From a virus (Duplodnaviria; Caudoviricetes): 64,000 nucleotides of DNA. Location of the stretch: the IMG/VR virus record IMGVR_UViG_3300033074_001257, positions 1 to 64,000 of that record; one strand, written 5' to 3'. The translations under genes were made by a program, and so were the position numbers. Positions 1 to 64,000 of the stretch are shown here, in pieces (positions within the stretch are counted from its first letter, which is position 1; each line of letters begins with the position of its first letter). The notes below the pieces were generated by a model. It searched no databases, had not been told where the DNA came from, and saw only the letters and a program-made list of their open reading frames with translations.

Positions 1-33
1 TTCACTAGCGATCGTGATTCACTAGCGATCGTG
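1..33. repeat. 17-bp tandem direct repeat (TTCACTAGCGATCGTGA x ~2), possibly truncated by the window edge
   Basis: 1-17 ttcactagcgatcgtga followed immediately by 18-33 ttcactagcgatcgtg. Confidence 0.8.
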
Positions 34-134
34 TGGCGCATAAAGTAAACTAGGTGACTGCCCCGGAGGTCACTATGCGCCACACGCCACCCAATCAACA
101 GATCATTGTCTACCTTTTGACACGAAGCCGTGAA

Positions 135-326
135 ATGTCAATCCCGCTGCACGACGTCGTGACCGAGTACATCACCAAGAACGACATTGAACCTGAAGAG
201 TTCATGCGAAATCTGACGGTCGATTTCATTGAGCGGCTCAAAAAGAGCTTCTTGGTGGACAACCCAACCCTGGTCAAAAAGACGAAGTCAAAAGTGTATG
301 AGGACATTGACGCGTTTTTCGTTTGA
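135..326 (+). CDS. gp33: Late transcription coactivator gp33-like
   Basis: LHDVVTEYITKNDIEPEEFMRNLTVDFIERLK resembles the gp33 core; sits in the T4 33-59-32 order. ATG at 135 chosen over the GTG at 54. Confidence 0.7.
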   Translation: MSIPLHDVVTEYITKNDIEPEEFMRNLTVDFIERLKKSFLVDNPTLVKKTKSKVYEDIDAFFV

Positions 327-350
327 CTTATAAAATTTTTGGAGTGAGCC

Positions 351-977
351 ATGAGCCAACTTCGCGATGAGGACTACCTCACCTGCTTTCGCCAATACGT
401 GGGACTGAAGCAGCACTTCGCCACCGACGTCGACTACCGCTATCGCATGAACGGCGGCAAAGGCCTGACACGCCTCACAGTCGAAACCTTAAACGCTCGA
501 AACGACCTCAAGTGGTTCATTGAGTTCACAAAGCGCCACCCGGACAAAAACGAACGCGAGCAGTTCCTGCTCACGGGCTTCATCGACGACAAAAACAAGT
601 GGATTGGTGACTTCTTTAGTCAAGATTTGATCTTGGTACACAAGAAGCGTATGCGCCAATACGAACACTTGAAAGAAACGGTCATGAAGGAACTCACGTC
701 CGTTCGCCTGTTCGTGGACACGCCGCTTTGTGAACTCATGCAACTGACCCAAGACGGTCGCCCAAAGTTAACGCAATACTGCACGCCCTCTTATGAGACG
801 CTCGCTGTCTTGTCGCTGCTGTACGGGCTTGAAACTCACCCACTATCTAATCCGCTGTGGAACAAAAAGCGCCACACCATCAAGAAGTACAGTTACATCA
901 TTGAAGATTGCAGCGAATCGCTTGAATCTTTGAAAAGTGAAATTCTGACGCTTGACAAAGAGCGCGATTCGCTGTAA
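351..977 (+). CDS. gp59: Helicase loader gp59
   Basis: FRQYVGLKQHF...DY N-terminal motif; ~208 aa; between gp33 and gp32. Confidence 0.8.
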   Translation: MSQLRDEDYLTCFRQYVGLKQHFATDVDYRYRMNGGKGLTRLTVETLNARNDLKWFIEFTKRHPDKNEREQFLLTGFIDDKNKWIGDFFSQDLILVHKKRMRQYEHLKETVMKELTSVRLFVDTPLCELMQLTQDGRPKLTQYCTPSYETLAVLSLLYGLETHPLSNPLWNKKRHTIKKYSYIIEDCSESLESLKSEILTLDKERDSL

Positions 978-1031
978 ATTAGCGATGTTGTTTACGCGAT
1001 CCAATGACTCACCTGTGTTTGGAGACACACC

Positions 1032-1928
1032 ATGTCAAAACTTGACGCATTCAAGGCAATGAAAGAAAAGTTTGCTTCTGGGCAAGCAACCAAGTCTGTC
1101 AAAGACGCTGTTCGCAAGGACACCTTCAAAGACGAACGCATGTGGCAATATGTGCCAAAAGATCGTGACACCGACGTCGGTCGTGCCAAGATTCGTTTCC
1201 TGCCCAGCCCCGACACCGAAAGCCCGTTTGTCACCTGGCGTGAATTTGGCTTCAAAGGCGAAGCTACCGGCAAGTGGTATTTTGAGCGTTCGTTGTCTAG
1301 CCTGAAAAAGACGGACCCTGTCGAAGAGTACAGCAAAGCACTGTACAAGGCCGGTAACAAAGCGCAAGCGGCAAAATACCGTTCACGCGAACAGTTCCTG
1401 TGCAACATCTACGTCATCGACGACCCCGTCAATCCCGAAAACAACGGCAAGGTCATGCTGTGGAAATTCGGTCGTTCGATCTACAACCTGATTGACAAAG
1501 CCATCAATCCGAAGTTCGAAGACGACCCGACCATCAACCCGTTCGATCTGTGGAACGGCGCCACGTTTGAGATCCGGACCTCAAAAGACACCAACCGGAT
1601 GCGCACTTACGACGACTCTCGCTTTGGTCCCATCGGTCCGCTGTTTGACGACGATGAAAAGCTGAAAGAGGTGTTTGAAAAATGCTACCCTCTGACGCCT
1701 GAGAACGACGAGAGCAAGTACAAACCGTTCAATGAGCTGAAAGACAAGTTCAACATGGTGATGGGCTTTGACGACGCGACCGGCAACCAGCCTGCCACTG
1801 CTGCTGAGCACCTCGCTGCCCGTGTGGCCCGCGGTCAACAGCAAGCGTCAGCCCAAGCACAAGCGCCCGCGCAAAACAGCATGGCTGCTGATGTGAGCGG
1901 CTATGAGGACCTGCTGGGAGACGACTGA
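1032..1928 (+). CDS. gp32: Single-stranded DNA-binding protein gp32
   Basis: DERMW, AKIRFLP, NIYVIDDP.NPENNGKVMLWKFG, NPFDLWNGATF motifs; acidic C-terminal tail. Confidence 0.95.
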   Translation: MSKLDAFKAMKEKFASGQATKSVKDAVRKDTFKDERMWQYVPKDRDTDVGRAKIRFLPSPDTESPFVTWREFGFKGEATGKWYFERSLSSLKKTDPVEEYSKALYKAGNKAQAAKYRSREQFLCNIYVIDDPVNPENNGKVMLWKFGRSIYNLIDKAINPKFEDDPTINPFDLWNGATFEIRTSKDTNRMRTYDDSRFGPIGPLFDDDEKLKEVFEKCYPLTPENDESKYKPFNELKDKFNMVMGFDDATGNQPATAAEHLAARVARGQQQASAQAQAPAQNSMAADVSGYEDLLGDD

Positions 1929-1943
1929 ACCTAGTTCGTGAAC

Positions 1944-1972
1944 AAATAGCCCCAACGCCTGGGGCTATTTTT
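1944..1972 (+). terminator. Rho-independent terminator after gp32
   Basis: AAATAGCCCCA-acgcc-TGGGGCTATTT hairpin followed by T tract. Confidence 0.8.
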
Positions 1973-1994
1973 ATGTCAATTTTTGAGGTGTGCC

Positions 1995-2423
1995 ATGAAA
2001 CTTGATGAGATTTTGCAGTTGATTTCTGAGGATTCGGTGATCAGTGAAGCTCACATCACCACCGAGTCCGCAAGAACGCCAAGGCTCCATGCAAAGTATT
2101 ACAGCATCTACATCGCCGAGCTTAAGGTTCTGAAGAGTATCGAACTACGCATGGACGAGCTGAAGCTAAAGGCGTTTGAATACTACAGCCATTTCAGCAG
2201 CGATGAAGTTTACCAAGCTCGACCGCTGCACCGCAAACCCCTTAAGAGCGAAATTGAGATGTACGTCTCAGCGGACCCTGACATCATCAAAATCCGCGGC
2301 GACTACGAACTACAAAAGATGAAAGTCAAGACGCTCGAAGATTTCATCAAGTCAATCTCGCAGCGTTCGTTCATCATCAAGAACATGATTGATTGGGAAA
2401 AGTACAAGAATGCTGCCTTGTGA
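1995..2423 (+). CDS. uvsY: Recombination mediator UvsY
   Basis: ES..TPRLHAKY, LK.EIEMYV.AD.DII, I.QRSF.IKN.IDW.KY motifs. Confidence 0.9.
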   Translation: MKLDEILQLISEDSVISEAHITTESARTPRLHAKYYSIYIAELKVLKSIELRMDELKLKAFEYYSHFSSDEVYQARPLHRKPLKSEIEMYVSADPDIIKIRGDYELQKMKVKTLEDFIKSISQRSFIIKNMIDWEKYKNAAL

Positions 2424-2480
2424 GTGTCAAGCGTGACACCTTGTGAGCGTTTAACTAAGGTTAAACACTTAGGTGATGAC

Positions 2481-2813
2481 ATGTCTAGTGTAGATCCAGT
2501 GACAGCTGCCCTCGTTTCGCACACTTATTACCTTGAAATCATGGTTGAGCGCCTAAGCGAACTCGACATGAGTTTTGAGGCGCTAGCTGCTTACGCGCGT
2601 GAAGTCATCACCATTATTATGCCTGAAGAGTGCCGATTTTCAATTGACTTCATGGTCGAGTTCACGGACCGCTTGTTGAGCGACAAGGGCGTGATTCACG
2701 ACTTGCTGGACGACATTGATTTTCTAACTCAAATGCGTGTTCGCGAGGTCTATGACCATTTCTTAGATCAGTGTATCGCCCAGTACGAGTATCAGCGAGG
2801 TTTAGTCAAGTGA
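2481..2813 (+). CDS. Hypothetical protein
   Basis: ORF with an SD-like taggtga; in the same operon. Confidence 0.55.
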   Translation: MSSVDPVTAALVSHTYYLEIMVERLSELDMSFEALAAYAREVITIIMPEECRFSIDFMVEFTDRLLSDKGVIHDLLDDIDFLTQMRVREVYDHFLDQCIAQYEYQRGLVK

Positions 2814-2974
2814 ATCAGTTTTGGTTGGCGGTTGTCATTTTTTCTTCATACTACCTGGGCGGCTTGATGGCTCGACACGGTCTAGAATTCAATTCTTACG
2901 TGATTGAGAATCGCTACCTGAGGCAGCGCATTGCGAATCTTGAATCCCAAATTAAGGAGAAGCGAAATGATTGA
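2810..2974 (+). CDS. Small membrane / coiled-coil protein
   Basis: GTG overlapping the upstream stop; hydrophobic FWLAVVIFSSYYLGGLMA then a charged coiled-coil tail. Confidence 0.5.
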   Translation: MNQFWLAVVIFSSYYLGGLMARHGLEFNSYVIENRYLRQRIANLESQIKEKRND

Positions 2975-3215
2975 TGCGGTTGACGTGTACGGTAAAGAGA
3001 ACTGCTCGCAGTGCAATACAGCAAAGCGCAAGCTACGGGCGAACGGGGTCCACTTCGTGTATCATGAGGTTGATGTCGAAACTGCCCAAAGCGTGGCAAA
3101 GCCGTACGGCGCCGCAGTGAAGCAGTTCCCGTTCTTTGTGGGCGGCGGCCGCCTGTGGTTGTACAGTGAGATTGATGCGATGATCTTGCACTACAGACGC
3201 CACAAGGAGAGCTAA
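2967..3215 (+). CDS. Glutaredoxin (NrdH/NrdC-like)
   Basis: VYGKENCSQC (CxxC) and QFPFF cis-Pro loop; SD aaggag. Confidence 0.85.
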   Translation: MIDAVDVYGKENCSQCNTAKRKLRANGVHFVYHEVDVETAQSVAKPYGAAVKQFPFFVGGGRLWLYSEIDAMILHYRRHKES

Positions 3216-3328
3216 GTGCCCGAATGATCGCATTCTCGCGCGTAGATCACACGTTGACGACACGATCGGTACAAAACCACCGCTGAAAGCTAGAAGTTAG
3301 CACAAGCGCCACACAGCGCCAAGATCAG

Positions 3329-3360
3329 AAAGCGACTCCATTTCAACGAGTCGCTTTTTT
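3329..3360 (+). terminator. Rho-independent terminator
   Basis: AAAGCGACTC...GAGTCGCTTT plus T tract. Confidence 0.8.
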
Positions 3361-3387
3361 ATTTGAATGAACTTTGCGCGACTCTGA

Positions 3388-3416
3388 TTGCGACTTACCG
3401 CAATTTGCGCTACAAT
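3388..3416 (+). promoter_or_regulatory. Sigma70-like (early) promoter upstream of the helicase
   Basis: TTGCGA-N17-TACAAT. Confidence 0.55.
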
Positions 3417-3442
3417 CGGTCATCAGAAAGTGAGATGCGAAA

Positions 3443-4699
3443 GTGAACGACTCTATTGAAACCCTCGACCAGTATTGCGAAGTCGCAAGCTACATTGACG
3501 ATCGCGTTCCTGTTACGGTGAACGGCGGCGCCGGCAGCGGCAAGTCCACCCTCATTAAGTGGATCAGAAACCGCTACGATAACGTGATTGTCGTTGCCCC
3601 AACCGGCATCGCTGCCATCAACGTCAGCGGCAAAACCATCCACAGCATGTTCAAGCTGCCGCCCAAGATGATTGAGAGCTACGACATAAAGCCGCAGTCA
3701 AAAGAAAAGCAAGCTGTTTTGAAAGCCGCTGAAGTCTTGATCATCGACGAAATATCAATGGTCAACCCGAACCTGCTTGATGCAATCAACCTATCGCTTC
3801 AGCTCAACCGACAAAAGCGATTGCCCTTTGGCGGGCTGGCTGTGGTACTGGTCGGTGACTTGTATCAACTGCCGCCCATTGACCCACAAGGCAAATTGGC
3901 GGAACGCTACGGTACGCCGTGGTTCTTCAGCTCAGACATCTTCAAAAAGATCAACCTAAAGACAGTTGAGCTCACAAAGATCTTTAGGCAGACGAACACA
4001 GAATTCGTCGATGCGCTGAACAGCATTCGCTTGGGTGTCGGTAAGGCAGCTGCGGTCAAATACATCAACGACCACGCCACCATCGCCAGCGACGCCATCC
4101 CCAATGAGGCAGTGATCATCAGCCCCTACAACCAAGTGGTTGACAACCTGAACGCTTATATGCTTGACGCCCTGCCCACGCCCCCCGTCACTTTCATTGC
4201 TAAAATTGAAGGCAAGTTCACCCAGTACCCAAACGACCCTGAGTTGACACTGAAGCAAGGCGCTCGTGTTATGTTTTGCAAGAACATGAGCTCGCTGGGC
4301 GTGGCAAACGGTTCAACGGGTGTGGTGACCGTGTGCAACCGCGATTTCTGTGAAGTCAAACTCGACAGCGGCATCACAGTCCGCGCGGTTCCTGAAACGT
4401 GGGAGGTTATCGACTACGGCACCGACAGCGAGGGCAACGTCACGATGACAGTCACTGCCAGCTATACCCAGATGCCGCTTCGCCTCGCGTATGCCATCAC
4501 GACGCATAGATCACAGGGCTTGACGCTTGAACGTGTTCACATTGAAATTGATCGCGGGTTCTTCGCATCAGGTCAAATGTACGTGGCTTTGTCGCGCGTG
4601 CGGGACATCGGTAAGCTGTCGCTGTCTCGACCCATTCGTGAAAGCGACATCATCATCGACAGCTACGTGACGGAGTTCTATGAGTCAAAGGTAGTGTGA
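3443..4699 (+). CDS. SF1B DNA helicase (Pif1/RecD-like)
   Basis: Walker A GGAGSGKS, APTGIAA, LIIDEISM, GDLYQLPP, AYAITTHRSQGLTL, YVALSR. Confidence 0.93.
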   Translation: MNDSIETLDQYCEVASYIDDRVPVTVNGGAGSGKSTLIKWIRNRYDNVIVVAPTGIAAINVSGKTIHSMFKLPPKMIESYDIKPQSKEKQAVLKAAEVLIIDEISMVNPNLLDAINLSLQLNRQKRLPFGGLAVVLVGDLYQLPPIDPQGKLAERYGTPWFFSSDIFKKINLKTVELTKIFRQTNTEFVDALNSIRLGVGKAAAVKYINDHATIASDAIPNEAVIISPYNQVVDNLNAYMLDALPTPPVTFIAKIEGKFTQYPNDPELTLKQGARVMFCKNMSSLGVANGSTGVVTVCNRDFCEVKLDSGITVRAVPETWEVIDYGTDSEGNVTMTVTASYTQMPLRLAYAITTHRSQGLTLERVHIEIDRGFFASGQMYVALSRVRDIGKLSLSRPIRESDIIIDSYVTEFYESKVV

Positions 4700-4719
4700 T
4701 TGCAGTGTGCTGTTGAAAT

Positions 4720-4745
4720 GCCGCCCTCAACTGGGCGGTTTTTTT
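4720..4745 (+). terminator. Rho-independent terminator
   Basis: GCCGCCC-tcaact-GGGCGGT plus T tract. Confidence 0.75.
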
Positions 4746-4807
4746 GTGAGCCTTTAATTACAGATTCAAGCGTGTCACGTTCGGAAAGAAGCTTCTTGGA
4801 GACCAAT

Positions 4808-7800
4808 ATGTTTGAACAACTAAATGAAAACTCGCTGTGGACAGACGGCGCGTCGTTGCAAGCGCACACAGTTGAAAGTGCCACCCAAGCGTTCTTTTTC
4901 AACTTTTTCGCATTTCTAAGCATGTACACCATCAGCAGCAACACCATCGTGATGCGAAACTATGTCGCAAGCGAGACGCACACGAAGCTGAGTGAAATTG
5001 ACGTCACCAACCACGACACCACCGCGTCAATCAAACTGGCTGCACACTTTAAAGTCATCACCGAACAGTCGGCACAGCGCCTGCTGCGTCTTGTGGCCAA
5101 GATCAAAGCGAAACAAATCACAAGCGATGATCTTCAAGATGAGATGATCAAGAAAGTTCTCACCGAACTGCACTACGGCACGCATCTGTCGTCCCAGCCT
5201 ATCTTGAAGTCTGCACTGGACGACTTCATGGACGGCAAAATCAACCTGCCGTTCGTGGCCTACTTCTTCTTCAAGCACTGGAAGAAGTTTGATAGCGTGA
5301 ACGCTGAAATCTCAGACATGTACAAGAAAGGTCACTTCTCAACCACCTACAGCGATTTCATGACCGGTCGCCGTAAGCTGAAGCGTGGCGTTCCGCGGCA
5401 CCTGATTAAGAACACCACTCCACTGACGGTTGTCTTTGAGAACGGCGTGGTCATTGACCCATCGGTGGTAGCGACAACGCAAGCGCAAGCGGCAGCCCCA
5501 GCTCCAGCGGCAGCGCCCGTGGCAGCCCCAGCGACCCAGCCCACTCAGAGTCCGGTGGCGGCGTTCCGTTCCAATTTGCAAGCGCAAACGGCAGCGCAAA
5601 CACAGGCGGCGGCGCAAACACAAGCACATCAAACACAAGCACAAGCGCATCAAACACAAGCGCAAGCACAAGCTCAAGCAGCAGCCCAAGCGGCAGCTCA
5701 AGTTCCCGCAACTGCGCCAGCACGGCCCGCCACCAGCACCGCCAACACTGTCAACACTGTCGTCGGCACAGCCAAGCTGAAATTTAGCGATCGAACTGCA
5801 GAACAGTGGCGCAAGTTCATTTGGGACGACACCAAGCTCATCCCCGAACACATTGAACAGATTGATGAGCGTGATCTTGGGCGTGTGGTGGCTGCCGTTT
5901 ACGAACTGCTGATTGATAGGTCAAGTCGCATTCAAGAAAAATACTACAAGGCAGTTTGGGCCCTGACGCTTGATGAGAAGTCGCGTGAAGCCGTGCGGCA
6001 CTGCATCGCTTATGATTATCTGAAAGCGATCCAGTACGTTCCAGATGAATACGAAGTCAAAGGTTCGCTGAGTGAGTCCATCCTCACAGCCGACGTCGCG
6101 ACATCAGCGAACATGATTGTGACGCTCGTCGCAGTCGACCCCAATCAAGCAAAGAGTGACGAACGTCGAAGAAAATTGCGCGTCATCGCCAATGCCGTGT
6201 TCCAAACCGATAGCCCAGACGTCTGGGATCGCTACCTGAACGCTTCTTATAGCTCCAAACAGCGCACGGCAGCACTCTACCTGAAAACACTCTCTGAAAA
6301 AGACGTCAAAGAGTCGCTGATGCGCAACTATATGGACTATTACAAATCGTCAGATACACTGAAGCAAGTCAGCAACCACTTCAAGGTTGATGTCTACAAC
6401 GGTGCCATTGAAGTGATCTACGATCAAAACTACTCAAGAGAACACAAAGACGAGTTCATGCTCGTCAACTACCTGGCGTCTTACTTCAACGTCGACGTCA
6501 TATTCAGACCAACGACAGTCGCCAACATTATCGTGGGCAATTTGACGGGCCAGCGCACTGCTGCCCAGTGGGCTAACCTGATTGTCAAGGACGGCGAATT
6601 TAGCCAGGCGCTGGTTGAGCGTGAAGTTGACGCGCAAGTGAGATACGAGATCATCAGCGTCGCATTCGACTACATGTTGACTCAGATCAAAGATGCTGAA
6701 GCGGTCGCCAAACTGCTTCGCAGTGCCGAAGGCTTGTTTGACATCACACTAGGTCGGTACGGTGAGCTCGTCGACAAGATGCTGAAGAAAGCAAGTAACG
6801 GTGAGGTTGAACTTGCAATCGACATCCCCTACCCCGACGGCGTGAAGTCTAACAAAAGTGTGGTTGACACAAATCGCGTGGTTCAACTGCTGTCTGTGAT
6901 GCCGCTGTCTAAATTGTTCGTGAAAGATTCACTTGAGTCGCTTCGCAAATTGCTGAAGCATATGAGTTATTATCCTCATTTTGATTTCGTGCTCGATGAA
7001 GATAAAATGGCGACTCAGGTCACGCTGTCGGTTGCTTCTGTGGGTATGCGATATGCGCTGGCTGCACTGAAGGAAAATCTCGAAAAAAATAACGCCCTGC
7101 CCAGCGACGCGGTGATAAACTTCGATGAGAGCGTCCCTGTCGTCGACTGCGGCAACATTGAAAATAGTGCAAACAAGTTCATTTATGATACCCTGGTGAA
7201 AGTGAAATCTGTAGGTCGGTTGAAATTTGTTCTGCGGTACAGAAACAGCCGGGCTTTCACCATCACCCCAGGACAGCGCACTGCCCCAGAATATGAGATT
7301 TGGCAGGGCAGCAAGATCAATCCAGACTTCACGCCCAGCTGCTCGTATGACGAGTCAAAGTTCGCCATCATTGAGGGTTGGCGTGAATTTAACCCACACA
7401 CCACTCACTTTGATCGCGTTAAGGTGGCGGGGAGTGAAGCACTCATCCGTTCATACTTTATCAATCATGGATTCAAGACAAACGTCACAGGTCAAGACTT
7501 CATGCTTCGGCACGCGATTGATGGCTTCGCGGACGTTCACAATCTGAACTTTGCTTCGCCTAAAGTGAGTTCGTCATACGACAAGGAGATCTTGAACTAT
7601 TTGGTTGATACGGCATACGATTACCTGCTCGATCAAATACTCAACAATAAGATCAGACACTACGTCTCTCACATGTCTCGGTGTGGGACCTCACTGAACC
7701 TCATTTTCAACAGCGAGAAGTTCAAAGAATGGGGAACCATCAAGAACATGTTCGCCGTGCCTGCGACCGATCAAGTCATGTACTACACTATCCTGGCACG

Positions 7801-10321
7801 ATACTTCAAGCACACAAATCGCTTTGAGAAAGGAAAGTTCGCGCACACTTTCCTTGACTTCGTCACTGTCCTGTCACAAGACAGTCGCTTTAGTCCTTAC
7901 CTGAAAATTCAACCGAGCACCCCCTCTCAACGACCCGCTGTGACGGTTGACGTGACAAACACGACGCCGGTTATGCGAGCTTGGCTGGTGGCGATCACTG
8001 AACTTTACAGCGAGACTGTCGGTCTTTATACGGAATATGACAGCAAGACCATCGCCCTGGGCAGCGACGGCGAGCCTGTCTTGGTTGACGTCACCGAAGA
8101 GACTTTGCAGTTCCAAGATAGGCCAAACTTTAGGATGTACAATTCGCCCCTTGAGATTGAAAATCACGTACTGGCAAACCTCAAGGATGACGAAATCCCA
8201 CTCGTTGCCAAAGCACTTGAGGGCTGGTCATCGAAATCTGAAAATTTCGAATACCGTTTCTGGGCTGAAGCGAAAAGAATCCGAGGGCGTGAAGCGCGTC
8301 TGAATTTTATTCGCGTCATCCTGGCGACGCTGTCCATGCAAAGTGATGTGAAGGCGATGGCAACTCTGGTCTTGATGACCATCGCCTTTGAGGGTGACGA
8401 GGTGCTGTCTGACCTCATCAAAGCCGCGTACGATAAGCAAGCTAAGGTCATCAGTTCAAGCAGTGACGCGCCAGAGAAAGTCTTTTCAATCATTGATATC
8501 CTGAGCAACTACAGTTATGATAGAGTGGCGAAGATCAAGCTGGTGTTTGGTTTTGCGCCCAAAGACCGAATTTACTCACAAGACCTTATCGGTGAATTGA
8601 TCGAGCACAACGTGTACCCAACCACCGACCCGTTCATGGAAGCTCAAGCCAAAGCGTACATCAAGGAATTTGATACCGACACTTTGCTCAAGTGGAACAA
8701 GTTCTATACCTTCATGCACTTGCCTGAAGTTGAGGACATTATTGTTCAGGGCATTAAAGACCGACACCCTGCGGCGATTCGAATAGTCAATACTTCTTGG
8801 TACCTTAACACTGCTGCACAAGTCAAACCGACCAAAAAGTTCATTGAGGCTTGTCTGGAAGCGGGCATGACCGTGAAGAACAGCCAAGTGGGTTATTCGA
8901 GCGCATACAATCTCAAGAACTATCCCAAGAACCTGCTTGAGAGCATCTTCTATTCGGGGCGCACCATTGAAAGCAGCGACGAAAAGTTTCTTTCGTACTA
9001 TGAGTCGGTGCGCGTAAACTTCTGGCTGAACAGCAATGTAGATGACAGCCATAAAGTGATTGACGTTGACTTGATTCGTGAAGAGCCCAATCGTGCTAGC
9101 GTGAACATCGCTGAGAGAAACTCGCACATCAGCAAGATGACGTCTTTCGTTTACGCACTGGGCCATTCGACAAAAGACGAACAGTTGAAGCTGCTTGACT
9201 ACTGCCAGATTGACGCGAAGAATGTTCGTGAGGCGTTCTTTAAGCCTGAGCTCCAAATGATCTCAGCAGTGGCCAAGAACGCAAGCAACCTGCACCAGAA
9301 GACCATGGAGTGGATCTTGAACGTGCTGTCTAGCTTCTTGCACAGCGGACCGGGCTCAAGCCAAATGCGGCGCACTGCCTGGAATGAGTTTTTCCCGAAA
9401 CTGAACGATACTTTGAAGCAGTTTTCGGACGCGGGCGGCGACTTCAAGCTCAAGAAGACAAACAAGGTGCCAGACCTCTTCAGTGCCAACCAAGCGTTTT
9501 TGGTTCGTCAACAAATCGACGAGCAGTCCACGAAATACGGACTGGACATCGGTGACGTGGATAACGAACTGCTTCAAGTGGGCATGGCTTTGAATGGTGT
9601 TGAATTCACTGCCAACTTTGACAACGTCAAGTCCATGAGTGACCTGGCGTCGATTGTGGACGCTGGGCAAACTGCCATCACACTGAAGGAACCCTTTGTC
9701 AGTCGCTTGCCGATTGAAGATCTGCCCACGCGAATCAAGCGCGGTCGCGATATGACCATGGGCGGCTTCTCAGGGCGTCACACCAACACCGTGCCGCTTG
9801 TTCTTGAGTCGTATGAGGTCAACAAGCCGGGCAACAAAGAACGCGTCGAGGCGTTCCGACAATCCGTGGGCGGTGAATACGCGCGTAATTTCTACCACTC
9901 TTGTGGAACGCTTGCAGCCAGTTTCATTCTGCGCTACGGATTCAAGAACGTGACAGATCCTAAGCTCGTTGTGGGTAAAATGCTGGGGGACGGTCTGTAC
10001 GTGGCTAAACATGTAGACAAGACCATCCAGTACGCCACCAACCGCACCAACTACACGGATGTCGGTGACGTGGGCTACATGATCGTCTTTGATGTTGTGT
10101 TTGGCAAAGTTAGCAATAACCCGAACGACATTCCAAAGAGCGAATACGACACGATTATGGCGCCAGGTGTCGGCTCACTTTCAGACATCCGCACGCCAGA
10201 ATGGTGCCTGCGTCGCGCGGAAGATCAAGCCGTGTATGTGGCAGCGCACAAAGTTCGAGTCACACACATCAGCGAGCTTGAAAAAATGGCCGCTGAAAAT
10301 AACGTTCCCTGGGTTGAGTGA
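4808..10321 (+). CDS. Giant (~1,837 aa) protein with a C-terminal PARP-like (H-Y-E) ADP-ribosyltransferase domain
   Basis: C-terminal FYHSC...ILRYGF...GKMLGDGLYVA...K..QY...GYMIVFDVVFG...PEW parallels the PARP catalytic signature; the ORF-track start at 4700 runs through a terminator, so ATG 4808 is preferred. Confidence 0.8.
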   Translation: MFEQLNENSLWTDGASLQAHTVESATQAFFFNFFAFLSMYTISSNTIVMRNYVASETHTKLSEIDVTNHDTTASIKLAAHFKVITEQSAQRLLRLVAKIKAKQITSDDLQDEMIKKVLTELHYGTHLSSQPILKSALDDFMDGKINLPFVAYFFFKHWKKFDSVNAEISDMYKKGHFSTTYSDFMTGRRKLKRGVPRHLIKNTTPLTVVFENGVVIDPSVVATTQAQAAAPAPAAAPVAAPATQPTQSPVAAFRSNLQAQTAAQTQAAAQTQAHQTQAQAHQTQAQAQAQAAAQAAAQVPATAPARPATSTANTVNTVVGTAKLKFSDRTAEQWRKFIWDDTKLIPEHIEQIDERDLGRVVAAVYELLIDRSSRIQEKYYKAVWALTLDEKSREAVRHCIAYDYLKAIQYVPDEYEVKGSLSESILTADVATSANMIVTLVAVDPNQAKSDERRRKLRVIANAVFQTDSPDVWDRYLNASYSSKQRTAALYLKTLSEKDVKESLMRNYMDYYKSSDTLKQVSNHFKVDVYNGAIEVIYDQNYSREHKDEFMLVNYLASYFNVDVIFRPTTVANIIVGNLTGQRTAAQWANLIVKDGEFSQALVEREVDAQVRYEIISVAFDYMLTQIKDAEAVAKLLRSAEGLFDITLGRYGELVDKMLKKASNGEVELAIDIPYPDGVKSNKSVVDTNRVVQLLSVMPLSKLFVKDSLESLRKLLKHMSYYPHFDFVLDEDKMATQVTLSVASVGMRYALAALKENLEKNNALPSDAVINFDESVPVVDCGNIENSANKFIYDTLVKVKSVGRLKFVLRYRNSRAFTITPGQRTAPEYEIWQGSKINPDFTPSCSYDESKFAIIEGWREFNPHTTHFDRVKVAGSEALIRSYFINHGFKTNVTGQDFMLRHAIDGFADVHNLNFASPKVSSSYDKEILNYLVDTAYDYLLDQILNNKIRHYVSHMSRCGTSLNLIFNSEKFKEWGTIKNMFAVPATDQVMYYTILARYFKHTNRFEKGKFAHTFLDFVTVLSQDSRFSPYLKIQPSTPSQRPAVTVDVTNTTPVMRAWLVAITELYSETVGLYTEYDSKTIALGSDGEPVLVDVTEETLQFQDRPNFRMYNSPLEIENHVLANLKDDEIPLVAKALEGWSSKSENFEYRFWAEAKRIRGREARLNFIRVILATLSMQSDVKAMATLVLMTIAFEGDEVLSDLIKAAYDKQAKVISSSSDAPEKVFSIIDILSNYSYDRVAKIKLVFGFAPKDRIYSQDLIGELIEHNVYPTTDPFMEAQAKAYIKEFDTDTLLKWNKFYTFMHLPEVEDIIVQGIKDRHPAAIRIVNTSWYLNTAAQVKPTKKFIEACLEAGMTVKNSQVGYSSAYNLKNYPKNLLESIFYSGRTIESSDEKFLSYYESVRVNFWLNSNVDDSHKVIDVDLIREEPNRASVNIAERNSHISKMTSFVYALGHSTKDEQLKLLDYCQIDAKNVREAFFKPELQMISAVAKNASNLHQKTMEWILNVLSSFLHSGPGSSQMRRTAWNEFFPKLNDTLKQFSDAGGDFKLKKTNKVPDLFSANQAFLVRQQIDEQSTKYGLDIGDVDNELLQVGMALNGVEFTANFDNVKSMSDLASIVDAGQTAITLKEPFVSRLPIEDLPTRIKRGRDMTMGGFSGRHTNTVPLVLESYEVNKPGNKERVEAFRQSVGGEYARNFYHSCGTLAASFILRYGFKNVTDPKLVVGKMLGDGLYVAKHVDKTIQYATNRTNYTDVGDVGYMIVFDVVFGKVSNNPNDIPKSEYDTIMAPGVGSLSDIRTPEWCLRRAEDQAVYVAAHKVRVTHISELEKMAAENNVPWVE
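5480..5760 (+). repeat. Ala/Gln/Pro/Thr low-complexity linker with short tandem repeats inside the giant ART gene
   Basis: AAAPAPAAAPVAAP and QTQAHQTQAQAHQTQAQAQAQAAAQAAAQ, encoded by repeated caagca/caaaca units. Confidence 0.8.
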
Positions 10322-10332
10322 TGGAGATTCAA

Positions 10333-10707
10333 ATGAGTGACTTGTATGACGACATGGTACAAACTGCCTTCATGTTCGTGGATGGGTATGTTCCCATCTG
10401 CCGACACCCGATCACGGGCTTGGTGTTTGCCATGAACCTGAACGACCCGGCAGTCGGTGAGATGCCGTGGTTTAAGACGCTGAAGTTTGATTTGGTGATG
10501 GGTTCGACAGTGGCTTTGTTCTTTGAAACGAGCGGCGTAGATCAATTCTACCGTCTGACTCCAAAAGATCAAGATGCCGTCGATCTTTTCATCAAGCGCA
10601 TCAACTACCAGCTGACGGAAAGCGAGATTGAGCAACTGGTGACGGACACTGCCAACCACTACCAGGAACTGTACGCTCACCTTGACGTGGACGACGAAGA
10701 CGAATAA
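10333..10707 (+). CDS. Hypothetical acidic protein, coupled to the ART gene
   Basis: SD ggag 7 nt upstream; the ORF overlaps or abuts the ART stop. Confidence 0.6.
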   Translation: MSDLYDDMVQTAFMFVDGYVPICRHPITGLVFAMNLNDPAVGEMPWFKTLKFDLVMGSTVALFFETSGVDQFYRLTPKDQDAVDLFIKRINYQLTESEIEQLVTDTANHYQELYAHLDVDDEDE

Positions 10708-10736
10708 CAAGCGCAAGCAACAGCAAACGCTGAACG

Positions 10737-10766
10737 AAACGGTTACCTAGTGTAACCGTTTTGTTT
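10737..10766 (+). terminator. Rho-independent terminator
   Basis: AAACGGTTAC-ctagt-GTAACCGTTT plus T-rich tail. Confidence 0.75.
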
Positions 10767-10989
10767 GACTGGGTTTTGTGAAATCGGCTTTAAATGCGCG
10801 AGATCGCGTTCTAAGCCGCCCAGTGGCACTGCGCCACCATCTCGTGCTGAAGTGTGTCAAATTCGCCACGAGATTGCCAGTAAACGCCATTCAGTGACAA
10901 CACTCAATGCACTTTGTTAGCGTGAACTGAAATCGATGTCTTTTTTCGTGGCTTAACTATACCGTAGTCAACAATCGACAGGTTACATC

Positions 10990-11997
10990 ATGGCTTATAC
11001 GAAATGGGTGAACCCGGTGCCTATTCCGGGCAACATTGCCTCAATTCGTTCATATATGCAAGATTTGCACGACAAACTGACCGCCAACGGCTGGGTGCAA
11101 GTCACGTCGCTCACGCCGCAGTTTGATTTCGCGAGTGAGCCTGAGATCACATTCAACCAGAACACCACTGGTCCCACCTCTAACAGCTACAAGCCACTCG
11201 TCTATCGGACGAATGATGAATTCGTGACTGTCTACCTGCAAATTCGTTTGACAATTGCGGCCCCCGGTTCAGGCAACGCTACACTGCCCTATCAGCGAAT
11301 CTACATTTACGGGTATCTGGGTGAGAGTATCAAAAGCGACTTCACCATGCCAAACTCTCGCTTGTTTGGGTCGTATTACTCAGGTATGCCCACCGCGAAC
11401 CAGCTGCCGCAAACGAACCAGTTTAGTTTGGTGAGCAAGTTCTCAACCGCAGACTATTGTGTGCAGCACTTGTTCTCAAATCTAAACTGGCTGTTCAATG
11501 AGCCCATGGACAATGAAGTGGCGCTTACAATGAGCGGCACAAGCATGAACGCCACGACGTCTCTTTTGACGTTTTCGCTGACGCGCTACAAAGACCGGTG
11601 GTGTTGCAGGTTCACGGCCCTTGCCAACGACAGCTGGGGGTTTGGGTCTAGACTTAGTTCGGTTAGCTTTTCGTATCGAAGTGTCTACATCTATTATTCT
11701 AGCTTTTTGGCGAACGGCAGTGAATACGTTTTCGCTGCAAAGGACTTTGTGTTAGCGAACACTTTGGTCAAGGGCGCGAAGAACACGCTCACACCCATGG
11801 GCGAATACTACAGAGACGGCCAAATTCTTTCGTCGAAGATGAGCGTGTTCATACCCAAAAACCATCCGATAAGCGTGCCAGACTCTGAGCCCTTTGTGCT
11901 GGGCAACAAGACGTATTTCATCCCGTACACGAGCATGTTCGTGTCTTACTATGATCCAAAGAATTGCCCAGTCTTTATTATCGACCAAACGAATTGA
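10990..11997 (+). CDS. Putative virion structural (tail fibre-associated) protein
   Basis: 335 aa, S/T/N/Y-rich beta-type composition; first gene of the lectin cluster; N-terminus (D.L.A.GWV) resembles the next ORF. Confidence 0.55.
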   Translation: MAYTKWVNPVPIPGNIASIRSYMQDLHDKLTANGWVQVTSLTPQFDFASEPEITFNQNTTGPTSNSYKPLVYRTNDEFVTVYLQIRLTIAAPGSGNATLPYQRIYIYGYLGESIKSDFTMPNSRLFGSYYSGMPTANQLPQTNQFSLVSKFSTADYCVQHLFSNLNWLFNEPMDNEVALTMSGTSMNATTSLLTFSLTRYKDRWCCRFTALANDSWGFGSRLSSVSFSYRSVYIYYSSFLANGSEYVFAAKDFVLANTLVKGAKNTLTPMGEYYRDGQILSSKMSVFIPKNHPISVPDSEPFVLGNKTYFIPYTSMFVSYYDPKNCPVFIIDQTN

Positions 11998-12015
11998 GTT
12001 TGAGGGAGATCGCTC

Positions 12016-12933
12016 ATGCGCCTGTTGTTCACGCCACCCGCATTTAAACTTAGCAGTCTGCAATCCATCAAAGATGCCCTGACCTTCATTGATGGCAAGT
12101 TTTGTGAGGCAGGATTGGTTCCTGTGGTCAGTGACCAGTTGGCCACATTGCAAGCCTACCAAACCAGCTACTTCTCAGACACGACCACCACGGGATATCT
12201 TTCACTGCCTGCACTGAAGTATTTCTTCAACGACAGCCAGTCGTCCGCTGCTCCAGTGCAAATTCACCTTGAGGCCAATTTCTATCGCAACTCATCAGGG
12301 TCGTCTTTGTACTGCTCATTTGGCCTCTCGCTTGCAAACTCAACGTCAACTTCAGCCACGCTGTTCTACGTCAACCGAGGAACGTGGGGGAGCCCAAGCG
12401 GGTCAAGTGACCCGCAACCCTTCTCAAACCCATCGTTCATTGTGATCAAAGACGGGTTCTTGCATATCACCCTGTATCCGAGACTTTCGAGAGATGGCTA
12501 TTATTCGTGCGGCGGTCAACTGACAATCACGCGCTCATTCAACGACAGTGGCACCCCAGACGCCAGGTACTTGAACATCTGGGGCAGGACATACAATGCT
12601 TCAAACTCAAACATTAACGCCACCTACGTCTACTGCTATGATCTCAGTTCAAAGATCTTGACGTACGACACCAACCCAACTTGGCGAGCCAGTGAAACTG
12701 TCACGTCATCGGTCAATTCACAACTGGCGCCGTGGTTCATGCTTGAGCCTGATGGTTCAATTGCTAAGCAAAACCCTTACATGTACCACGTTTGGCGAAG
12801 TGCCGTTTCAACATTGACAGAGTACACAGTGTCAACCTTACAGGGCGATAAGAAGTTCATTCCCCTAGAGATTGGCGGCATAGCTTCATTCGACAACAGT
12901 CAGTGTGTCATGATCTACTTTGACAACAATTGA
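12016..12933 (+). CDS. Putative virion structural protein, possible paralog of the upstream ORF
   Basis: 305 aa, S/T-rich; similar size and N-terminal pattern (F..AGLV). Confidence 0.55.
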   Translation: MRLLFTPPAFKLSSLQSIKDALTFIDGKFCEAGLVPVVSDQLATLQAYQTSYFSDTTTTGYLSLPALKYFFNDSQSSAAPVQIHLEANFYRNSSGSSLYCSFGLSLANSTSTSATLFYVNRGTWGSPSGSSDPQPFSNPSFIVIKDGFLHITLYPRLSRDGYYSCGGQLTITRSFNDSGTPDARYLNIWGRTYNASNSNINATYVYCYDLSSKILTYDTNPTWRASETVTSSVNSQLAPWFMLEPDGSIAKQNPYMYHVWRSAVSTLTEYTVSTLQGDKKFIPLEIGGIASFDNSQCVMIYFDNN

Positions 12934-12948
12934 TGGTGAGGTGACACG

Positions 12949-15900
12949 ATGACTCTACAAGCGATTGCCAGTGACCCTTTTGGCCCAAGCGTTATTTTTT
13001 CAATGGAGATGAACAATAACGTAGACGTCCAAGGGCGCACCTTAAACCAAAACGGCGGCTCGTTCGTGGCGAACTTCATGAACGGCGAGACTTGGTACAA
13101 AGGCGCAGGCAACAGTCAGTGCCTGACCCTCACGTCGCTTGGGTCTGAGTTCAATCTGAAGGGCAAAGACTTCACGCTTGAAGCACAGTTCTACTTCACC
13201 ACCACAGCCAACACTTGGTTGAACTTTCTCGTCATCGACAGTGGACAAAGCACGCGAGGCAGCCACAGTGTCGAAGTTCATGTGAACACTGTGTCGAAGT
13301 TCGTGGACTTCAACACCTTCAACGGCACGGGAAACGTGTACACGTTAAAAATTAACCTGAAGGGCAACTGTGCGCCACTGAACACGGTTTTGAACTACAA
13401 GCTGATTCGCAAAGGTGCCGTCTATTCATTTTATATCAATGAAGAGCTGTACGGCTACACAGTTTCAAATCTTGACGTGATGCAATTCACCCCAGGCAGC
13501 GCCCGACTGGGCATTTGTCAATATCCAAATAACTTGGGTCTAGACAACTTCAACGGATACATCAACGACTACCGCTTGACAACAGCAGCACGCGCCCCAG
13601 ACATGGTTTACCCTTTGCTAACTTTCGTTGACGTTGAACTGCCGAAACTTAAGATGTTGGATTTGGTTGAAGTGCCGGTGTCGTTTGATTCACTCGCGCC
13701 ACAAGTACCAAAGGCTTTGAACACATACGCACGCCTTAGCACCAATGAACAACTGATGGGGCCGCTGGGCACCGGCACGTTCAACGGCTATACGTTTGAA
13801 ACTGAAAACAGTCCCCTGGTGTGTGACGTTTCGGTGGTACACAGCATCACGAAAAAGGTTCTCGCAGCCACAGTCAGTGACGCGAGCGGCAGATTCACTA
13901 TCCCCTACCTTGACGAAAACTTGACCTATGACGTGTTGGCCAAGCCGGTGAACGGTCTGTACGAACGCAAAATGGTCGAAAGCCGAAGCCCAGTGGCAAA
14001 CACGAGCTTCAAGTGTGAAGTGTATGCGCCCGACAACCTGTCGGTCTTGAGTGGCCTTGTTTCCATTCCCTGTGTGCCGGCGATGGGCGGTAAAAGGACC
14101 ACGGCTGTATTCTCAAGCGGCAGCGGTCAATTGACGCACGACGGGTCACAACTATACGGCAACTTTCAGCCGGGGACATATTCACTGACATACAGTTTCA
14201 CATTCACGCCGCCGGTGGGCACAGCAATCACAGTCAACAAATCACTGACCCTCACTGTGACCGCGAACCCTACTCGAAAGCTGCCGCTGAAGGTAGACAC
14301 AACCGACATCTACAACGGTGAAACGTGGGCAGTGAACGACGGCAACGCAGCATATTATCGCAACATGTTTGCAGCACGCGACGGCGTGTCGCTGTCGCTT
14401 AGCCGGGCACTGAACATCTACCCAAGTGTCAACAACAATCGCGGCTGGGTGATTTCATTCAAGTTCAACCTCGACACACTGACTGTCGGAAAGTATCACA
14501 CGCTGCTATCTACCGGTGAGACATCCTTCACCACCAACAACTTCTATTTCATGGTCTTCGGTGACGGGGCGCCATCGCCGCGCAAAGTGTACATTTCACG
14601 CGGCAACCTTGAGTCGATAACAGGCGATATCACCATCCAGCCTTTTCGCGATTACTACGTCACTGTATCGTGCCCGCCCACGACTTCAACCACTGCGCCG
14701 TTCTACATGTATATCAACGGTCAACTGATGGCGTCTAGTGCGAGTTTCAACCCAAGCCTTCCTGCCATGACACAACTTTTGCGGCTGGGCATCAACAAGT
14801 GGGACAGCGCCACAGATGCTGGGTTCGCGGGTTTGATTGGTGACGTGGTTCTTATGGACACTTACGACGAAAAGTACAACCTACTGTCGTCAAGTGACCT
14901 ATACTCGCATCATGAACACAGCATGACATCCATTCGCGACGATCGCGGACTGCTGTGGCTGTTTGACAGCAACTTCATCACCCCCGCAGGGTACACGTTC
15001 AAAAAGAAAGGCGGTGATTTGATCTATAACTTGTTTGCTACAAACCCACCCACCACCAACCTGACTGCTGTCGGGTCGCGTACCCAGTCGTTTAGCTCAA
15101 GCGGCAACGCCATCACGGTCACTTCGTCTGGCACCGGTGATGGGTACGTTGACGTGACGAACTTCACGCCGCCCAGCGACCATTTCGCAGCCCGGATGTC
15201 GTTCAGCTACACCACAACAGACGCAAGCGCAATGGCGGGTATCGCGTTCACTGCGGGCGGCGTGAACAAGGTGGTGGTTTTGTGCCGCGAAAGCGATCAA
15301 AGCTACTGTGCCGCATACAGTGTGGCGAGTGGCGGTGCGATGACGCAACTGTGGAAAGTGCCCGTCACCACAAAGGCAACGAACGACATCAAGATCACAT
15401 TCGACAACACGCAAGCAACCACCACCACCTACGCTTTCAATGAAATCGTGGTTCGCGCCGACAACGATCAGCCCACCACTGCCGACATCTTTGTGTACAA
15501 CAGCACAGCGACCATCACCGCGTTCAAAGTCTTTGGCGGAAATACGGCAGTGATGCCTGCCAAATTCAATCAGATTAACGAAATCACCCAATTTGGGACC
15601 GGTGATTTCACAGTGGCTGTGGACGTCATCTTCAATGAGCTTTACGACTGCACCCTTGTTGACGCCAAGAGCAACAGCACCTCGTGGAACATTGAACTGG
15701 TGAGCGGCAAGCTGAAATTTGACACCGTGACGTTCAACAACTTCACGCCTTTGGTGAACACGCTTTACAAGTTGAAATTCTCACGCATAAGCAATGAAGT
15801 GATTCTCATTGTGGACGATGCGTTCAGGGGCGGCAGTGCCCTGACAACAAACTACAGCACAAAATCACCACAGATCATCCTGGGCGGTAAGAACAACGCT

Positions 15901-15978
15901 GCGTATACCCTGCACGGTGCTGTCGCTAACTTTAGGATCATCAACGGCTACGGCGAACCTTTCAAGACCATGGCGTGA
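12949..15978 (+). CDS. Multi-LamG/ConA-like lectin-domain virion protein (putative tail fibre or adhesin)
   Basis: Repeated LamG-type motifs: DFTLEAQFY...FNGYINDYRLT, FYMYINGQL...FAGLIGDV, DFTVAVDV...LHGAVANFRI. Confidence 0.7.
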   Translation: MTLQAIASDPFGPSVIFSMEMNNNVDVQGRTLNQNGGSFVANFMNGETWYKGAGNSQCLTLTSLGSEFNLKGKDFTLEAQFYFTTTANTWLNFLVIDSGQSTRGSHSVEVHVNTVSKFVDFNTFNGTGNVYTLKINLKGNCAPLNTVLNYKLIRKGAVYSFYINEELYGYTVSNLDVMQFTPGSARLGICQYPNNLGLDNFNGYINDYRLTTAARAPDMVYPLLTFVDVELPKLKMLDLVEVPVSFDSLAPQVPKALNTYARLSTNEQLMGPLGTGTFNGYTFETENSPLVCDVSVVHSITKKVLAATVSDASGRFTIPYLDENLTYDVLAKPVNGLYERKMVESRSPVANTSFKCEVYAPDNLSVLSGLVSIPCVPAMGGKRTTAVFSSGSGQLTHDGSQLYGNFQPGTYSLTYSFTFTPPVGTAITVNKSLTLTVTANPTRKLPLKVDTTDIYNGETWAVNDGNAAYYRNMFAARDGVSLSLSRALNIYPSVNNNRGWVISFKFNLDTLTVGKYHTLLSTGETSFTTNNFYFMVFGDGAPSPRKVYISRGNLESITGDITIQPFRDYYVTVSCPPTTSTTAPFYMYINGQLMASSASFNPSLPAMTQLLRLGINKWDSATDAGFAGLIGDVVLMDTYDEKYNLLSSSDLYSHHEHSMTSIRDDRGLLWLFDSNFITPAGYTFKKKGGDLIYNLFATNPPTTNLTAVGSRTQSFSSSGNAITVTSSGTGDGYVDVTNFTPPSDHFAARMSFSYTTTDASAMAGIAFTAGGVNKVVVLCRESDQSYCAAYSVASGGAMTQLWKVPVTTKATNDIKITFDNTQATTTTYAFNEIVVRADNDQPTTADIFVYNSTATITAFKVFGGNTAVMPAKFNQINEITQFGTGDFTVAVDVIFNELYDCTLVDAKSNSTSWNIELVSGKLKFDTVTFNNFTPLVNTLYKLKFSRISNEVILIVDDAFRGGSALTTNYSTKSPQIILGGKNNAAYTLHGAVANFRIINGYGEPFKTMA

Positions 15979-16011
15979 TAACTAAGGCGAGTAGATGGAG
16001 GACTCACTCGC

Positions 16012-17901
16012 ATGTCAGGTTATAAGACGCACATCAAGAGCTTAAAACCCGTTTGCTTTCTGACGTTTGACGACGACCATTCGTTTAACCGAGCAACGGG
16101 TGTCTTGACGAGCGAACATATTTTTGATGAGTCACTCAACAACAATTACGGCATCGTCGAGTGTGATGCGCTTAGCCCACAGACGCGATCTTACATGATG
16201 GGCGTCCAGTCCCTAGTTTCACGTGAAGTCTCCGCGCGACAATATTCATTCATGTTTGCCTACAACAGTTACAACGCGGCAGCCAACTTCCCGTATGTGA
16301 AAACATTGATTGAGGTACTGCACAGCGCATCGCTCAACATCAAAACAGACTTCAGCGTTTCGTTCTTATTCAAACTTGAGCGACCGCCCTACCAAGACAG
16401 CCTGGCGCAACTGCTTTGGGATCCATCAACTGAAAAATACTACGTCCCCACCTACGGCATCGACAGCCGCACTTACAGGCGCACACTTTTTCGCAAGGGC
16501 AACACCGTTCAATTGGTCCTCGTCTACACAGCATTTGATCGCTACTTTGAACTGTCACTTCCAGGCTTCGTAGGGCAGTACGAGATTGAAAAGATCTGGG
16601 ACTTTTACGACGCCGTTCACCACGTCACGGTGACACAAAAGTCGGTGAAATTGTCGAACGGGCTGTATAAGACTGTCCGACGCCTGTACATCAACGGAAT
16701 GCTTTGCATTGACGACGTGAGCGACATCACCCACACCCCCTACAGTGCCGAGAACCCAAACTCAATTTTGATTGGCGGCAACAGAGACGCCTACGACATG
16801 TTGACGCTTGACGACAGGCAGACAGGACCACTCACCGTTGACCAGTTTGCTGTCTTTGACTACGCGCTAACTGAACGCCAAGTGGGCGACTGCTTCAAGA
16901 AAACGCTGCGGTACATCGATCACATCTTGCGTCAACAGCCGCACGTCTATCTTCCCCTCTCAGGCGACAAGAGTTTACCCAACAACCGAGCCTCGCTGTA
17001 TGTGAACGGTACGCTTGCAAACTCACAGAGCAACCTGGGCTCAGCCTACTACAGCACCAGTGAGATCAGTTTGGTTCAAAAGGACGTCAAAATTGACACG
17101 AGGGTGATGAGTGAGCAGGGCACATCATTCACCGGCGCCACACTCAAGATTGACGGCCCAAACGCAAACACGCCGCTGATTAACCCTGCCGGTGACTTTA
17201 CACTTGAATTTTGGTTTTCACTTAAAAACGAGAACCGCTGCATCCTGTTCACTGCTACCGAAAACAACCACCCTTACAGCGGCATCACGGTTGAATGCAA
17301 TCGCGCGGGCAACAGTGATTTTCGTGGGGGTTTGCAGGTTGTGTTCGCGGACGGTGATTATTTGACTTGTCCGCTGTATTCGGTGAACGGCGTTCAGATG
17401 CGCTACAACGACGGCGAGCTTCGACACTTTGCATTGGTCCGCAAAGGCGACGTCGCGACGATCTACATCGATGGACTTATGGTGGTTGAGAAGATCGTCG
17501 ACAGCGGCCCGCTCATTGACAGCTACGGCGTGGTCAACGTCATGGGTGCCAGCCCTTCAAACTTGACAACGACAGGCATCATGGCTCACCTTGCAGTGTA
17601 CAACCGCGCATTGAATGAAGGTGAGCTGTCCGCTAGAGCATTCTTCGATCAGCGCATGATGCTACAGGGTCGCGTCACCGTTCAAGGGCAGCCTGTGGTT
17701 GGGTGCGCGGTTCGTGTCTTTGATCACTACACGGCAGTCTTGTTGTCTGAGGTGTTGTGTGATCAAGATGGGTACTACAAAGTCAACACCTACTCAAACA
17801 ACTACCTTGACCTCGTGTACCTCCACACCTACGACACGTCGGTGACACAACGTGCGGTGGGCATGGTTCTGGCTGAGCGGTTCAACGACTTTGACGATTG
17901 A
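16012..17901 (+). CDS. Tandem LamG/ConA-like domain virion protein
   Basis: DFSVSFLF...LYING...VDQFAVFDYALT and DFTLEFWF...RHFALV...IYIDG...MAHLAVYNRAL; C-terminal beta-sandwich. Confidence 0.75.
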   Translation: MSGYKTHIKSLKPVCFLTFDDDHSFNRATGVLTSEHIFDESLNNNYGIVECDALSPQTRSYMMGVQSLVSREVSARQYSFMFAYNSYNAAANFPYVKTLIEVLHSASLNIKTDFSVSFLFKLERPPYQDSLAQLLWDPSTEKYYVPTYGIDSRTYRRTLFRKGNTVQLVLVYTAFDRYFELSLPGFVGQYEIEKIWDFYDAVHHVTVTQKSVKLSNGLYKTVRRLYINGMLCIDDVSDITHTPYSAENPNSILIGGNRDAYDMLTLDDRQTGPLTVDQFAVFDYALTERQVGDCFKKTLRYIDHILRQQPHVYLPLSGDKSLPNNRASLYVNGTLANSQSNLGSAYYSTSEISLVQKDVKIDTRVMSEQGTSFTGATLKIDGPNANTPLINPAGDFTLEFWFSLKNENRCILFTATENNHPYSGITVECNRAGNSDFRGGLQVVFADGDYLTCPLYSVNGVQMRYNDGELRHFALVRKGDVATIYIDGLMVVEKIVDSGPLIDSYGVVNVMGASPSNLTTTGIMAHLAVYNRALNEGELSARAFFDQRMMLQGRVTVQGQPVVGCAVRVFDHYTAVLLSEVLCDQDGYYKVNTYSNNYLDLVYLHTYDTSVTQRAVGMVLAERFNDFDD

Positions 17902-18223
17902 CTGTGGGCTTGTACTGCGGACAAGTTTGCTCAAGAACAACGTAAAGATTCGCGAGCAGCGGAAAGGGCGTCCAGCGTTTGCCCAAGAATGTGAAATAAG
18001 TGTTTACATACAGCATGTCGTCCAGCGACAATAAATGGTACATGGTTGACATGAGCATCAAGTCACCCATCTGGTTGTGCAGGGTGATCAATCGCGAAAT
18101 TAGCTTCGGGTGAACGTCGCTGTGGATGTCGCCGCGTAGGATTTCAATGTCGTTTTTCACATACGAAATCATACGAAAGATGGCGTCGATGTCTGTTGAC
18201 ATCCACAACCCCAAATTTTCCAT
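17882..18223 (-). CDS. Hypothetical protein
   Basis: ORF on the minus strand, coupled to the upstream minus-strand gene; start uncertain (18223 or 18250). Confidence 0.5.
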   Translation of the reverse strand: MENLGLWMSTDIDAIFRMISYVKNDIEILRGDIHSDVHPKLISRLITLHNQMGDLMLMSTMYHLLSLDDMLYVNTYFTFLGKRWTPFPLLANLYVVLEQTCPQYKPTVNRQSR

Positions 18224-18270
18224 GTGACATCTAAGGGCTTTTCGATCCACGACGTTCTCCGAATCTCAGT

Positions 18271-18678
18271 TCACTTACTGACCTTGCCTCGCTTTTTGGG
18301 TTCACTTGTGGGCTGGGGCACATCAACTTTGGCGTCAGCATCAACCACCACAGGGTCACTTTCGGTCCCAGCATCAACTACCACAGGGTCACTTTTGGCG
18401 TCAGCATCAACTACCGCAGGATCACCTTCGGTTCCAGCGTCGGCGTTAGCATCAACTACCACAGGGTCACCCTCGGTTCCAGCATCAACTACCGCGGGAT
18501 CACTTTTGGTTTCAACTTTGTGACCTTGGGCTACTTCTTCTGGCTTATCTTCGCCAACGCTGTTATCTTTTGCTGGGGGAATGTCAAGTCGAACTGCCTT
18601 CAGCAGCTCACCTGTCTTGGGATGCACATAACCTACAGGTGTTGCCACCGCGTTGACGTCTTGCAGCCACTTTTCCAT
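18271..18678 (-). CDS. Acidic repeat-containing protein
   Basis: Five imperfect (S/G)DP(A/V)VVDA repeats; basic C-terminus; SD ggag upstream. Confidence 0.7.
   Translation of the reverse strand: MEKWLQDVNAVATPVGYVHPKTGELLKAVRLDIPPAKDNSVGEDKPEEVAQGHKVETKSDPAVVDAGTEGDPVVVDANADAGTEGDPAVVDADAKSDPVVVDAGTESDPVVVDADAKVDVPQPTSEPKKRGKVSK
18328..18512. repeat. Imperfect tandem repeats (~33-45 bp units)
   Basis: Recurrent agcatcaactaccacagggtcac-type units. Confidence 0.85.
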
Positions 18679-18730
18679 TTGTTGCTCCTAGGTTGATGGA
18701 TTGTTTTGTTATTAATCCGAGGGAAGTTTT

Positions 18731-19801
18731 ATGTTTTCAGACGTTGCTTTTATTCGAATACTCGGCAGCCAACTTGAAGGGTTCACTTCAAACGGCGCCA
18801 CGACTTATAACTTCCGCTGCCCCATTTGCGGCGACAGCCAAAAGTCAAAAAGCAAGAAACGCGGATACATTTACGAGGACAGCGGTCGATACTATTTCAA
18901 GTGTTGGAACTGTAATGAGTCACTGTCTTTCAGAAACTTCCTGAAGCGAGTGAGCCCACCCCTCTACGACGATTACGTGAAAGAGACACTCACGCACAAC
19001 AGCGCACCCACGCAGCCGACGCGAAAAGTCACAGACGTAAAAGTGGACGCTGCCGGTGAGTTCAAGCGACGGGCAAACGACAAGATTCTAGACGTGTGTG
19101 AACCCGCCACCGGTGACCACGACGGCCACGGCTACCTGCTGGGGCGCGGCTTAAGCGATCAGCAGATGCGCGATCTGTATTTCGTAGACAACATCAACAA
19201 GATCACGAAGCAAGTTGAAAAGTACGCAGGTCGCGACTACAGCGACAACTTGTGTGCCGTTGTCCTGCCCTTCCGTGACGTTGATGGTGTGATCACACAC
19301 ATTCAACTTCGGATACTGAACGGCGGCGACAACTTTCGCTATCTGATTTTGGCTTTAGACGACAGCAAACCCAAGTTCTTTGGATTGGATAAGGCTAACT
19401 TCAAGCAAACCGTCTACATCACCGAAGGCGGCTTTGACAGCCTGTTCGTGCGCAACGGCATTTCGGTAAACCAAGGCGCTTTGACATCCTGTGTCAGTGA
19501 AATCAAAAAGCACACCGACGACTTCGTTCTCGTCTACGACATGGACTACCTGACGAACGCGCAAATTAACCGCGACTTGGTTAAGGCGATTGACTGTGGC
19601 TATCGGGTAGTCGTGTACGACAGAGCAACGCTGAACCGCACTGTGAACGGCAAGCGAGTGAAAGACTTGAACGACTTGTCAAACAGCGGAATAAGTGACG
19701 TCACGGCTTACTTGCAAAAGCGCACATTTCGCTCCATCCAAGCAAAGATTGAATTGTCACTGACCAGCCCCTTAAATAAAAACAAGACCAGAATGGTGTA
19801 A
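18731..19801 (+). CDS. gp61: DNA primase gp61
   Basis: Zn finger NFRCPICGDS...RGYIY...YFKCWNC; TOPRIM VYITEGGFDSLF; KDLND. Confidence 0.95.
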   Translation: MFSDVAFIRILGSQLEGFTSNGATTYNFRCPICGDSQKSKSKKRGYIYEDSGRYYFKCWNCNESLSFRNFLKRVSPPLYDDYVKETLTHNSAPTQPTRKVTDVKVDAAGEFKRRANDKILDVCEPATGDHDGHGYLLGRGLSDQQMRDLYFVDNINKITKQVEKYAGRDYSDNLCAVVLPFRDVDGVITHIQLRILNGGDNFRYLILALDDSKPKFFGLDKANFKQTVYITEGGFDSLFVRNGISVNQGALTSCVSEIKKHTDDFVLVYDMDYLTNAQINRDLVKAIDCGYRVVVYDRATLNRTVNGKRVKDLNDLSNSGISDVTAYLQKRTFRSIQAKIELSLTSPLNKNKTRMV

Positions 19802-19806
19802 AGATC

Positions 19807-20631
19807 ATGATTTTGTTTGACATGTCCGCACTCGCCTTTGAAGCGAAGTTCGCGGTGGGCAATGACATCGATATGCTGCGATCGTACATTTTGTTGAAGG
19901 TGTTGCACTTCAAACAAAAGTACCGCGAGTTCGGTGACCCAGTTCTCATCTACGACGCCGGCAATTACTGGCGCAACGACTTGTTCGAGCATTACAAGTG
20001 GAGTCGAAAGAACAAGCGCATGAGCGACAGCGAGCGCGAAGATTTCAAAGCGTTCTTTTCGCTGTACAGTCGTTTGATTGATGAGTTCAAAGAAAACCTA
20101 CCTTGTGTGAATTTGCGCATAGACCGCTGTGAAGCCGACGACATCATCGCAACGCTGTGCCACCACCGCAACGACGACAAGATGGTTTTGATTTCAGGCG
20201 ACAAGGACTACAAGCAACTGCACCCACTAATCAAAGTCCAGGAGTCGCCCCACTTCAAGCGCGGCATCATTGACTCAGATGGGTACGACTTGTTCCATCA
20301 CATTTGTCGCGGCGATGACAGCGACGGTATCCCAAACATCGTGAGTCCTGGTGACTGCTTTAAGAACTCAGTTCGCCAAAAGGCGCTACTGACGACCACC
20401 ATCAACGAATGGAAAAAGAACGAACACGACCCCCAGTCGTTTTGTGAGTCGCTGGACATGCTCGAACGATTCAACACGAACCGGCAGTTGATTGACTTGT
20501 CGCTGATCCCAGCTCACATCAAAGAAATCATTTTGCAAGCGTTCGACAATGCAGAAATTGCTCGGGGCAAGACCATGAACTACTTGATTACCCATCGCCT
20601 CAGCAAAGTCATCGAAATCGGAGGGTTTTAA
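19807..20631 (+). CDS. rnh: RNase H / 5'-3' flap exonuclease
   Basis: EADDIIATL, ISGDKDYKQL, GDDSDGIPNI motifs. Confidence 0.93.
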   Translation: MILFDMSALAFEAKFAVGNDIDMLRSYILLKVLHFKQKYREFGDPVLIYDAGNYWRNDLFEHYKWSRKNKRMSDSEREDFKAFFSLYSRLIDEFKENLPCVNLRIDRCEADDIIATLCHHRNDDKMVLISGDKDYKQLHPLIKVQESPHFKRGIIDSDGYDLFHHICRGDDSDGIPNIVSPGDCFKNSVRQKALLTTTINEWKKNEHDPQSFCESLDMLERFNTNRQLIDLSLIPAHIKEIILQAFDNAEIARGKTMNYLITHRLSKVIEIGGF

Positions 20632-20633
20632 CT

Positions 20634-20924
20634 GTGGCGTTTTACATCTGCAACAACTGCCAACATCCACAGGGCGCGGCTGTGACAACCGGGTACAGCG
20701 ATCGCTTCTTCACCGACGCGCCCTGCCCAAAGTGCAACCAGAAGCAAGTGACGCGAGATCACAGCAAAGACACGTTGCCTCAAGTGAACGGTGAAGCTGC
20801 CAGCCCAACCATTCGCAAGCACGACAACGAAGCGTACATTTCAAAAAACATGCACAATGACTTCAAGGATTTCTTGCGCAACATGAAAAAAGCTCACCGC
20901 GGCAGCAACATCAAAGAGTGGTGA
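20634..20924 (+). CDS. FmdB-like zinc-ribbon protein
   Basis: YICNNC...CPKC, plus a C-terminal F..FL..MKK.H.GS pattern common in T4-like phages. Confidence 0.7.
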   Translation: MAFYICNNCQHPQGAAVTTGYSDRFFTDAPCPKCNQKQVTRDHSKDTLPQVNGEAASPTIRKHDNEAYISKNMHNDFKDFLRNMKKAHRGSNIKEW

Positions 20925-20986
20925 TTTTTCTGATTTAAATAGAACTGTGATTACGCAACAGTCAACCAAAATTGGGAGTGATGTTC

Positions 20987-21271
20987 ATGATGAGTTTCAA
21001 GCGTTTTCTGGATGAACTTAAAGAGGGACGTGAGCCCGCCGATGGAAAAGCCATGGTTCGCGGCGACCCGACAGATGCGATCGTTGCCGGTGTTCCGGTG
21101 GACGAAATTGGTGCCAACGTAACCGATATCCCCGCCGACAGCTACCCAGACATCGCAGACAACATCAAAAGCGCGATCAGCGCGTCTGTGATTCTGATTG
21201 AAGGGTCGTCTAGCGTACTGCCGCCCGATGTGGCTAAGGTAGTTGAATCGCTGAAGGGGCTCATGAAGTAA
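20987..21271 (+). CDS. Hypothetical protein (possible internal head protein)
   Basis: MMSFKRFLDELKE N-terminus resembles T4-type capsid-targeted proteins; a TAAATA motif lies upstream. Confidence 0.5.
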   Translation: MMSFKRFLDELKEGREPADGKAMVRGDPTDAIVAGVPVDEIGANVTDIPADSYPDIADNIKSAISASVILIEGSSSVLPPDVAKVVESLKGLMK

Positions 21272-21460
21272 ATGTTCACGAACGAACTCAACAAAACCCT
21301 CTATGAGTCACACGGTAGGGGGTTTGGTCTTGTCGCAGAACAATTGCGCAAACTTCTAGCCAGCGAGAAGTCAAAGCTCACCGGCGACCAGTACCTCAAC
21401 TGTATTTCAATCATCGAGTTTCTGAATGAGGTTGATGGGTTGTTGAGTGAGAAGAAGTGA
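21272..21460 (+). CDS. Hypothetical protein
   Basis: 62-aa ORF coupled to the upstream gene. Confidence 0.5.
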   Translation: MFTNELNKTLYESHGRGFGLVAEQLRKLLASEKSKLTGDQYLNCISIIEFLNEVDGLLSEKK

Positions 21461-21467
21461 CGCAAAC

Positions 21468-21492
21468 GAGCCGCTACCACAGCGGCTTTTTT
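21468..21492 (+). terminator. Rho-independent terminator
   Basis: AGCCGCT-accac-AGCGGCT plus T tract. Confidence 0.7.
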
Positions 21493-21530
21493 GTGGCTGT
21501 AAAATATGAGAAAGCGCCAAGGTAGATCTC

Positions 21531-21878
21531 ATGTACGTCAAGAACGACCGATACCTCATTGAGACTGATGATGGGTATTGTCACTTTCGCGGAATGAAAA
21601 AAGACACCGCCCATCAAACGATTGACATTGCTTACACGGTGGGCGACGTGGTGGGCAGCATTGAATCAACTTGCGACCATAAGCACTACATCACAAAGAC
21701 CGACAGCATCCCCGCCGATCGCGTGGCTGTAGGCGATGTTTTGTACGGCGGTGCAAACACCCAAGGCGAAGTCAAAGTAACCGCTGTCGCGCTAAAAAGC
21801 GGCCTCGTCGACGTGTTTGACGTGGTTGACGTGTTCCCACGCCGATCGTTCATGGCCAACGGAATCAAGACATCAAAT
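21531..21878 (+). other. Split intein C-fragment IntC2
   Basis: YLIETDDGYCHFRG start, TxxH block B, ends S-N|C. Confidence 0.9.
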
Positions 21879-22985
21879 TGTGTCTACTTGGACGAATTTG
21901 CTTTCGTTGAGAACGCGGACGAATTTTACGCTAGCACTTACCCGACAATCTCAAGTTCTGACAAGACAAAACTAATCATCACGAGCACACCCAACGGCTT
22001 GAATCTGTTCTACAAGATCTTCAGTGAAGCTACCCGCGGACTGAATGCGTTCAAACCCTACCACATCAAGTGGCAAGAGCACCCGCGGCGCGATCCTGCA
22101 ATCAACCCCCAGTGGGAGATTGACACTCGCGCAAACATCGGCGCACAGCGATTTCGTGTTGAGTATGACTGTGAGTTCCTGGGCAGCTCAAGGACACTGA
22201 TAAGCGGTGAAGCACTGGCTAAGCTCACAGCCCAAAACCCGACCCGCACTGAGGGCGACGTCTACAGTGAGTTTGAAGCCCCACAAGAAGGTCGACGGTA
22301 TGTTCTGATCGTGGATTCAAGCAACGGAGTGGGCTTAGACTACACGGTTTGCAACGTCATCGACATCACCGAAACACCTTACAAGCAAGTGGCAATCTTC
22401 CGCGATGACAAAACCCCACCACAAGCGGCTGCCATCACGGTGGACCGTTTGTCGCGTCGCTACAATGAAGCACTGGTTGTGGTTGAGAACAATCACGCAA
22501 GCGGAGCACTGATCTTAGACACGCTGTGGTTCACATTCGAGAATGAGAACATCCTGTTCACGAACGTCAACCGCGGCGAGGCAGTTCTTGATGGGCAAGC
22601 ACGAAAACAGCAGATGGGTGTCACCACCACTACCAAAACGAAGAGCAAAGGCTGCTCGCGCCTAAAAGATCTCATTGAACACAATTTGCTGTTAATCAAC
22701 GACACGAACACCATTGACGAGCTGATGACCTTTTCACTTGTGAACGGTCGTTATCAAGCTGAGCGCGGCAAGCACGACGACACGTCCATGACACTGGTTC
22801 TGTTCGCTTGGCTCACGGGCGAGGACTACTTTGTCGATCTATATGGGGTGGACGTAAATAAGATTGTTCTTAAAGATTTGAGTGAAGTGAATTTTTTTGG
22901 ATTCGTCGATGACTACACAGGACGGTCGGTGAACACGTCTTACTTGCTGCCCGCCTTAAGTAATCGAACTGACTTGATTAAGTAA
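21531..22985 (+). CDS. gp17: Terminase large subunit, C-terminal fragment, preceded by a split-intein C-fragment (IntC2, 116 aa)
   Basis: Residues 1-116 are HINT-like (block B STCDH, block F VDVFDV, terminal TSN). They are followed by C+1 Cys of CVYLDEFAF (Walker B), IITSTPNG, and nuclease motifs VDSSNGVG.DYT, VENN, HDD. No Walker A. Confidence 0.93.
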   Translation: MYVKNDRYLIETDDGYCHFRGMKKDTAHQTIDIAYTVGDVVGSIESTCDHKHYITKTDSIPADRVAVGDVLYGGANTQGEVKVTAVALKSGLVDVFDVVDVFPRRSFMANGIKTSNCVYLDEFAFVENADEFYASTYPTISSSDKTKLIITSTPNGLNLFYKIFSEATRGLNAFKPYHIKWQEHPRRDPAINPQWEIDTRANIGAQRFRVEYDCEFLGSSRTLISGEALAKLTAQNPTRTEGDVYSEFEAPQEGRRYVLIVDSSNGVGLDYTVCNVIDITETPYKQVAIFRDDKTPPQAAAITVDRLSRRYNEALVVVENNHASGALILDTLWFTFENENILFTNVNRGEAVLDGQARKQQMGVTTTTKTKSKGCSRLKDLIEHNLLLINDTNTIDELMTFSLVNGRYQAERGKHDDTSMTLVLFAWLTGEDYFVDLYGVDVNKIVLKDLSEVNFFGFVDDYTGRSVNTSYLLPALSNRTDLIK

Positions 22986-23020
22986 TTTGCGAAAACAACC
23001 CAACGTGAGGGAGAATAAAA

Positions 23021-24757
23021 ATGGCTTTTGGCGTACTGACACAAGAAAAGGACTACCAAAGTTCCGTGGCGAGTCCTGAGGGCAGTGCCGGCGGTATCGC
23101 GGGAACTTTCACTTGGGGACCGATCGGCGTGCCCCGACTGATTTCATCTGTGAGTGAGCTTGAAAAATCCTTTGGCAAGCCCACCGACGCAAACTTCGCC
23201 GATTGGTTTAGCGCAAGCGACTTCCTGGCATCGTCGAATGCCCTGTACGTGGTTCGCGTATTGCACAGCGGCAGCAACGACGCGAACGCAACTTCAACGG
23301 GTGACTATGACGCTGAGCGCATGATCCGCAGCGACACCCACTTCAACGTCCTGCAAGCAACCGATGCACTTGACCAGGAGTTCTATGCACGTTACCCAGG
23401 TGAGCTGGGCAACAGTCTGCTGGTTAGCATCGCCGACCAAAGCAACTTCAGCACCTGGGCTTACCGGAACCTGTTTGACCGCGCGCCAAGCTCAACCAAC
23501 TACGCGAAGCAAGTGTTCACTAACGCTGGCTCAACCGAAACCCCAAACGACGAGCTGTGCATCGTGGTGGTTGATGCCCTGGGTGAAATCACCGGCGCAC
23601 CGGGTACGGTACTTGAAACATTCGCAAACCTCTCAAAATGCCTCGACGCCAAGAGCGACCTGGGCGTCAACAACTATTACGTCTCCACGCTGAACGCTCG
23701 CTCGTCTTACATCTATGCCGGCGTTCCGCTGGGCGGCACCCTGGTGTCGAACACAAACGGCGACAAAGCCGCGTGGGGCACAGCAGCCAAGGCCGGTGTT
23801 TCTTTCGCGCCCATCAACGCCCAGTACACAGTCACCCTGTCGGGCGGCGTTACCGATTCGATCGGCACCGCAAGCGATTATGCTGACGCTTACACTATTC
23901 TGTGTGGGCTTGAGGACAATCGCCTGAACATCATCATCGCCGGCGCTTGTGGTTCCGATGCGCACCGACTGACTGTTCTGCAAGCAATTGAAGCGGGCTG
24001 TCTGAAAAGCGAGAAGCGCGTGGCGTTCTGCTCACCGAAGATCAGTGACTTCCTGCACACCACGCCCGCTGAAATTGAACAAGCCATTCTGGACACTTGG
24101 ACCGCGACCACCACCAAAACAAACGTCATGTCGATGGACAACAACGCGAAACTGGTCTATGACAAGTACAACAGCGTATACCGCATTATCCCGTGCAACG
24201 CTTCTGTCGCAGGCGCATGGGCGCGAACTCACGCCAACTACGGCCCGTGGAAATCCGCTGCCGGTTATGTTCGCGGTAACCTGACGAACGTGGTCAAGCT
24301 CATGTACTCGCCTGACCGCCTCGCCATGGAAACCTTCCAGAAGAAAGGCATCAACAACATCATCACCGATGATGGCGCAGTGTACCTGATGGGCGACAAG
24401 ACGCTGCAACAGCGTGAAAGTCCCTTCACCTACCTGGGCGCTCGCTTCTTGACCATCTCAATCAAGAACCTGACTCGCGACTCAGCCAAATATACCCTGT
24501 TTGAATCAAACGACCAGCGCACCCGAAACAACTTCGTGAGCGGCGTCACTCCGCTGCTTGAAAACATTCAAACCCAGGGCGGCTTGCAAGCGTTTCGCGT
24601 AGTGTGTGACGGATCAAACAACGACGCTTACACAGTCTCAACCGGCGGCTTCGTGTGTGACATCGCATTCAAGCCCTACCAGTCCATTCAATGGATCATG
24701 CTGAAATACAGCGTCTTGGGTGCCAACGAGTCATTCGACGAAGTCCTGGGTAACTAA
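23021..24757 (+). CDS. gp18: Tail sheath protein gp18
   Basis: GIAGTFTWGP, FGKPTD, ARYPGELGNSL, PWKSAAG..RG, GDKT, FESND..TR. Confidence 0.95.
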   Translation: MAFGVLTQEKDYQSSVASPEGSAGGIAGTFTWGPIGVPRLISSVSELEKSFGKPTDANFADWFSASDFLASSNALYVVRVLHSGSNDANATSTGDYDAERMIRSDTHFNVLQATDALDQEFYARYPGELGNSLLVSIADQSNFSTWAYRNLFDRAPSSTNYAKQVFTNAGSTETPNDELCIVVVDALGEITGAPGTVLETFANLSKCLDAKSDLGVNNYYVSTLNARSSYIYAGVPLGGTLVSNTNGDKAAWGTAAKAGVSFAPINAQYTVTLSGGVTDSIGTASDYADAYTILCGLEDNRLNIIIAGACGSDAHRLTVLQAIEAGCLKSEKRVAFCSPKISDFLHTTPAEIEQAILDTWTATTTKTNVMSMDNNAKLVYDKYNSVYRIIPCNASVAGAWARTHANYGPWKSAAGYVRGNLTNVVKLMYSPDRLAMETFQKKGINNIITDDGAVYLMGDKTLQQRESPFTYLGARFLTISIKNLTRDSAKYTLFESNDQRTRNNFVSGVTPLLENIQTQGGLQAFRVVCDGSNNDAYTVSTGGFVCDIAFKPYQSIQWIMLKYSVLGANESFDEVLGN

Positions 24758-24776
24758 CAAAAAAGGAGGGCACTAA

Positions 24777-25415
24777 ATGTCCAACAATGCTGACGTAGGT
24801 AAATTCTTGAACCAGCTTTCAGGTGGAGGATTTCGCCCAAACCGCTATGAGGTGAATTTCACCTTTCCAAAGGCGATTGACGAAATCACCAAGTACACTC
24901 CAAATGAGCAGATTTATCCTGAAGGCGCCGACGCCACCCGAGCCAAGGCCAACAACATCACGAACCTGCAAGCCATCAAAGACCACGTCTCTTTCATGGC
25001 CAAGGGCACTAAAATTCCATCGATGCAAATCGGTGAGATTGAACTGCCGTACAAAGGTCGCAAGCTGAAAGTGAACGGCGACGTGACTCTGGATGATTGG
25101 GAAGTTACGCTGATCATGGATTCAAACGGCAAGTCACGCGGCTTGTTTGAATTCTGGATGGAAGCGATGCTGGGTGTTTACACAAACACGACTTCTCGTT
25201 CGCTCATGAACCCCGCGAACTACATGGGCACTGCCACAGTTCGGGCACTCGGTCGTGATGATGAGCTTGAAGCCATCTATGTCCTGTCAGACATCTATCC
25301 GAAAAACGTCGGTGAAATTGCCCTGGCGTGGGACAGCAACGATCAGGTCGCTGAAGTGAACGTGACTTTCGCAGTCAACAACGTCCGCAGCCGCTACACT
25401 AAGCCGCTGGCCTAA
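24777..25415 (+). CDS. gp19: Tail tube protein gp19
   Basis: GGFRPNRYEV, IPSMQIGEIELPYKGR.LKV.GD..LDDW, PKNVGEI.L.WDSND. Confidence 0.95.
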   Translation: MSNNADVGKFLNQLSGGGFRPNRYEVNFTFPKAIDEITKYTPNEQIYPEGADATRAKANNITNLQAIKDHVSFMAKGTKIPSMQIGEIELPYKGRKLKVNGDVTLDDWEVTLIMDSNGKSRGLFEFWMEAMLGVYTNTTSRSLMNPANYMGTATVRALGRDDELEAIYVLSDIYPKNVGEIALAWDSNDQVAEVNVTFAVNNVRSRYTKPLA

Positions 25416-25435
25416 TCGCGGGTTAAGTAACAAAC

Positions 25436-25460
25436 AAGCCTCGCAACAGCGGGGCTTTTT
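25436..25460 (+). terminator. Rho-independent terminator after gp19
   Basis: AAGCCTCGC-aaca-GCGGGGCTT plus T tract. Confidence 0.75.
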
Positions 25461-25475
25461 GTTGGGAGTCTATTC

Positions 25476-25814
25476 GTGCGCAAGTTTACAGAAATGCAGA
25501 TCGTTGACGATTACGAGGTTTTGACCGATAAAGGTTTCGTTGACGTGCAAGCTATCATGACAACTGTCCCCTATATCGTTCACGTGCTGGTGACAGACGC
25601 CGGTCACTTTTTGTACGCAGCAGACGATCACTTGTTGATTGACGCAAACGGCGACACTGTAGCAGTCAAAGACGCCTTGAACAAAACGATCAAGGTGAAC
25701 GGCGGCACCGCAACTGTCACACATGTAATTGAGACTGCCGAACGTGTGCCCATGTACGATTTGCAGATCGCTGCACCGCACACGTTCTACACGAACGAAA
25801 TCTTGAGCCACAAC
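25476..25814 (+). other. Split intein C-fragment IntC1
   Basis: YEVLTDKGF start, ADDH block B variant, MYDLQI block F, SHN|T terminus. Confidence 0.9.
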
Positions 25815-26225
25815 ACTACCACAGTGGCGGGCTACCTGCTTCACTTGGCCATGTTCAATGAAGACTATTCCATCGCCATCCTAGCCAACAAGAAGTCGCA
25901 AGCAACCGAAGTCCTAGATCGCATCAAGACGATTTATGAATGCCTGCCCTGGTGGCTGCAAATTGGCGTTCGCCGATGGAACGTGGGGGACATTTTGCTG
26001 GACGGGGGTAAGAAGGGTTCGAAGATCTCAACCTCAGCAACCAAGGGCGGCGGCATTCGGGGTAAGTCGGTCAACTGCTTGACTGGAACCGCGAGAGTGC
26101 GCGTATACGACACGTTCACCGGCGTGGTGGAGGACTTGTGCCTGAGTGACCTGTACAACCGCCTTAGAGCGCACGAGATTGCCAGCAATCGCCCTTCACA
26201 GGACACAACCCAGGCGATAAAATGA
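25476..26225 (+). CDS. gp17: Terminase large subunit middle fragment: IntC1 (113 aa) - 87-aa ATPase extein - IntN2 (49 aa)
   Basis: Residues 1-113 are HINT-like and end YTNEILSHN|T. The extein TTTVAGYLL...AILANK...EVLDRIK...WN.G...IRGKSVN matches T4 gp17 between Walker A and Walker B. It is followed by CLTGTARVRVYD...DLYNRL, an intein block A. Confidence 0.93.
   Translation: MRKFTEMQIVDDYEVLTDKGFVDVQAIMTTVPYIVHVLVTDAGHFLYAADDHLLIDANGDTVAVKDALNKTIKVNGGTATVTHVIETAERVPMYDLQIAAPHTFYTNEILSHNTTTVAGYLLHLAMFNEDYSIAILANKKSQATEVLDRIKTIYECLPWWLQIGVRRWNVGDILLDGGKKGSKISTSATKGGGIRGKSVNCLTGTARVRVYDTFTGVVEDLCLSDLYNRLRAHEIASNRPSQDTTQAIK
26076..26225 (+). other. Short split intein N-fragment IntN2
   Basis: Starts with Cys1 (CLTGTARV) and ends ~30 residues later at LYNRL plus a tail, as in atypically split TerL inteins. 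Confidence 0.88.
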
Positions 26226-28513
26226 AGAACATCCAAGACACGTTGGTTGAGATGGGTCCATCGGCGCTGTTTCTGTTTGATGCGGTGAATATGATCGTCG
26301 AACCTGACAGTGAAACGCCCGCGGTGCTGTTCTTTGACTTGAACGACAGTAGCAAGTATCTGGCAGGCCACTTCATCCAGCATCAAGGATTGGCGGACGT
26401 GCCCACCCTGCTCGGTGCCACTGCCCAAAACAATTCACTGTGTCGACCGTCGCTCGTCGTGGGTTCAGAGATCAGCAACAACGTCATCTACAAACGGTGG
26501 TACGAATACACAGCAGCAAGCAAGCAAAAACTTTTCATGAACTTTGCGGTGACGGGTTCATCAAACGCGAAAGCCATTCGCTTGAACAACAAGGGCAGGG
26601 TGATTGAAAACAACAACCCCTTCGACGTGGTCGCGGGCGGTAAGATTGTCCTGAAGTACCAGAGTGGTCAATCAACGTACAACTTTCTGGCTAAGAAAGA
26701 ATCGACCGTGTACGACGACGTCGTGACAATAGAGTGTGAGTATGACGCGGGCGGCTATTACACAGGCAGCCCCCCAAACTACGTTGAGGTCATGTCGTTC
26801 AGATCTGCGAATTCGGTGCTTGTGATGCCCGATGGCACAGCCACTTTTCACGTCACGATACCTGAGAGCGGCACTTACCGCGTTTTCATCGAAGGGCTTG
26901 ACTTCACTTCCCAGCACACAGTCATGAACTTTGATCCGCAAATCAAGCACCCACGAGTGTTCACGGTGACGCTAAATGAGGACGGGTCGTTCACGCACAG
27001 CGCAAGCGACCCAAAGGTAAGTGTCGCGAAAGTGTCCAGTACCCTTTTTGAAGTCACAGTGAGCGACCTCACATGTACCTACATCAGATACCACTGCGAC
27101 GACGACTTCTACACAATCGAAAACATCTACACGATAGACAGCAACGGCGTTAAAAGAACACTCGGGTGCAACGAAAACAGGCTTGTCGTGAAGGGCGACT
27201 ATTTTTATGTTGAATTGGCACTAAAAACGCCCATCACCTTATCTGATGTCAAGCTAGAGGACACGGTCGGCAGCACTCAATTTGACGTGTTCGGCACCCT
27301 CGTCACGCTAACCGAACAAGGCAGCAACTGGGTGTCACTCAAGTGCGGTAACCTGACGCTGCCTGTCGCGTGTGACGTGGGCCATTCGCTGTACCTTGCA
27401 AACAATGAACTTTGGCTTGACGGCGTCGCTTACCCATACATACCAGACACAGGCTTCGTGTCGAACACACTCACGCTCGGTCGGCGACAAAAGACGTGGT
27501 TTGGTGAAAATCATGATACCCTGCTCGTCAGAATCAACAACCTGTCTTTGTTTGACCGTGACCTCACGCCCAGTGAAAAGTACATGCTTCTTGTGAGGAG
27601 CTGGTCGTTTGAATCGTTCATGGCCCTGAGCGGCGCGTATAACCGGGTACACTTTGGCAACAGCAAGTCGCGCGTGGTCAACTGTGATCACGGGAGCTTT
27701 GTGATTGACTACAAAGCCATGCCGCAGATTGTGAAGTTCAGCAACTACTTGAAGCACGGTCGGCAGTTTATCGGGCGCGGCGGCGTCCACCTCGTGAGCG
27801 CGTCTGACGGCAGCACGGGTGCCTCACCCATCGGATACAACTTCACAGACTTCGGCGGCGACGCGACGCTGTTCATCGTCTTTTCGTATGCGCGGGGCGA
27901 CAACTTCATAATCTACAGCGACATGAATCGCTCACAGCCGTTTAACGGCCTTGCCATCGGACTGTACGGCGGTCAATTGAGGCTGTGGCAGAACAACAAC
28001 ATCAACGACACGGGCATCACACTCACACCGGGCGTGGCGTCTGTTCTGACTTTGCGAAAGAAAGACAACTTGCTCACCGTCACAGTGTACCACGAAACAT
28101 CAGGTGAGGTGTTTAGCAAGCGCACCGCGACAATCGACGTCGTCACACCCATCAACATGAACGGCGTCCTGTCAACGCACTTGCTGTCCACCACACACGA
28201 AATTGATGACGTCGATGTGACACTCAGCGCCCTGTACAGTTTCAACCGAGCCTTAGATCCACTGCTGCTGGACATCCTGTGCATGAACCCAACCTTGTTT
28301 GCAGTGCAGGGCTTGTTACTTGAAAACAATCAGCCGCAAAGCGGCAACGTGTTTTTCTTCGACCACAATTCAGGTGAGTACCTAGGGCGGGTGAGATCAG
28401 ACAGCACGGGACATTTCACATATCGCGAAGACGTTGAGCGCGACTTAAATATCACCGTGAGCCTTGAGTCTGGCGCACAAATTACCGCCCCGGTACGGAG
28501 TGTCATCGTCTAA
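26222..28513 (+). CDS. Virion structural protein with LamG-like regions
   Basis: 763 aa; LSLFDRDLT and LYSFNRALD LamG-type C-terminal strands; C-terminal beta-sandwich shared with the 16012 ORF. Confidence 0.6.
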   Translation: MKNIQDTLVEMGPSALFLFDAVNMIVEPDSETPAVLFFDLNDSSKYLAGHFIQHQGLADVPTLLGATAQNNSLCRPSLVVGSEISNNVIYKRWYEYTAASKQKLFMNFAVTGSSNAKAIRLNNKGRVIENNNPFDVVAGGKIVLKYQSGQSTYNFLAKKESTVYDDVVTIECEYDAGGYYTGSPPNYVEVMSFRSANSVLVMPDGTATFHVTIPESGTYRVFIEGLDFTSQHTVMNFDPQIKHPRVFTVTLNEDGSFTHSASDPKVSVAKVSSTLFEVTVSDLTCTYIRYHCDDDFYTIENIYTIDSNGVKRTLGCNENRLVVKGDYFYVELALKTPITLSDVKLEDTVGSTQFDVFGTLVTLTEQGSNWVSLKCGNLTLPVACDVGHSLYLANNELWLDGVAYPYIPDTGFVSNTLTLGRRQKTWFGENHDTLLVRINNLSLFDRDLTPSEKYMLLVRSWSFESFMALSGAYNRVHFGNSKSRVVNCDHGSFVIDYKAMPQIVKFSNYLKHGRQFIGRGGVHLVSASDGSTGASPIGYNFTDFGGDATLFIVFSYARGDNFIIYSDMNRSQPFNGLAIGLYGGQLRLWQNNNINDTGITLTPGVASVLTLRKKDNLLTVTVYHETSGEVFSKRTATIDVVTPINMNGVLSTHLLSTTHEIDDVDVTLSALYSFNRALDPLLLDILCMNPTLFAVQGLLLENNQPQSGNVFFFDHNSGEYLGRVRSDSTGHFTYREDVERDLNITVSLESGAQITAPVRSVIV

Positions 28514-28522
28514 ATCAAACAG

Positions 28523-30787
28523 GTGAAGATAAAAGTGAATGACAACGACCTGACTTTTATCTTCACCTACAGCGACGACCCCACAGAGTCGACGGACTAT
28601 AAAAGCGGTTTTATTACGTTTTACTTCAAGAATAACCGCTTTAAGCACAGCGACATAGTTTTTATCTTCACGCCTGGGGGCGACACACACGACCCAAGCG
28701 ACAGCGAAATCATCTTCGTCTTTAACCCATCAACGGGTCCGTCAAGCAAAATCCCACAACAGGCGTTTGACGGCGCACAATCGCACTTCAACATCTATCG
28801 CGAGCGCAACCTTAGCGCACAAGTGAACGACGGCTTGAAGTCGACGCTGACACTAAACACCTCACCCATCGTTCGCTTGCCGATGCAAGCATATGACGGG
28901 CAATCAAGTGCCGCTCGCGTTTCAATACAGGTCAACTTTTCACCGAGCGCACAACTGGGATCCAGCACCCAGAACTTCACGCTCATCCAGCCCGTTGTGA
29001 AAACGCTTGAGCTGACCGCGTCTGATTCAACCACGAGCTATGCGAGAGTCACGGCCGCGTGTGGCGTGTCGCTTGCGCTAAGCCACGGGGTGCAATCTAC
29101 TGCCGCCATCACCAAACCGCCCGCCCAAACGATTAAGTTTGACGCTTACACAGGCACGCACGCACAAACAACACTTGTCGCGACCGCTGCTTTGAAAACC
29201 GTCGCTTGTGTGGGCGATGTTGTGTCCTTGGCGCTGTCTCAATCGCCCCACGTGACACTCACAGCATCAGATGGACACGTCGCACGCATCAACGAACTTG
29301 CTGTTCCTGGGTCTGCTGCTTTGCAGCTACTTGCCGCAAGCGGTGAGCACGCCCACACCACAATCTCAATTGAACCGCACTTAAGCGCACTTGCACACGA
29401 CGGCAGTGAAGCTGTCTTTGAAATCACCGACAGCCCAACGTCAAGCATACACTTTGATTTCGCGCTCGGTGAAAAAGCATCGGCGTCGCTGTCAAAAGAC
29501 ATCCTGATCTCAACAACAGCCAAAGACGGTTACCGCGCAAGTTTGAACCTGTTGTCGCGTGATGCGTGGCGCATTGAAACCCAGGGCTTGATGTCGTTTG
29601 CCACTGCCGCTCGCATAGCACCCAGCTACGGGCTCAAGGTAAAAGGCTTAAGCGGCGAGTCTGTGTCGATTGCACACTTGAGTGAGAACGATCGCTTCGT
29701 AGGTCGCGAGGGCACCTGTGTTGGCTTCTCGCTGTCAAGTGAAGTGACTTTCCCCGAGCACTACTTCCACGGTGAACACGCGTCAACTGAGCTGACACTT
29801 CGCCCGCCCGTCACTTTGGGTCAATCGGCCACAGACGGCAGTTCATCTGAATTCAATTTGCGGGTCATGATCTCAGCTAAACTGCCCATGGCGGCGTCGT
29901 TTGAAGCTTCAAGCCACATCCGAACCTTCAAAACACTCTACATTGACTTGAACTACAACACTTGCTGTCCCCTGACCGACCGTTCGTTTGATGTTGATCT
30001 GCGACACGGCAACGACAACAATCGTTACGGGGCCAACTTTGAACTCACGACTTACCCAGCAACGCCGCAAGCGATCACCCACAACATTGCTAACAACAGC
30101 AACCAGACAAACTTTGGCGCTGCGTCGATGCGCCTGTCGGTGGTTCGCTTCATGTCGTTTAAATTTGCTTCAGGTGACGAATCAAAACTCTACAGAAAGC
30201 CACAAGCGTCGATTGAATTGCTTGCGCACAGCGGACAGTCTGCAAAGATGACGTTGACGCACCACTACAACGTGGACCTGACGCGCGGGGCGACACTGAC
30301 GCTTGGCAACGTGGTCATCGAAACCAAAAAGCCCTACTTCACCCTAGACACTTTTACCCACACGGCGTCAATGGGCCAAGCGGCGCACTTGACCCTAAGC
30401 ACTGCCCAGGGCCTTAGGTTCGTTCACCGGTACGCGGCAAATGAAGCGAAAATGATACTTCGGCGCGAACGGTTTGCTTTTAAAGCTGCTGAGGGCACTC
30501 GATCAGATTTTCCGCTTCGAACCCAAGTCCATGTTGAAGTCGATGCTCACATGGGTACCAGGAGTTACTTTGATTTCGTTCGTGACAAACACTATGCCGC
30601 AATGGGGTCCACCATGACGTTTAGCATCGACACCGAATACGACGTCGCCATCACGGACCCTGACTTGTGTCTCACGAACCAATACGTGGCGACGCTTAGC
30701 GACGGATCACCTGACCTCAACAACACCTTTGACGTGGCAGTTGAGGCTTTGCCCTTTACCCACTACATTGACGCGGAGTGTTTTTAA
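28523..30787 (+). CDS. Putative virion structural protein (repetitive beta-rich)
   Basis: 754 aa; recurrent A.DG/A..G turn motifs; lies in the structural operon. Confidence 0.55.
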   Translation: MKIKVNDNDLTFIFTYSDDPTESTDYKSGFITFYFKNNRFKHSDIVFIFTPGGDTHDPSDSEIIFVFNPSTGPSSKIPQQAFDGAQSHFNIYRERNLSAQVNDGLKSTLTLNTSPIVRLPMQAYDGQSSAARVSIQVNFSPSAQLGSSTQNFTLIQPVVKTLELTASDSTTSYARVTAACGVSLALSHGVQSTAAITKPPAQTIKFDAYTGTHAQTTLVATAALKTVACVGDVVSLALSQSPHVTLTASDGHVARINELAVPGSAALQLLAASGEHAHTTISIEPHLSALAHDGSEAVFEITDSPTSSIHFDFALGEKASASLSKDILISTTAKDGYRASLNLLSRDAWRIETQGLMSFATAARIAPSYGLKVKGLSGESVSIAHLSENDRFVGREGTCVGFSLSSEVTFPEHYFHGEHASTELTLRPPVTLGQSATDGSSSEFNLRVMISAKLPMAASFEASSHIRTFKTLYIDLNYNTCCPLTDRSFDVDLRHGNDNNRYGANFELTTYPATPQAITHNIANNSNQTNFGAASMRLSVVRFMSFKFASGDESKLYRKPQASIELLAHSGQSAKMTLTHHYNVDLTRGATLTLGNVVIETKKPYFTLDTFTHTASMGQAAHLTLSTAQGLRFVHRYAANEAKMILRRERFAFKAAEGTRSDFPLRTQVHVEVDAHMGTRSYFDFVRDKHYAAMGSTMTFSIDTEYDVAITDPDLCLTNQYVATLSDGSPDLNNTFDVAVEALPFTHYIDAECF

Positions 30788-32361
30788 TGGCCACTTGTGT
30801 GCAAACGATTGAGGGCGGCAGCGTAACCCCCATCGCCAACAACTACACGGGTGAAGTTTCACTGGACGCTTCAGCCAACCGCGTCTTTAGCTTTTCGCTT
30901 GAAACTTCACTCACCGTTTATGTGAAGCTGACTTTTAACGCATCGACCACGCCCCTCAAGAACGTCGCTGTGACGCTGCTGAATGCTAGCAAGGGCATCA
31001 TCACCACAACCACGTTCAAAGAAACGAGCGGCTTCCAGACCACTTTGCAGCGTGGCGAATATTACATTTGCTTGCGAACACTGATTGGGTCTTACGCGCT
31101 CACACTGAACATGAGCACACTCATTTACCGAAGTGACATCACGATACCGATGGTTGCAGCAAGCGGCACGCAGTCGTCGTTTAACTTGAAAGTTCTGAAG
31201 CCCAGGGTTAAATGCACCCAGCCCATGAAGTTTGAAATCATCGACGGCTCGCTGCCGCCCGGGCTAACATTCAACGAAGCGGGGCTGATCAGCGGCACTG
31301 TCCCGGTCATCGACACACTCGGTCTGCTCAAGATACCCAGTGCCAATTTGATGGTTCCCCTCGAAAACGAAACCCTCGCCCTGTCGCTTCAGTGGTTCTT
31401 CACCGTTAAGGTCTCGCTGCTTAGCAACCCATCAAGATTTGACACCAAAAGGTTTTGCTTGCAGCTATACAACAACAACAGCCTATCCATCCACGAACAC
31501 ACAGACGGCGAAGCTAACACGCAGTACCACTATGAGCGTGAGACTGTACATGTACACCCCGAAACCACGCTGTGTGGAACCGACGGCATAAAGCCCATCA
31601 CCCAAACGCGACTGGTTGACTTTGTGAAGGCGTACACATTGCCCGATAACGTGGATCCTCGCGTGATATCGGCACTGCATATGCCCATCCCATACGATGT
31701 TACCGCCCTGGGCTTAAACAGCCACGATCGCGCTAAGAACTGGGCTAGCGACGGCACGCTTCAAGGTGATGCACTTCAAGGTGATGCGCTAGCACAAAAC
31801 ATGGTTGAGTTCATGGGCGCTGATTTCTTTGAGGTTGACAGCAGCGGCGAGTATGAAAGCATCGACGTGCCGTTCACCAGCGAGAGTGATGCTTTCGTGG
31901 TGCCGTTTGCAGTCTCAGACGTTACTGATGTCAAAGCGTATGTCACAACAAACTTAAGCGACGTCTTGGCCCAGGGCGTAGACCGTGACATCATTGACCG
32001 CTGGATGGTCGGTGACGCGTCAATCACTTGTGAACTTCGGCCCCTAGACGTTTACGGGCAGGCGGTGGGTGACTTCAACACAGACGGCGACAGCAGTGAA
32101 GTGATTGACGACGAACCGCAGGACGAAACAACGGACGAGCTGCCTTTGTTGCCCCTAGACAAATACGGCAACGAAGTGCCGATTGACTTGACGAAAGTGG
32201 GTGTCGTGGCCCAAACGCTTGTTCTGATTACTGGGCAGTACATGGACGAAGTTGACCCCGCGTTCATTTTTGAGAAATCATTCTCAGACATGATAAATTC
32301 CCTAGACGAATTGTTCCTTAATAGTTTTGACGGGCTAACAAGCTACGCGACACTGAAGTGA
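30778..32361 (+). CDS. Putative virion structural protein with a He_PIG/Ig-like repeat
   Basis: GSLPPGLTFNEAGLISGT, a putative Ig motif; acidic C-terminal half. Confidence 0.6.
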   Translation: MFLMATCVQTIEGGSVTPIANNYTGEVSLDASANRVFSFSLETSLTVYVKLTFNASTTPLKNVAVTLLNASKGIITTTTFKETSGFQTTLQRGEYYICLRTLIGSYALTLNMSTLIYRSDITIPMVAASGTQSSFNLKVLKPRVKCTQPMKFEIIDGSLPPGLTFNEAGLISGTVPVIDTLGLLKIPSANLMVPLENETLALSLQWFFTVKVSLLSNPSRFDTKRFCLQLYNNNSLSIHEHTDGEANTQYHYERETVHVHPETTLCGTDGIKPITQTRLVDFVKAYTLPDNVDPRVISALHMPIPYDVTALGLNSHDRAKNWASDGTLQGDALQGDALAQNMVEFMGADFFEVDSSGEYESIDVPFTSESDAFVVPFAVSDVTDVKAYVTTNLSDVLAQGVDRDIIDRWMVGDASITCELRPLDVYGQAVGDFNTDGDSSEVIDDEPQDETTDELPLLPLDKYGNEVPIDLTKVGVVAQTLVLITGQYMDEVDPAFIFEKSFSDMINSLDELFLNSFDGLTSYATLK

Positions 32362-32374
32362 AGGGTGGTGTTCA

Positions 32375-32533
32375 TTGAAAGAAAAGATCGTCGTGAATGT
32401 GGTGCATGACGTGGCGGGCATTGACATCAGCAAGACGCTACGCAACAAGAAAACTGCCGCGCACCCACAACAAGCCCAACAGTACGAAGCCAAACAACGC
32501 GAAGCCAAACGGCTCGAAAGTGGGGGGAAGTAA
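32375..32533 (+). CDS. Small basic hypothetical protein
   Basis: TTG start after aagggtggt; MKEKIVVNVVHDVAGIDISK...ESGGK fills the gap up to the PAAR gene. Confidence 0.35.
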   Translation: MKEKIVVNVVHDVAGIDISKTLRNKKTAAHPQQAQQYEAKQREAKRLESGGK

Positions 32534-32534
32534 A

Positions 32535-32843
32535 ATGGGACTTGGGGCAGTGCGCAAAGGCGATTGGAACATGGGCCATGGGCCGTACATGCCTACGAAA
32601 GCTAACTCGTGCAGCGGCAATGTTCGCATCAACGGCAAAGGGGCAGTGCGCAAAGGCGACGCTTTCAAAGAGCACAAGCTGGGCAAAAAGAAGCACACGG
32701 ATTTCCCCGTGACTGGATCGGCCACAGTTCGCATCAACGGCAAGCCCGCAGCTCGCAAACTTGATGCCATCAGCGACCCAACTCGCCTGAAGTGCAGTAG
32801 CATCATCATCACCGCGTCGCGCAACGTGAAGGTGGGGCCATGA
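32535..32843 (+). CDS. PAAR-type spike tip protein (gp5.4-like)
   Basis: AVRKGD...GH, V.INGK.AVRKGD, V.INGKPAARKLD; true start at ATG 32535. Confidence 0.88.
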   Translation: MGLGAVRKGDWNMGHGPYMPTKANSCSGNVRINGKGAVRKGDAFKEHKLGKKKHTDFPVTGSATVRINGKPAARKLDAISDPTRLKCSSIIITASRNVKVGP

Positions 32844-33208
32844 AGTCAAGTGACATTGATTTGTCTTTCGCCAAGACTGCCGGTGGAGACATTGGTTTGA
32901 TTGAAGGCGACGACGCAGTTAAGCACGCCATCAGTCGACTGATTACCACAAACCTTCACGACTTGGCTTTCAACGACGTCCTCAGGTTCAACATTCGAAA
33001 CTACTTGTTTGAAGAAGCGAACCAGATGGTCTTTGGTGAGATTGAGCAAAAGATTCACCACGTCCTTGAATACCACGAGCCGCGCATCAAAGTAAAAGAC
33101 GTGAACGTGCAAATTCTGACCGGCAACGGTATCGACATCAACATTGTGTACACAGACACCGTGACGGGTGTCGTCAAGACATTCGACAACTCATACGGGG
33201 CCAAATGA
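32840..33208 (+). CDS. gp25: Baseplate wedge subunit gp25
   Basis: DIDLSF, AVKHAI..LI.T, I.NYLFE, YHEPRIKV. Confidence 0.88.
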   Translation: MKSSDIDLSFAKTAGGDIGLIEGDDAVKHAISRLITTNLHDLAFNDVLRFNIRNYLFEEANQMVFGEIEQKIHHVLEYHEPRIKVKDVNVQILTGNGIDINIVYTDTVTGVVKTFDNSYGAK

Positions 33209-34947
33209 CCATGCAACTTGATGCCAACTTTGACGAGATTAAGCAATACCTGGTTGCGAGCTTCAAGGGCAATGAAAAGTTCAAAGACTACAACTTTGAA
33301 GGCAGCAACCTGTCGGCTTTGGTTGACATCTTAGCGAGGAACACTTACTTCAACATCTACTTCATCAAGATGCTGTTCAACGAAATGGTGCCCAGCACCG
33401 CGAGCAACCCAGACAGTTTGGTTGCCCATGCGCTGCGACACGGCTACCTCATTAAGAACGCACACCCGAGCATGGCGCGAATCAAGGTGACTGCGAAAGG
33501 CACTGCACAAGTCCAGTATGTCACCGTTCCGCTGGGCACACTTTTTGCATCAACCACACCCGACAACACACGAGTATCTTTCATCACACTAGAGCAGCAC
33601 ACATTGACCGATCGCAACGCCGACGGTGATCTGACGGGTGAGATTTCAATTTATGAGGGTACGTTCAAGTCAACCACGTTTCGCGCTGCCGGTGAAGTGA
33701 CTTACACTTACATGTTAGACGACCCCAACATCGCGGTTGATTACCTGTTCGTTGAAGTGGCCAAGGGCGGCGGACAGAAGTTCACGAAATTCACGCGCTA
33801 CAACAACACGGCCCCAAACAAAGACGACAACGTCTATTACATGAAATTCATCGGAGGCCATTATCACATCTTCTTTGGCGGCAACCAGTTTGGGTATCAG
33901 CCGCAGCTGGACGAGCTCATCAAAGTGACCTACTTCATCACCAACGGCAGTGCAGCCAACACCGCGTTCGTGTTTGAACCCATCATCGCAACATCAACCG
34001 ACACAACCGACATCGGTCACTACGCGGTTGAGGTTGAAACGCTTAGCATGGCCAGCGGCGGGCAGTCGTCGGTTGATTACAATGTCCTGGGCACGATCCT
34101 CACGAACTTCAATCGCGTGAGTTCGGTTGCAGTGACACCAGAAGATTACAAGTACGCGGTCCTGGACAACTTCGGGGACATCGGTTCGATTGCGGTTTGG
34201 GGCGGGGCATCAAACAGCAACAGCGTAGACAATGACGCGTCACAGTACGGCAAACTGTTCATGTCCATCAAGCCCAAAGGCAGCGATACGCTGTCCAACG
34301 CTGCCAAAGAAGCCATTGCAAGCTACTTGCAAAAAAACCACGCGATCGTGGGTCAGTCCATTGTGTTCGTTGATCCAAAATACATTGACCTTGACATCGA
34401 CATCACCGCAACGCGCACGAAAGAAGGGCGCGACGTCAACGGCGAAACCATTCGCACAAACATCATCAAGCGGAGCGACGAGTTCAGCAAAAACGAACTC
34501 AACACCTTCGACAGCGGCTTGTCGTTCTCACGCTACCAGAAGGTCGTGTTCGACGGCTACAGCGACATCCTCTATCGCGTGAACACACGCATCACGCTGA
34601 GCCACACGGTCAAAATCACTTCGCTGAATCAAAACTACGTCGTTGACTTCAAGAACGACCTGAGTTCGTTTAGAAGCGAAGTGTTCACTTACGGCAACAA
34701 CGACGCGTATTTCACTGTCTTGAATCCAGCATCAGGCAAAGTGGCGATTTCGCTTGTGGTGAACGGTGTCGTGAGTAACGGAACCTTTGGTACCGTTGAT
34801 TTCGACCGCGGCGTGGTGACGCTTTTTGTGCCCGACAACACCATTTCGCGCACCCTCACGCTGAAAGTCACCACGCTATCAAATGACCTGGGTGTCAGTA
34901 AGAGCAACATCCTTCGCATCAAGAACACAAGCGTCACGCTACAGTGA
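33205..34947 (+). CDS. gp6: Baseplate wedge subunit gp6
   Basis: NFDEIK...FKDYNFEGSNLS.LVDILA.NT, AVTPEDY, VWGG. Confidence 0.93.
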   Translation: MTMQLDANFDEIKQYLVASFKGNEKFKDYNFEGSNLSALVDILARNTYFNIYFIKMLFNEMVPSTASNPDSLVAHALRHGYLIKNAHPSMARIKVTAKGTAQVQYVTVPLGTLFASTTPDNTRVSFITLEQHTLTDRNADGDLTGEISIYEGTFKSTTFRAAGEVTYTYMLDDPNIAVDYLFVEVAKGGGQKFTKFTRYNNTAPNKDDNVYYMKFIGGHYHIFFGGNQFGYQPQLDELIKVTYFITNGSAANTAFVFEPIIATSTDTTDIGHYAVEVETLSMASGGQSSVDYNVLGTILTNFNRVSSVAVTPEDYKYAVLDNFGDIGSIAVWGGASNSNSVDNDASQYGKLFMSIKPKGSDTLSNAAKEAIASYLQKNHAIVGQSIVFVDPKYIDLDIDITATRTKEGRDVNGETIRTNIIKRSDEFSKNELNTFDSGLSFSRYQKVVFDGYSDILYRVNTRITLSHTVKITSLNQNYVVDFKNDLSSFRSEVFTYGNNDAYFTVLNPASGKVAISLVVNGVVSNGTFGTVDFDRGVVTLFVPDNTISRTLTLKVTTLSNDLGVSKSNILRIKNTSVTLQ

Positions 34948-34954
34948 GACTGCC

Positions 34955-36334
34955 ATGAAAAACCCCTACACGATGCCCCTGTCGTCTGAATTGCTGTTTG
35001 ACATTGAATCGTCAATCCCAGACAACATCAGAACCAATTACCCGATCTTTATCGACTTCATCATGCACTACTACAAAACCCTGTATGAGAGCGACGCTTA
35101 TGCGATGCTGAGCAAGTATCGCCAATTCATCACATCCATGGAAGATTCACAGGCAGCACTTGATCTTGTCATGGGTGACCTTGGGTTCAATTTCAAACTG
35201 AACAAAAACATCAGCGCCAACGTGGCGCTTGTTTTGCTGAATGAACTGAAGCGCACGCGCGGCAGCGAAAACTCAATAAAGTTGTTCTTCAGACTCGCGC
35301 ACGACACCGACGTTGTGGTGGACACACCCAAGAACAGTTTGTCAAAACTAAGCGACGCGCCGGCTGTGATTGTTCACAGCACACTGCTTAAGGTGGTTGA
35401 CTTCGTGACAGAAGAACCGCGCCGCTTCACAAGCTACGAGTCGCGCTTGAATTGTTCAATTGACGACACGGTGCCCTTTTTCAAGGACGGTGAACTGTAC
35501 GTCTATGTCACCTACACGGGCGACGAGCACGCACTTAAATTGAATGAGCGCGTGGACTTGGTGAGTGAAAGCGAACGAGCTTCAGCGTCGGTCGTCGTGG
35601 GGTTTGACGAGCCTGTAATTGAGAACGGCGGAAAGTTTTACGCAGTGGGCGATCGCTTTGTGGCGACCGACGCTTTGCTGGCCGGTGAGTACGAAGTCAC
35701 CGACGTCAACTACGGTTCAATCTTTACAGTTGACGTCGAAGTTCCCGGTGAAGGCTATGCGGTGGGCGATCGTGTGTTTGCTAAACCCAACGGCGGTTTC
35801 AGTGGGCGCGTGAGTGAGGTTGATGGCGTGGGCGGCATCGTTTCCGTTCACGTCGATCACGTGGGCAACAACTTCAAAGACGAACCCACTTTGTTTGCTA
35901 AGAGCGGCAACGGCAACGGCGCAGTTCTGAAGTGCGGCAACCACAACATCGGCACCATCAAAAAGTTCAAGACGCTGATGCCGTCGATGGGCGTCAACAA
36001 CCCAAGTGACGTCGCTTGCGTTCGCCACTTCACCGAAAAAGGACAAGGTGCAGTCATTCAATTTGAAAAGACGCCGTTCGTCACGAAACGCGATACCCTA
36101 GACAGCAGACATTTGCTTGAAGTTAGCTGCCACTTGGTGGACAGCCGGCTCCTACACGATTACTCGTATAGCTTGACCACCGAAGCAAAATACGACACTT
36201 TCGCAGAAGATTATGAAAGGTATTTGGCACGCATGGGTTACAACTACGTTCACATCAGACCAATTTGGTGCGAGTTTAATAGTACCAGTGAATCTGTAAC
36301 GGCAGTGAAATGTGATGGAGCGGATATTAATTGA
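34955..36334 (+). CDS. Baseplate wedge protein (gp7-like)
   Basis: IPDNIRTNYPIFIDFI.HYY, RGSENSIKLFFR, DS..LHDYSY; between gp6 and gp8. Confidence 0.7.
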   Translation: MKNPYTMPLSSELLFDIESSIPDNIRTNYPIFIDFIMHYYKTLYESDAYAMLSKYRQFITSMEDSQAALDLVMGDLGFNFKLNKNISANVALVLLNELKRTRGSENSIKLFFRLAHDTDVVVDTPKNSLSKLSDAPAVIVHSTLLKVVDFVTEEPRRFTSYESRLNCSIDDTVPFFKDGELYVYVTYTGDEHALKLNERVDLVSESERASASVVVGFDEPVIENGGKFYAVGDRFVATDALLAGEYEVTDVNYGSIFTVDVEVPGEGYAVGDRVFAKPNGGFSGRVSEVDGVGGIVSVHVDHVGNNFKDEPTLFAKSGNGNGAVLKCGNHNIGTIKKFKTLMPSMGVNNPSDVACVRHFTEKGQGAVIQFEKTPFVTKRDTLDSRHLLEVSCHLVDSRLLHDYSYSLTTEAKYDTFAEDYERYLARMGYNYVHIRPIWCEFNSTSESVTAVKCDGADIN

Positions 36335-37406
36335 TTCAATTCTAAACAACAGTGCGGTCACTGTTTATCTCGGACACAGCAGTGGCGGCACTTTTGACAC
36401 CCACAACATCAAGTATGATGCGCCCATCAGCAACGTCACGAAGTCAATTGCCGTAGACATCAATCGCTACACGGCAAACGACATTCTGAACACTTACCCA
36501 AGTGAAAAGTCCTATTACCTGTCTGGCGATGACATCTACATTTGCTTGTCCAACAACGGCGGCAGCCCATCAACAGAAGCTCCGCACTCAAAATCAAAGC
36601 TGAACATCAAGACAGACGATGGATACGTTTGGCGCTACCTGTGCAGTGTGTACGCAAGAAGCGAATTGAAGTATCTGCGGCTGCCGCGAAGCACTGGAAC
36701 TGTACCCATCAAAACCCCCATCGCTTCACTCGTCGCGCAACCGAGCACCCTGAACTTCACAAACACACTGCGACACGTGGTTTATAGTCAATACGGCCGC
36801 AATGCCACATTCGTATATGACGAGGGCAGCGACGGCAAAGTCAAGAACATCACAGTCGCTTTGGGCGGCAGCGATTATCGAAACCGTGATGTTTTTCTGA
36901 TTAGCGACAACATGGAAACCCCACACACCCTGCCCACTTTCACCACAAGTCTCAATGAAGGTTCGATTGACGCAACGCTGCTAAACGGCGGCAGCGGCTT
37001 GAGTGAGTGCAAGATCCACGTGGTGGGTGACGGCACCGGCGCTTCTGTCACTGCCACGCTGGTCGGCAGTTCAGTTGGCACCATCAACGTCACGCCCGGC
37101 AGCGGCTACACGTGGTTCAAGTTGGTGCCGGCACCGTCCATCAACTCATTTGCCACCCACGTCATCACGGAACCCAAGAACGGAATCGGGTTTAATATCA
37201 TCGACGATGTGAAGCCACTGAAGCTATTGTTCACTGTATTCCTTGATAAAGTCACAGACGGCGACATCTTGAACTTTGCCGCAATCGGCAACAAGCGCAA
37301 GAACGACAGTGAGAACCCAGAGATTTATAGCGTGGCGTGGTTTGATGATGTGGTGCTAGATGCACAGTCACAGAACCAACTCAAAATCATCATTTCAGGA
37401 GAGTAA
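36315..37406 (+). CDS. gp8: Baseplate wedge subunit gp8
   Basis: YY...DIYICLSNNGG.PST..P, TDDGYVWRYL, Q.NQLKIII. Confidence 0.8.
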   Translation: MERILIDSILNNSAVTVYLGHSSGGTFDTHNIKYDAPISNVTKSIAVDINRYTANDILNTYPSEKSYYLSGDDIYICLSNNGGSPSTEAPHSKSKLNIKTDDGYVWRYLCSVYARSELKYLRLPRSTGTVPIKTPIASLVAQPSTLNFTNTLRHVVYSQYGRNATFVYDEGSDGKVKNITVALGGSDYRNRDVFLISDNMETPHTLPTFTTSLNEGSIDATLLNGGSGLSECKIHVVGDGTGASVTATLVGSSVGTINVTPGSGYTWFKLVPAPSINSFATHVITEPKNGIGFNIIDDVKPLKLLFTVFLDKVTDGDILNFAAIGNKRKNDSENPEIYSVAWFDDVVLDAQSQNQLKIIISGE

Positions 37407-37407
37407 C

Positions 37408-40400
37408 GTGGAATTCAATAGCGCACCCTACTTCGACGATCATGATTTCACGAAGAACTACAAGAAAATTCTGTTCAAGGCGGGTGCCGCAATCCAGGCG
37501 CGTGAGCTCAACCAGATCCAGTCCATCTTTCAAAGTGAGATTGGCACGTTCGCCGACCACATGTTCAAGAACGGTTCGAAGATTTCAAACTGCCGCACCG
37601 CATTCACGCGAAAGTCTTACGTTCGCGTTGAAGCCAACGACATTGACGGCAACGCGATCATTGAACCCCAGGGCATCATTCGCGTGTTTGGCGTGACGTC
37701 AAAGGTTGAAGCCACCTACAGTGGATTTGCACGCGCAAGCGACAGCGACCCTGACACCCTGTTCGTGCAGTACACTAAGGCGGGCGGCGACAACGGCGAC
37801 GTCAAGACGTTCTTGCACGGTGAGCATCTGCAAATTTGTGATGAGTTTGGTAACATCCTGTACACCTGGACAGTTCGCTGCCCAACTTGCGTCAATTCAA
37901 CGTCCGTGGGTGAAATTTCGCCCACAGGCGAGACCATGTTCTACACGATTGACGAGGGCGTGATTTACTACAACCAGATGTTCATTGCGGTCAAGCGTCA
38001 AGAGATCATCATCACCAAATACATGACGTTTGATGCTAACAACATTCCACTTGAGCCCCGTAGTTTTAAAGTGGGTCTTGATTTCATCGACAGTGTCGTG
38101 ACGGTGGCCCAGGACGAGTCGCTGTACGACAACTCACTCGGGTGGCCCAACGAGGGCGCACCGGGCGCCGACAGGTATTTCGTTGAACTGAAGCTCGTGC
38201 AGCGTTCATACGACGACGATGACGGTGAGCGTTTTATCCTGCTGGCCAAAGTCCAGCCCAACTACCGAGTGACGTTTTCACGAGAAGATGTTGAGTACGG
38301 CAACATCATGCGCGAGATGGCACGACGAACGTACGAGACCAATGGAAACTTCACGGTGGCACCTTTTACGGCGACGTTCTTAGAAGCGCGTAAACGCCAC
38401 GAGAGTGACAGTCTCGGGTATATGCTGAACGGACGTGAAGATCAGATCGTCGCCGAAGTCAATCCAGGTATCGCTTACGTTAGCGGATACCGCGTCAGTG
38501 AGAGCGATAAAGTCGCCATCATGATTGACAAAGCACGCGACACCGCAAAGCGCCGACACCAAACCACGCGACTGATGCCGTTTCGCTATATTGAGGTGGA
38601 TGTTGTAAGCAACGACTTGTTGGTCAGTGGCGCTGCCAGCAACGACATCCTAGATCAAACGCTGCTGACCGCCTACGACAATTACGACACGGCCACCAAC
38701 CAGCCCAGCGGCAACGTGGTGGGCACGCTTAAGGTGATCGACCAGCAGCGGTTAAACAGCAATCGCTTCGCCCTGTACCTGTATGAAATCAACATGAACG
38801 CCGGCAAGCAGATCAGCGACATTCGCGGCGTCAAGACTTCAAATAATCGCTTCGTGGCAAAAGCGATCTTGACCGACGGCAAGTGTGTTCTGAACAACGC
38901 CGACAAAGACAGCCTGCTTTATAGCATGGGCAGTGATCTCGTGGTGAAGTCACAGCGTTCAATCGACGACAGCACGCGCGGCAGCATCCAAGTCCAACTG
39001 CGGCGGAAGTACAAAGGCACAGCAGACGCTGCCGGCGTGATCACATTCACAAGCACGCCCCTTGAATCATTCCAAGCGCACAACGACAGCAACAACTTCC
39101 TGAACGTGGACGGCGTCACAGTCGCACTCACACCGTCGCAAATCAGTGTCGTGGACAACACACTGATGATCACCGGCTTGACTCCGCACGCGACTGTCGT
39201 CTATCACGCCACGGTTGAAAAGTACAACCAGACGGAAAAGACCAAAACGCTGGTCACGTCCACAGTGACATTCCCATACGACGACACCAAGAACATCGGT
39301 GACGCCATTAACTTGCAAAAGGCTGACGTGTTCAAAATCAAGTCAATTAGCTTGATTGAAGACAACAATGTGAACTTTGTTCCGATTGATGTGATGGATC
39401 AGTTCAAGCACGTCAGAGGCGACACGCCTTTCTATTACGGTGTGGACACTTTGCAGCGCGTGAAAACGCACGGACCGCTCACTGGAAGCTTTTCACTGCG
39501 GGTGACGTTTGACTACTTCGACCACAGCGGCGCCCAGGGCTATTTCACGATCGACAGCTACATGAGTTTGGTTGAACAAAACATCATCACCTACAGCGAA
39601 CTCATGGAATACGTCATTTTCCAAAATGACCAGTTTAAGGCGGACGTGACTTTCGTTGACTTTAGGCCCCTCTACATCAACGGACAATTTACGTCTGTTA
39701 GCGTTCCGCTCCAAGGCAGCTCGTTCGTCAGTGACATCGAATACTACTTGGGTCGCGCTGACCTCATGCAAATCACGAAAGACCAGAAGATCACAGTGAA
39801 GCGTGGCGTGCCGGCAATCAATCCGACGCCGCCGGTGGTAGATGAGGGCGCGATGGCGCTTTATGAGATCTACTTGGGTGCCTTCACTTTTAGCGCCGCA
39901 AACAGCGTCCGGACGAAGTTTATCGACAACCGCCGCTTCACCATGAAGCAGATTGCCGCGTTTGATAACCGCATCAGCAAACTTGAATATTACACAGCAC
40001 TGAACGCCCTTGAAAGCGACACTGTCAACATGTCCATCACAGACGAGAATGGCCTAAATCGGTACAAGAACGGATTCATCGTTGATGGGTTCAAGAACTT
40101 CCAAGCCTGTGACATCACCTACAGCGAATATGCCTCTTGCATCGACCGCGAGCGCGGTGAAATGCGACCGCCGTTTGCCATGTACCACCAGCCCATGGCA
40201 CTAAACGCCCAAAAGTCACAAAACATTCGGGTGTTTGGTGGCATCGCTTTGGGCGATTACGATGAGGTTGAATTCAGCGGCAACCCCTACGCCACAAAGA
40301 CAGTGAGCATCAACCCATACCTCGTTCCTGTTCGCAAGGGCACTCTCGTGCTAACACCCAACGTTGACACTTGGAGCGACACCCAGAAGCTGCCGCACAT

Positions 40401-43400
40401 TGTTTCAAACATCGACGCGGGTGTCGATGCCCTGCGGCGCGTAGCCAACACGCAAAACCTGATGCAGAGCGATTGGTCACAGTGGGTTGACGTCAACACG
40501 ACCACGCTACGCGAGGACACTACCGGCAAGGATGAGGTTTCTGACACTCGTGTCCTGGGCAACAAAAACTCCATCGTAACCACAACGTCCGTCACGTCGC
40601 AATCGCGTTCACGAACCACAACTACCATTGACTCGCGCACAGAAAAGTTCAGTGTGGACGACGTGGTGAAAGACGTGAAGATGATCCCCTATATGCGTGA
40701 GGCAGTGATTCGCTTTGCAGCCACGCACATGAAACCGCGATCGCAAGTCCACGCATTTTTCGATGGCGTCAATGTCGATCAATACTGCCGCCCGCTGGCA
40801 CAAGTTCCAAGCGGTGACCCAAGGTTGGCCATTGTCGGTTTGTCGCCGCTTGTCGTTGACGATAACGGTGAAGTCGTGGGCGAGTTCCATTTGCCCAACG
40901 GCGTGTTCTTCACCGGCGATCGCAAGTTCGTACTGATCGACAGTGAAAGTTTAACCGACGACACCAGCGCACACACGACATATGCCGAATCAGTTTACTT
41001 TGGCGGCGGCATTGCGCAAACAAAACAAAGTTCAACCCTGAACATCGTGACGCCGCTTGCGGTTCAGACGACTTACACAGACAACCGCACCGTGACCAAA
41101 GTCACCCGTGAACAAACCGTGGCGCTGCCGGTTACAGTGGTGATGCCGCCCGCTGCTGAAGTCAAAGCCGCACCCGTTGCGCCGCCACCCGCGCCCGTTC
41201 CTGCGACGGTGGTTGTTCCAGTACCGCCCCCGCCCGCACAAGATCCACAAGCCCCGCTGTGGGCTAACCTGGGTCCGTCGCAGAAGAAATACGAGAACGG
41301 CAGATGGGGAGTTTACTTCAACGGCGACTTCACGATGAGCGAACGCGAGTTCAAGTCACTTGAAGAAGGTGAATTCGACGCCTATGTTCAAACAAACGGC
41401 GAAGCGTTCTACAATCTGCGGTTTGGTTACTTCATCGCCGGTCGCGAAGATACCCAAAACGGTCGAGTGCGACGCAACAAGGTCGGTGACGATACTTGGT
41501 CGGTTAAAATCTCAGGCCCGCGACGGAACATGTACACTTATATCTCAGGCGCACCCACCCCAACTGCCGATTGGCTTGATGTGATCCAAAACGGCGCCAG
41601 CTGTCGCATCAAGCAAGCAGGTTCACCGTCTGAGAACTTCAGCACTTGGTATGAGAGCGGTCGCAAGGTGAACAACGCTTTCGCAAACATGGTACGCGAG
41701 GGCAACGCGCCGTTCTGGGTCTGGATCCAGCCTGACTTGTTGACAATGTCCGTCAACCTTAGCAACGGGTTCCGCGGACTCCGCTCAAGTGACCCGCTGG
41801 CACAAGCCTTCAAAGTAGACGAGTCGTGTTTCGTCACGCGAATTGATCTGTATTTCGCGTCGGTTGATACTGTCACGGGCGATAACGTGTGGGTTGAGAT
41901 TCGCGACATGGTGAACGGCTACCCGAGCAACAACGCACTTGCACGCAAAGTCTACAGCCCAAATATCCTGGCGAACTCGGTGAGCACAGACGGACGCACT
42001 GCATTCCCTGTGGTCTTTGACATCCCCGTCTTTGTCGACAAATCAAAATCGTATTGCTTTGTGGTGGGCGGCCACAGTCCAGATACCAGACTCTTCGTGT
42101 CGCGCCTGGGCGATAAGATCTTGGGCGGCAACGGCAAAGTGGTTGAGGAACCGCCCCTGTTGTGGACGTCGTTTCGCTCACTGAACGGCGAGACTTGGAC
42201 AGCCGAACAACTTGAATTCATCAAGCACACCCTGTACCAAGCACACTTCAAGTCGTTGACCACGAAGTTCACTTTTGAGAACGCAGGAACAGACGACGTT
42301 CTGCTGCCAGAAGATCCGATTGAATTTGAGCTTGGGACAAGTAAGGTTCGCGTGACCATTCCAGACCATGGGCTCAAAGTCAACGACACGTTCAAACTGA
42401 GTGTGTGTGACCGCCTGTCGTTCAATGTTCAGAACACCAACGACACGCCGCCACAGATCGGTCACATCTTCAAGACAGTACACGGCAACGGCACAGTTCA
42501 CACCGTTGAGCGCGTGGGCGTGAGCGGCGTCTATAAGATCACACTCACGAACGTAGTGGGCACGATTAACGCCGGCACCGCGTACCAGTGCGATGCCACA
42601 TACCGTGACCTGAACGACGACTTGCTTGACGTGCTGAACATCAACAAACCGCGGACGCTGCTTCTGGGTGAATCGCTGGGCACGGTCACGACATCCATCT
42701 ACGACAGTCTGTTGACCGGTGAGAAGATTGGCGGCGCCACGCTGGACAAGTTCAACACCACGCACCAAGTGAAATGGGTGGACAGTCCAGACTCGGTTAT
42801 CGTTGAAGTGGACTACACATTCAACGACGCCGCAGCACCCAACAAGGTGGGCGGTAAAGTGACCCGCGTGAAGGACGTGGCCCGCAAATACGACACATTC
42901 AACGTCTCGTGCGAGCACCTGGCTTACAACACGACGTCGGCTTTGACCATGGTCGGCTACAATGCCGCAACCGTGCAAGCGACAGCGCCACAGCCGATCT
43001 CACTCAACACAAACCACAACCTGCCGGCACCCAACGTCGTGTACAGCAACGGCGGTGAAGTGGCAGCGATCGGCACCAACAAGTCGCTCACCGTCACGAT
43101 GGAGTTTGCGTCGCAATCCAACCTGCTTTCGCCGGTAATCAATTGCGACACCGTATCCGCGACGCTGGTGTCAAATCGCTGCTATCCTTTCACGCCAGAC
43201 AAGATGAACGTCGCACCCAACGCTGCCAACCGCTTTGTTCCGCAAAGCGCAAACAACGCAAGCGGCAACCACAAATACTTCACGAACGACGTTCTGCTGA
43301 ACAACCCCGCAAGCGACCTCAAAATCTATTGCGACGTGTACAAAGATGTTGATGCTGACTTTGACATCTACGTGAAGGTCGCTGCGGCCGGTGATTTGAA

Positions 43401-43611
43401 CTACAGCAGCAAACCGTGGATCAAGCTGCCCACCAACAAAATCAACAGCAGGCACTTGAATGACTTCAACGAGTACACACTGTCGCTGAACAGTGCAAGC
43501 GGATACACGCCCATCGAATTCAACTGGTTCAAGGTCAAGTTCGTGAGCCACGCACTGAATTCAAGCAAACCCGTCATTGTCAAGAACCTGAGGTGTGTTG
43601 CGGTGACCTGA
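37408..43611 (+). CDS. Large VrlC/DUF4815-like virion structural protein (~2,067 aa)
   Basis: PYFDD...NY.KILFKAG..IQARELNQIQSI, GAPGADRY, RRTYETNGNF, NRYKNGFIVDGF, DPLAQAF; GTG start. Confidence 0.85.
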   Translation: MEFNSAPYFDDHDFTKNYKKILFKAGAAIQARELNQIQSIFQSEIGTFADHMFKNGSKISNCRTAFTRKSYVRVEANDIDGNAIIEPQGIIRVFGVTSKVEATYSGFARASDSDPDTLFVQYTKAGGDNGDVKTFLHGEHLQICDEFGNILYTWTVRCPTCVNSTSVGEISPTGETMFYTIDEGVIYYNQMFIAVKRQEIIITKYMTFDANNIPLEPRSFKVGLDFIDSVVTVAQDESLYDNSLGWPNEGAPGADRYFVELKLVQRSYDDDDGERFILLAKVQPNYRVTFSREDVEYGNIMREMARRTYETNGNFTVAPFTATFLEARKRHESDSLGYMLNGREDQIVAEVNPGIAYVSGYRVSESDKVAIMIDKARDTAKRRHQTTRLMPFRYIEVDVVSNDLLVSGAASNDILDQTLLTAYDNYDTATNQPSGNVVGTLKVIDQQRLNSNRFALYLYEINMNAGKQISDIRGVKTSNNRFVAKAILTDGKCVLNNADKDSLLYSMGSDLVVKSQRSIDDSTRGSIQVQLRRKYKGTADAAGVITFTSTPLESFQAHNDSNNFLNVDGVTVALTPSQISVVDNTLMITGLTPHATVVYHATVEKYNQTEKTKTLVTSTVTFPYDDTKNIGDAINLQKADVFKIKSISLIEDNNVNFVPIDVMDQFKHVRGDTPFYYGVDTLQRVKTHGPLTGSFSLRVTFDYFDHSGAQGYFTIDSYMSLVEQNIITYSELMEYVIFQNDQFKADVTFVDFRPLYINGQFTSVSVPLQGSSFVSDIEYYLGRADLMQITKDQKITVKRGVPAINPTPPVVDEGAMALYEIYLGAFTFSAANSVRTKFIDNRRFTMKQIAAFDNRISKLEYYTALNALESDTVNMSITDENGLNRYKNGFIVDGFKNFQACDITYSEYASCIDRERGEMRPPFAMYHQPMALNAQKSQNIRVFGGIALGDYDEVEFSGNPYATKTVSINPYLVPVRKGTLVLTPNVDTWSDTQKLPHIVSNIDAGVDALRRVANTQNLMQSDWSQWVDVNTTTLREDTTGKDEVSDTRVLGNKNSIVTTTSVTSQSRSRTTTTIDSRTEKFSVDDVVKDVKMIPYMREAVIRFAATHMKPRSQVHAFFDGVNVDQYCRPLAQVPSGDPRLAIVGLSPLVVDDNGEVVGEFHLPNGVFFTGDRKFVLIDSESLTDDTSAHTTYAESVYFGGGIAQTKQSSTLNIVTPLAVQTTYTDNRTVTKVTREQTVALPVTVVMPPAAEVKAAPVAPPPAPVPATVVVPVPPPPAQDPQAPLWANLGPSQKKYENGRWGVYFNGDFTMSEREFKSLEEGEFDAYVQTNGEAFYNLRFGYFIAGREDTQNGRVRRNKVGDDTWSVKISGPRRNMYTYISGAPTPTADWLDVIQNGASCRIKQAGSPSENFSTWYESGRKVNNAFANMVREGNAPFWVWIQPDLLTMSVNLSNGFRGLRSSDPLAQAFKVDESCFVTRIDLYFASVDTVTGDNVWVEIRDMVNGYPSNNALARKVYSPNILANSVSTDGRTAFPVVFDIPVFVDKSKSYCFVVGGHSPDTRLFVSRLGDKILGGNGKVVEEPPLLWTSFRSLNGETWTAEQLEFIKHTLYQAHFKSLTTKFTFENAGTDDVLLPEDPIEFELGTSKVRVTIPDHGLKVNDTFKLSVCDRLSFNVQNTNDTPPQIGHIFKTVHGNGTVHTVERVGVSGVYKITLTNVVGTINAGTAYQCDATYRDLNDDLLDVLNINKPRTLLLGESLGTVTTSIYDSLLTGEKIGGATLDKFNTTHQVKWVDSPDSVIVEVDYTFNDAAAPNKVGGKVTRVKDVARKYDTFNVSCEHLAYNTTSALTMVGYNAATVQATAPQPISLNTNHNLPAPNVVYSNGGEVAAIGTNKSLTVTMEFASQSNLLSPVINCDTVSATLVSNRCYPFTPDKMNVAPNAANRFVPQSANNASGNHKYFTNDVLLNNPASDLKIYCDVYKDVDADFDIYVKVAAAGDLNYSSKPWIKLPTNKINSRHLNDFNEYTLSLNSASGYTPIEFNWFKVKFVSHALNSSKPVIVKNLRCVAVT

Positions 43612-43907
43612 TATCCACAGCACAAGCCAGCAACTTACAACAGGGTGACAGATGTTGCCCTTTTGTTTGGCTGTGCTTGCAATTGCCCAAAGCCAATCTC
43701 ACGCGCACAGCGGCGCATCAAAGCGAATTGTGGTAACAATGCACCACCGACGACAGTGATGCGCCTTAAACGCCACGAGATTGCCAGCAATCTACCCTGA
43801 GCACGCTCACGTGGCGTGTGTTTTCACCCAGCAGCAGCGCGACTGCTCAAAAACGCTGTCTCAAGGGTGCTAAACTACCTCACACAATTGAAGGGTAGAG
43901 GTTTCAC

Positions 43908-44378
43908 ATGTTCTCATTCACCGGAATGATGATTCTGCAATTCTTGATTGCCGTCACCGGGGTCTTCGCTTTGTGGTGCACCACAACCGAACGTCGCGGC
44001 TGGCGAGTGGCAGCGCCGGTGTCGGGTCTAACCAGTCAATTTTTCTGGGTTTGCAGCCTGTGGGGAACCGATCAGTACGGTCTGATGGTCATTTGCTTTG
44101 CTTACACATCCATTTGGATCTACGACGCCTATAGCCTCTACACTTCACTGAAAGAAAGTGCCGTGTACGATCAAATCATTCACGAGCGTCACAACGAAGC
44201 CAACCGAATTTTGAATGAGTATCGTGCAGTGAACGGCGAACCGCCCCTGCACTTCATGTTGGGTCTCAATCTTTTTGTAGATGGATCGCTCAACGGCGAC
44301 GAGTTCCTGCGGATGCTGAATGATCCCAACTACGCGACCGCCTATATGCTCGACCGCGTGGCAAGTGACTCAGTTTGA
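43908..44378 (+). CDS. Hypothetical membrane protein
   Basis: Three short hydrophobic segments in the N-terminal half; SD gagg; extended -10 (TGcTAAACT) upstream. Confidence 0.65.
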   Translation: MFSFTGMMILQFLIAVTGVFALWCTTTERRGWRVAAPVSGLTSQFFWVCSLWGTDQYGLMVICFAYTSIWIYDAYSLYTSLKESAVYDQIIHERHNEANRILNEYRAVNGEPPLHFMLGLNLFVDGSLNGDEFLRMLNDPNYATAYMLDRVASDSV

Positions 44379-44831
44379 TGGGCTGTAGCGTGATTTTAGG
44401 TCATTCACTGTCACTTCGTCGCAGTCAACCAACGTGTGAAGCTTCACATGCGTGTGGTGACATCGAAAGTTCATAATCTTGTTCAAAAAGACTTGCGGTT
44501 GCTCAAGCACTCGCAAGTCCATTTGCAGCCGCGTCTCAATGTAGTTTGATTGCCCTTTGCAGCTCGTGATGTACAAGATCGTTTTCTTAATCGCGGCGCC
44601 GCCCTTGACTTTCTCTTTGATGATTTCACTTGAACTGATGTAATTCTTCCAGTCGCTTTCACACTTGACCTTTTTAGCGACTTTGTTCTTGGTCACTGTC
44701 TTGGTGCCGTAGAATAATTTCTGACCCACATACAGCAAACCCTCGCACTCAATCAAGTACACGAAACCAAAGGCACCTTTGTACTGTGCAAGCTGTTCGC
44801 TCGTGAACGGTTGACCCTTAAATGACCACAT
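44370..44831 (-). CDS. GIY-YIG-like endonuclease
   Basis: FGFVYLI...YVGQK, ESDWKNY.SSS, NY.E..LQ, FLN. Confidence 0.75.
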   Translation of the reverse strand: MWSFKGQPFTSEQLAQYKGAFGFVYLIECEGLLYVGQKLFYGTKTVTKNKVAKKVKCESDWKNYISSSEIIKEKVKGGAAIKKTILYITSCKGQSNYIETRLQMDLRVLEQPQVFLNKIMNFRCHHTHVKLHTLVDCDEVTVNDLKSRYSPSN

Positions 44832-44841
44832 TGTGAAATCC

Positions 44842-45795
44842 TTACTTGAAACGGTTGATTACTTCGTTGCTGTCGCTGGACACGGCATACTTGTAAGCAA
44901 AGGTCACCGATTGGTTTAGAAACTGGTTGTCCCCGCTTGCCGTGAGCTCAAGTGCCGACACATTAACAGGAAACGCCTCAATAAGCACGAGTCGATAAAC
45001 GCCGCGCCCAGAAACATCTTCGATCAAAACTTCGATGTCACTGACGTACTCGTCATAGAAGTTCGCGGTGCCGTTGCTTTGGTTGAAGCAGATGTTCTGC
45101 CACAAGTCAAAGTATTTGCGAACGTCAACTTGACCGTTCATGAAAAACGAGACAGTGACGAGTTCATACTCAATCGCACCGCCCACAATCTTGAATGTCA
45201 GGTTGTTGTATTTCTGGCTCATGGTGGGCAGTGCCTTTGCCGGTACCATCAGCGTGTGAGCTTTCATTGAGACTGCTCGCTTGTCGTTGAACTGCTTTTC
45301 AATTTGCTTTGTTTTTGACACGCGAGAATCCATCACCCCAAGCGGCGCTTTGATCCCCTTGGGCAAGTGGAAATTGATCTCATAGCGGTTGGGTCGCGCC
45401 ACGCCACTGACGAGCGTGTTCATGAGCTCGTGGATGTTTGCTTTGCCGGTTGTCTTAAAGGGGTCAGTTGATCTTGTGCCCAGCCCATTCAGTAGATTTG
45501 AGAGGTTCACGATGGAGCCGTTTGTTAGCGCGTCCAGCGCACCCATCACCCCGCCTTCCTTGTACCCCGACACAACCCCACGAACAGTGCCCACGACATC
45601 ACCCACCGCACTTGACAGGTCGTCAATGCGCTGGAACTCGCGATCAATGTCGTCGCTGATTTGCGTGGCTTTGTCGCCAATCTTGGTCACTTCATCGGCA
45701 ACACGTTCAATCTCGCGATTGATCTTGTCGTTGAACGCGCCAATCTTGCCCGTCAGACTGCCCACCTTGCCCTCAAGTTTATCTAAGAAACTCAT
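44842..45795 (-). CDS. gp54: Baseplate tail tube initiator gp54-like (gp19 fold) with an N-terminal extension
   Basis: GVARPNRYEINF, FDLWQ, FYDEYV, EAFPVNVS. Confidence 0.75.
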   Translation of the reverse strand: MSFLDKLEGKVGSLTGKIGAFNDKINREIERVADEVTKIGDKATQISDDIDREFQRIDDLSSAVGDVVGTVRGVVSGYKEGGVMGALDALTNGSIVNLSNLLNGLGTRSTDPFKTTGKANIHELMNTLVSGVARPNRYEINFHLPKGIKAPLGVMDSRVSKTKQIEKQFNDKRAVSMKAHTLMVPAKALPTMSQKYNNLTFKIVGGAIEYELVTVSFFMNGQVDVRKYFDLWQNICFNQSNGTANFYDEYVSDIEVLIEDVSGRGVYRLVLIEAFPVNVSALELTASGDNQFLNQSVTFAYKYAVSSDSNEVINRFK

Positions 45796-46340
45796 CTTGT
45801 GCTCCATACCGTGTTTTCTTTTACTTTCTTGAAGTTCTGTAGCGGCATTTCGCTAACAGCCTTCCAGTGATCTTGACCAATCACTGCGATCTTGCTTCGA
45901 AGCTGCTCAGGGAGGTAGTTTCTAAAGTAGGGCGCGAAGGGTGTGTGCTGCGATAGCATGTTCAGCACCGGCGCGATCTTTTGGATGTACAGGAGCTGGT
46001 TGTCGCCGCTTGCGAGCTTCGCCTTCAGTAAACGCTCCATGATCTTTTTGCGGATGCTGGGTCTGATGTAGTGGAGATTGATTCCGTAGAAGTGGGTTCG
46101 CTTCACCGACAGGACAAGGACAAGCGGCAGGGTGTCGTATACCGGCAAAGTCTCTTTATACTTTGGGTCGTAGCGAAAGGCTACGAGTTCACCTAAAGGC
46201 GGATACTTCAGCGCCTGTGCTTCAACTACGCCATCGGGAACCGGTGTGCCGTGCAAGCGCGATTCAAAGATTCGCTTGAAGAACTGTTCGCCGGCTGACT
46301 CGTCGATGGGCCGTGGTTTGACGTTATACTGCGAGATCAT
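45792..46340 (-). CDS. gp2: DNA end protector gp2
   Basis: G.LVAFRYDPKYK.TLP.YD..PLV, GINLHYI.P..R. Confidence 0.88.
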   Translation of the reverse strand: MISQYNVKPRPIDESAGEQFFKRIFESRLHGTPVPDGVVEAQALKYPPLGELVAFRYDPKYKETLPVYDTLPLVLVLSVKRTHFYGINLHYIRPSIRKKIMERLLKAKLASGDNQLLYIQKIAPVLNMLSQHTPFAPYFRNYLPEQLRSKIAVIGQDHWKAVSEMPLQNFKKVKENTVWSTR

Positions 46341-46813
46341 TTTTTACCTCCCTTAGGTATGGGCTTCAATCCAAGATCATATTCGTCGAATATCAGAAAC
46401 TCCATGCCCCGTGCTTGCGCGTAGTCCCATGCGGCTTCCCACTTATCTAAATTCACCTGATACGCGAGCTTCTCTTTCAAGTACGACTGCTCGCTTTTGC
46501 GTCGCCCTAGCTTTGGGGCCACTGTTTGGCAGTAGGGCTTGATCTCAATCAGTGCCTTTTTGATCGACCCGTTGGCGGACCTGTATTCAATATAAAAGTC
46601 GATGTGGTAATTGCGCCACTTGGCTTCGCTTTTGCTGTAGTAGGGCACCACGAAGTCCTCGCTGTTCCATTTGATGACCGACGGCTCATTGTCACACCAG
46701 TGCATCATTTTGACTTCCCACATGCTCCGGGCGTAAATGTTGTGGGTGGTGCCGAAATACTTTTGTGGGTTCTTGGGTCTGAACTGACGCACCTTTGGGA
46801 ACTTTTTAATCAT
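46337..46813 (-). CDS. gp4: Head completion nuclease gp4
   Basis: FRPKNPQKY, RS.WE..MM.WCD, KWNSE..V.PY, Y..DFY, IEIKP..QT, VN.DKW.AA. Confidence 0.93.
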   Translation of the reverse strand: MIKKFPKVRQFRPKNPQKYFGTTHNIYARSMWEVKMMHWCDNEPSVIKWNSEDFVVPYYSKSEAKWRNYHIDFYIEYRSANGSIKKALIEIKPYCQTVAPKLGRRKSEQSYLKEKLAYQVNLDKWEAAWDYAQARGMEFLIFDEYDLGLKPIPKGGKK

Positions 46814-46866
46814 CTTTTTACCCAGTTTGACCTTAAATATCAGACACAATACTTAGGAAAATCGCA

Positions 46867-47784
46867 ATGATTTTTATGGATAGAGTCAAATCAGCAGCAG
46901 GTTCACTCGTTGAAAAGCTGGGCTTTGGCCAAAGCGGTAGCACCGCGCCGTCCGCCGCTGAAGTCAAGGGCGCGGCTGTTAGCAACGCAAACGACGGCGC
47001 ATCGCTTCAGTATCCACCCAACTTGTCAAACGGCAACGTGAACCCAGCCTACATTCGCATCTCTTTCGTTGAACGCTGTAGCGGGTCAAAAGACGTCACG
47101 ACGGAGGGCAACAAGCCGCGCATCCTAAAGACCATTCGACTGCCGATGCCAGACGACATCACGATCCCAAATACCGTGACGTTTGACACCGAAGGCATCG
47201 GCTTGTCGGGTAATGCAATCACGGGCATTCAAGTGGGTGCAGACGGCAACGTGACCATGGGTGGACAAACTGCCGGCCAGCTAAGCGATGAAGTCATGAT
47301 GACCATGGCCAATAATCTCCACTACGGCCTGAAGTCAAAGTTCGTGCAAACTATGGGCGGCAACGTTTCAGCAGCCAGCCTCATGAGCTATGAAAAGGGC
47401 TTTGTACGCAACCCGTACCTGACGAACATCTTCAAGGGTGCCGGTTTGCGCACGTTCTCATTCACTTTCAACTTGGTGGCCTTTAGTGAAAAAGACACCC
47501 AAACCATCAACGAAATTGTGAAGGCGCTGCGGGCCAACTCGCTGCCGCTCATTGGTCAAAACATGCTGTTCATGAAAGCGCCGCCGTGTGTTGAAGTGAT
47601 GTTCTTCTTTAACGGCAAGACAAATCCCTTCTACCCGAAGATCACAAACGCCAACCTTGACAACCTACAGATCCAGTACCCATCAACCCAGTTCCGCACG
47701 GGGGCGCCGCTTTCAGTTCAGATCACGATGTCCATCACCGAAAACGACCTCGTGTTGTCGCAAAAAGTGGCGGAGGGCTACTAA
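46867..47784 (+). CDS. gp48: Baseplate tail tube cap gp48
   Basis: LQYP.NL, I.LPMP, NPY...FKG..LRTFSF.F.L...S..D. Confidence 0.8.
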   Translation: MIFMDRVKSAAGSLVEKLGFGQSGSTAPSAAEVKGAAVSNANDGASLQYPPNLSNGNVNPAYIRISFVERCSGSKDVTTEGNKPRILKTIRLPMPDDITIPNTVTFDTEGIGLSGNAITGIQVGADGNVTMGGQTAGQLSDEVMMTMANNLHYGLKSKFVQTMGGNVSAASLMSYEKGFVRNPYLTNIFKGAGLRTFSFTFNLVAFSEKDTQTINEIVKALRANSLPLIGQNMLFMKAPPCVEVMFFFNGKTNPFYPKITNANLDNLQIQYPSTQFRTGAPLSVQITMSITENDLVLSQKVAEGY

Positions 47785-47785
47785 G

Positions 47786-48319
47786 ATGGACATTCTTTAC
47801 CCGAAAAAGAAATTGCTGCTAGACGACGTCACCTACACGAACATCTTTCGCATCGTCGATCTGTCGCGCATCGTTCGACCTGAGAACTTGATTGTTTTTG
47901 AGCTCAGCGGCGAAACGCCCATGAAGCTCGCACTTGACTTGTACGGCAATTCAAAATACTTCTGGGTCAATTGCTTGATTAACGGCGTGGTGAATTACCA
48001 CACCGACTGGTACATGGGCCAGCAGAAGCTCGAGCGGTTCTGTCGCTACAAATACGGCGATCACCAGTTTGACCCCTATCGGTTCTTGAACACGAATACG
48101 AAACAGTACGTCACGGATAGCGAAGATAAGATCCTGCGCCAACGCTTGCAAAACAATCAAGCCCTGCCCAACAACATCAGAATCGTGACCTATTCAGATT
48201 ATGAGTTCCACAAGAACGAAGCGCGGCGAACCATCTACATCCTGCCACCTGACTTGCTGATGAACTTTTTGAAGGCGTATGAGAAGTCAAATACCCTGAC
48301 TTTGAATGGAGGTGCCTAA
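47786..48319 (+). CDS. gp53: Baseplate wedge subunit gp53
   Basis: TNIFR, ETP..LA..LYG...YFWV..L.NG, SDYE...NE..R.I.IL. Confidence 0.8.
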   Translation: MDILYPKKKLLLDDVTYTNIFRIVDLSRIVRPENLIVFELSGETPMKLALDLYGNSKYFWVNCLINGVVNYHTDWYMGQQKLERFCRYKYGDHQFDPYRFLNTNTKQYVTDSEDKILRQRLQNNQALPNNIRIVTYSDYEFHKNEARRTIYILPPDLLMNFLKAYEKSNTLTLNGGA

Positions 48320-49495
48320 ATGCGCGGCCTGCTTCAAGACTTGCGTGTGACGATTGACGGCGAACACCACATCACGCTTCACGTCGTCAACATCGAATTC
48401 TTTCAAACGATAACCACGCCCGTGTTCAGCGGCACCCTAACGATCATGGATTCAACCGACCTCATCAACACCATCAAGCTGCGAAAGGGCAGCAAGGTTG
48501 AGATCTTCTTCACAAAAGAACACGTCGACATCAAAGGCTACAAAGACGTCTCGGTTCAGTTTGTTGTGTACAAGGTGGGCAACAAGGTTCAAGTGACCCA
48601 GCAAAGCTACCTCTACACAGTGCACGTGGCGTCAAGCGCATTCATCGACAACGCCACGACGCGACTTATCAAATCACTGAAGAACGAAGGCACGGCTGCC
48701 GTTGCAGAAATCGTCAAAGAGTCGTTTAGCGGATACACACTCGTCTGTGAAAAACAAAGCACAAGCAAAGTCCACATCAACGTGAGCAACAAATCGCCTT
48801 TCATAGCCATCGGTGAAGTCCTGCGCCACACGCACTACAACGGAGTCGCCGATTATCTGTTCTACCAAAGCGACAACAACGAATTCACCTGTATCAGTAT
48901 GCAAACGATGCTTGAGCGAGACAGCGGCATCACGTTCATGCAACTGCCCAACGGCACCACAGCCTCGCGATACCCATACAACATCCTGGATTTCAAGATT
49001 GACCACTTTGACGGCGCGTTGAACTTGTCACAGGGCTTCTATGAAAATACGGTGATGGTTTATGACGCTGTCAATAAGAAATTCACCTCAACTGTAAGCA
49101 AGAACGACACAGACAACAAATCACTCTCTGATGGTGAGGTGTTCAAAAACCAAAAGAACGCAAACATTTCACGGCACGCTGTCAACGACGCATATCAAAA
49201 CAAAGACGTCACCGCGTGGGGCAGCTCGCGCAAGATGTCATTGCTTCGCCTTGAACAAGAAAAGGTCATTTTGCAGTGTGAGGGCACAGCCGAAATATTC
49301 TCAAAGATTGGCTGTGCTGCTGATCTACTGCTGCCAAACCCAAACCACGACGATGATCTGAACATCTACCCACACGACAGAAAACGCAGTGGGAAATACA
49401 TCATCACCGGCATTAAACACAATCTGAACGCCCAGCGATATTTGGTGACGGTTGAGCTTGTCAAACGGGCGTTTGAACCTATCCAAAGCGAGTGA
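48320..49495 (+). CDS. Baseplate hub protein (gp27-like)
   Basis: Sits between gp53 and gp5; Y.FYQ, SGKYIITGIKH motifs. Confidence 0.7.
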   Translation: MRGLLQDLRVTIDGEHHITLHVVNIEFFQTITTPVFSGTLTIMDSTDLINTIKLRKGSKVEIFFTKEHVDIKGYKDVSVQFVVYKVGNKVQVTQQSYLYTVHVASSAFIDNATTRLIKSLKNEGTAAVAEIVKESFSGYTLVCEKQSTSKVHINVSNKSPFIAIGEVLRHTHYNGVADYLFYQSDNNEFTCISMQTMLERDSGITFMQLPNGTTASRYPYNILDFKIDHFDGALNLSQGFYENTVMVYDAVNKKFTSTVSKNDTDNKSLSDGEVFKNQKNANISRHAVNDAYQNKDVTAWGSSRKMSLLRLEQEKVILQCEGTAEIFSKIGCAADLLLPNPNHDDDLNIYPHDRKRSGKYIITGIKHNLNAQRYLVTVELVKRAFEPIQSE

Positions 49496-49501
49496 CAACA
49501 C

Positions 49502-50284
49502 ATGGCAGTCAATGAAGGACAATTCTTTTGGTTCACGGGTGAAGTCGTTGACGTGGACGATCCACAAAAACTCGGTCGCGTCCGCGTCAAGACCCACGGC
49601 GACACAGACGGCGACACCACTATCCAAAAAGACGATTTGCACTGGGCGCTCGTGTCAAGTGGAACCTTTTCAGCATCACTGAAGGGCGCATCGCTGTCAC
49701 ACGGTTTGGTGGTGGGCACGCAAGTCATCGGTTTCTACATGGACGGCCCGCTTAAGCAAGCGCCTTTCGTGATGTTCACATTCAACTCAAAGAGTGAAAA
49801 CGTCTCAGACTTAAGTCCCGTGACCCAAGCGCCGCGCACAACTAAAAGCAAACTCACGAGTGAACCCACAAGCGGTGGCAGCCCAAAGTACCCACACAAC
49901 AAGGTTCTGCAGACACCCACAGGTCACTTGATTGAGGTTGACGACACCAAAGGCAGCGAGCGACTGTCCGTCACCCACATCAGTGGATCAACTTATGAGT
50001 TCATGCCAGACGGCAGTGTGCTGCGCAAATCGTCCAAGGGCTTGTATGACCTAGTGGCCAACGACAAAACGGTGTTCGTGGGCGGCAGCGTCAATGAAGT
50101 CATCAAAGGCAACTACACCCTGACGATTGATGGAAATTTCAACATCAAGTGTGCAAACTACAACATTCAAGCCCAGTCCGCGAACTACAAAATCGGCGGC
50201 GCGGTACAGATCAGAAGCGGCAGCTACCGACTTCAATCTGGCGGACAGTGTAAAATCAACGCCTCGATGATCTCACTAAACTAG
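49502..50284 (+). CDS. gp5: Central spike gp5 (OB-fold plus beta-helix, no lysozyme domain)
   Basis: WFTGEV.DV.DPQKLGRVRV, V.GFYMDG..KQ.P, YPHNKV..T.TGH..E.DDT.G.ER. Confidence 0.9.
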   Translation: MAVNEGQFFWFTGEVVDVDDPQKLGRVRVKTHGDTDGDTTIQKDDLHWALVSSGTFSASLKGASLSHGLVVGTQVIGFYMDGPLKQAPFVMFTFNSKSENVSDLSPVTQAPRTTKSKLTSEPTSGGSPKYPHNKVLQTPTGHLIEVDDTKGSERLSVTHISGSTYEFMPDGSVLRKSSKGLYDLVANDKTVFVGGSVNEVIKGNYTLTIDGNFNIKCANYNIQAQSANYKIGGAVQIRSGSYRLQSGGQCKINASMISLN

Positions 50285-50314
50285 CAAACACGTTAACACG
50301 ACGGAGACTTTAGA

Positions 50315-50755
50315 ATGGCCGGTTCAACCAATACCGATTACCTGCAAAAGAAAATCCTTGAGATGATTCTGTTGCAGCAATCGTTTACACCCGCCACTAC
50401 CCTGTACGTTGGACTCTTCACGTCGGCACCTGGTCTGTCGGCAGCAGCGGCTGGAACCGAGGTTGTGCAGAACGCTGCTACAGCCTACGCGCGTGTGGCG
50501 ATCCCCTGCACCACCGCAGATTGGGATGGGCCCATTGGCGTGGACATGCAATACAAAAACAAGAAGGACCTCGTCTTTCCTGTGCCCGGAACCCAAAGCT
50601 GGGGGTCTATCGTTGCTGGGGGTATCTTCGATGCAGCAACCGGCGGCAACCTGCTTTGGGTGACAAACATTGCCACGACCAAGACCATCACAGCAGGCGA
50701 TGGCGCACCTAAAATCGCTGCCGGTGAGCTCGTCATTCAGCGGGCCACCTGCTAA
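50315..50755 (+). CDS. Small tail fibre-associated structural protein
   Basis: LYVGLFT..P, EV...AYARV, FP......WG.I...GIFDAATGGNLL, AGELVI family pattern. Confidence 0.7.
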   Translation: MAGSTNTDYLQKKILEMILLQQSFTPATTLYVGLFTSAPGLSAAAAGTEVVQNAATAYARVAIPCTTADWDGPIGVDMQYKNKKDLVFPVPGTQSWGSIVAGGIFDAATGGNLLWVTNIATTKTITAGDGAPKIAAGELVIQRATC

Positions 50756-50768
50756 ACGTCCAGCCGTT

Positions 50769-50798
50769 AAAACCCCCACACGTCGTGGGGTTTGTTTT
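50769..50798. terminator. Bidirectional terminator between convergent genes
   Basis: AAAACCCCCAC-acgtc-GTGGGGTTTGTTTT. Confidence 0.7.
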
Positions 50799-50808
50799 GA
50801 GTGATGTT

Positions 50809-51789
50809 TCACTTGAGTGATTTTAGCCTCTGGTAGTCAAGGAACTCAGGGAACGATTCAAATAGCTTACTGCCCATAGGCAAGATCACCATGTGAGTGA
50901 GGTATTCGTTTGAAATCAAGTTCAGGGCATTGTTGATGTCAAATTTGCACTTGATGGGCTTGACGATCATCGTGCCCGACGGGTCCGTTTGAATGACGGT
51001 GGTTGAGAAGATGTCGGTGTCTTTGCGGATGGGTCGATAGAACGGATTTTTATCCACGTCATCGGTTGACAGTTTTGACAGGGTCGTGATGAGGTCTAGG
51101 GGCTCAAATACCTTCTTGTTGAGCGCGTCTATTGCATATTGCAAGCGTTTCTTTGACGACCGGTACGATTCACCATCTTTGGGCTGATAGCCAAATGACG
51201 CGTCAAACACGCCGTGGTTGGTGCGAACGATTAGCGTGTCTTTTTTGATCTCTTTGACGACGATCTTGTATTCGCTGGGCGGCACCACGTCGTCAAAACG
51301 ATTGCCGCCTTTCATCTTGCGATACTTCTCTTTGACTTCACTGGGCAGCGTGCATTCGATGACCACAAGGCGACTTCCGTCCGTGATGAGCGAACAGCCG
51401 TCAATGGCATTTTCCTTGATGATCTTAACTGCTTCATCCACATTGTGTGACTTCAGTGCCTTGCGCAATACCTTGCCGTTGTTGCTGACGCCGCTTGCGG
51501 TTTTGGCTTTCGTTCCGTTGTCTTTCTTGTCAAAGCTGTTGTTCAGTGCCGAGTTCACGATAGACAGGAAATTGCCCTTTGAGTCCACAGACAAACCTTC
51601 CGTCCAGTCGCTGTCCGTGTCAACCAAAAACAACTGACTACAACCCACTTCATTGACCGTGTAGCGTTTAATCCGGTAAGTGGGTTCGTATGCGCGATCA
51701 CGAATCTTCGCAAGGCGCCACTTGGCATCTGGTGTGGGTTCACCCGTTACCTTGTCGCGCGGAAGTAACATAGCCACAGTCACACACAT
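50809..51789 (-). CDS. Putative N-terminal nucleophile (Ntn) hydrolase
   Basis: M-C2 start (MCVTVA), AKIRDR, IVNSAL, VRTNHG resemble Cys-Ntn hydrolase motifs. Confidence 0.5.
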   Translation of the reverse strand: MCVTVAMLLPRDKVTGEPTPDAKWRLAKIRDRAYEPTYRIKRYTVNEVGCSQLFLVDTDSDWTEGLSVDSKGNFLSIVNSALNNSFDKKDNGTKAKTASGVSNNGKVLRKALKSHNVDEAVKIIKENAIDGCSLITDGSRLVVIECTLPSEVKEKYRKMKGGNRFDDVVPPSEYKIVVKEIKKDTLIVRTNHGVFDASFGYQPKDGESYRSSKKRLQYAIDALNKKVFEPLDLITTLSKLSTDDVDKNPFYRPIRKDTDIFSTTVIQTDPSGTMIVKPIKCKFDINNALNLISNEYLTHMVILPMGSKLFESFPEFLDYQRLKSLK

Positions 51790-51915
51790 ATCACACCCTC
51801 CATCTGTTAGAGTCTATTTAAGGTGAGCGGGGGCGAAAAGCACTTTCACAAGATTCAATTTAAGTACATCTAATTCAAAAGACACAGCATTCACCCCACA
51901 GCACAGGAACTCTAA

Positions 51916-52188
51916 ATGGACAACAACGCAGAAAGCAACGCAGAAAGCAACGCAAGCAAACAACAAGCCGAGACTGTGGCTGCCCCAACAAAATACTTCT
52001 GGCAGTCGAAGATCTTCTGGTCGTCGGTTGTGCTGTTCGTCATCGGCCTTGAACCCTACATCCCCATGTTGAATGAAGTGATCCCAGAGGGCGCTTCAAA
52101 GCGCGTGATCGCGCTTGTCTTGCCGCTGGTCATTTTGATGGCCCGCGCATACACGAGTAACCCTGCCCTGGTCGTAAAACGCGAATGA
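51916..52188 (+). CDS. Small two-TM membrane protein, putative holin
   Basis: KYFWQSKIFW..V.L and a second TM ending ARAYTSNP. Confidence 0.55.
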   Translation: MDNNAESNAESNASKQQAETVAAPTKYFWQSKIFWSSVVLFVIGLEPYIPMLNEVIPEGASKRVIALVLPLVILMARAYTSNPALVVKRE

Positions 52189-52220
52189 TCGCCAGCAATC
52201 GCCGGTGCGCTCCATCAACT

Positions 52221-52246
52221 GCCTCACTTAACGTGGGGCTTTTTTT
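52221..52246 (+). terminator. Rho-independent terminator
   Basis: GCCTCAC-ttaac-GTGGGGC plus T tract. Confidence 0.65.
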
Positions 52247-52285
52247 GATTAAGTATTTGAAGCATTTCTAAAATGGGAAAACGCC

Positions 52286-53809
52286 ATGCGTCCGCTATTT
52301 TCACTCAAAGGTTTAGCGTCCAAGCGAAGTGAGCCGGTCTTAAAAACCTTCGCCAATGCTGCGATTGATCACGATGCCTTGAACATCCTGTCCACCAGCG
52401 GCATGAGCGACAGCACACAAATTCCAGTGTGGGGCATTGAAACCGACAGCCAAAAGATCCTCTCATACCGAAACATCGCGCTCAACTCGTACGTCGCACA
52501 AGCCATCACCGAAATCAAGAATGAGAGCTTCGTGTTCAATGAGCACAACAAACGCGCCTTCGTGATCGACTTCTACGACAGCGAAAACTCACTCGTCGGT
52601 GAAAAGACGCGCGAGAAGATTGTTGAGGTTGTGAACGACCTTTACCACAAAATCAACTTTGAAGACAACGGCCTGATTTGGTTTGAAAACTTCTACGTGG
52701 ACTCAAAGATCATCTTCCACGTCATCGTGGACAAGGAAAATGAGAAGGGCGGCATCTTGGATGTCGTGATGCTTGACCCGCTCAAAGTTCAAAAGGTGAA
52801 ATTTATCCCAAAGGCAGACAAAGACGGCGTCGTCGACCTAAACGCAGTGAAAGAAGTTTACGTCTACACGAACGAATCTTACACGGGCGACTTCACACAA
52901 GTTCACCTTGAGGGCGACATCTACCCATCGTCTGTGATGCTGTCAGATGATGCTGTCATTGAGGTTACAAGTGGCAAGCGCGACGCTAAGAACAACAAAA
53001 CCATCGGGTGGCTTGAGACTGCTGTGATCCCACACAACAATCTCAAAATGATGGAAGAGTCCATGCTGATCTTTCGCATCGTTCGCGCACCCATGCGCCG
53101 CGCCTTCTATCTTGACGTCAGTAAGGTCCCGCCCACGAAAGCCGAAGCGCACATGAAGCAGTTTCGCGACAACATGAAGATCGACGTCAACTACAACCGA
53201 CAAACGGGCACCGTTAACGGCGATTCACATGTCCTGGGCATCTTGCACGACTACTTCATTCCACGAAGCGGCGGCGACAAAACGACGGAAATTCAGACCA
53301 TTGACGGTCAAAGCGACCAAAGCATTCTAGATGAGGTTGAATATTGCAAAGACCAATTGCTGTCGTCCTTGCATGTTCCAAAAAGCCGTTTCGTTCCTGA
53401 ATCTAATTTTGACTTTGGCAAGGGCACGTCCATCCAGCGCGACGAATATCGCTTCAACAAATTCGTCAATCAGCTACGCAACCGGTTTATGATCTTCTTT
53501 GACGAATTGCTGAAGCGTCAACTTATCCTGCGGGGCATCATCAAACCCGACGAGTGGACAATGGTTCGGCAGTCGTATTTCTGGATTTTCACAGAAGACA
53601 ACCTGTTCGCGGAGTGGAAAACCGCCGAACGAATAAATAATCAATTGGAGATGCTTGATCGACTGGGGGACAAGTTAGGTACGTTCTACAGCCGCGAGTG
53701 GGTGTGGGAAAACATTTGTCGCTTCACGGAAAGCGAAAAGCAAGCTATCAAGCAACAAATCGAAGACGAAGCCAGTCAAGCGCCCGAGCCTGACGACAGT
53801 CAATACTGA
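52286..53809 (+). CDS. gp20: Portal protein gp20
   Basis: FYVDSK, LDPLKV.KV, L.MMEES..I.RI.RAP.RR.FY.DV, DY..PR..G.K.TEI.T. Confidence 0.96.
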   Translation: MRPLFSLKGLASKRSEPVLKTFANAAIDHDALNILSTSGMSDSTQIPVWGIETDSQKILSYRNIALNSYVAQAITEIKNESFVFNEHNKRAFVIDFYDSENSLVGEKTREKIVEVVNDLYHKINFEDNGLIWFENFYVDSKIIFHVIVDKENEKGGILDVVMLDPLKVQKVKFIPKADKDGVVDLNAVKEVYVYTNESYTGDFTQVHLEGDIYPSSVMLSDDAVIEVTSGKRDAKNNKTIGWLETAVIPHNNLKMMEESMLIFRIVRAPMRRAFYLDVSKVPPTKAEAHMKQFRDNMKIDVNYNRQTGTVNGDSHVLGILHDYFIPRSGGDKTTEIQTIDGQSDQSILDEVEYCKDQLLSSLHVPKSRFVPESNFDFGKGTSIQRDEYRFNKFVNQLRNRFMIFFDELLKRQLILRGIIKPDEWTMVRQSYFWIFTEDNLFAEWKTAERINNQLEMLDRLGDKLGTFYSREWVWENICRFTESEKQAIKQQIEDEASQAPEPDDSQY

Positions 53810-53813
53810 ACAC

Positions 53814-55040
53814 ATGGAGCACAACATGATCGACTTCACAAACCAACCTATCAAACTCTCTGAGGACTTCAAAAACGCACTGTCGCAAATCGTGAGCGAT
53901 CGCGGCGTCCCGTTTCGCACGCCCATTTATGGGTTTGGCAGCCAAGCGGAAAGCGACGTGACCGAAACGGTGATGTTGACTGTGGCTGAAACCGTAAAGC
54001 ACTACGGCGCTTCTAAGATTGAGTTCAGCGACGACCTTCTGATCTTTCGCACCACCCAAAACGAATACAACATGATCAGCGACTACCTGTCAAAGTGTGA
54101 GTATGTTGAGTCCGTCACGCTGATGGGTTATCACGTGAATGCCCTGGACAAATCGCTTCAGAAAATTGACGACATTGACCTGTTCACCCGCACCCAAATT
54201 GACGTCAGTCACAACGTGATTCTAGACTGGTACGTCACCATCGACAGCAAGTTCATCCATTATGCTAACGTGTACGCGATGGACGGCAGCAACGGAACCT
54301 TTGATTCTGTACTGGACATGGTTGAATCTGAAGCGCCGCGCGAAATCACGAACGGCGACCTAACCATCCAAAGCAGCGACATGAATGAGTTCGCGCTTCA
54401 GTTTGAAACCAAATCGAAGAACGGCCGCGTCACCTTGCAGTCGTACGACATGGAGACCATTGAACTGGTTTTGACGTTTGATATCGTGGGCAGCACCATC
54501 ACCGACGACATGAAAAGCGTCATCACCGACGATCTGAACGACGCCTACGCACAAGTCTCAACGCAACTCTTTGAGCTGGGTTACATCTACGACGACAACC
54601 TTGAAAACACCGACGCAACTGCTACATTTCAATACACAGTTGAATCTGGATTCGTGACGGTGGATTTCATTCGCTTTGTGGCCACAGATGGAATCGCCAC
54701 CGCGGCTGAAGTTCAGCATCTTTTCCCAGACGCCACCATCTACGTATCGCAAAGCCCATACGAAACCGACTACGACGACACACTGCACGAAGCGTTCCGC
54801 GTGATCAAAGTCAACAGCCGCGGTCAAAAGACAGTCAAGATGAAGTGCCAACCTGGACAAAAGTACGATGTCGCGAAACACACTTGTGTCGTCATGAGTG
54901 GCGCAGAACGCAACGTGAAACGCATTGCCACGAAGCAAGCTGTTCGCACCAAAAAGGCAGCGGGGTCTGCTGCGAAAAAACGCCAAGTGAGACTGACACG
55001 AAAGGCCCTGCTGAAGCGTCGCCAGTTTGGGCTGAACTAA
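53814..55040 (+). CDS. gp68: Prohead core protein with a gp68-like C-terminus and a long acidic N-terminal extension
   Basis: C-terminal LHE...KVNSRG...KKRQ..LTRKALLKRRQFGL matches the gp68 basic tail; lies between portal and protease. Confidence 0.7.
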   Translation: MEHNMIDFTNQPIKLSEDFKNALSQIVSDRGVPFRTPIYGFGSQAESDVTETVMLTVAETVKHYGASKIEFSDDLLIFRTTQNEYNMISDYLSKCEYVESVTLMGYHVNALDKSLQKIDDIDLFTRTQIDVSHNVILDWYVTIDSKFIHYANVYAMDGSNGTFDSVLDMVESEAPREITNGDLTIQSSDMNEFALQFETKSKNGRVTLQSYDMETIELVLTFDIVGSTITDDMKSVITDDLNDAYAQVSTQLFELGYIYDDNLENTDATATFQYTVESGFVTVDFIRFVATDGIATAAEVQHLFPDATIYVSQSPYETDYDDTLHEAFRVIKVNSRGQKTVKMKCQPGQKYDVAKHTCVVMSGAERNVKRIATKQAVRTKKAAGSAAKKRQVRLTRKALLKRRQFGLN

Positions 55041-55066
55041 CACTTGCGCACACAAGGAGCAGCAAA

Positions 55067-55756
55067 ATGAGCAATCTCTTGATTGAAACCGTGGACACTT
55101 CGCTAACCGAAACCAAGATTGTTGAAAACGAAAACGGCGAACGTGACTACTACATCAGCGGCATTTTCATGCAAAGCGAGGTCGTGAACGGCAACGGTCG
55201 AATCTACCCACGCGAAGTGATGAAACGCGAGTGCGATCGCTACATTGAAAACTACATCAACAAAGGTCGCGGGGCGGGTGAACTTGAGCATCCAGAAAGC
55301 GGCCGAAGTGACGCCATCAATCTGCGATACGTGAGCCACAAGATCATCGAGCTAAAAGAGGAAGGAAACAACTGGGTAGGCAAAGCCCTGATCACCAAAA
55401 ACACGGCCACGGGCGGCACCGTCAAGGGCTTGCTGGATGCGGGCATTGTCCTGGGCGTCAGTTCACGCGCTCGCGGTTCTGTTAAGAAAAGCGGCAACGT
55501 GAACGTGGTACAAAACGACTTCCGACTGATCACGCCCGCAGACATTGTCTACGAACCCAGCGCACCTGATGCACTCGTGACTGCGATCATGGAAGGACAG
55601 CAGTGGGTGTATGAAAACGGCGTGCTGACGGAGCGTGAGATTGAGGACGTGCAGGCTTATGTAAATAAAAACATTAGAGAACACACACGAAACAAGGCCA
55701 TTGTCGAGCACATGTTTCAGAAGATCATGTCAGATATCAAAAGCAAAGGAGCTTGA
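55067..55756 (+). CDS. gp21: Prohead protease gp21
   Basis: YISGIFMQSEV.NGNGRIYP, GELEHP, VSHKI, LGVSSRARGS, DIV.EPSAPDA. Confidence 0.95.
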   Translation: MSNLLIETVDTSLTETKIVENENGERDYYISGIFMQSEVVNGNGRIYPREVMKRECDRYIENYINKGRGAGELEHPESGRSDAINLRYVSHKIIELKEEGNNWVGKALITKNTATGGTVKGLLDAGIVLGVSSRARGSVKKSGNVNVVQNDFRLITPADIVYEPSAPDALVTAIMEGQQWVYENGVLTEREIEDVQAYVNKNIREHTRNKAIVEHMFQKIMSDIKSKGA

Positions 55757-55761
55757 TAAAA

Positions 55762-56709
55762 ATGGGTACCACAGAACTGCTCGGAGCATTGGCACAAAAT
55801 GTCGATGGCGAAACTCTGAAAATGATTGAAGATGGTCTGGCCAAAGCCATTGCCACTGCGGCAGATGACGCCAAGTGTGAAGCTGAAGCAGCGGCGGCAG
55901 TTAAGATCGACGACCTCGTCGAACAAAACAACGCCCTGAAACAGACTATCGAAAGCAACAAAGACGCGCACCTGGTTGAAAACATCACCCTGGTTACGCA
56001 ACATCAAGACGAGATCAAAAAATTGCAGTCCCTGGCTGAAGCCTATGCGACACAGTGTGTCAATGAAGCCGTGGACAAGAAGATCATCGAAGCCCGCGAG
56101 CAACATGCTAGCGTCGTTGCACAGTACACTGCACAAATTGACCAAATCAATGAAGCAGCGTCAAAGTACGCCAACCACGTTCAAAGCGAGCTGACCGAAC
56201 AAGCGACCGAGTACGTGACGAAAGTCATTGGCGAATACAAGGCCGAACATGAAACCATGTTTGAGTCCATTGCGAAGTTCAACCAAATGAACGGTCTGGT
56301 TGAGGGCATCAAGAACCTCATGGGTGCCGCAGGCTTCACACTCGACGACAGCGTCCGCTTTGACAATCTGCAACGTCAGGTAAATGAGGCACAGCAGCAG
56401 CGTGATGCTTTGCAACAGCAACTGAACGAAACGGTTAACCGACACAATCGCGAGAAGATTTTTGAGTCGCTGACTCACGACATGTCTGAACTTCAGCGTG
56501 AGCGGCTGGCTAAACTGAGCGAGTCCATCAAAGTCACTGAGGTGGGTGAATACAGCAGTGTACTCACTATGTTGAAAGAAAGCATCACGTCGCAGAACGT
56601 CAAAGTGGCTGCCTCACTTAACGAATCTGTTGACGTCGTGCCGCAAATCCAAACCCCTGTAAATAAAACCACAGATGTAACAAAAGCCGTCCTGTCCGGA
56701 CTGATTTAA
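55762..56709 (+). CDS. gp22: Prohead scaffold gp22
   Basis: Coiled-coil; Y..YV..E, L..G.K.L, LSE.Q.E.L..L.E; between gp21 and gp23. Confidence 0.85.
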   Translation: MGTTELLGALAQNVDGETLKMIEDGLAKAIATAADDAKCEAEAAAAVKIDDLVEQNNALKQTIESNKDAHLVENITLVTQHQDEIKKLQSLAEAYATQCVNEAVDKKIIEAREQHASVVAQYTAQIDQINEAASKYANHVQSELTEQATEYVTKVIGEYKAEHETMFESIAKFNQMNGLVEGIKNLMGAAGFTLDDSVRFDNLQRQVNEAQQQRDALQQQLNETVNRHNREKIFESLTHDMSELQRERLAKLSESIKVTEVGEYSSVLTMLKESITSQNVKVAASLNESVDVVPQIQTPVNKTTDVTKAVLSGLI

Positions 56710-56726
56710 AAAAGGAGCAACACGCA

Positions 56727-57962
56727 ATGACTACCACCCAGCGACTGTGCGAAGAAGCCGGCATCAAAGAGATTATGAATTACTCCGCACCCGGCGTGCC
56801 TAAAATTGAAGCCAATTCACTGCGCGAAGATGTCACCGCCCAGCTGATTAAAAACACCCAGACCAACATGAACGAAAGTCTGTCTGGCGTGGCCAACATG
56901 GAAACCTGGTCGCCTATCTTGATGTCGATGGTGCGCCGTGCAGTTCCGAAACTGATCGCCTATGATGTTATGGGCGTGCAGCCGATGACTGCTCCGACCA
57001 CCCTGATCTTTGCGCTGAAAGCTCGTTACGGCGTGGGTGCAGATGCGCACACTCCCGCTGAAGCGATGGGCGTGAAAGAAGTCGACACCGGATACTCAGG
57101 TACCGGAACCGATGCCCAAGTGGGCGCATCGCCCAAGAACAGTTTTGACGCTGCTTCGTATCCTGATGCTGCGCCAGGCACCGGTAAGGCCACCACCGCC
57201 GGTGAAATTGATCCGTGGGCACAGATGGGCATCACCATTGAAAAGACTGCGGTTGAAGCCAAGACCCGTCAACTGCGAGCCGACTACAGCCCGGAGCTGG
57301 CGGAGGACATGAGCCGCATTCACGGACTGAACGCGCGGACCGAGCTGATCAATGCCCTGTCGAATGAAATCGTCAGTGAAATGAACCGCGAGATGATCCG
57401 TACCATCTACTCCGCAGCCAAGCCGGGCGCACAGTGGACCGCCACTCCAGGTGCCTTTGATCTGTCAACCGATGCGGGCGGTCGCTGGGCCAATGAGAAG
57501 TTCAAAGGTCTGCACTTCGCCATCGAGCGTGATGCCAACCGCGTTTCGCTTGAAACCCGTCGCGGTCGCGGCAACAAGCTGATCGTCAGTGCCGACGTGG
57601 CTTCGGCGTTTGTTGCAGCCGGCATCCTGGACTTCGCGCCCGGTCTGCAAGCGCAAATGGATCTTGAAGTTGATCCGACCACCACCACCTACGCCGGCAA
57701 GATGGGACATTACGATGTCTACATCGACCCGTATGCTGTAGGCGACGGTTACGTCATCGGCTATCGCGGTGATCGTTACGACGCAGGTATTTTCTACTGC
57801 CCGTACATCCCTCTGCAAATGTACGCCGCTGTGACCACCACCAACTTCACGAACGCCCTGGGCTTCAAGACTCGTTATGGTCTGGTTGCCAACCCGTTCA
57901 CCTCGCTGAACGTGAACTCGAACGTCTATTACAGAAAAACAAAAGTTTCTGCTTTGATCTAG
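56727..57962 (+). CDS. gp23: Major capsid protein gp23
   Basis: VRRA.P.LIAYD..GVQPMT.PT..IFAL, EK..VEAKTRQL.A.YS.ELA.D...IHGL, FYCPYIPL, GFKTRYG...NPF. Confidence 0.97.
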   Translation: MTTTQRLCEEAGIKEIMNYSAPGVPKIEANSLREDVTAQLIKNTQTNMNESLSGVANMETWSPILMSMVRRAVPKLIAYDVMGVQPMTAPTTLIFALKARYGVGADAHTPAEAMGVKEVDTGYSGTGTDAQVGASPKNSFDAASYPDAAPGTGKATTAGEIDPWAQMGITIEKTAVEAKTRQLRADYSPELAEDMSRIHGLNARTELINALSNEIVSEMNREMIRTIYSAAKPGAQWTATPGAFDLSTDAGGRWANEKFKGLHFAIERDANRVSLETRRGRGNKLIVSADVASAFVAAGILDFAPGLQAQMDLEVDPTTTTYAGKMGHYDVYIDPYAVGDGYVIGYRGDRYDAGIFYCPYIPLQMYAAVTTTNFTNALGFKTRYGLVANPFTSLNVNSNVYYRKTKVSALI

Positions 57963-57991
57963 GTGTTATTTTTCAATAACTTACAACAAAA

Positions 57992-58015
57992 ACTGGGCCT
58001 CGTGCCCAGTTTTTT
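57992..58015 (+). terminator. Terminator after gp23 (copy 1 of a 24-bp direct repeat)
   Basis: ACTGGGC-ctcgt-GCCCAGT plus T tract; identical at 59211-59234. Confidence 0.85.
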
Positions 58016-58083
58016 ATTGACGCCGCATTTGCGATTGTCGTGTGCCTTGCTATAGTAAGAGTTTTAATGCGAAGATGACGGTT

Positions 58084-59208
58084 ATGAATCAACATGAGAT
58101 GCTTATGCGAGCTAAAAGTGAAATGGAACACCACATTAAATCTGAGCACCACTTTAACCGTTACCTGAAATTCATTGAATCTCGTAAAAATCGTCAACTG
58201 TCAATTAATTCTTATATCGAAGTTCACCATATCCTACCACGTTCATTGGCACCCAAATACAAGAAGCTAAAAGACCACCCTTGGAATGCTGTTTCGCTCA
58301 CGCCGCGTGAACACATTATCGCTCACATAATGTTATATCGTGCCTGTGGCGATCGAATGAAATTTGCTTTGAAGCTACTTCTTGATCTTGAGAATCTACA
58401 CGGCCGTATAAACTCGCGTCACTTTGCTCGCCTACGTGAAGGGCTGATAGATGCTCGTAAAGGTCACGGAATTTTTAAAGACAAGGACGGCAACCGTTTT
58501 ATCATGAAAAGTGACGACCCACGAATTGCTGAACTTGGTCTCGTGGGCAACAACAAAGGAAAAAAGCTCACAGAAGAGCAACTTGCCCAAATGCGCATCA
58601 GGGCTAAAAACAAACCCACCGCAGTGGTCTTAAAGTTATATGCCCTCACAAACACAGTGACATTTACACGCGCGAACGGCAACCTACACCTCATTGACGA
58701 ATACTTGTCACAAGGGTGGTTGCCCTACAAAGTTGACACCGCACTAAATCTTGAAATGGCAAAAGACAAAGTTTCACAAGCCCTAAAAGGTCGCGTTACT
58801 GCATACGACAAAGACGGCAATTACCTCGGTAGGTTTTACAGCGATGACGTCGTGTGGTCACAGCCTGGCGTTAAAAACTACCAAAAGACAGAAAAACGAG
58901 CAAAGCAACTAGCAGATCGCATCGAGAAAGCTAAACAAGCAAACATGGGCACCAAAGTCTACAACAACGGAACGGTGGCCATTAAAGTGAAGATTGGCGA
59001 TGAAGTTCCTGCCGGTTTTGTTAGCGGTGGACTGCCGCGCCCATCACGCCAAGGTGCAATAAGCAAACGACGAGTGACATTCACCCACGCCCAAATGGCG
59101 AACGCACTAGAAACACACAAGTCCATCCGTGCCGCTGCACAGTCACTTGGAATCAGTGACGTCACATTTAAAAACATCACAAAGCGTGAAGGATATGTAT
59201 TTGATTAA
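58084..59208 (+). CDS. Free-standing HNH homing endonuclease
   Basis: EVHHILPRS...WN.VSLTPREHIIAH; NUMOD-like repeats (KGKKLTEEQ, KVSQALKGR, VYNNG) and a C-terminal HTH; more AT-rich than its neighbours. Confidence 0.9.
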   Translation: MNQHEMLMRAKSEMEHHIKSEHHFNRYLKFIESRKNRQLSINSYIEVHHILPRSLAPKYKKLKDHPWNAVSLTPREHIIAHIMLYRACGDRMKFALKLLLDLENLHGRINSRHFARLREGLIDARKGHGIFKDKDGNRFIMKSDDPRIAELGLVGNNKGKKLTEEQLAQMRIRAKNKPTAVVLKLYALTNTVTFTRANGNLHLIDEYLSQGWLPYKVDTALNLEMAKDKVSQALKGRVTAYDKDGNYLGRFYSDDVVWSQPGVKNYQKTEKRAKQLADRIEKAKQANMGTKVYNNGTVAIKVKIGDEVPAGFVSGGLPRPSRQGAISKRRVTFTHAQMANALETHKSIRAAAQSLGISDVTFKNITKREGYVFD

Positions 59209-59210
59209 CC

Positions 59211-59235
59211 ACTGGGCCTCGTGCCCAGTTTTTTT
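59211..59235 (+). terminator. Terminator after the HNH gene (copy 2 of the 24-bp direct repeat)
   Basis: ACTGGGCCTCGTGCCCAGTTTTTT, identical to 57992-58015. Confidence 0.85.
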
Positions 59236-59333
59236 ACGGCTTCAAGACGTCAAGCGAAGCCCAAGCACAGCAGCAGCACAGCAACACGCGAAGCGCGACT
59301 AAATTACACACAAGCAAACTTGAGTCACTTGTG

Positions 59334-59825
59334 ATGCAACACCAACAGCGGGACACGTCCATCTTTAACCACGCCCTGGGAACGTCTGGCGTGATGAACT
59401 TCAAGAACGCGACCCAGTTCACCTATACCATTCTAGGTGTCAACTTTCCAGGCATTTCAATCAGCACCATTCCCCTGCCCTACAAAGACAATCTGATTTT
59501 CGTGCCAGACGACGTCGTGCAGCGTGACGAAATCAACATCACGTTCCTGGTGGACGAAAATCACGAAAACTACTGGTTCTTGCGCGACTGGATCAGCGGG
59601 GCCGCGCGATACGCTAAGAACTTTGAACGGATGAAAGACTGTTTTGACGACATGATTCTTGAGATCCACAATTCAAACAAGGTGATGACCCAAACGGTGA
59701 AGTTTGGCACAGCCTACCCAACGTCTATCACTGCCCTGAACTTCAGCACAGCAGTCAGTGAAGCTGAAGTCTTGCAAGCAGACGTGACTTTCGTGTACCA
59801 CACCATTGAACGAGTGATTTTGTGA
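59334..59825 (+). CDS. gp3: Tail tube terminator gp3
   Basis: V.FPGISI, P.D, ITFLVDE..ENY...DWI, A.P.SI..L.F. Confidence 0.8.
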   Translation: MQHQQRDTSIFNHALGTSGVMNFKNATQFTYTILGVNFPGISISTIPLPYKDNLIFVPDDVVQRDEINITFLVDENHENYWFLRDWISGAARYAKNFERMKDCFDDMILEIHNSNKVMTQTVKFGTAYPTSITALNFSTAVSEAEVLQADVTFVYHTIERVIL

Positions 59826-60001
59826 TGAGTAAATCCTACAAATACGACGCCGACCACAGCCACGCAAACGAATTCAAGAAGAAGCGTCGACAGACACGTC
59901 GCGTGAACGACGAGTTCAAGGACTGCGAGACGATACACTGGCACCACACCCACGCACTTCAGTCCCACGCACTTCAGAAACGCCACAAGCTGTTAAAGTG
60001 A
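59825..60001 (+). CDS. Small basic hypothetical protein
   Basis: 58-aa ORF (MSKSYKYDADHSHANEFKKKRRQ...) overlapping the gp3 stop. Confidence 0.35.
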   Translation: MSKSYKYDADHSHANEFKKKRRQTRRVNDEFKDCETIHWHHTHALQSHALQKRHKLLK

Positions 60002-60038
60002 GTCACTCGCGCCGTTGAGTGTTTCGTGACCGCCCCGC

Positions 60039-60071
60039 AAAGCCACTTATTCGCGCGATAGTGGCTTTTTT
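60039..60071. terminator. Bidirectional terminator
   Basis: AAAGCCACT...AGTGGCTTTTTT. Confidence 0.65.
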
Positions 60072-60282
60072 AACGGCTCGGTGGTGCAAGGGTACCTGAA
60101 GTGGCTTGACGCGCCTTAGAACGCAAATGATCGCCACTAAAAAAGCCCACCGCTTTTCTTGTTGTTTTGCGAGTGGGCGACAATGCCTTTCCGTGGCACC
60201 TTTTCATTTTACTTATGCGGCGAGCGTTCTGTGCTAGCTTATGCGTCAGCTCAAGCGAAGCGTCCAGCGTTTAGCTCGTGGT

Positions 60283-61029
60283 TTACCCCATGAAAGCCAT
60301 GACCGGGTAAGTGTACTGCTCCCACAGTTTAGTCTCAAGCTGCTCAATTTCCTGTGTCGCTTGATCTAGGATTCGCCCGCCGTTTAGTGTTCCGCCGCCC
60401 GGCAGCGCAACGCCCTCCATCTTGATCAGGTTGTTGCCCCACTGTTTTCGTATCAGCGCCGTGGCGTACTGCTTCAGCCAATTGTTGTTGTAAACTTGCT
60501 GGGTGTCGTTCATCGTGTAACACTTGTAGATGATGAACTGGTCTTTTCGTGTGGCGAGGTCTAAGGTGAGCTTCAGGGTCTTTTTGTAGAAATTGTGCTT
60601 GATCCGCACTTGGCTGCCCAGGAGTTCATTCAAGGTTGAGAGGTAGGACTTTGTTAGCACATAGTTCGATAGGCCGCCCGCGAACACATTCTGAATGATG
60701 TCGGTCAACATCCACTGGATTTGCAGGTTGTTCAAACTCAGGCTCGACAGCGATTGACTGTCTACGAGATTCGTCACGGTATAGACGTCGTCGCTTACAA
60801 TTAGATGACCGCGGTCAATGTCCTCTTGCGTGATCTTGTGTGCGCGGTACTGTTCTTCGGTGCCCTCAATGTGATACTGGAAAAAGAGTTGAAGTGCATC
60901 GTCAATTCGATCGTCGACCTGTTCATCACTCACGTTGACGGTGATTACCGGGTGACCTAATTGCCGCATACAGTAGGCCTTGAACTCATTTCGGTTGTCG
61001 ATGTCTTGCTGCCCGCGAAGTTCACTCAT
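60283..61029 (-). CDS. gp13: Neck protein gp13
   Basis: EFK.YC.RQLG.PVI.VNV..EQVDDRIDDALQ, W.K.YATALI..QWG.NL.K..G..LPGG..LNG. Confidence 0.93.
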   Translation of the reverse strand: MSELRGQQDIDNRNEFKAYCMRQLGHPVITVNVSDEQVDDRIDDALQLFFQYHIEGTEEQYRAHKITQEDIDRGHLIVSDDVYTVTNLVDSQSLSSLSLNNLQIQWMLTDIIQNVFAGGLSNYVLTKSYLSTLNELLGSQVRIKHNFYKKTLKLTLDLATRKDQFIIYKCYTMNDTQQVYNNNWLKQYATALIRKQWGNNLIKMEGVALPGGGTLNGGRILDQATQEIEQLETKLWEQYTYPVMAFMG

Positions 61030-61213
61030 GTTTTTTGTACCCGTGTGCTGTGGCTTGTGGGGCAGTGTGCCAATCGCTCGTGCCCATCTGCACTTTGACA
61101 TCGTCGATGATTTGACACAGCCGGTTCAGTGATTGTCTCTTGACACTGTCTTGCTTTGAGAGTTCGGCCATATCGTACTTGATTTTTTCAATGTGACTCA
61201 TCACGGCTTTCAT
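61022..61213 (-). CDS. Small hypothetical protein
   Basis: Overlaps the stop and start of its neighbours (coupled). Confidence 0.4.
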   Translation of the reverse strand: MKAVMSHIEKIKYDMAELSKQDSVKRQSLNRLCQIIDDVKVQMGTSDWHTAPQATAHGYKKHE

Positions 61214-61404
61214 AATTTACCTGACAATTGCTGAAGTAAGGTTTCGATTTTATTTAATTTTTGAGTAAGATCTTGGACTTGCATTTCAAGATTGATTTGT
61301 CGACGCATGGCCATCTGCTTCGCTGCCAGCCGCTCGCGTGCTTCGTGGTACGATTTCTGATCTTCGTTCACCACTGCCCGACCGTCTTTTACGTTGTATG
61401 ACAT
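61210..61404 (-). CDS. Small coiled-coil hypothetical protein
   Basis: 64 aa with a heptad pattern; SD ggggag. Confidence 0.55.
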   Translation of the reverse strand: MSYNVKDGRAVVNEDQKSYHEARERLAAKQMAMRRQINLEMQVQDLTQKLNKIETLLQQLSGKL

Positions 61405-61487
61405 CGCGATACTCCCCTGACAGTGTCCCGTGTGTTGCCGATAGCGATATTAAAGCTAGCAACATCACGAGCCGTATCACAAGCCGT

Positions 61488-61512
61488 AAAAAAACCGCCC
61501 ACTAGAGGCGGT
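61488..61512 (-). terminator. Terminator of the DUF932-like gene
   Basis: Minus strand ACCGCC-tctagt-GGGCGGT plus T tract. Confidence 0.65.
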
Positions 61513-61529
61513 CTCTTTCAAAGCACTTG

Positions 61530-62483
61530 TCAGGCAAAGACAAAAGCTTCTTCAGGACTGACGAAGGTGGGCGGCATGATGATTTGCTGCCGTTCTTTGA
61601 TTTTGCTTTCGTTCAGCAGAAGGTCGCTTGCCATCATGTCAAGGCGGTTGTTCGTGCTGCGATCGGTTTCGCTCGTGTGTGAACGCAGCTCGGTCAACAG
61701 GTTGTAAAGCGTGAAGCGGTTCAGGTGCGATGGGATCTGCTCACGAATGGCAGCAGTGTTCAGCGCCATTGTAGTGTAACGGTCGCTGAAGTTGATGGCG
61801 TCGGTGCCCTGAAGCATACGCTCCAGGCGTTCTTTCTGATGCAGCGGCGCTTCGTTCAGGCGTTCTTTCACATGCGTGTGAGCGTTCATGACCTCAGCAA
61901 CCGACGCCATCGTGTACTCGCTTTTTTCAAGCGACAGGATGATTTTTTCGCTTGCTTCTTTTGCCAACATCTCGCCGGCGATTTCCATGTGGCGGTGGTG
62001 GTGGTTGATCACCGGGATTTGGCGCACGAAAAACTCGCTGCGACCGACCATTCCGTTCTCGCAAATGAGACGCATGAGCTGGACGTTACTTTGCACGTTC
62101 GGGTTGAAGGGGCTGAACGTGTACCCAACCTCAAAATCAAACTTGCCGCCGTCGCCGTATTTCGCGATGTCGAACTGCGACTTCAGTGAAAAATTGCCGA
62201 CGCTGTCGTTCAGGTAAGCGATGGCATCATCGCTGTGCATGAAACCGGTGTAGGACGGCGGGCGGTGGTCCAGGAGTTTGTTGCCTTCAAAGACAAAGTG
62301 GCCGCCGCGCAGATTGTCAACCACCACTTGCGGGCTGGTGGCCTTAACGGCGCGTGCAATGGCGTGACGTGAACTGAGCTTCGCACTGTATTCGTTAGCG
62401 CGAAGGATGATGTCGTTGCCCTGAACCGAAACGTCGACGTCGGTGGCGTGGCGAACGAGCGTCTGTTTACCAGTGAATTTCAT
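61530..62483 (-). CDS. DUF932-like protein
   Basis: LMRLICENGMV (RLxCxNGM) signature and N..TLYN.LTE. Confidence 0.7.
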   Translation of the reverse strand: MKFTGKQTLVRHATDVDVSVQGNDIILRANEYSAKLSSRHAIARAVKATSPQVVVDNLRGGHFVFEGNKLLDHRPPSYTGFMHSDDAIAYLNDSVGNFSLKSQFDIAKYGDGGKFDFEVGYTFSPFNPNVQSNVQLMRLICENGMVGRSEFFVRQIPVINHHHRHMEIAGEMLAKEASEKIILSLEKSEYTMASVAEVMNAHTHVKERLNEAPLHQKERLERMLQGTDAINFSDRYTTMALNTAAIREQIPSHLNRFTLYNLLTELRSHTSETDRSTNNRLDMMASDLLLNESKIKERQQIIMPPTFVSPEEAFVFA

Positions 62484-62663
62484 AACAGTGTCTCACGTGA
62501 CGAAGGATGAAAGTGAGGGCCTTTTGTTGTAGCCCTCACAGCGTACTTTACAGCAATTTGCGGTAGTGTGCTAGCGTTTTTACCCATGCGAGCGTAAAGC
62601 CTCGAACTAGACTTTGAGGGTATAGGCGAGGGCAGTCAGTTTCACCAAGGTTGCTCAATGTCA

Positions 62664-62693
62664 TTGACATCATCCCATAGAACAAAGCATAAT
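62664..62693 (+). promoter_or_regulatory. Sigma70-like promoter for tnpB
   Basis: TTGACA-N18-CATAAT just upstream of ATG 62701. Confidence 0.65.
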
Positions 62694-62700
62694 GCGACCT

Positions 62701-63777
62701 ATGAAAACCCTCAAGTTCCGTCTCAAAGATAAACACGCCAAGCTACTCACCCGACTTGCTTGCGAAGTCAATTTGGTATGGAACTACGTCAATGACCTGT
62801 GCTTTAAACACCTTCAACGCACGGGCCAATTCTTTTCGGCCTTTGATGTTCAAAAATACACTGCGGGTGCCACCAAAGCAGGGCTAAACCTGCACAGTCA
62901 CACTATTCAAGCCATCAGCGAAGAACTGGTCACGCGCCGCAAACAGTTCAAAAAAGCCAAACTTAAATGGCGGGTCAGCAATCCCAATTCCTCTAAGAGA
63001 TCACTGGGCTGGATACCGTTTAAAGCTTCGGCAATCAAATGTCAACATGGTCAAGTTAGGTACCTGGGCCAATGGTTTAGCTTGTGGGACAGCTATGGCT
63101 TAGATCAGTACAAAGGCATGGTTAAAACGGGCTGTTTTGTTGAAGACAGCCGCGGCCGCTGGTATGTATGTTTGGTGGTAGACGTACCTAAAGACGAATC
63201 AAAAAAAGCGGCGTCGACCACTGCCATCGGCATCGACCTTGGGCTCAAAGACTTTGTCACGCTGTCTAATGGCCAAAAGATCGAAGCGCAGCGCATCTAC
63301 CGAAAATTTGAACCCAAACTGGCCACGGCACAACGTGCCCACAAAAAGCAACGGGTCAAGGCGATCCACGCCAAGATTAAAAACACCCGCCGCGATTTCC
63401 ATCATAAACTTAGCGCCGCACTGGTTAAAGACCATGCGGCCATCTTCGTTGGCAATGTGAACGCCAAAGGCTTAGCACAAACCAAACTGGCCAAGTCAGT
63501 ATTGGATGCAGGCTGGTCGGCGTTTAGAACCATGCTCAAGTACAAATGCCAGCAGGCAGGAGTATGGTTTGAAGAAGTCAACGAAGCGTATACCACCCAA
63601 ACTTGCTCGTGTTGCGGCTCACGCCAAGACAGTCCGAAAGGTAGGGCAGGCCTTGGAATAAGAGAATGGACTTGTGTGCAGTGCGGTACACTGCACGACC
63701 GCGACATCAATGCCGCCAAGAACATTCTCGCGCTCGGGCATGAGCGTCTCGCTGGAGGAATTCCCTCACCAAAGTGA
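62701..63777 (+). CDS. tnpB: RNA-guided endonuclease TnpB with a rearranged RuvC-II
   Basis: N-terminal HTH (LKFRL...VWNY), IGIDLGLK, IFVGNVN (G in place of E), VNEAYTTQTCSCCG, WTCVQCG..HDRDINAA.NI. Confidence 0.95.
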   Translation: MKTLKFRLKDKHAKLLTRLACEVNLVWNYVNDLCFKHLQRTGQFFSAFDVQKYTAGATKAGLNLHSHTIQAISEELVTRRKQFKKAKLKWRVSNPNSSKRSLGWIPFKASAIKCQHGQVRYLGQWFSLWDSYGLDQYKGMVKTGCFVEDSRGRWYVCLVVDVPKDESKKAASTTAIGIDLGLKDFVTLSNGQKIEAQRIYRKFEPKLATAQRAHKKQRVKAIHAKIKNTRRDFHHKLSAALVKDHAAIFVGNVNAKGLAQTKLAKSVLDAGWSAFRTMLKYKCQQAGVWFEEVNEAYTTQTCSCCGSRQDSPKGRAGLGIREWTCVQCGTLHDRDINAAKNILALGHERLAGGIPSPK

Positions 63778-63811
63778 GGGGAGGATGTCACTTGTAGATG
63801 TTTTTTTCATC
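63640..63811 (+). ncRNA. Predicted omegaRNA/reRNA (scaffold overlapping the tnpB 3' end and right end; guide ~63792-63811)
   Basis: Established TnpB architecture; the right end terminates at TCAC 63791; the 5' boundary is approximate. Confidence 0.55.
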
Positions 63812-64000
63812 GTACATGTTCTGACGCAGCAGCCCATACGACATCGCGTAGGCAATCAGCGATATGGCTTGCTTGATGTTGTGCTTGTGGAACAACCCAA
63901 GGCAGTAGGCGATATAATGGCTGATCGTAAGGCTTGTCAGTGCCGACTCTTTGGTTGCCTTGGGCAGGCTTGTGAGGTTCACAGTGTCAAACTCGATCAT
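63788..64000 (-). CDS. Hypothetical protein (5' end may extend beyond the window); its stop codon is supplied by the IS right end
   Basis: The ORF runs to the window edge; its TGA is the reverse complement of TCA at 63788-63790. Confidence 0.55.
   Translation of the reverse strand: MIEFDTVNLTSLPKATKESALTSLTISHYIAYCLGLFHKHNIKQAISLIAYAMSYGLLRQNMYDEKNIYK

Follow-up and report, generated by a model that had tools for sequence, protein, structure and literature searches.

The large terminase (TerL, the gp17-like packaging ATPase-nuclease) of an uncultured T4-like myovirus is predicted to be encoded by three genes, and the three polypeptides are most likely joined post-translationally by two related, distinct atypically split inteins. 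The window analyzed here is a stretch of 64,000 nucleotides (positions 1 to 64,000 of IMG/VR record IMGVR_UViG_3300033074_001257) within an 85.4-kb contig. That TerL is assembled from three polypeptides, with one split intein at each of the two Walker motifs, had been proposed in an initial annotation of the window, and this proposal passes every sequence-level test that we ran.

Three putative genes for one large terminase

Two of the three pieces, the C-piece (ORF-C) and the middle piece (ORF-M), lie in the window in the following arrangement:

21468..21498, plus strand: terminator-like hairpin with T-run just upstream of the C-piece gene (8-bp stem, 5 GC pairs, TTTTTGT tail)
21531-22985, plus strand: C-piece gene, ORF-C, 484 aa (IntC2, 116 aa, and C-extein, 368 aa)
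21531..21878, plus strand: putative IntC2, 116-aa C-fragment of intein 2, with block B TCDH and block F DVFDV, ending TSN
21879..22985, plus strand: C-extein, 368 aa plus stop, with Cys+1, Walker B (CVYLDE), the remaining ATPase domain and the RNaseH-like nuclease domain
23021..24757, plus strand: tail sheath gene (gp18-like), between C-piece and middle piece (Pfam sheath domains; phrog_23, E 2e-81)
24777..25415, plus strand: tail tube gene (gp19-like; phrog_45, E 1e-45)
25436..25467, plus strand: terminator-like hairpin ahead of the middle-piece gene; a GGGAG Shine-Dalgarno sequence comes after it
25476-26225, plus strand: middle-piece gene, ORF-M, 249 aa, GTG start (IntC1, 113 aa; extein, 87 aa; IntN2, 49 aa)
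25476..25814, plus strand: putative IntC1, 113-aa C-fragment of intein 1, with block B ADDH, block F MYDL and block G ILSHN
25815..26075, plus strand: 87-aa middle extein (TTTVAGYLL...IRGKSVN), which opens with Thr+1, the T of Walker A GKT, and stops immediately ahead of Walker B
26076..26225, plus strand: putative IntN2, 49-aa N-fragment plus stop, beginning CLTGTARV (Cys1 invariant in the family)

The boundaries assigned to ORF-M and ORF-C in the initial annotation were reproduced residue for residue. Its claim that the exteins follow T4 gp17 from just after Walker A through Walker B was borne out as well. Residues 113-198 of ORF-M align with T4 gp17 residues 166-248, the middle extein itself with 167-248. 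On the Pfam profile Terminase_6N, ORF-M occupies positions 11-97 and ORF-C positions 96-213, the latter continuing into Terminase_6C; because these ranges meet across both ORFs, the two are collinear and abutting. Compared with the TerL of ACP17, the middle extein shows 52% identity (to residues 66-149) and the C-extein 45% identity (to residues 146-491).

As had been noted, the C-piece lies upstream of the middle piece with the sheath and tube genes between them. No homing-endonuclease domain was detected in the small ORFs adjoining any of the three pieces (Pfam E<=1; PHROGs). The order C-piece, sheath, tube, middle piece recurs in independent ENA and Logan assemblies. Given that the source is a metagenome assembly, the scrambled order might reflect an assembly chimera or a strain misjoin. 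The chance of this is practically negligible: the IMG/VR contig shares its order and junctions with a Logan contig, identical to it over the 10,977 bp and 2,750 bp compared, and likewise with an ENA contig of 97.6 kb and a further Logan run at 96% protein identity.

The N-piece, carrying Walker A and IntN1, had been placed outside the window, and neither an N-piece nor an intact terL was found in the 85.4-kb contig. The Logan contig SRR32380201_1570 contains the exact ORF-M and overlaps positions 1-10977 of the window with 0 mismatches. On this assembly, an ORF of 170 aa (P0042) is located on the minus strand 2.2 kb before the start of the IMG/VR contig. It consists of an N-extein of 139 aa ending GRQAGK and a putative IntN1 of 31 aa, with the junction LGRQAGK/CVDGRTMVTV (slashes mark splice junctions). 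A gene ending in RQxGK/C plus a short IntN, as anticipated, is thus present in the same genome. P0042 matches positions 83-170 of phrog_5989, and ORF-M takes up the same profile directly after it, at positions 160-293. The three ORFs are separate, each with its own start and stop and with each intein half fused to its extein; they are out of order, on both strands and up to about 28 kb apart. Note that the N-piece is set apart on the opposite strand, in a neighbourhood of genes for DNA metabolism (exonuclease, gp32, UvsY, Dda-like helicase), and that the C-piece and middle piece sit within the tail and baseplate module.

When the three pieces were spliced in silico, the exteins added up to 594 aa with no overlap or loss between them. 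Against the TerL of ACP17, which has no interruption, the product gave an alignment of 500 positions with 45% identity, and both junctions were free of gaps, as they were against T4 gp17. The intein 1 site (site a) corresponds to K166/T167 of T4 gp17, inside Walker A, and the intein 2 site (site b) to A250/M251, at the start of Walker B. The joined exteins show the Walker A motif (GRQAGK/T), Walker B with the catalytic Glu (CVYLDE) and the RNaseH-like nuclease domain (Terminase_6C) of a T4-type large terminase.

Selection on the pieces

dN/dS was computed against a 96% relative. Values of 0.09 for ORF-C and 0.045 for ORF-M were obtained, similar to that of the sheath gene. By part, dN/dS was 0.024 for IntC1, 0.013 for the middle extein, 0.22 for IntC2 and 0.065 for the C-extein; with 7 substitutions, IntN2 was uninformative. 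ORF-C and ORF-M are both under purifying selection.

These values bear on whether the pieces are decaying remnants of a gene that is intact elsewhere, a reading raised in the initial annotation itself. The contig represents only about 41% of the genome (CheckV) and about half of the genome is unsequenced, which leaves room for such a copy. We nevertheless give this reading very little credence. Sheath-like dN/dS values of 0.05-0.09 are not those of decaying genes, and the three pieces make up precisely one TerL. No intact terL was found in the 92 kb available for this phage, nor in the complete genome of Salicola phage SCTP-2, which has the same layout. T4-like phages are known to carry a single terL.

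Two related split inteins

The comparison with HINT-domain inteins was made with an HMM of six site-b IntCs, and both IntC1 and IntC2 score as intein C-fragments. The intein-only segment of IntC2 matched end to end (53 bits, E 2e-15) and IntC1 matched with E 6e-10; nothing else scored across 85 kb. IntC1 and IntC2 are 35% identical.

For intein 1, a profile of 31 middle pieces matched the gp41-1, VidaL and CatC inteins (E 1e-10 to 1e-8), with the alignments ending at N113. The AF2 model of ORF-M has a pLDDT of 77, with about 85-95 in the IntC1 part, and its best Foldseek matches are inteins (VidaL, Ssp DnaB, gp41-1, Cat). IntN1 begins with Cys directly after GRQAGK. Block B of IntC1 reads ADDH, not TxxH; throughout the family (31 sequences) the His is invariant and the Thr is replaced by Ala. 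Block G and the junction, SHN/T, are invariant in the 31 middle pieces. Together, IntN1 and IntC1 (31+113 aa) can be aligned from end to end with the intein that Shigella phage Ag3 carries unsplit at this site (34% identity over the full length), and in this alignment the break point falls in a variable linker.

For intein 2, another C-piece, P0044, has the identical junction N/CVYLDEFAF and a CatC-like IntC, which shares 34% identity with IntC2 and matches CatC (PDB 6DSL) with E 1.8e-12. A PDB search returned no CatC match for IntC2 itself, and Pfam does not recognise it. The single-sequence AF2 model of IntC2 is of low confidence (pLDDT 32), and a HINT fold is predicted for it from the HMM match. 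In block G (TSN/C) the Asn and Cys+1 are present and the penultimate His is replaced by Ser, likewise in the 96% relative; the other site-b IntCs end HN. IntN2 and IntC2 (49+116 aa) align over their full extent with the contiguous intein of L054 at this site, again with the break in a variable linker. In sequence, each pair of halves makes a complete mini-intein. Relatives share only about the first 35 aa of IntN2, and its tail includes a 30-nt repeat (26161-26190). On the basis of its match to the site-b HMM, of the CatC similarity by way of P0044 and of Cys+1, intein 2 probably sits at the Cat-type site, which is probably also that of AceL-TerL and GOS-TerL. The initial annotation had placed the known atypical TerL inteins at a different site, a point that probably needs correcting.

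Splicing or docking

Residue conservation was assessed in the 31 middle-piece sequences, which share 37-96% identity. ADxH, the block F Asp, S-H-N, Thr+1 and Cys1 of IntN2 (C201) are invariant, and N200, the residue before the IntN2 Cys, is nearly so. We considered that the intein halves might dock without splicing, TerL then consisting of three chains that two reconstituted HINT domains hold together non-covalently. The missing penultimate His of IntC2 (TSN) and the ADDH of IntC1 in place of TxxH would fit such a complex. However, the family shows little or no variation at Cys1, the terminal Asn, Thr+1 and Cys+1, which disfavours docking alone because such constancy of splice residues is expected for chemistry, not for mere association. 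A retained 144-aa HINT domain would moreover lie between K166 and T167, inside the P-loop, and a second one at the residue that opens the Walker B strand. HINT domains retained at these two motifs are hard to reconcile with ATP binding in ASCE ATPases. In Ag3 and other cultured phages, the unsplit homologues found at these sites presumably must splice. Docking without splicing is therefore quite unlikely, and joining of the three polypeptides by protein trans-splicing is the reading that we prefer.

Proposed assembly and origin

In the trans-splicing scheme, IntN1 would dock on IntC1 and IntN2 on IntC2 after translation, completing two HINT folds. Class 1 splicing would follow, with thioester formation at Cys1, Thr+1 as the attacking residue at site a and Cys+1 at site b, and cyclisation of the terminal Asn. 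Ligation of the three exteins would rebuild the Walker A and Walker B motifs, and ATPase activity would therefore be expected only after both ligations. We infer that the two pairs are orthogonal, because the middle piece, with its IntC-extein-IntN geometry, could otherwise cyclise or be skipped. At 35% identity between the IntC halves, some cross-reaction is conceivable, and orthogonality is to be read with this in mind. As to origin, contiguous inteins at the same sites most likely became split, rearrangement dispersed the pieces, and the homing endonucleases were lost.

It is a speculative and rather improbable extension that the scatter has been put to use and is not only selfish-element debris. 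The orthogonal pair of closely related inteins would then act as a post-translational AND gate starting DNA packaging: the motor could assemble only where three precursors, each expressed on its own, occur together and perhaps are in the right redox state.

Comparison with known systems

The natural split inteins described so far break a protein once, into two pieces; here an essential phage enzyme appears to be in three pieces. In AceL-TerL, GOS-TerL and the consensus Cat intein, IntN measures 25-37 aa and IntC, with blocks B, F and G, 104-122 aa (PMC2677866; PMC11766414). Intein 2 shares with them the host protein TerL, the break point yielding a short IntN, and Cys1 and Cys+1. In contrast, AceL and GOS are described as single splits, and the GOS gap holds an endonuclease gene. 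In the present phage the same protein has a further atypically split intein, with Thr+1, within Walker A; the TerL pieces are scrambled over both strands, no endonuclease gene adjoins them, and IntC2 ends SN, not HN.

Among fractured genes, 1 of 27 loci is a gp17-like terminase (Dassa, London, Stoddard, Schueler-Furman, Pietrokovski 2009, PMC2677866). There too, a split intein breaks the gene of a conserved phage enzyme into separately translated parts that trans-splice. In the reported arrangement each gene is split once, and N-part, endonuclease gene and C-part are neighbours on a single strand (PMC2677866). The present TerL differs in that it is split twice, into three genes, with the C-piece ahead of the middle piece, an inverted N-piece and no endonuclease.

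The TerL of Ackermannviridae (for example Shigella phage Ag3 and Dickeya phage LIMEstone1) carries a contiguous mini-intein in Walker A at the identical site (QSGK/C...SHN/TT). It is made as one polypeptide and presumably splices in cis, whereas intein 1 of this phage is broken after about 31 residues.

A counterpart is Salicola phage SCTP-2 (MF360958; cultured, complete), which has the same three-piece plan: an N-piece (ARQLGK/CVDYE), a middle piece (gp267) and a C-piece, with distances of 40-210 kb between them. SCTP-2 differs in being a 440-kb jumbo phage, in having site b shifted by three residues (LLY/CDEFAF) and an IntC2 that ends in Gln, and in carrying a third, contiguous intein inside its C-piece. 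In GenBank, its N-piece and gp267 are each labelled just 'terminase large subunit'. More widely, 93 of the 150 best cluster representatives (50% identity clusters) among N-piece relatives are stand-alone QxGK/C proteins with tails of 19-68 aa. The putative three-piece layout is thus a widespread family and not a rarity of this window. The earlier statement that no described natural case was known stands insofar as we found no paper describing a three-piece intein-joined terminase, the split-intein element type itself being known.

For annotation, this means that such phages look as if they lacked a complete terL, or as if they had three 'terminase' genes. SCTP-2, being in culture, offers a system for showing tandem trans-splicing in vivo. 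The two TerL inteins provide a natural test case for the evolution of orthogonality between paralogous inteins, and the family would be a ready supply of atypical pairs that have co-evolved to be orthogonal, of interest for semisynthesis, where short IntN fragments are prized.

In engineered tandem protein trans-splicing, two orthogonal split inteins ligate three segments. The IntC-target-IntN geometry of the middle piece is that of SICLOPPS, used in the laboratory to cyclise proteins. Both are laboratory designs; this phage appears to rely on a three-segment ligation otherwise built by protein engineers, and its TerL would be a natural, essential instance.

The middle and C-terminal pieces of TerL

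The source is an IMG/VR virus contig of 85,404 bp (CheckV completeness 41%), whose first 64 kb make up the window. The window has a GC content of ~51%; its T4-like genes for structure and replication include RNase H, sheath, tube, baseplate and gp32. The large terminase (TerL), the gp17-like packaging ATPase-nuclease, is represented there by a middle piece, ORF-M (intein half IntC1, extein, intein half IntN2), and a C-piece, ORF-C (IntC2 and C-extein). On re-examination, the layout of both ORFs claimed in the initial annotation proved exact to the residue.

TerL pieces and intervening genes in the window
21531-22985, plus strand: ORF-C; 116 aa with the C-terminus GIKTSN, followed by CVYLDEFAF plus 359 more residues
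23021-24757: sheath gene, between ORF-C and ORF-M
24777-25415: tube gene, between ORF-C and ORF-M
25476-26225, plus strand: ORF-M; 113 aa up to ILSHN, an 87-aa stretch (TTTVAGYLL...IRGKSVN) and a 49-aa tail beginning CLTGTARV

Positions 11-97 of Pfam Terminase_6N matched in ORF-M and positions 96-213 in ORF-C, which also contains Terminase_6C. That this gene order is an assembly chimera is ruled out by four independent assemblies.

Terminator-like hairpins lie directly upstream of both terL pieces in the window. The T4 late-promoter motif TATAAATA has zero copies in the 64 kb, despite the T4-like structural genes. Upstream of RNase H, a 356-aa ORF (18731-19801) has N-terminal CxxC...CxxC motifs and no Pfam match; given its position, a divergent primase-like protein is a possibility.

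The N-piece on an overlapping contig

Searches of the 85-kb contig for a TerL N-terminus gave no match with Pfam in six frames, with tblastn (intact TerLs of phages ACP17 and Ag3 as queries) or with phrog_2 and phrog_5989. By regular expression and tblastn, the N-piece was absent from this contig and from four relatives' loci. The exact ORF-M protein is also present on an 82,725-bp Logan contig (SRR32380201_1570, here L022), which overlaps window positions 1-10977 with no mismatch and reaches 7,052 bp farther upstream. There we found the N-piece with IntN1 that had been predicted, and whose absence had been named as refuting, as protein P0042.

N-piece gene
L022:4337-4849, minus strand: P0042, 170 aa, ahead of window base 1 by ~2.2-2.7 kb

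P0042 comprises an N-extein of 139 aa with the C-terminus ...FTIFLLGRQAGK and, before the stop, the 31 residues CVDGRTMVTVRNKKTGEVRRLSMDEFKSLTA. Its matches are the N-piece of Salicola phage SCTP-2, Ag3 TerL and residues 8-65 of ACP17 TerL. On phrog_5989 it occupies positions 83-170, immediately before the ORF-M match at 160-293.

The N-piece stands by itself on the minus strand, surrounded by plus-strand genes; its neighbours are two phrog_5070 paralogues, an exonuclease, a Hydrolase_2 enzyme, gp32 and UvsY. Such a placement resembles the outcome of an inversion or relocation of one gene. A 62-aa ORF at 21272-21460, considered as an IntN1 tail, was rejected: it lacks both Walker A and a family match, and the real N-piece lies elsewhere.

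Intein identity of the flanking domains

A profile of 31 middle pieces matched the gp41-1 intein (E 1e-10), VidaL (1e-9) and CatC (1e-8), with each alignment stopping exactly at N113. An AF2 model of ORF-M built with the 31-sequence alignment reached pLDDT 85-95 across residues 10-110. Its best Foldseek matches were the VidaL, Ssp DnaB, gp41-1 and Cat inteins, and the extein part matched T4 gp17. IntC1 is an intein half on this direct evidence.

IntC2 is more divergent than IntC1. It had no Pfam match, only a weak DnaE-intein match among PDB sequences and, alone in tblastn, no match in the phage collection; no PDB sequence matched IntC2, IntN1 or IntN2 significantly when each was searched alone. 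The middle-piece profile aligned collinearly with IntC2 in hhalign, short of significance, and a single-sequence AF2 model of IntC2 was of low confidence (pLDDT 32). Since IntC2 is divergent and silent in Pfam, we collected IntC sequences from its insertion site (site b) for an HMM, using the intein parts alone of P0044, three IMG/VR C-pieces, one contiguous intein and SCTP-2. The IntC of P0044 matches CatC at E 1.8e-12, and its junction, N/CVYLDEFAF, is identical to that of the window. IntC2 without its extein matched the site-b HMM end to end (53 bits, E 2e-15) and IntC1 matched at E 6e-10; no further ORF of the contig scored better than E 1.

When joined, IntN1 and IntC1 aligned over their full length with the contiguous 159-aa intein that Shigella phage Ag3 carries at the same GK/T site (34% identity), and joined IntN2 and IntC2 were 27% identical to a contiguous intein at site b (L054). 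Because the break in both inteins falls, in alignment with the contiguous inteins, in a variable linker after ~30-35 residues, both are of the atypical split type: the IntN is short, and the IntC bears blocks B, F and G.

Collinearity of the exteins and insertion sites

The three exteins sum to 594 aa (139 + 87 + 368). Joined, they aligned with the TerL of Acidovorax phage ACP17 (504 aa, uninterrupted) over 500 positions at 45% identity, gap-free at both junctions. At the site of intein 1 (site a), GRQAGK/TTTVAGYLL corresponds to SRQMGK/TTVAAGYLL in ACP17; at site b, IRGKSVN/CVYLDEFAF corresponds to VRGKSIN/IVYMDEFAH. In native T4 gp17 numbering, site a is K166/T167, within Walker A. Site b is A250/M251, where M251 is the first residue of the Walker B strand MIYID, with E256 after the strand.

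The pieces in a cultured phage

In a tblastn search of GenBank phages with ORF-M, one record spanned IntC1, extein and IntN2: Salicola phage SCTP-2, a cultured phage with a complete genome of 440 kb. Its gp267 has the same architecture as ORF-M. An N-piece of 130 aa (...ARQLGK/CVDYETN...) is located at 429 kb.

C-piece of SCTP-2
L005:1441-3525, minus strand: ~40 kb from gp267; IntC2 ending ...NVSQ, then CDEFAF

The terminal residue of this IntC is Gln, not Asn, and site b is shifted by three residues relative to the window (LLY/CDEFAF versus SVN/CVYLDEFAF), a shift shared by P0030. The C-piece also contains a third, contiguous intein of ~230 aa between YPTIS and TGGKCIITTTP. Searches with Terminase_6N and ORF-C found no intact terL in the SCTP-2 record, so a phage propagating in culture has the three pieces alone. 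No argument at hand speaks more strongly for the pieces being joined or, at the least, working together.

Conservation and selection

Block B keeps A-D-x-H, and block F its Asp, in every one of the 31 middle pieces (identity 37-96%); S-H-N, Thr+1 and Cys1 of IntN2 are likewise invariant, and the Asn preceding this Cys1 is nearly so. This invariance of the nucleophiles conflicts with the alternative that the intein halves dock without splicing, under which whole HINT domains would also remain inside the P-loop and where Walker B begins.

dN/dS against a relative at 96% protein identity with the same gene order
ORF-C: 0.09
IntC2: 0.22
ORF-M: 0.045
IntC1: 0.024
Middle extein: 0.013
IntN2: 7 substitutions, too few for a ratio
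Sheath, for comparison: 0.07

Were the pieces remnants of TerL, neither this purifying selection, nor the exact three-way partition of the protein, nor SCTP-2 would be expected. The three-piece layout is confirmed, and the interpretation that two split inteins join the pieces is supported as far as sequence goes.

The non-conserved IntN2 tail contains a 30-nt sequence (26161-26190, coding for RLRAHEIASN) with a second copy, with one mismatch, at 43763-43792, intergenic after a 2083-aa ORF; by chance, no such repeat is expected. Its 19-nt core is also found in the 96% relatives. A sigma-70-like site (26195-26223) follows, directly ahead of the next gene. Because the repeat recurs and this site follows it, the tail may be an absorbed regulatory or repeat element. 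In three other middle pieces (P0028, P0032 and P0033; ~326 aa), IntN2 is followed by ~85 additional C-terminal residues that include an HNH-like motif (HHI.P...GG..DK.N.V.LT..EH). The extension would represent the fusion of an endonuclease to the short intein half and a possible intermediate in intein breaking, which fits the idea of an intein broken by endonuclease activity.

Proposed assembly

IntN1 would pair with IntC1 and IntN2 with IntC2, each pair completing a HINT fold and performing class 1 splicing (Cys1/Thr+1 and Cys1/Cys+1, respectively). Both ligations would have to occur before the 594-aa product acquires a P-loop and Walker B. Orthogonality of the two pairs would be required, because the IntC halves are 35% identical (IntN1 and IntN2, 26%) and the middle piece has the IntC-target-IntN geometry, which cyclises proteins if the halves match. 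The net charges (IntN1 +3 with IntC1 -9; IntN2 0 with IntC2 -3) are too weak to give a clear pairing rule. That IntC2 ends in SN instead of HN is a reason for caution, even though its Asn and the Cys+1 are present.

Spread among relatives

A word-indexed protein search returned 33 middle-piece clusters, including Lake Vida brine and other JGI metagenomes. In these relatives the middle piece again lies ahead of baseplate genes, but after rIIA/rIIB. HMMER with the N-piece over 1.84 billion representatives gave 1,594 matches; 93 of the best 150 were stand-alone proteins ending in QxGK/C plus 19-68 residues. The SCTP-2 N-piece as query reached just 7 close relatives, and an exact-pattern scan of IMG/VR with ORF-M as sole query found no close relative. 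In IMG/VR, site b is empty (sometimes with Cys already at +1), or occupied by a contiguous mini-intein, a larger contiguous intein or a split one.

In a rough classification of middle-extein relatives, some pieces end at a third site. Four IMG/VR proteins of ~333 aa (L105, L112, L113 and L116), classified by crude regular expressions, have an IntC1-like start, run through Walker B and stop ~125-136 residues later, which suggests that related phages have another split site downstream and differ in their number of pieces.

In Lake Vida and JGI relatives (L019 and L020, positions 518-3542), the large subunit of ribonucleotide reductase is fragmented too. Ribonuc_red_lgC fragments of 261 aa and 277-280 aa occur there with a faint intein match, separated by a 421-aa ORF. 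This is the classic layout of a fractured gene, and it occurs in the same phages.

Comparison with known split inteins

In the literature, we found no description of two split inteins assembling a natural protein from three genes; a jumbo-phage overview and one paper citing SCTP-2 leave the three-piece terminase unmentioned. The layout is widespread and can be tested in a cultured phage. AceL-TerL, GOS-TerL and consensus Cat are characterised atypical TerL inteins, all with Cys+1 (PMC11766414). A site different from that of AceL and GOS, as initially assumed, holds for intein 1, which is related to the contiguous Walker A inteins of Ackermannviridae; it is probably wrong for intein 2, which by sequence would belong with the AceL/GOS/Cat group (Cat-type, Cys+1). 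Dassa et al. 2009 (PMC2677866) described fractured genes, including one for a gp17-like terminase, with an unusual intein break and an IntC of 122 residues. Those loci have an endonuclease gene between adjacent halves and a single split per gene, whereas the window has two splits. The new feature of the predicted system would be that a single essential protein contains two atypically split inteins, its pieces being scrambled and having no endonuclease beside them.

Follow-up and report, generated by a model that had tools for sequence, protein, structure and literature searches.

The window analysed here is a stretch of 64,000 nucleotides at the start of an IMG/VR virus record of 85,404 bp whose CheckV completeness is 41%. 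On its + strand, at positions 25476-26225, lies an ORF with a GTG start that encodes 249 aa in three parts: IntC1, a segment of the terminase TerL, and IntN2. We refer to its product as the middle piece, and to the product of a second ORF (21531-22985), which carries IntC2 and the C-terminal portion of TerL, as the C piece. An earlier note had read the middle piece as a permuted IntC-target-IntN polypeptide, and this topology was borne out, with all three parts found and an extein of 87 aa; every motif quoted there (ADDH vs TCDH, and SHN|T vs TSN|C) is found in the sequence exactly as given. The features of the locus are as follows.

21468..21530, + strand: hairpin and ribosome-binding site of the C piece; a terminator-like hairpin with a T run (21468-21488), similar to that of the middle piece, and an AAGG ribosome-binding site
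21531..21878, + strand: IntC2, 116 aa, C-terminal part of a second, apparently unrelated, atypically split intein
21879..22985, + strand: C-extein, with Cys+1, Walker B, the remaining ATPase and the TerL nuclease domain (Terminase_6N 96-213 and Terminase_6C)
23021..25415, + strand: tail sheath and tail tube genes (Pfam sheath domains, T4 gp19), between the C piece and the middle piece
25436..25468, + strand: hairpin and ribosome-binding site of the middle piece; a terminator-like hairpin with a T run (25436-25457), and GGGAG 7 nt upstream of the GTG
25476..25814, + strand: IntC1, residues 1-113, C-terminal part of the atypically split intein that interrupts Walker A (GK|T)
25815..26075, + strand: extein 2, a TerL ATPase segment of exactly 87 aa (residues 114-200)
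26076..26171, + strand: IntN2 core, 32 aa from Cys201, predicted beta-hairpin and helix
26172..26225, + strand: ORF tail, 17 non-conserved aa plus the stop codon

IntC1 contains the block B motif A-D-D-H at residues 49-52 and ends in SHN, followed by Thr114. Extein 2 extends from just past the Walker A lysine to just short of Walker B; it corresponds to positions 11-97 of Pfam Terminase_6N and to residues 167-248 of T4 gp17, and shows 60% identity to residues 97-182 of the Xanthomonas phage X1 TerL. IntN2 occupies residues 201-249, and its first residue, Cys201, is nearly invariant across the family alignment. In the C piece, IntC2 (T-C-D-H at residues 47-50, C-terminal TSN, then Cys117) is followed by an extein that continues from Terminase_6N position 96 through the nuclease domain and is 46% identical to residues 177-529 of the X1 TerL.

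Projected onto the X1 and T4 proteins, the first break falls between the Walker A Lys and Thr (GK|T) and the second directly ahead of the hydrophobic run of Walker B (SVN|C). The motif positions follow the numbering of T4 gp17. When the inteins are removed a TerL of normal length results, and the second junction has neither a missing nor an extra residue. In these alignments the exteins join seamlessly onto a T4-type TerL.

The order in the window is C piece, sheath, tube, middle piece, and the N piece is not among them. As the tail sheath and tail tube genes separate the C piece from the middle piece, the order of the terL pieces is scrambled. No endonuclease gene is present at either of the two terL breaks in the window. 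With their own hairpins and ribosome-binding sites, the middle piece and the C piece each look like a separate cistron. The window also contains two very long ORFs on the + strand, at 4700-10321 (1873 aa) and 37360-43611 (2083 aa).

The N-extein was absent from the 85-kb record when searched by tblastn with the X1 TerL, and also when an HMM of 67 N-exteins was run at maximum sensitivity and with no filters against all six frames of the 85 kb; scans of the record for P-loop motifs likewise gave no piece 1. The Walker A lysine has to be supplied by piece 1, which is therefore expected in the portion of the genome outside the sequenced record. A 62-aa ORF at 21272-21460 was considered as a tail of IntN1 and rejected, as it has no P-loop, Cys1 pattern or PHROG match.

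Three other features overlap the tail of the middle ORF, namely a copy of a dispersed 19-mer, a promoter-like site (26195-26223) and the ATG of the next gene; residues 236-249 have an AF2 pLDDT under 50. The 19-mer copy at 26172-26190 recurs without mismatch at 43774-43792, in the intergenic region after the 2083-aa ORF (chance expectation 0.02), with a longer match that begins at 26160 and 43762; a third copy with 2 mismatches (10867-10885) is located in another intergenic gap. The last 17 codons of the ORF show zero nucleotide changes relative to the related metagenome contig L089. The tail looks like constrained DNA that is read through as protein, outside the intein.

Fold and lineage of the two inteins

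The whole middle piece was modelled with AF2 from a 34-row alignment (mean pLDDT 77). IntC1 in this model resembles VidaL (6vgv; Z 14.1, rmsd 2.0, 106 residues aligned to chain residues 31-142) and Cat (6dsl_B; Z 13.7, 112/118 aligned). For IntC2, modelled from the first 135 residues of the C piece (pLDDT 84.2), the best structural match is the Cat C fragment (6dsl_B; Z 12.8, rmsd 1.6, 104/118 aligned). Both IntC parts are predicted by these models to fold as HINT domains that lack the first 20-30 residues. Alignment of the two models to whole inteins starts at about residue 20-31, so both inteins are of the atypically split kind: the IntN is short, and blocks B, F and G lie on the long IntC. 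The single-chain AF2 model of IntN2 has strands at 207-212 and 218-222 and a helix at 223-237, with moderate confidence (pLDDT 57-72).

Relatives with contiguous inteins bear out the break point. L007 and L009 encode a contiguous mini-intein at the Walker A site that is homologous to IntC1 over the full length of the latter, and has a linker where the window intein is cut. At the second site, the contiguous intein of L047 carries a large insert where the window intein is split.

The nucleophiles are in place, with Cys201 at position 1 of IntN2 and Thr114 and Cys117 as the +1 residues of intein 1 and intein 2, respectively. In block B of IntC1, His52 is accompanied by Ala49, which replaces the usual Thr in all 34 aligned sequences; the terminal SHN is invariant in the family. 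In block B of IntC2 T47 and H50 are both invariant, and its TSN terminus retains the Asn and has no penultimate His. Inteins without a penultimate His exist.

In a maximum likelihood tree of 43 IntC domains, the 29 domains from site 1 (Walker A) form one group (support 98/96). Domains from site 2 (ahead of Walker B) and site 3 (after the QEF motif) intermix, and the window IntC2 is found on a long branch among them. BLASTP between IntC1 and IntC2 gave no similarity (E 0.25). The short IntN peptide also separates clearly: the window IntN2 scores 51.0 bits on the IntN2 family model vs 1.6 bits on the IntN1 model, among the widest margins observed. The strong divergence of the two inteins that the earlier note had described is upheld by these three results.

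The site-3 IntC of L105 matches the Cat C fragment with an E value of 7.6e-23, while IntC1 matches CatC at E 0.017 over its full length and IntC2 gives no sequence match. On this basis the AceL, GOS and Cat TerL inteins are site-3 inteins (QEF.|CEF). Inteins 1 and 2 of the window represent different lineages, neither of them of the AceL/GOS/Cat-TerL type. As far as our literature search reached, the Walker A-site and pre-Walker B-site types are without biochemical characterisation. The window IntN2 shares 14/32 residues with the site-3 IntN of L128, and by tree path the window IntC2 is nearest to the site-3 domains of L128 and L159. There is a weak hint that one intein lineage may have moved between insertion sites.

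Distribution and selection

The arrangement recurs. A word-indexed search gave 33 clusters (90% identity), and 31 others among them have, like the window, a Cys-initiated IntN after the extein. The IntC-extein-IntN layout with invariant catalytic residues is retained in 32 of the 34 aligned proteins, and for this reason it is not a product of chance. An exhaustive HMMER search yielded 169 clusters (50% identity, E<=1e-30); among the best 150 of them, at least 85 begin with IntC1.

The cultured Salicola phage SCTP-2 has a complete genome of 440 kb with exactly three TerL matches, more than 170 kb apart. These are an N piece (ending at the P-loop and followed by an IntN1 of ~40 aa), a middle piece with the layout of the window, and a C piece. 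As the genome has only these three TerL pieces, a viable phage lives on such a layout. N pieces of the same kind as that of SCTP-2 were found in 17 other loci or proteins, and the IntN1 of 17 relatives begins with Cys. In the C piece of SCTP-2 (L086:1417-3543), IntC2 ends in Gln, not Asn, and a further contiguous intein follows after a short extein; the SCTP-2 IntN2 has a tail of ~60 aa with a block-B-like motif.

Among the IMG/VR and metagenome loci every stage was seen, from intein-free genes or genes with contiguous inteins to scattered pieces, and two-piece terL genes are also present. Colinear three-piece genes are found in L100 and L103, with a GIY-YIG or HNH domain fused to IntN2 or free-standing at the break. 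In L104 (3940-9792) TerL is encoded in four colinear pieces, two of them middle pieces of the IntC-extein-IntN type, and has three atypically split inteins; endonuclease genes are located at two of the three breaks, and a GIY-YIG domain is fused to one IntN. Scattered pieces characterize L092-L095, SCTP-2 and the window. An IntN2 fused in frame to an HNH or GIY-YIG domain is encoded in L100:1947-2945 and L103:9980-11638 and in the proteins P0028, P0032 and P0033. Such fusions look like an intermediate between a nuclease-bearing contiguous intein and a bare split intein.

The position of the second break varies among relatives: it falls at one of several adjacent points around Walker B, or at the third site after the QEF motif. 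Further insertion points are seen in P0115 and P0170, with one IntN that begins right after the Walker B Asp-Glu; in P0115 two inteins are only six extein residues apart (the Walker B motif). The intein-free TerL of L010, L045, L063 and others already has a Cys at the +1 position of site 2 (N|C-I-L-L-D-E).

For an estimate of selection, the window was compared with contig L089, which has 91% DNA identity over 20 kb and the same gene order. The dN/dS ratio is 0.02 for IntC1, 0.01 for extein 2, 0.06 for the C-extein, 0.22 for IntC2 and 0.82 for the IntN2 core (32 codons). By these ratios the terminase pieces are under purifying selection, with intein 1 constrained as strongly as the enzyme itself. 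Intein 2 has a dN of 0.07-0.08 in both halves vs 0.013 for intein 1, and its catalytic blocks are kept; this faster divergence fits either a looser constraint or co-evolution of the pair. Cys222 of the window IntN2 and Cys17 of IntC2 are replaced by Tyr and Arg in L089. These two residues could be a co-varying contact or a disulfide.

Pairing of the intein halves

We consider it likely that the ORF at 25476-26225 encodes the middle of a TerL that is made as at least three proteins and rebuilt by two trans-splicings, and that its two intein halves are non-cognate and most likely complement each other too poorly to cyclise the 87-residue segment. Piece 1 would comprise the N-terminal ~96 residues of TerL, up to the Walker A lysine, followed by an IntN1 of ~30 aa. 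This IntN1 would bind IntC1 at the N-terminus of the middle piece, so that GK is joined to T114. At the other end, IntN2 at the C-terminus of the middle piece would bind the IntC2 of the 21531-22985 product, and N200 would be joined to the Cys preceding Walker B. We infer both the splicing itself and the order of the two reactions. Points that count against this reading are the absence of piece 1 from the record, which leaves the trio incomplete here, the lack of a penultimate His in IntC2 and the Ala in block B of IntC1.

The earlier note had argued that mis-pairing would be harmful, and this logic is sound: IntN2 acting on its own IntC1 in cis would release a cyclic 87-mer, and IntN1 acting on IntC2 would delete the middle of the ATPase. 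The two halves on the middle chain are non-cognate because they derive from different intein lineages. An IntN2/IntC1 hybrid would carry Cys1 and Thr+1, the nucleophile pair of intein 1. Since such a hybrid keeps the chemistry of intein 1, only fragment recognition would bar cyclisation of the 87-mer.

The peptides of the IntN1 and IntN2 families (IntN1 being taken from the relatives) align without gaps over about 32 residues and follow one common pattern, with a Cys, a hairpin with a T/S-G-E turn and a short helix that closes on an aromatic residue. Each peptide scores at least 14 bits higher on the model of its own family, with margins somewhat inflated by the inclusion of the scored sequences in the models, and cross-family scores reach up to 41 bits. 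The IntN of GOS-TerL is reported in a review to be exchangeable for that of AceL-TerL, a swap within one site family (PMC11766414). As the IntN pattern is common and such a swap has been reported, divergence is not proof of insulation. Functional orthogonality of inteins 1 and 2 is nevertheless likely, as argued by the difference in lineage, the strong selection and the viability of SCTP-2. Electrostatic steering was rejected as the basis of specificity, as both IntC parts are acidic (net charge -9 for IntC1 and -3 for IntC2) and the window IntN2 is neutral (0).

A reading that we regard as unlikely is that the inteins are imperfectly orthogonal, with mis-pairing limited by kinetics and the small amount of protein lost as cyclic or deleted products tolerated. 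IntC1, which leaves the ribosome ~90 residues ahead of IntN2, could by then have captured free IntN1, and stoichiometry or fast cognate association could supply the remaining bias; all pieces belong to clusters of late structural genes, and each piece is preceded by a ribosome-binding site. The gap-free alignment of the IntN families, their single pattern and the cross-family scores are in line with this reading, as are the high local concentration of IntN2 near IntC1 in cis and the acceptance of the AceL-TerL IntN by the GOS-TerL IntC (PMC11766414). However, that cross-reaction was reported for close homologues at one insertion site and not across lineages, the two IntC halves of the window are unrelated in sequence, and its IntN2, at 1.6 bits, is among the least IntN1-like of its family.

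Two further explanations seem very improbable to us. If the pieces were decaying remnants, with packaging performed by an intact terL in the unsequenced 59% of the genome, the limited completeness of the record (about 41%) and the failure to find piece 1 on it would be accounted for. Such decay is difficult to reconcile with dN/dS values of 0.01-0.06 on the exteins and 0.02 on IntC1, with catalytic residues that are all retained across 32 clusters, with a ribosome-binding site ahead of each piece, and with the complete SCTP-2 genome, which has only three pieces. A comparably slim chance is given to a cassette that makes a cyclic or cleaved 87-residue ATPase fragment with its own regulatory role, for which the topology and the workable Cys1/Thr+1 pair of the hybrid can be cited. 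Against it, the intein halves are non-cognate, the segment lacks the Walker A lysine and Walker B and has no evident activity, and the same extein is an ordinary part of a contiguous TerL in most relatives. The earlier note had raised a cyclic by-product or a regulatory sink, and nothing in our analysis speaks in favour of either.

Returning to the reading of a TerL rebuilt from non-cognate pieces, we lean, somewhat more tentatively, towards a generalization: T4-type phages such as those of the window, SCTP-2 and L104 would carry sets of 2-3 mutually non-reacting, atypically split inteins in one protein, tuned by selection against cyclisation and exon skipping, with specificity residing in the IntN of ~30 residues. 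A natural protein whose essential function rests on two atypically split inteins on one chain amounts to an evolutionary test of orthogonality. As exemplified by SCTP-2, a viable phage can have its packaging motor encoded in dispersed pieces that are not in order, and gene callers and annotators miss such scattered terminase pieces.

Comparison with known systems

Split inteins are workhorses of protein engineering. The joining of three segments calls for two pairs free of cross-reaction, and the supply of such pairs is stated in recent work to be limiting (PMC12707363). It is plausible that the window provides a ready-made orthogonal pair for three-part ligation, as the earlier note had suggested. 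Its IntN parts are short enough for peptide synthesis and, if the interpretation is true, such a set of inteins would supply orthogonal ligation tags of peptide size and offer a natural setting in which to study the split-intein recognition code. In the literature covered by our search, mainly outside subscription journals, we found no description of a natural three-piece, tandem split-intein or IntC-extein-IntN protein.

The closest known inteins are AceL-TerL and GOS-TerL, with Cat-TerL (PDB 6DSL) as their consensus; they are atypically split and belong to metagenomic terminases of the T4 type (PMC2677866; PMC11766414). Like the inteins of the window they reside in a gp17-type TerL, combine an IntN of ~25-37 aa with an IntC of more than 100 aa that contains block B, and share the same fold. 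They differ in their location at the third insertion site, in a gene described as broken in two, whereas that of the window is in three pieces.

Similarly, the fractured genes of Dassa, London, Stoddard, Schueler-Furman and Pietrokovski (2009) were each broken in two, including a gp17 terminase with an unusually long C part (PMC2677866). As in the window, a phage enzyme gene is broken by a split intein, and the colinear order with a GIY-YIG or HNH endonuclease gene or domain at the break is matched by the relatives L104, L103 and L100. In contrast to these fractured genes, the window has two breaks, no endonuclease gene at either, and pieces that are out of order.

Contiguous terminase inteins in the P-loop (K|T), described for Ackermannviridae-like phages and for mycobacteriophage TerL1-a (PMC5050341), are inserted, like intein 1, between Lys and Thr of Walker A. 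Those are single-chain, cis-splicing inteins, whereas the first ~30 residues of intein 1 of the window would be on another protein.

The placement of IntC, target and IntN on one chain is common to the window and to SICLOPPS. In SICLOPPS the two halves are cognate, whereas those of the window are not: IntC1 falls in the site-1 clade, IntN2 scores 1.6 vs 51.0 bits on the two IntN models, and the partner IntC2 is encoded separately at 21531-21878. The nearest counterparts in topology are the IntC-insert-IntN donors made in the laboratory for tandem trans-splicing or 'protein transposition' (PMC12707363; PMC11185735), which have the same middle topology and the same need for two non-cross-reacting pairs. 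These donors are engineered from chosen orthogonal pairs, in one case mixing an atypically and a canonically split intein, whereas the arrangement in the window is natural and both of its inteins are atypically split.
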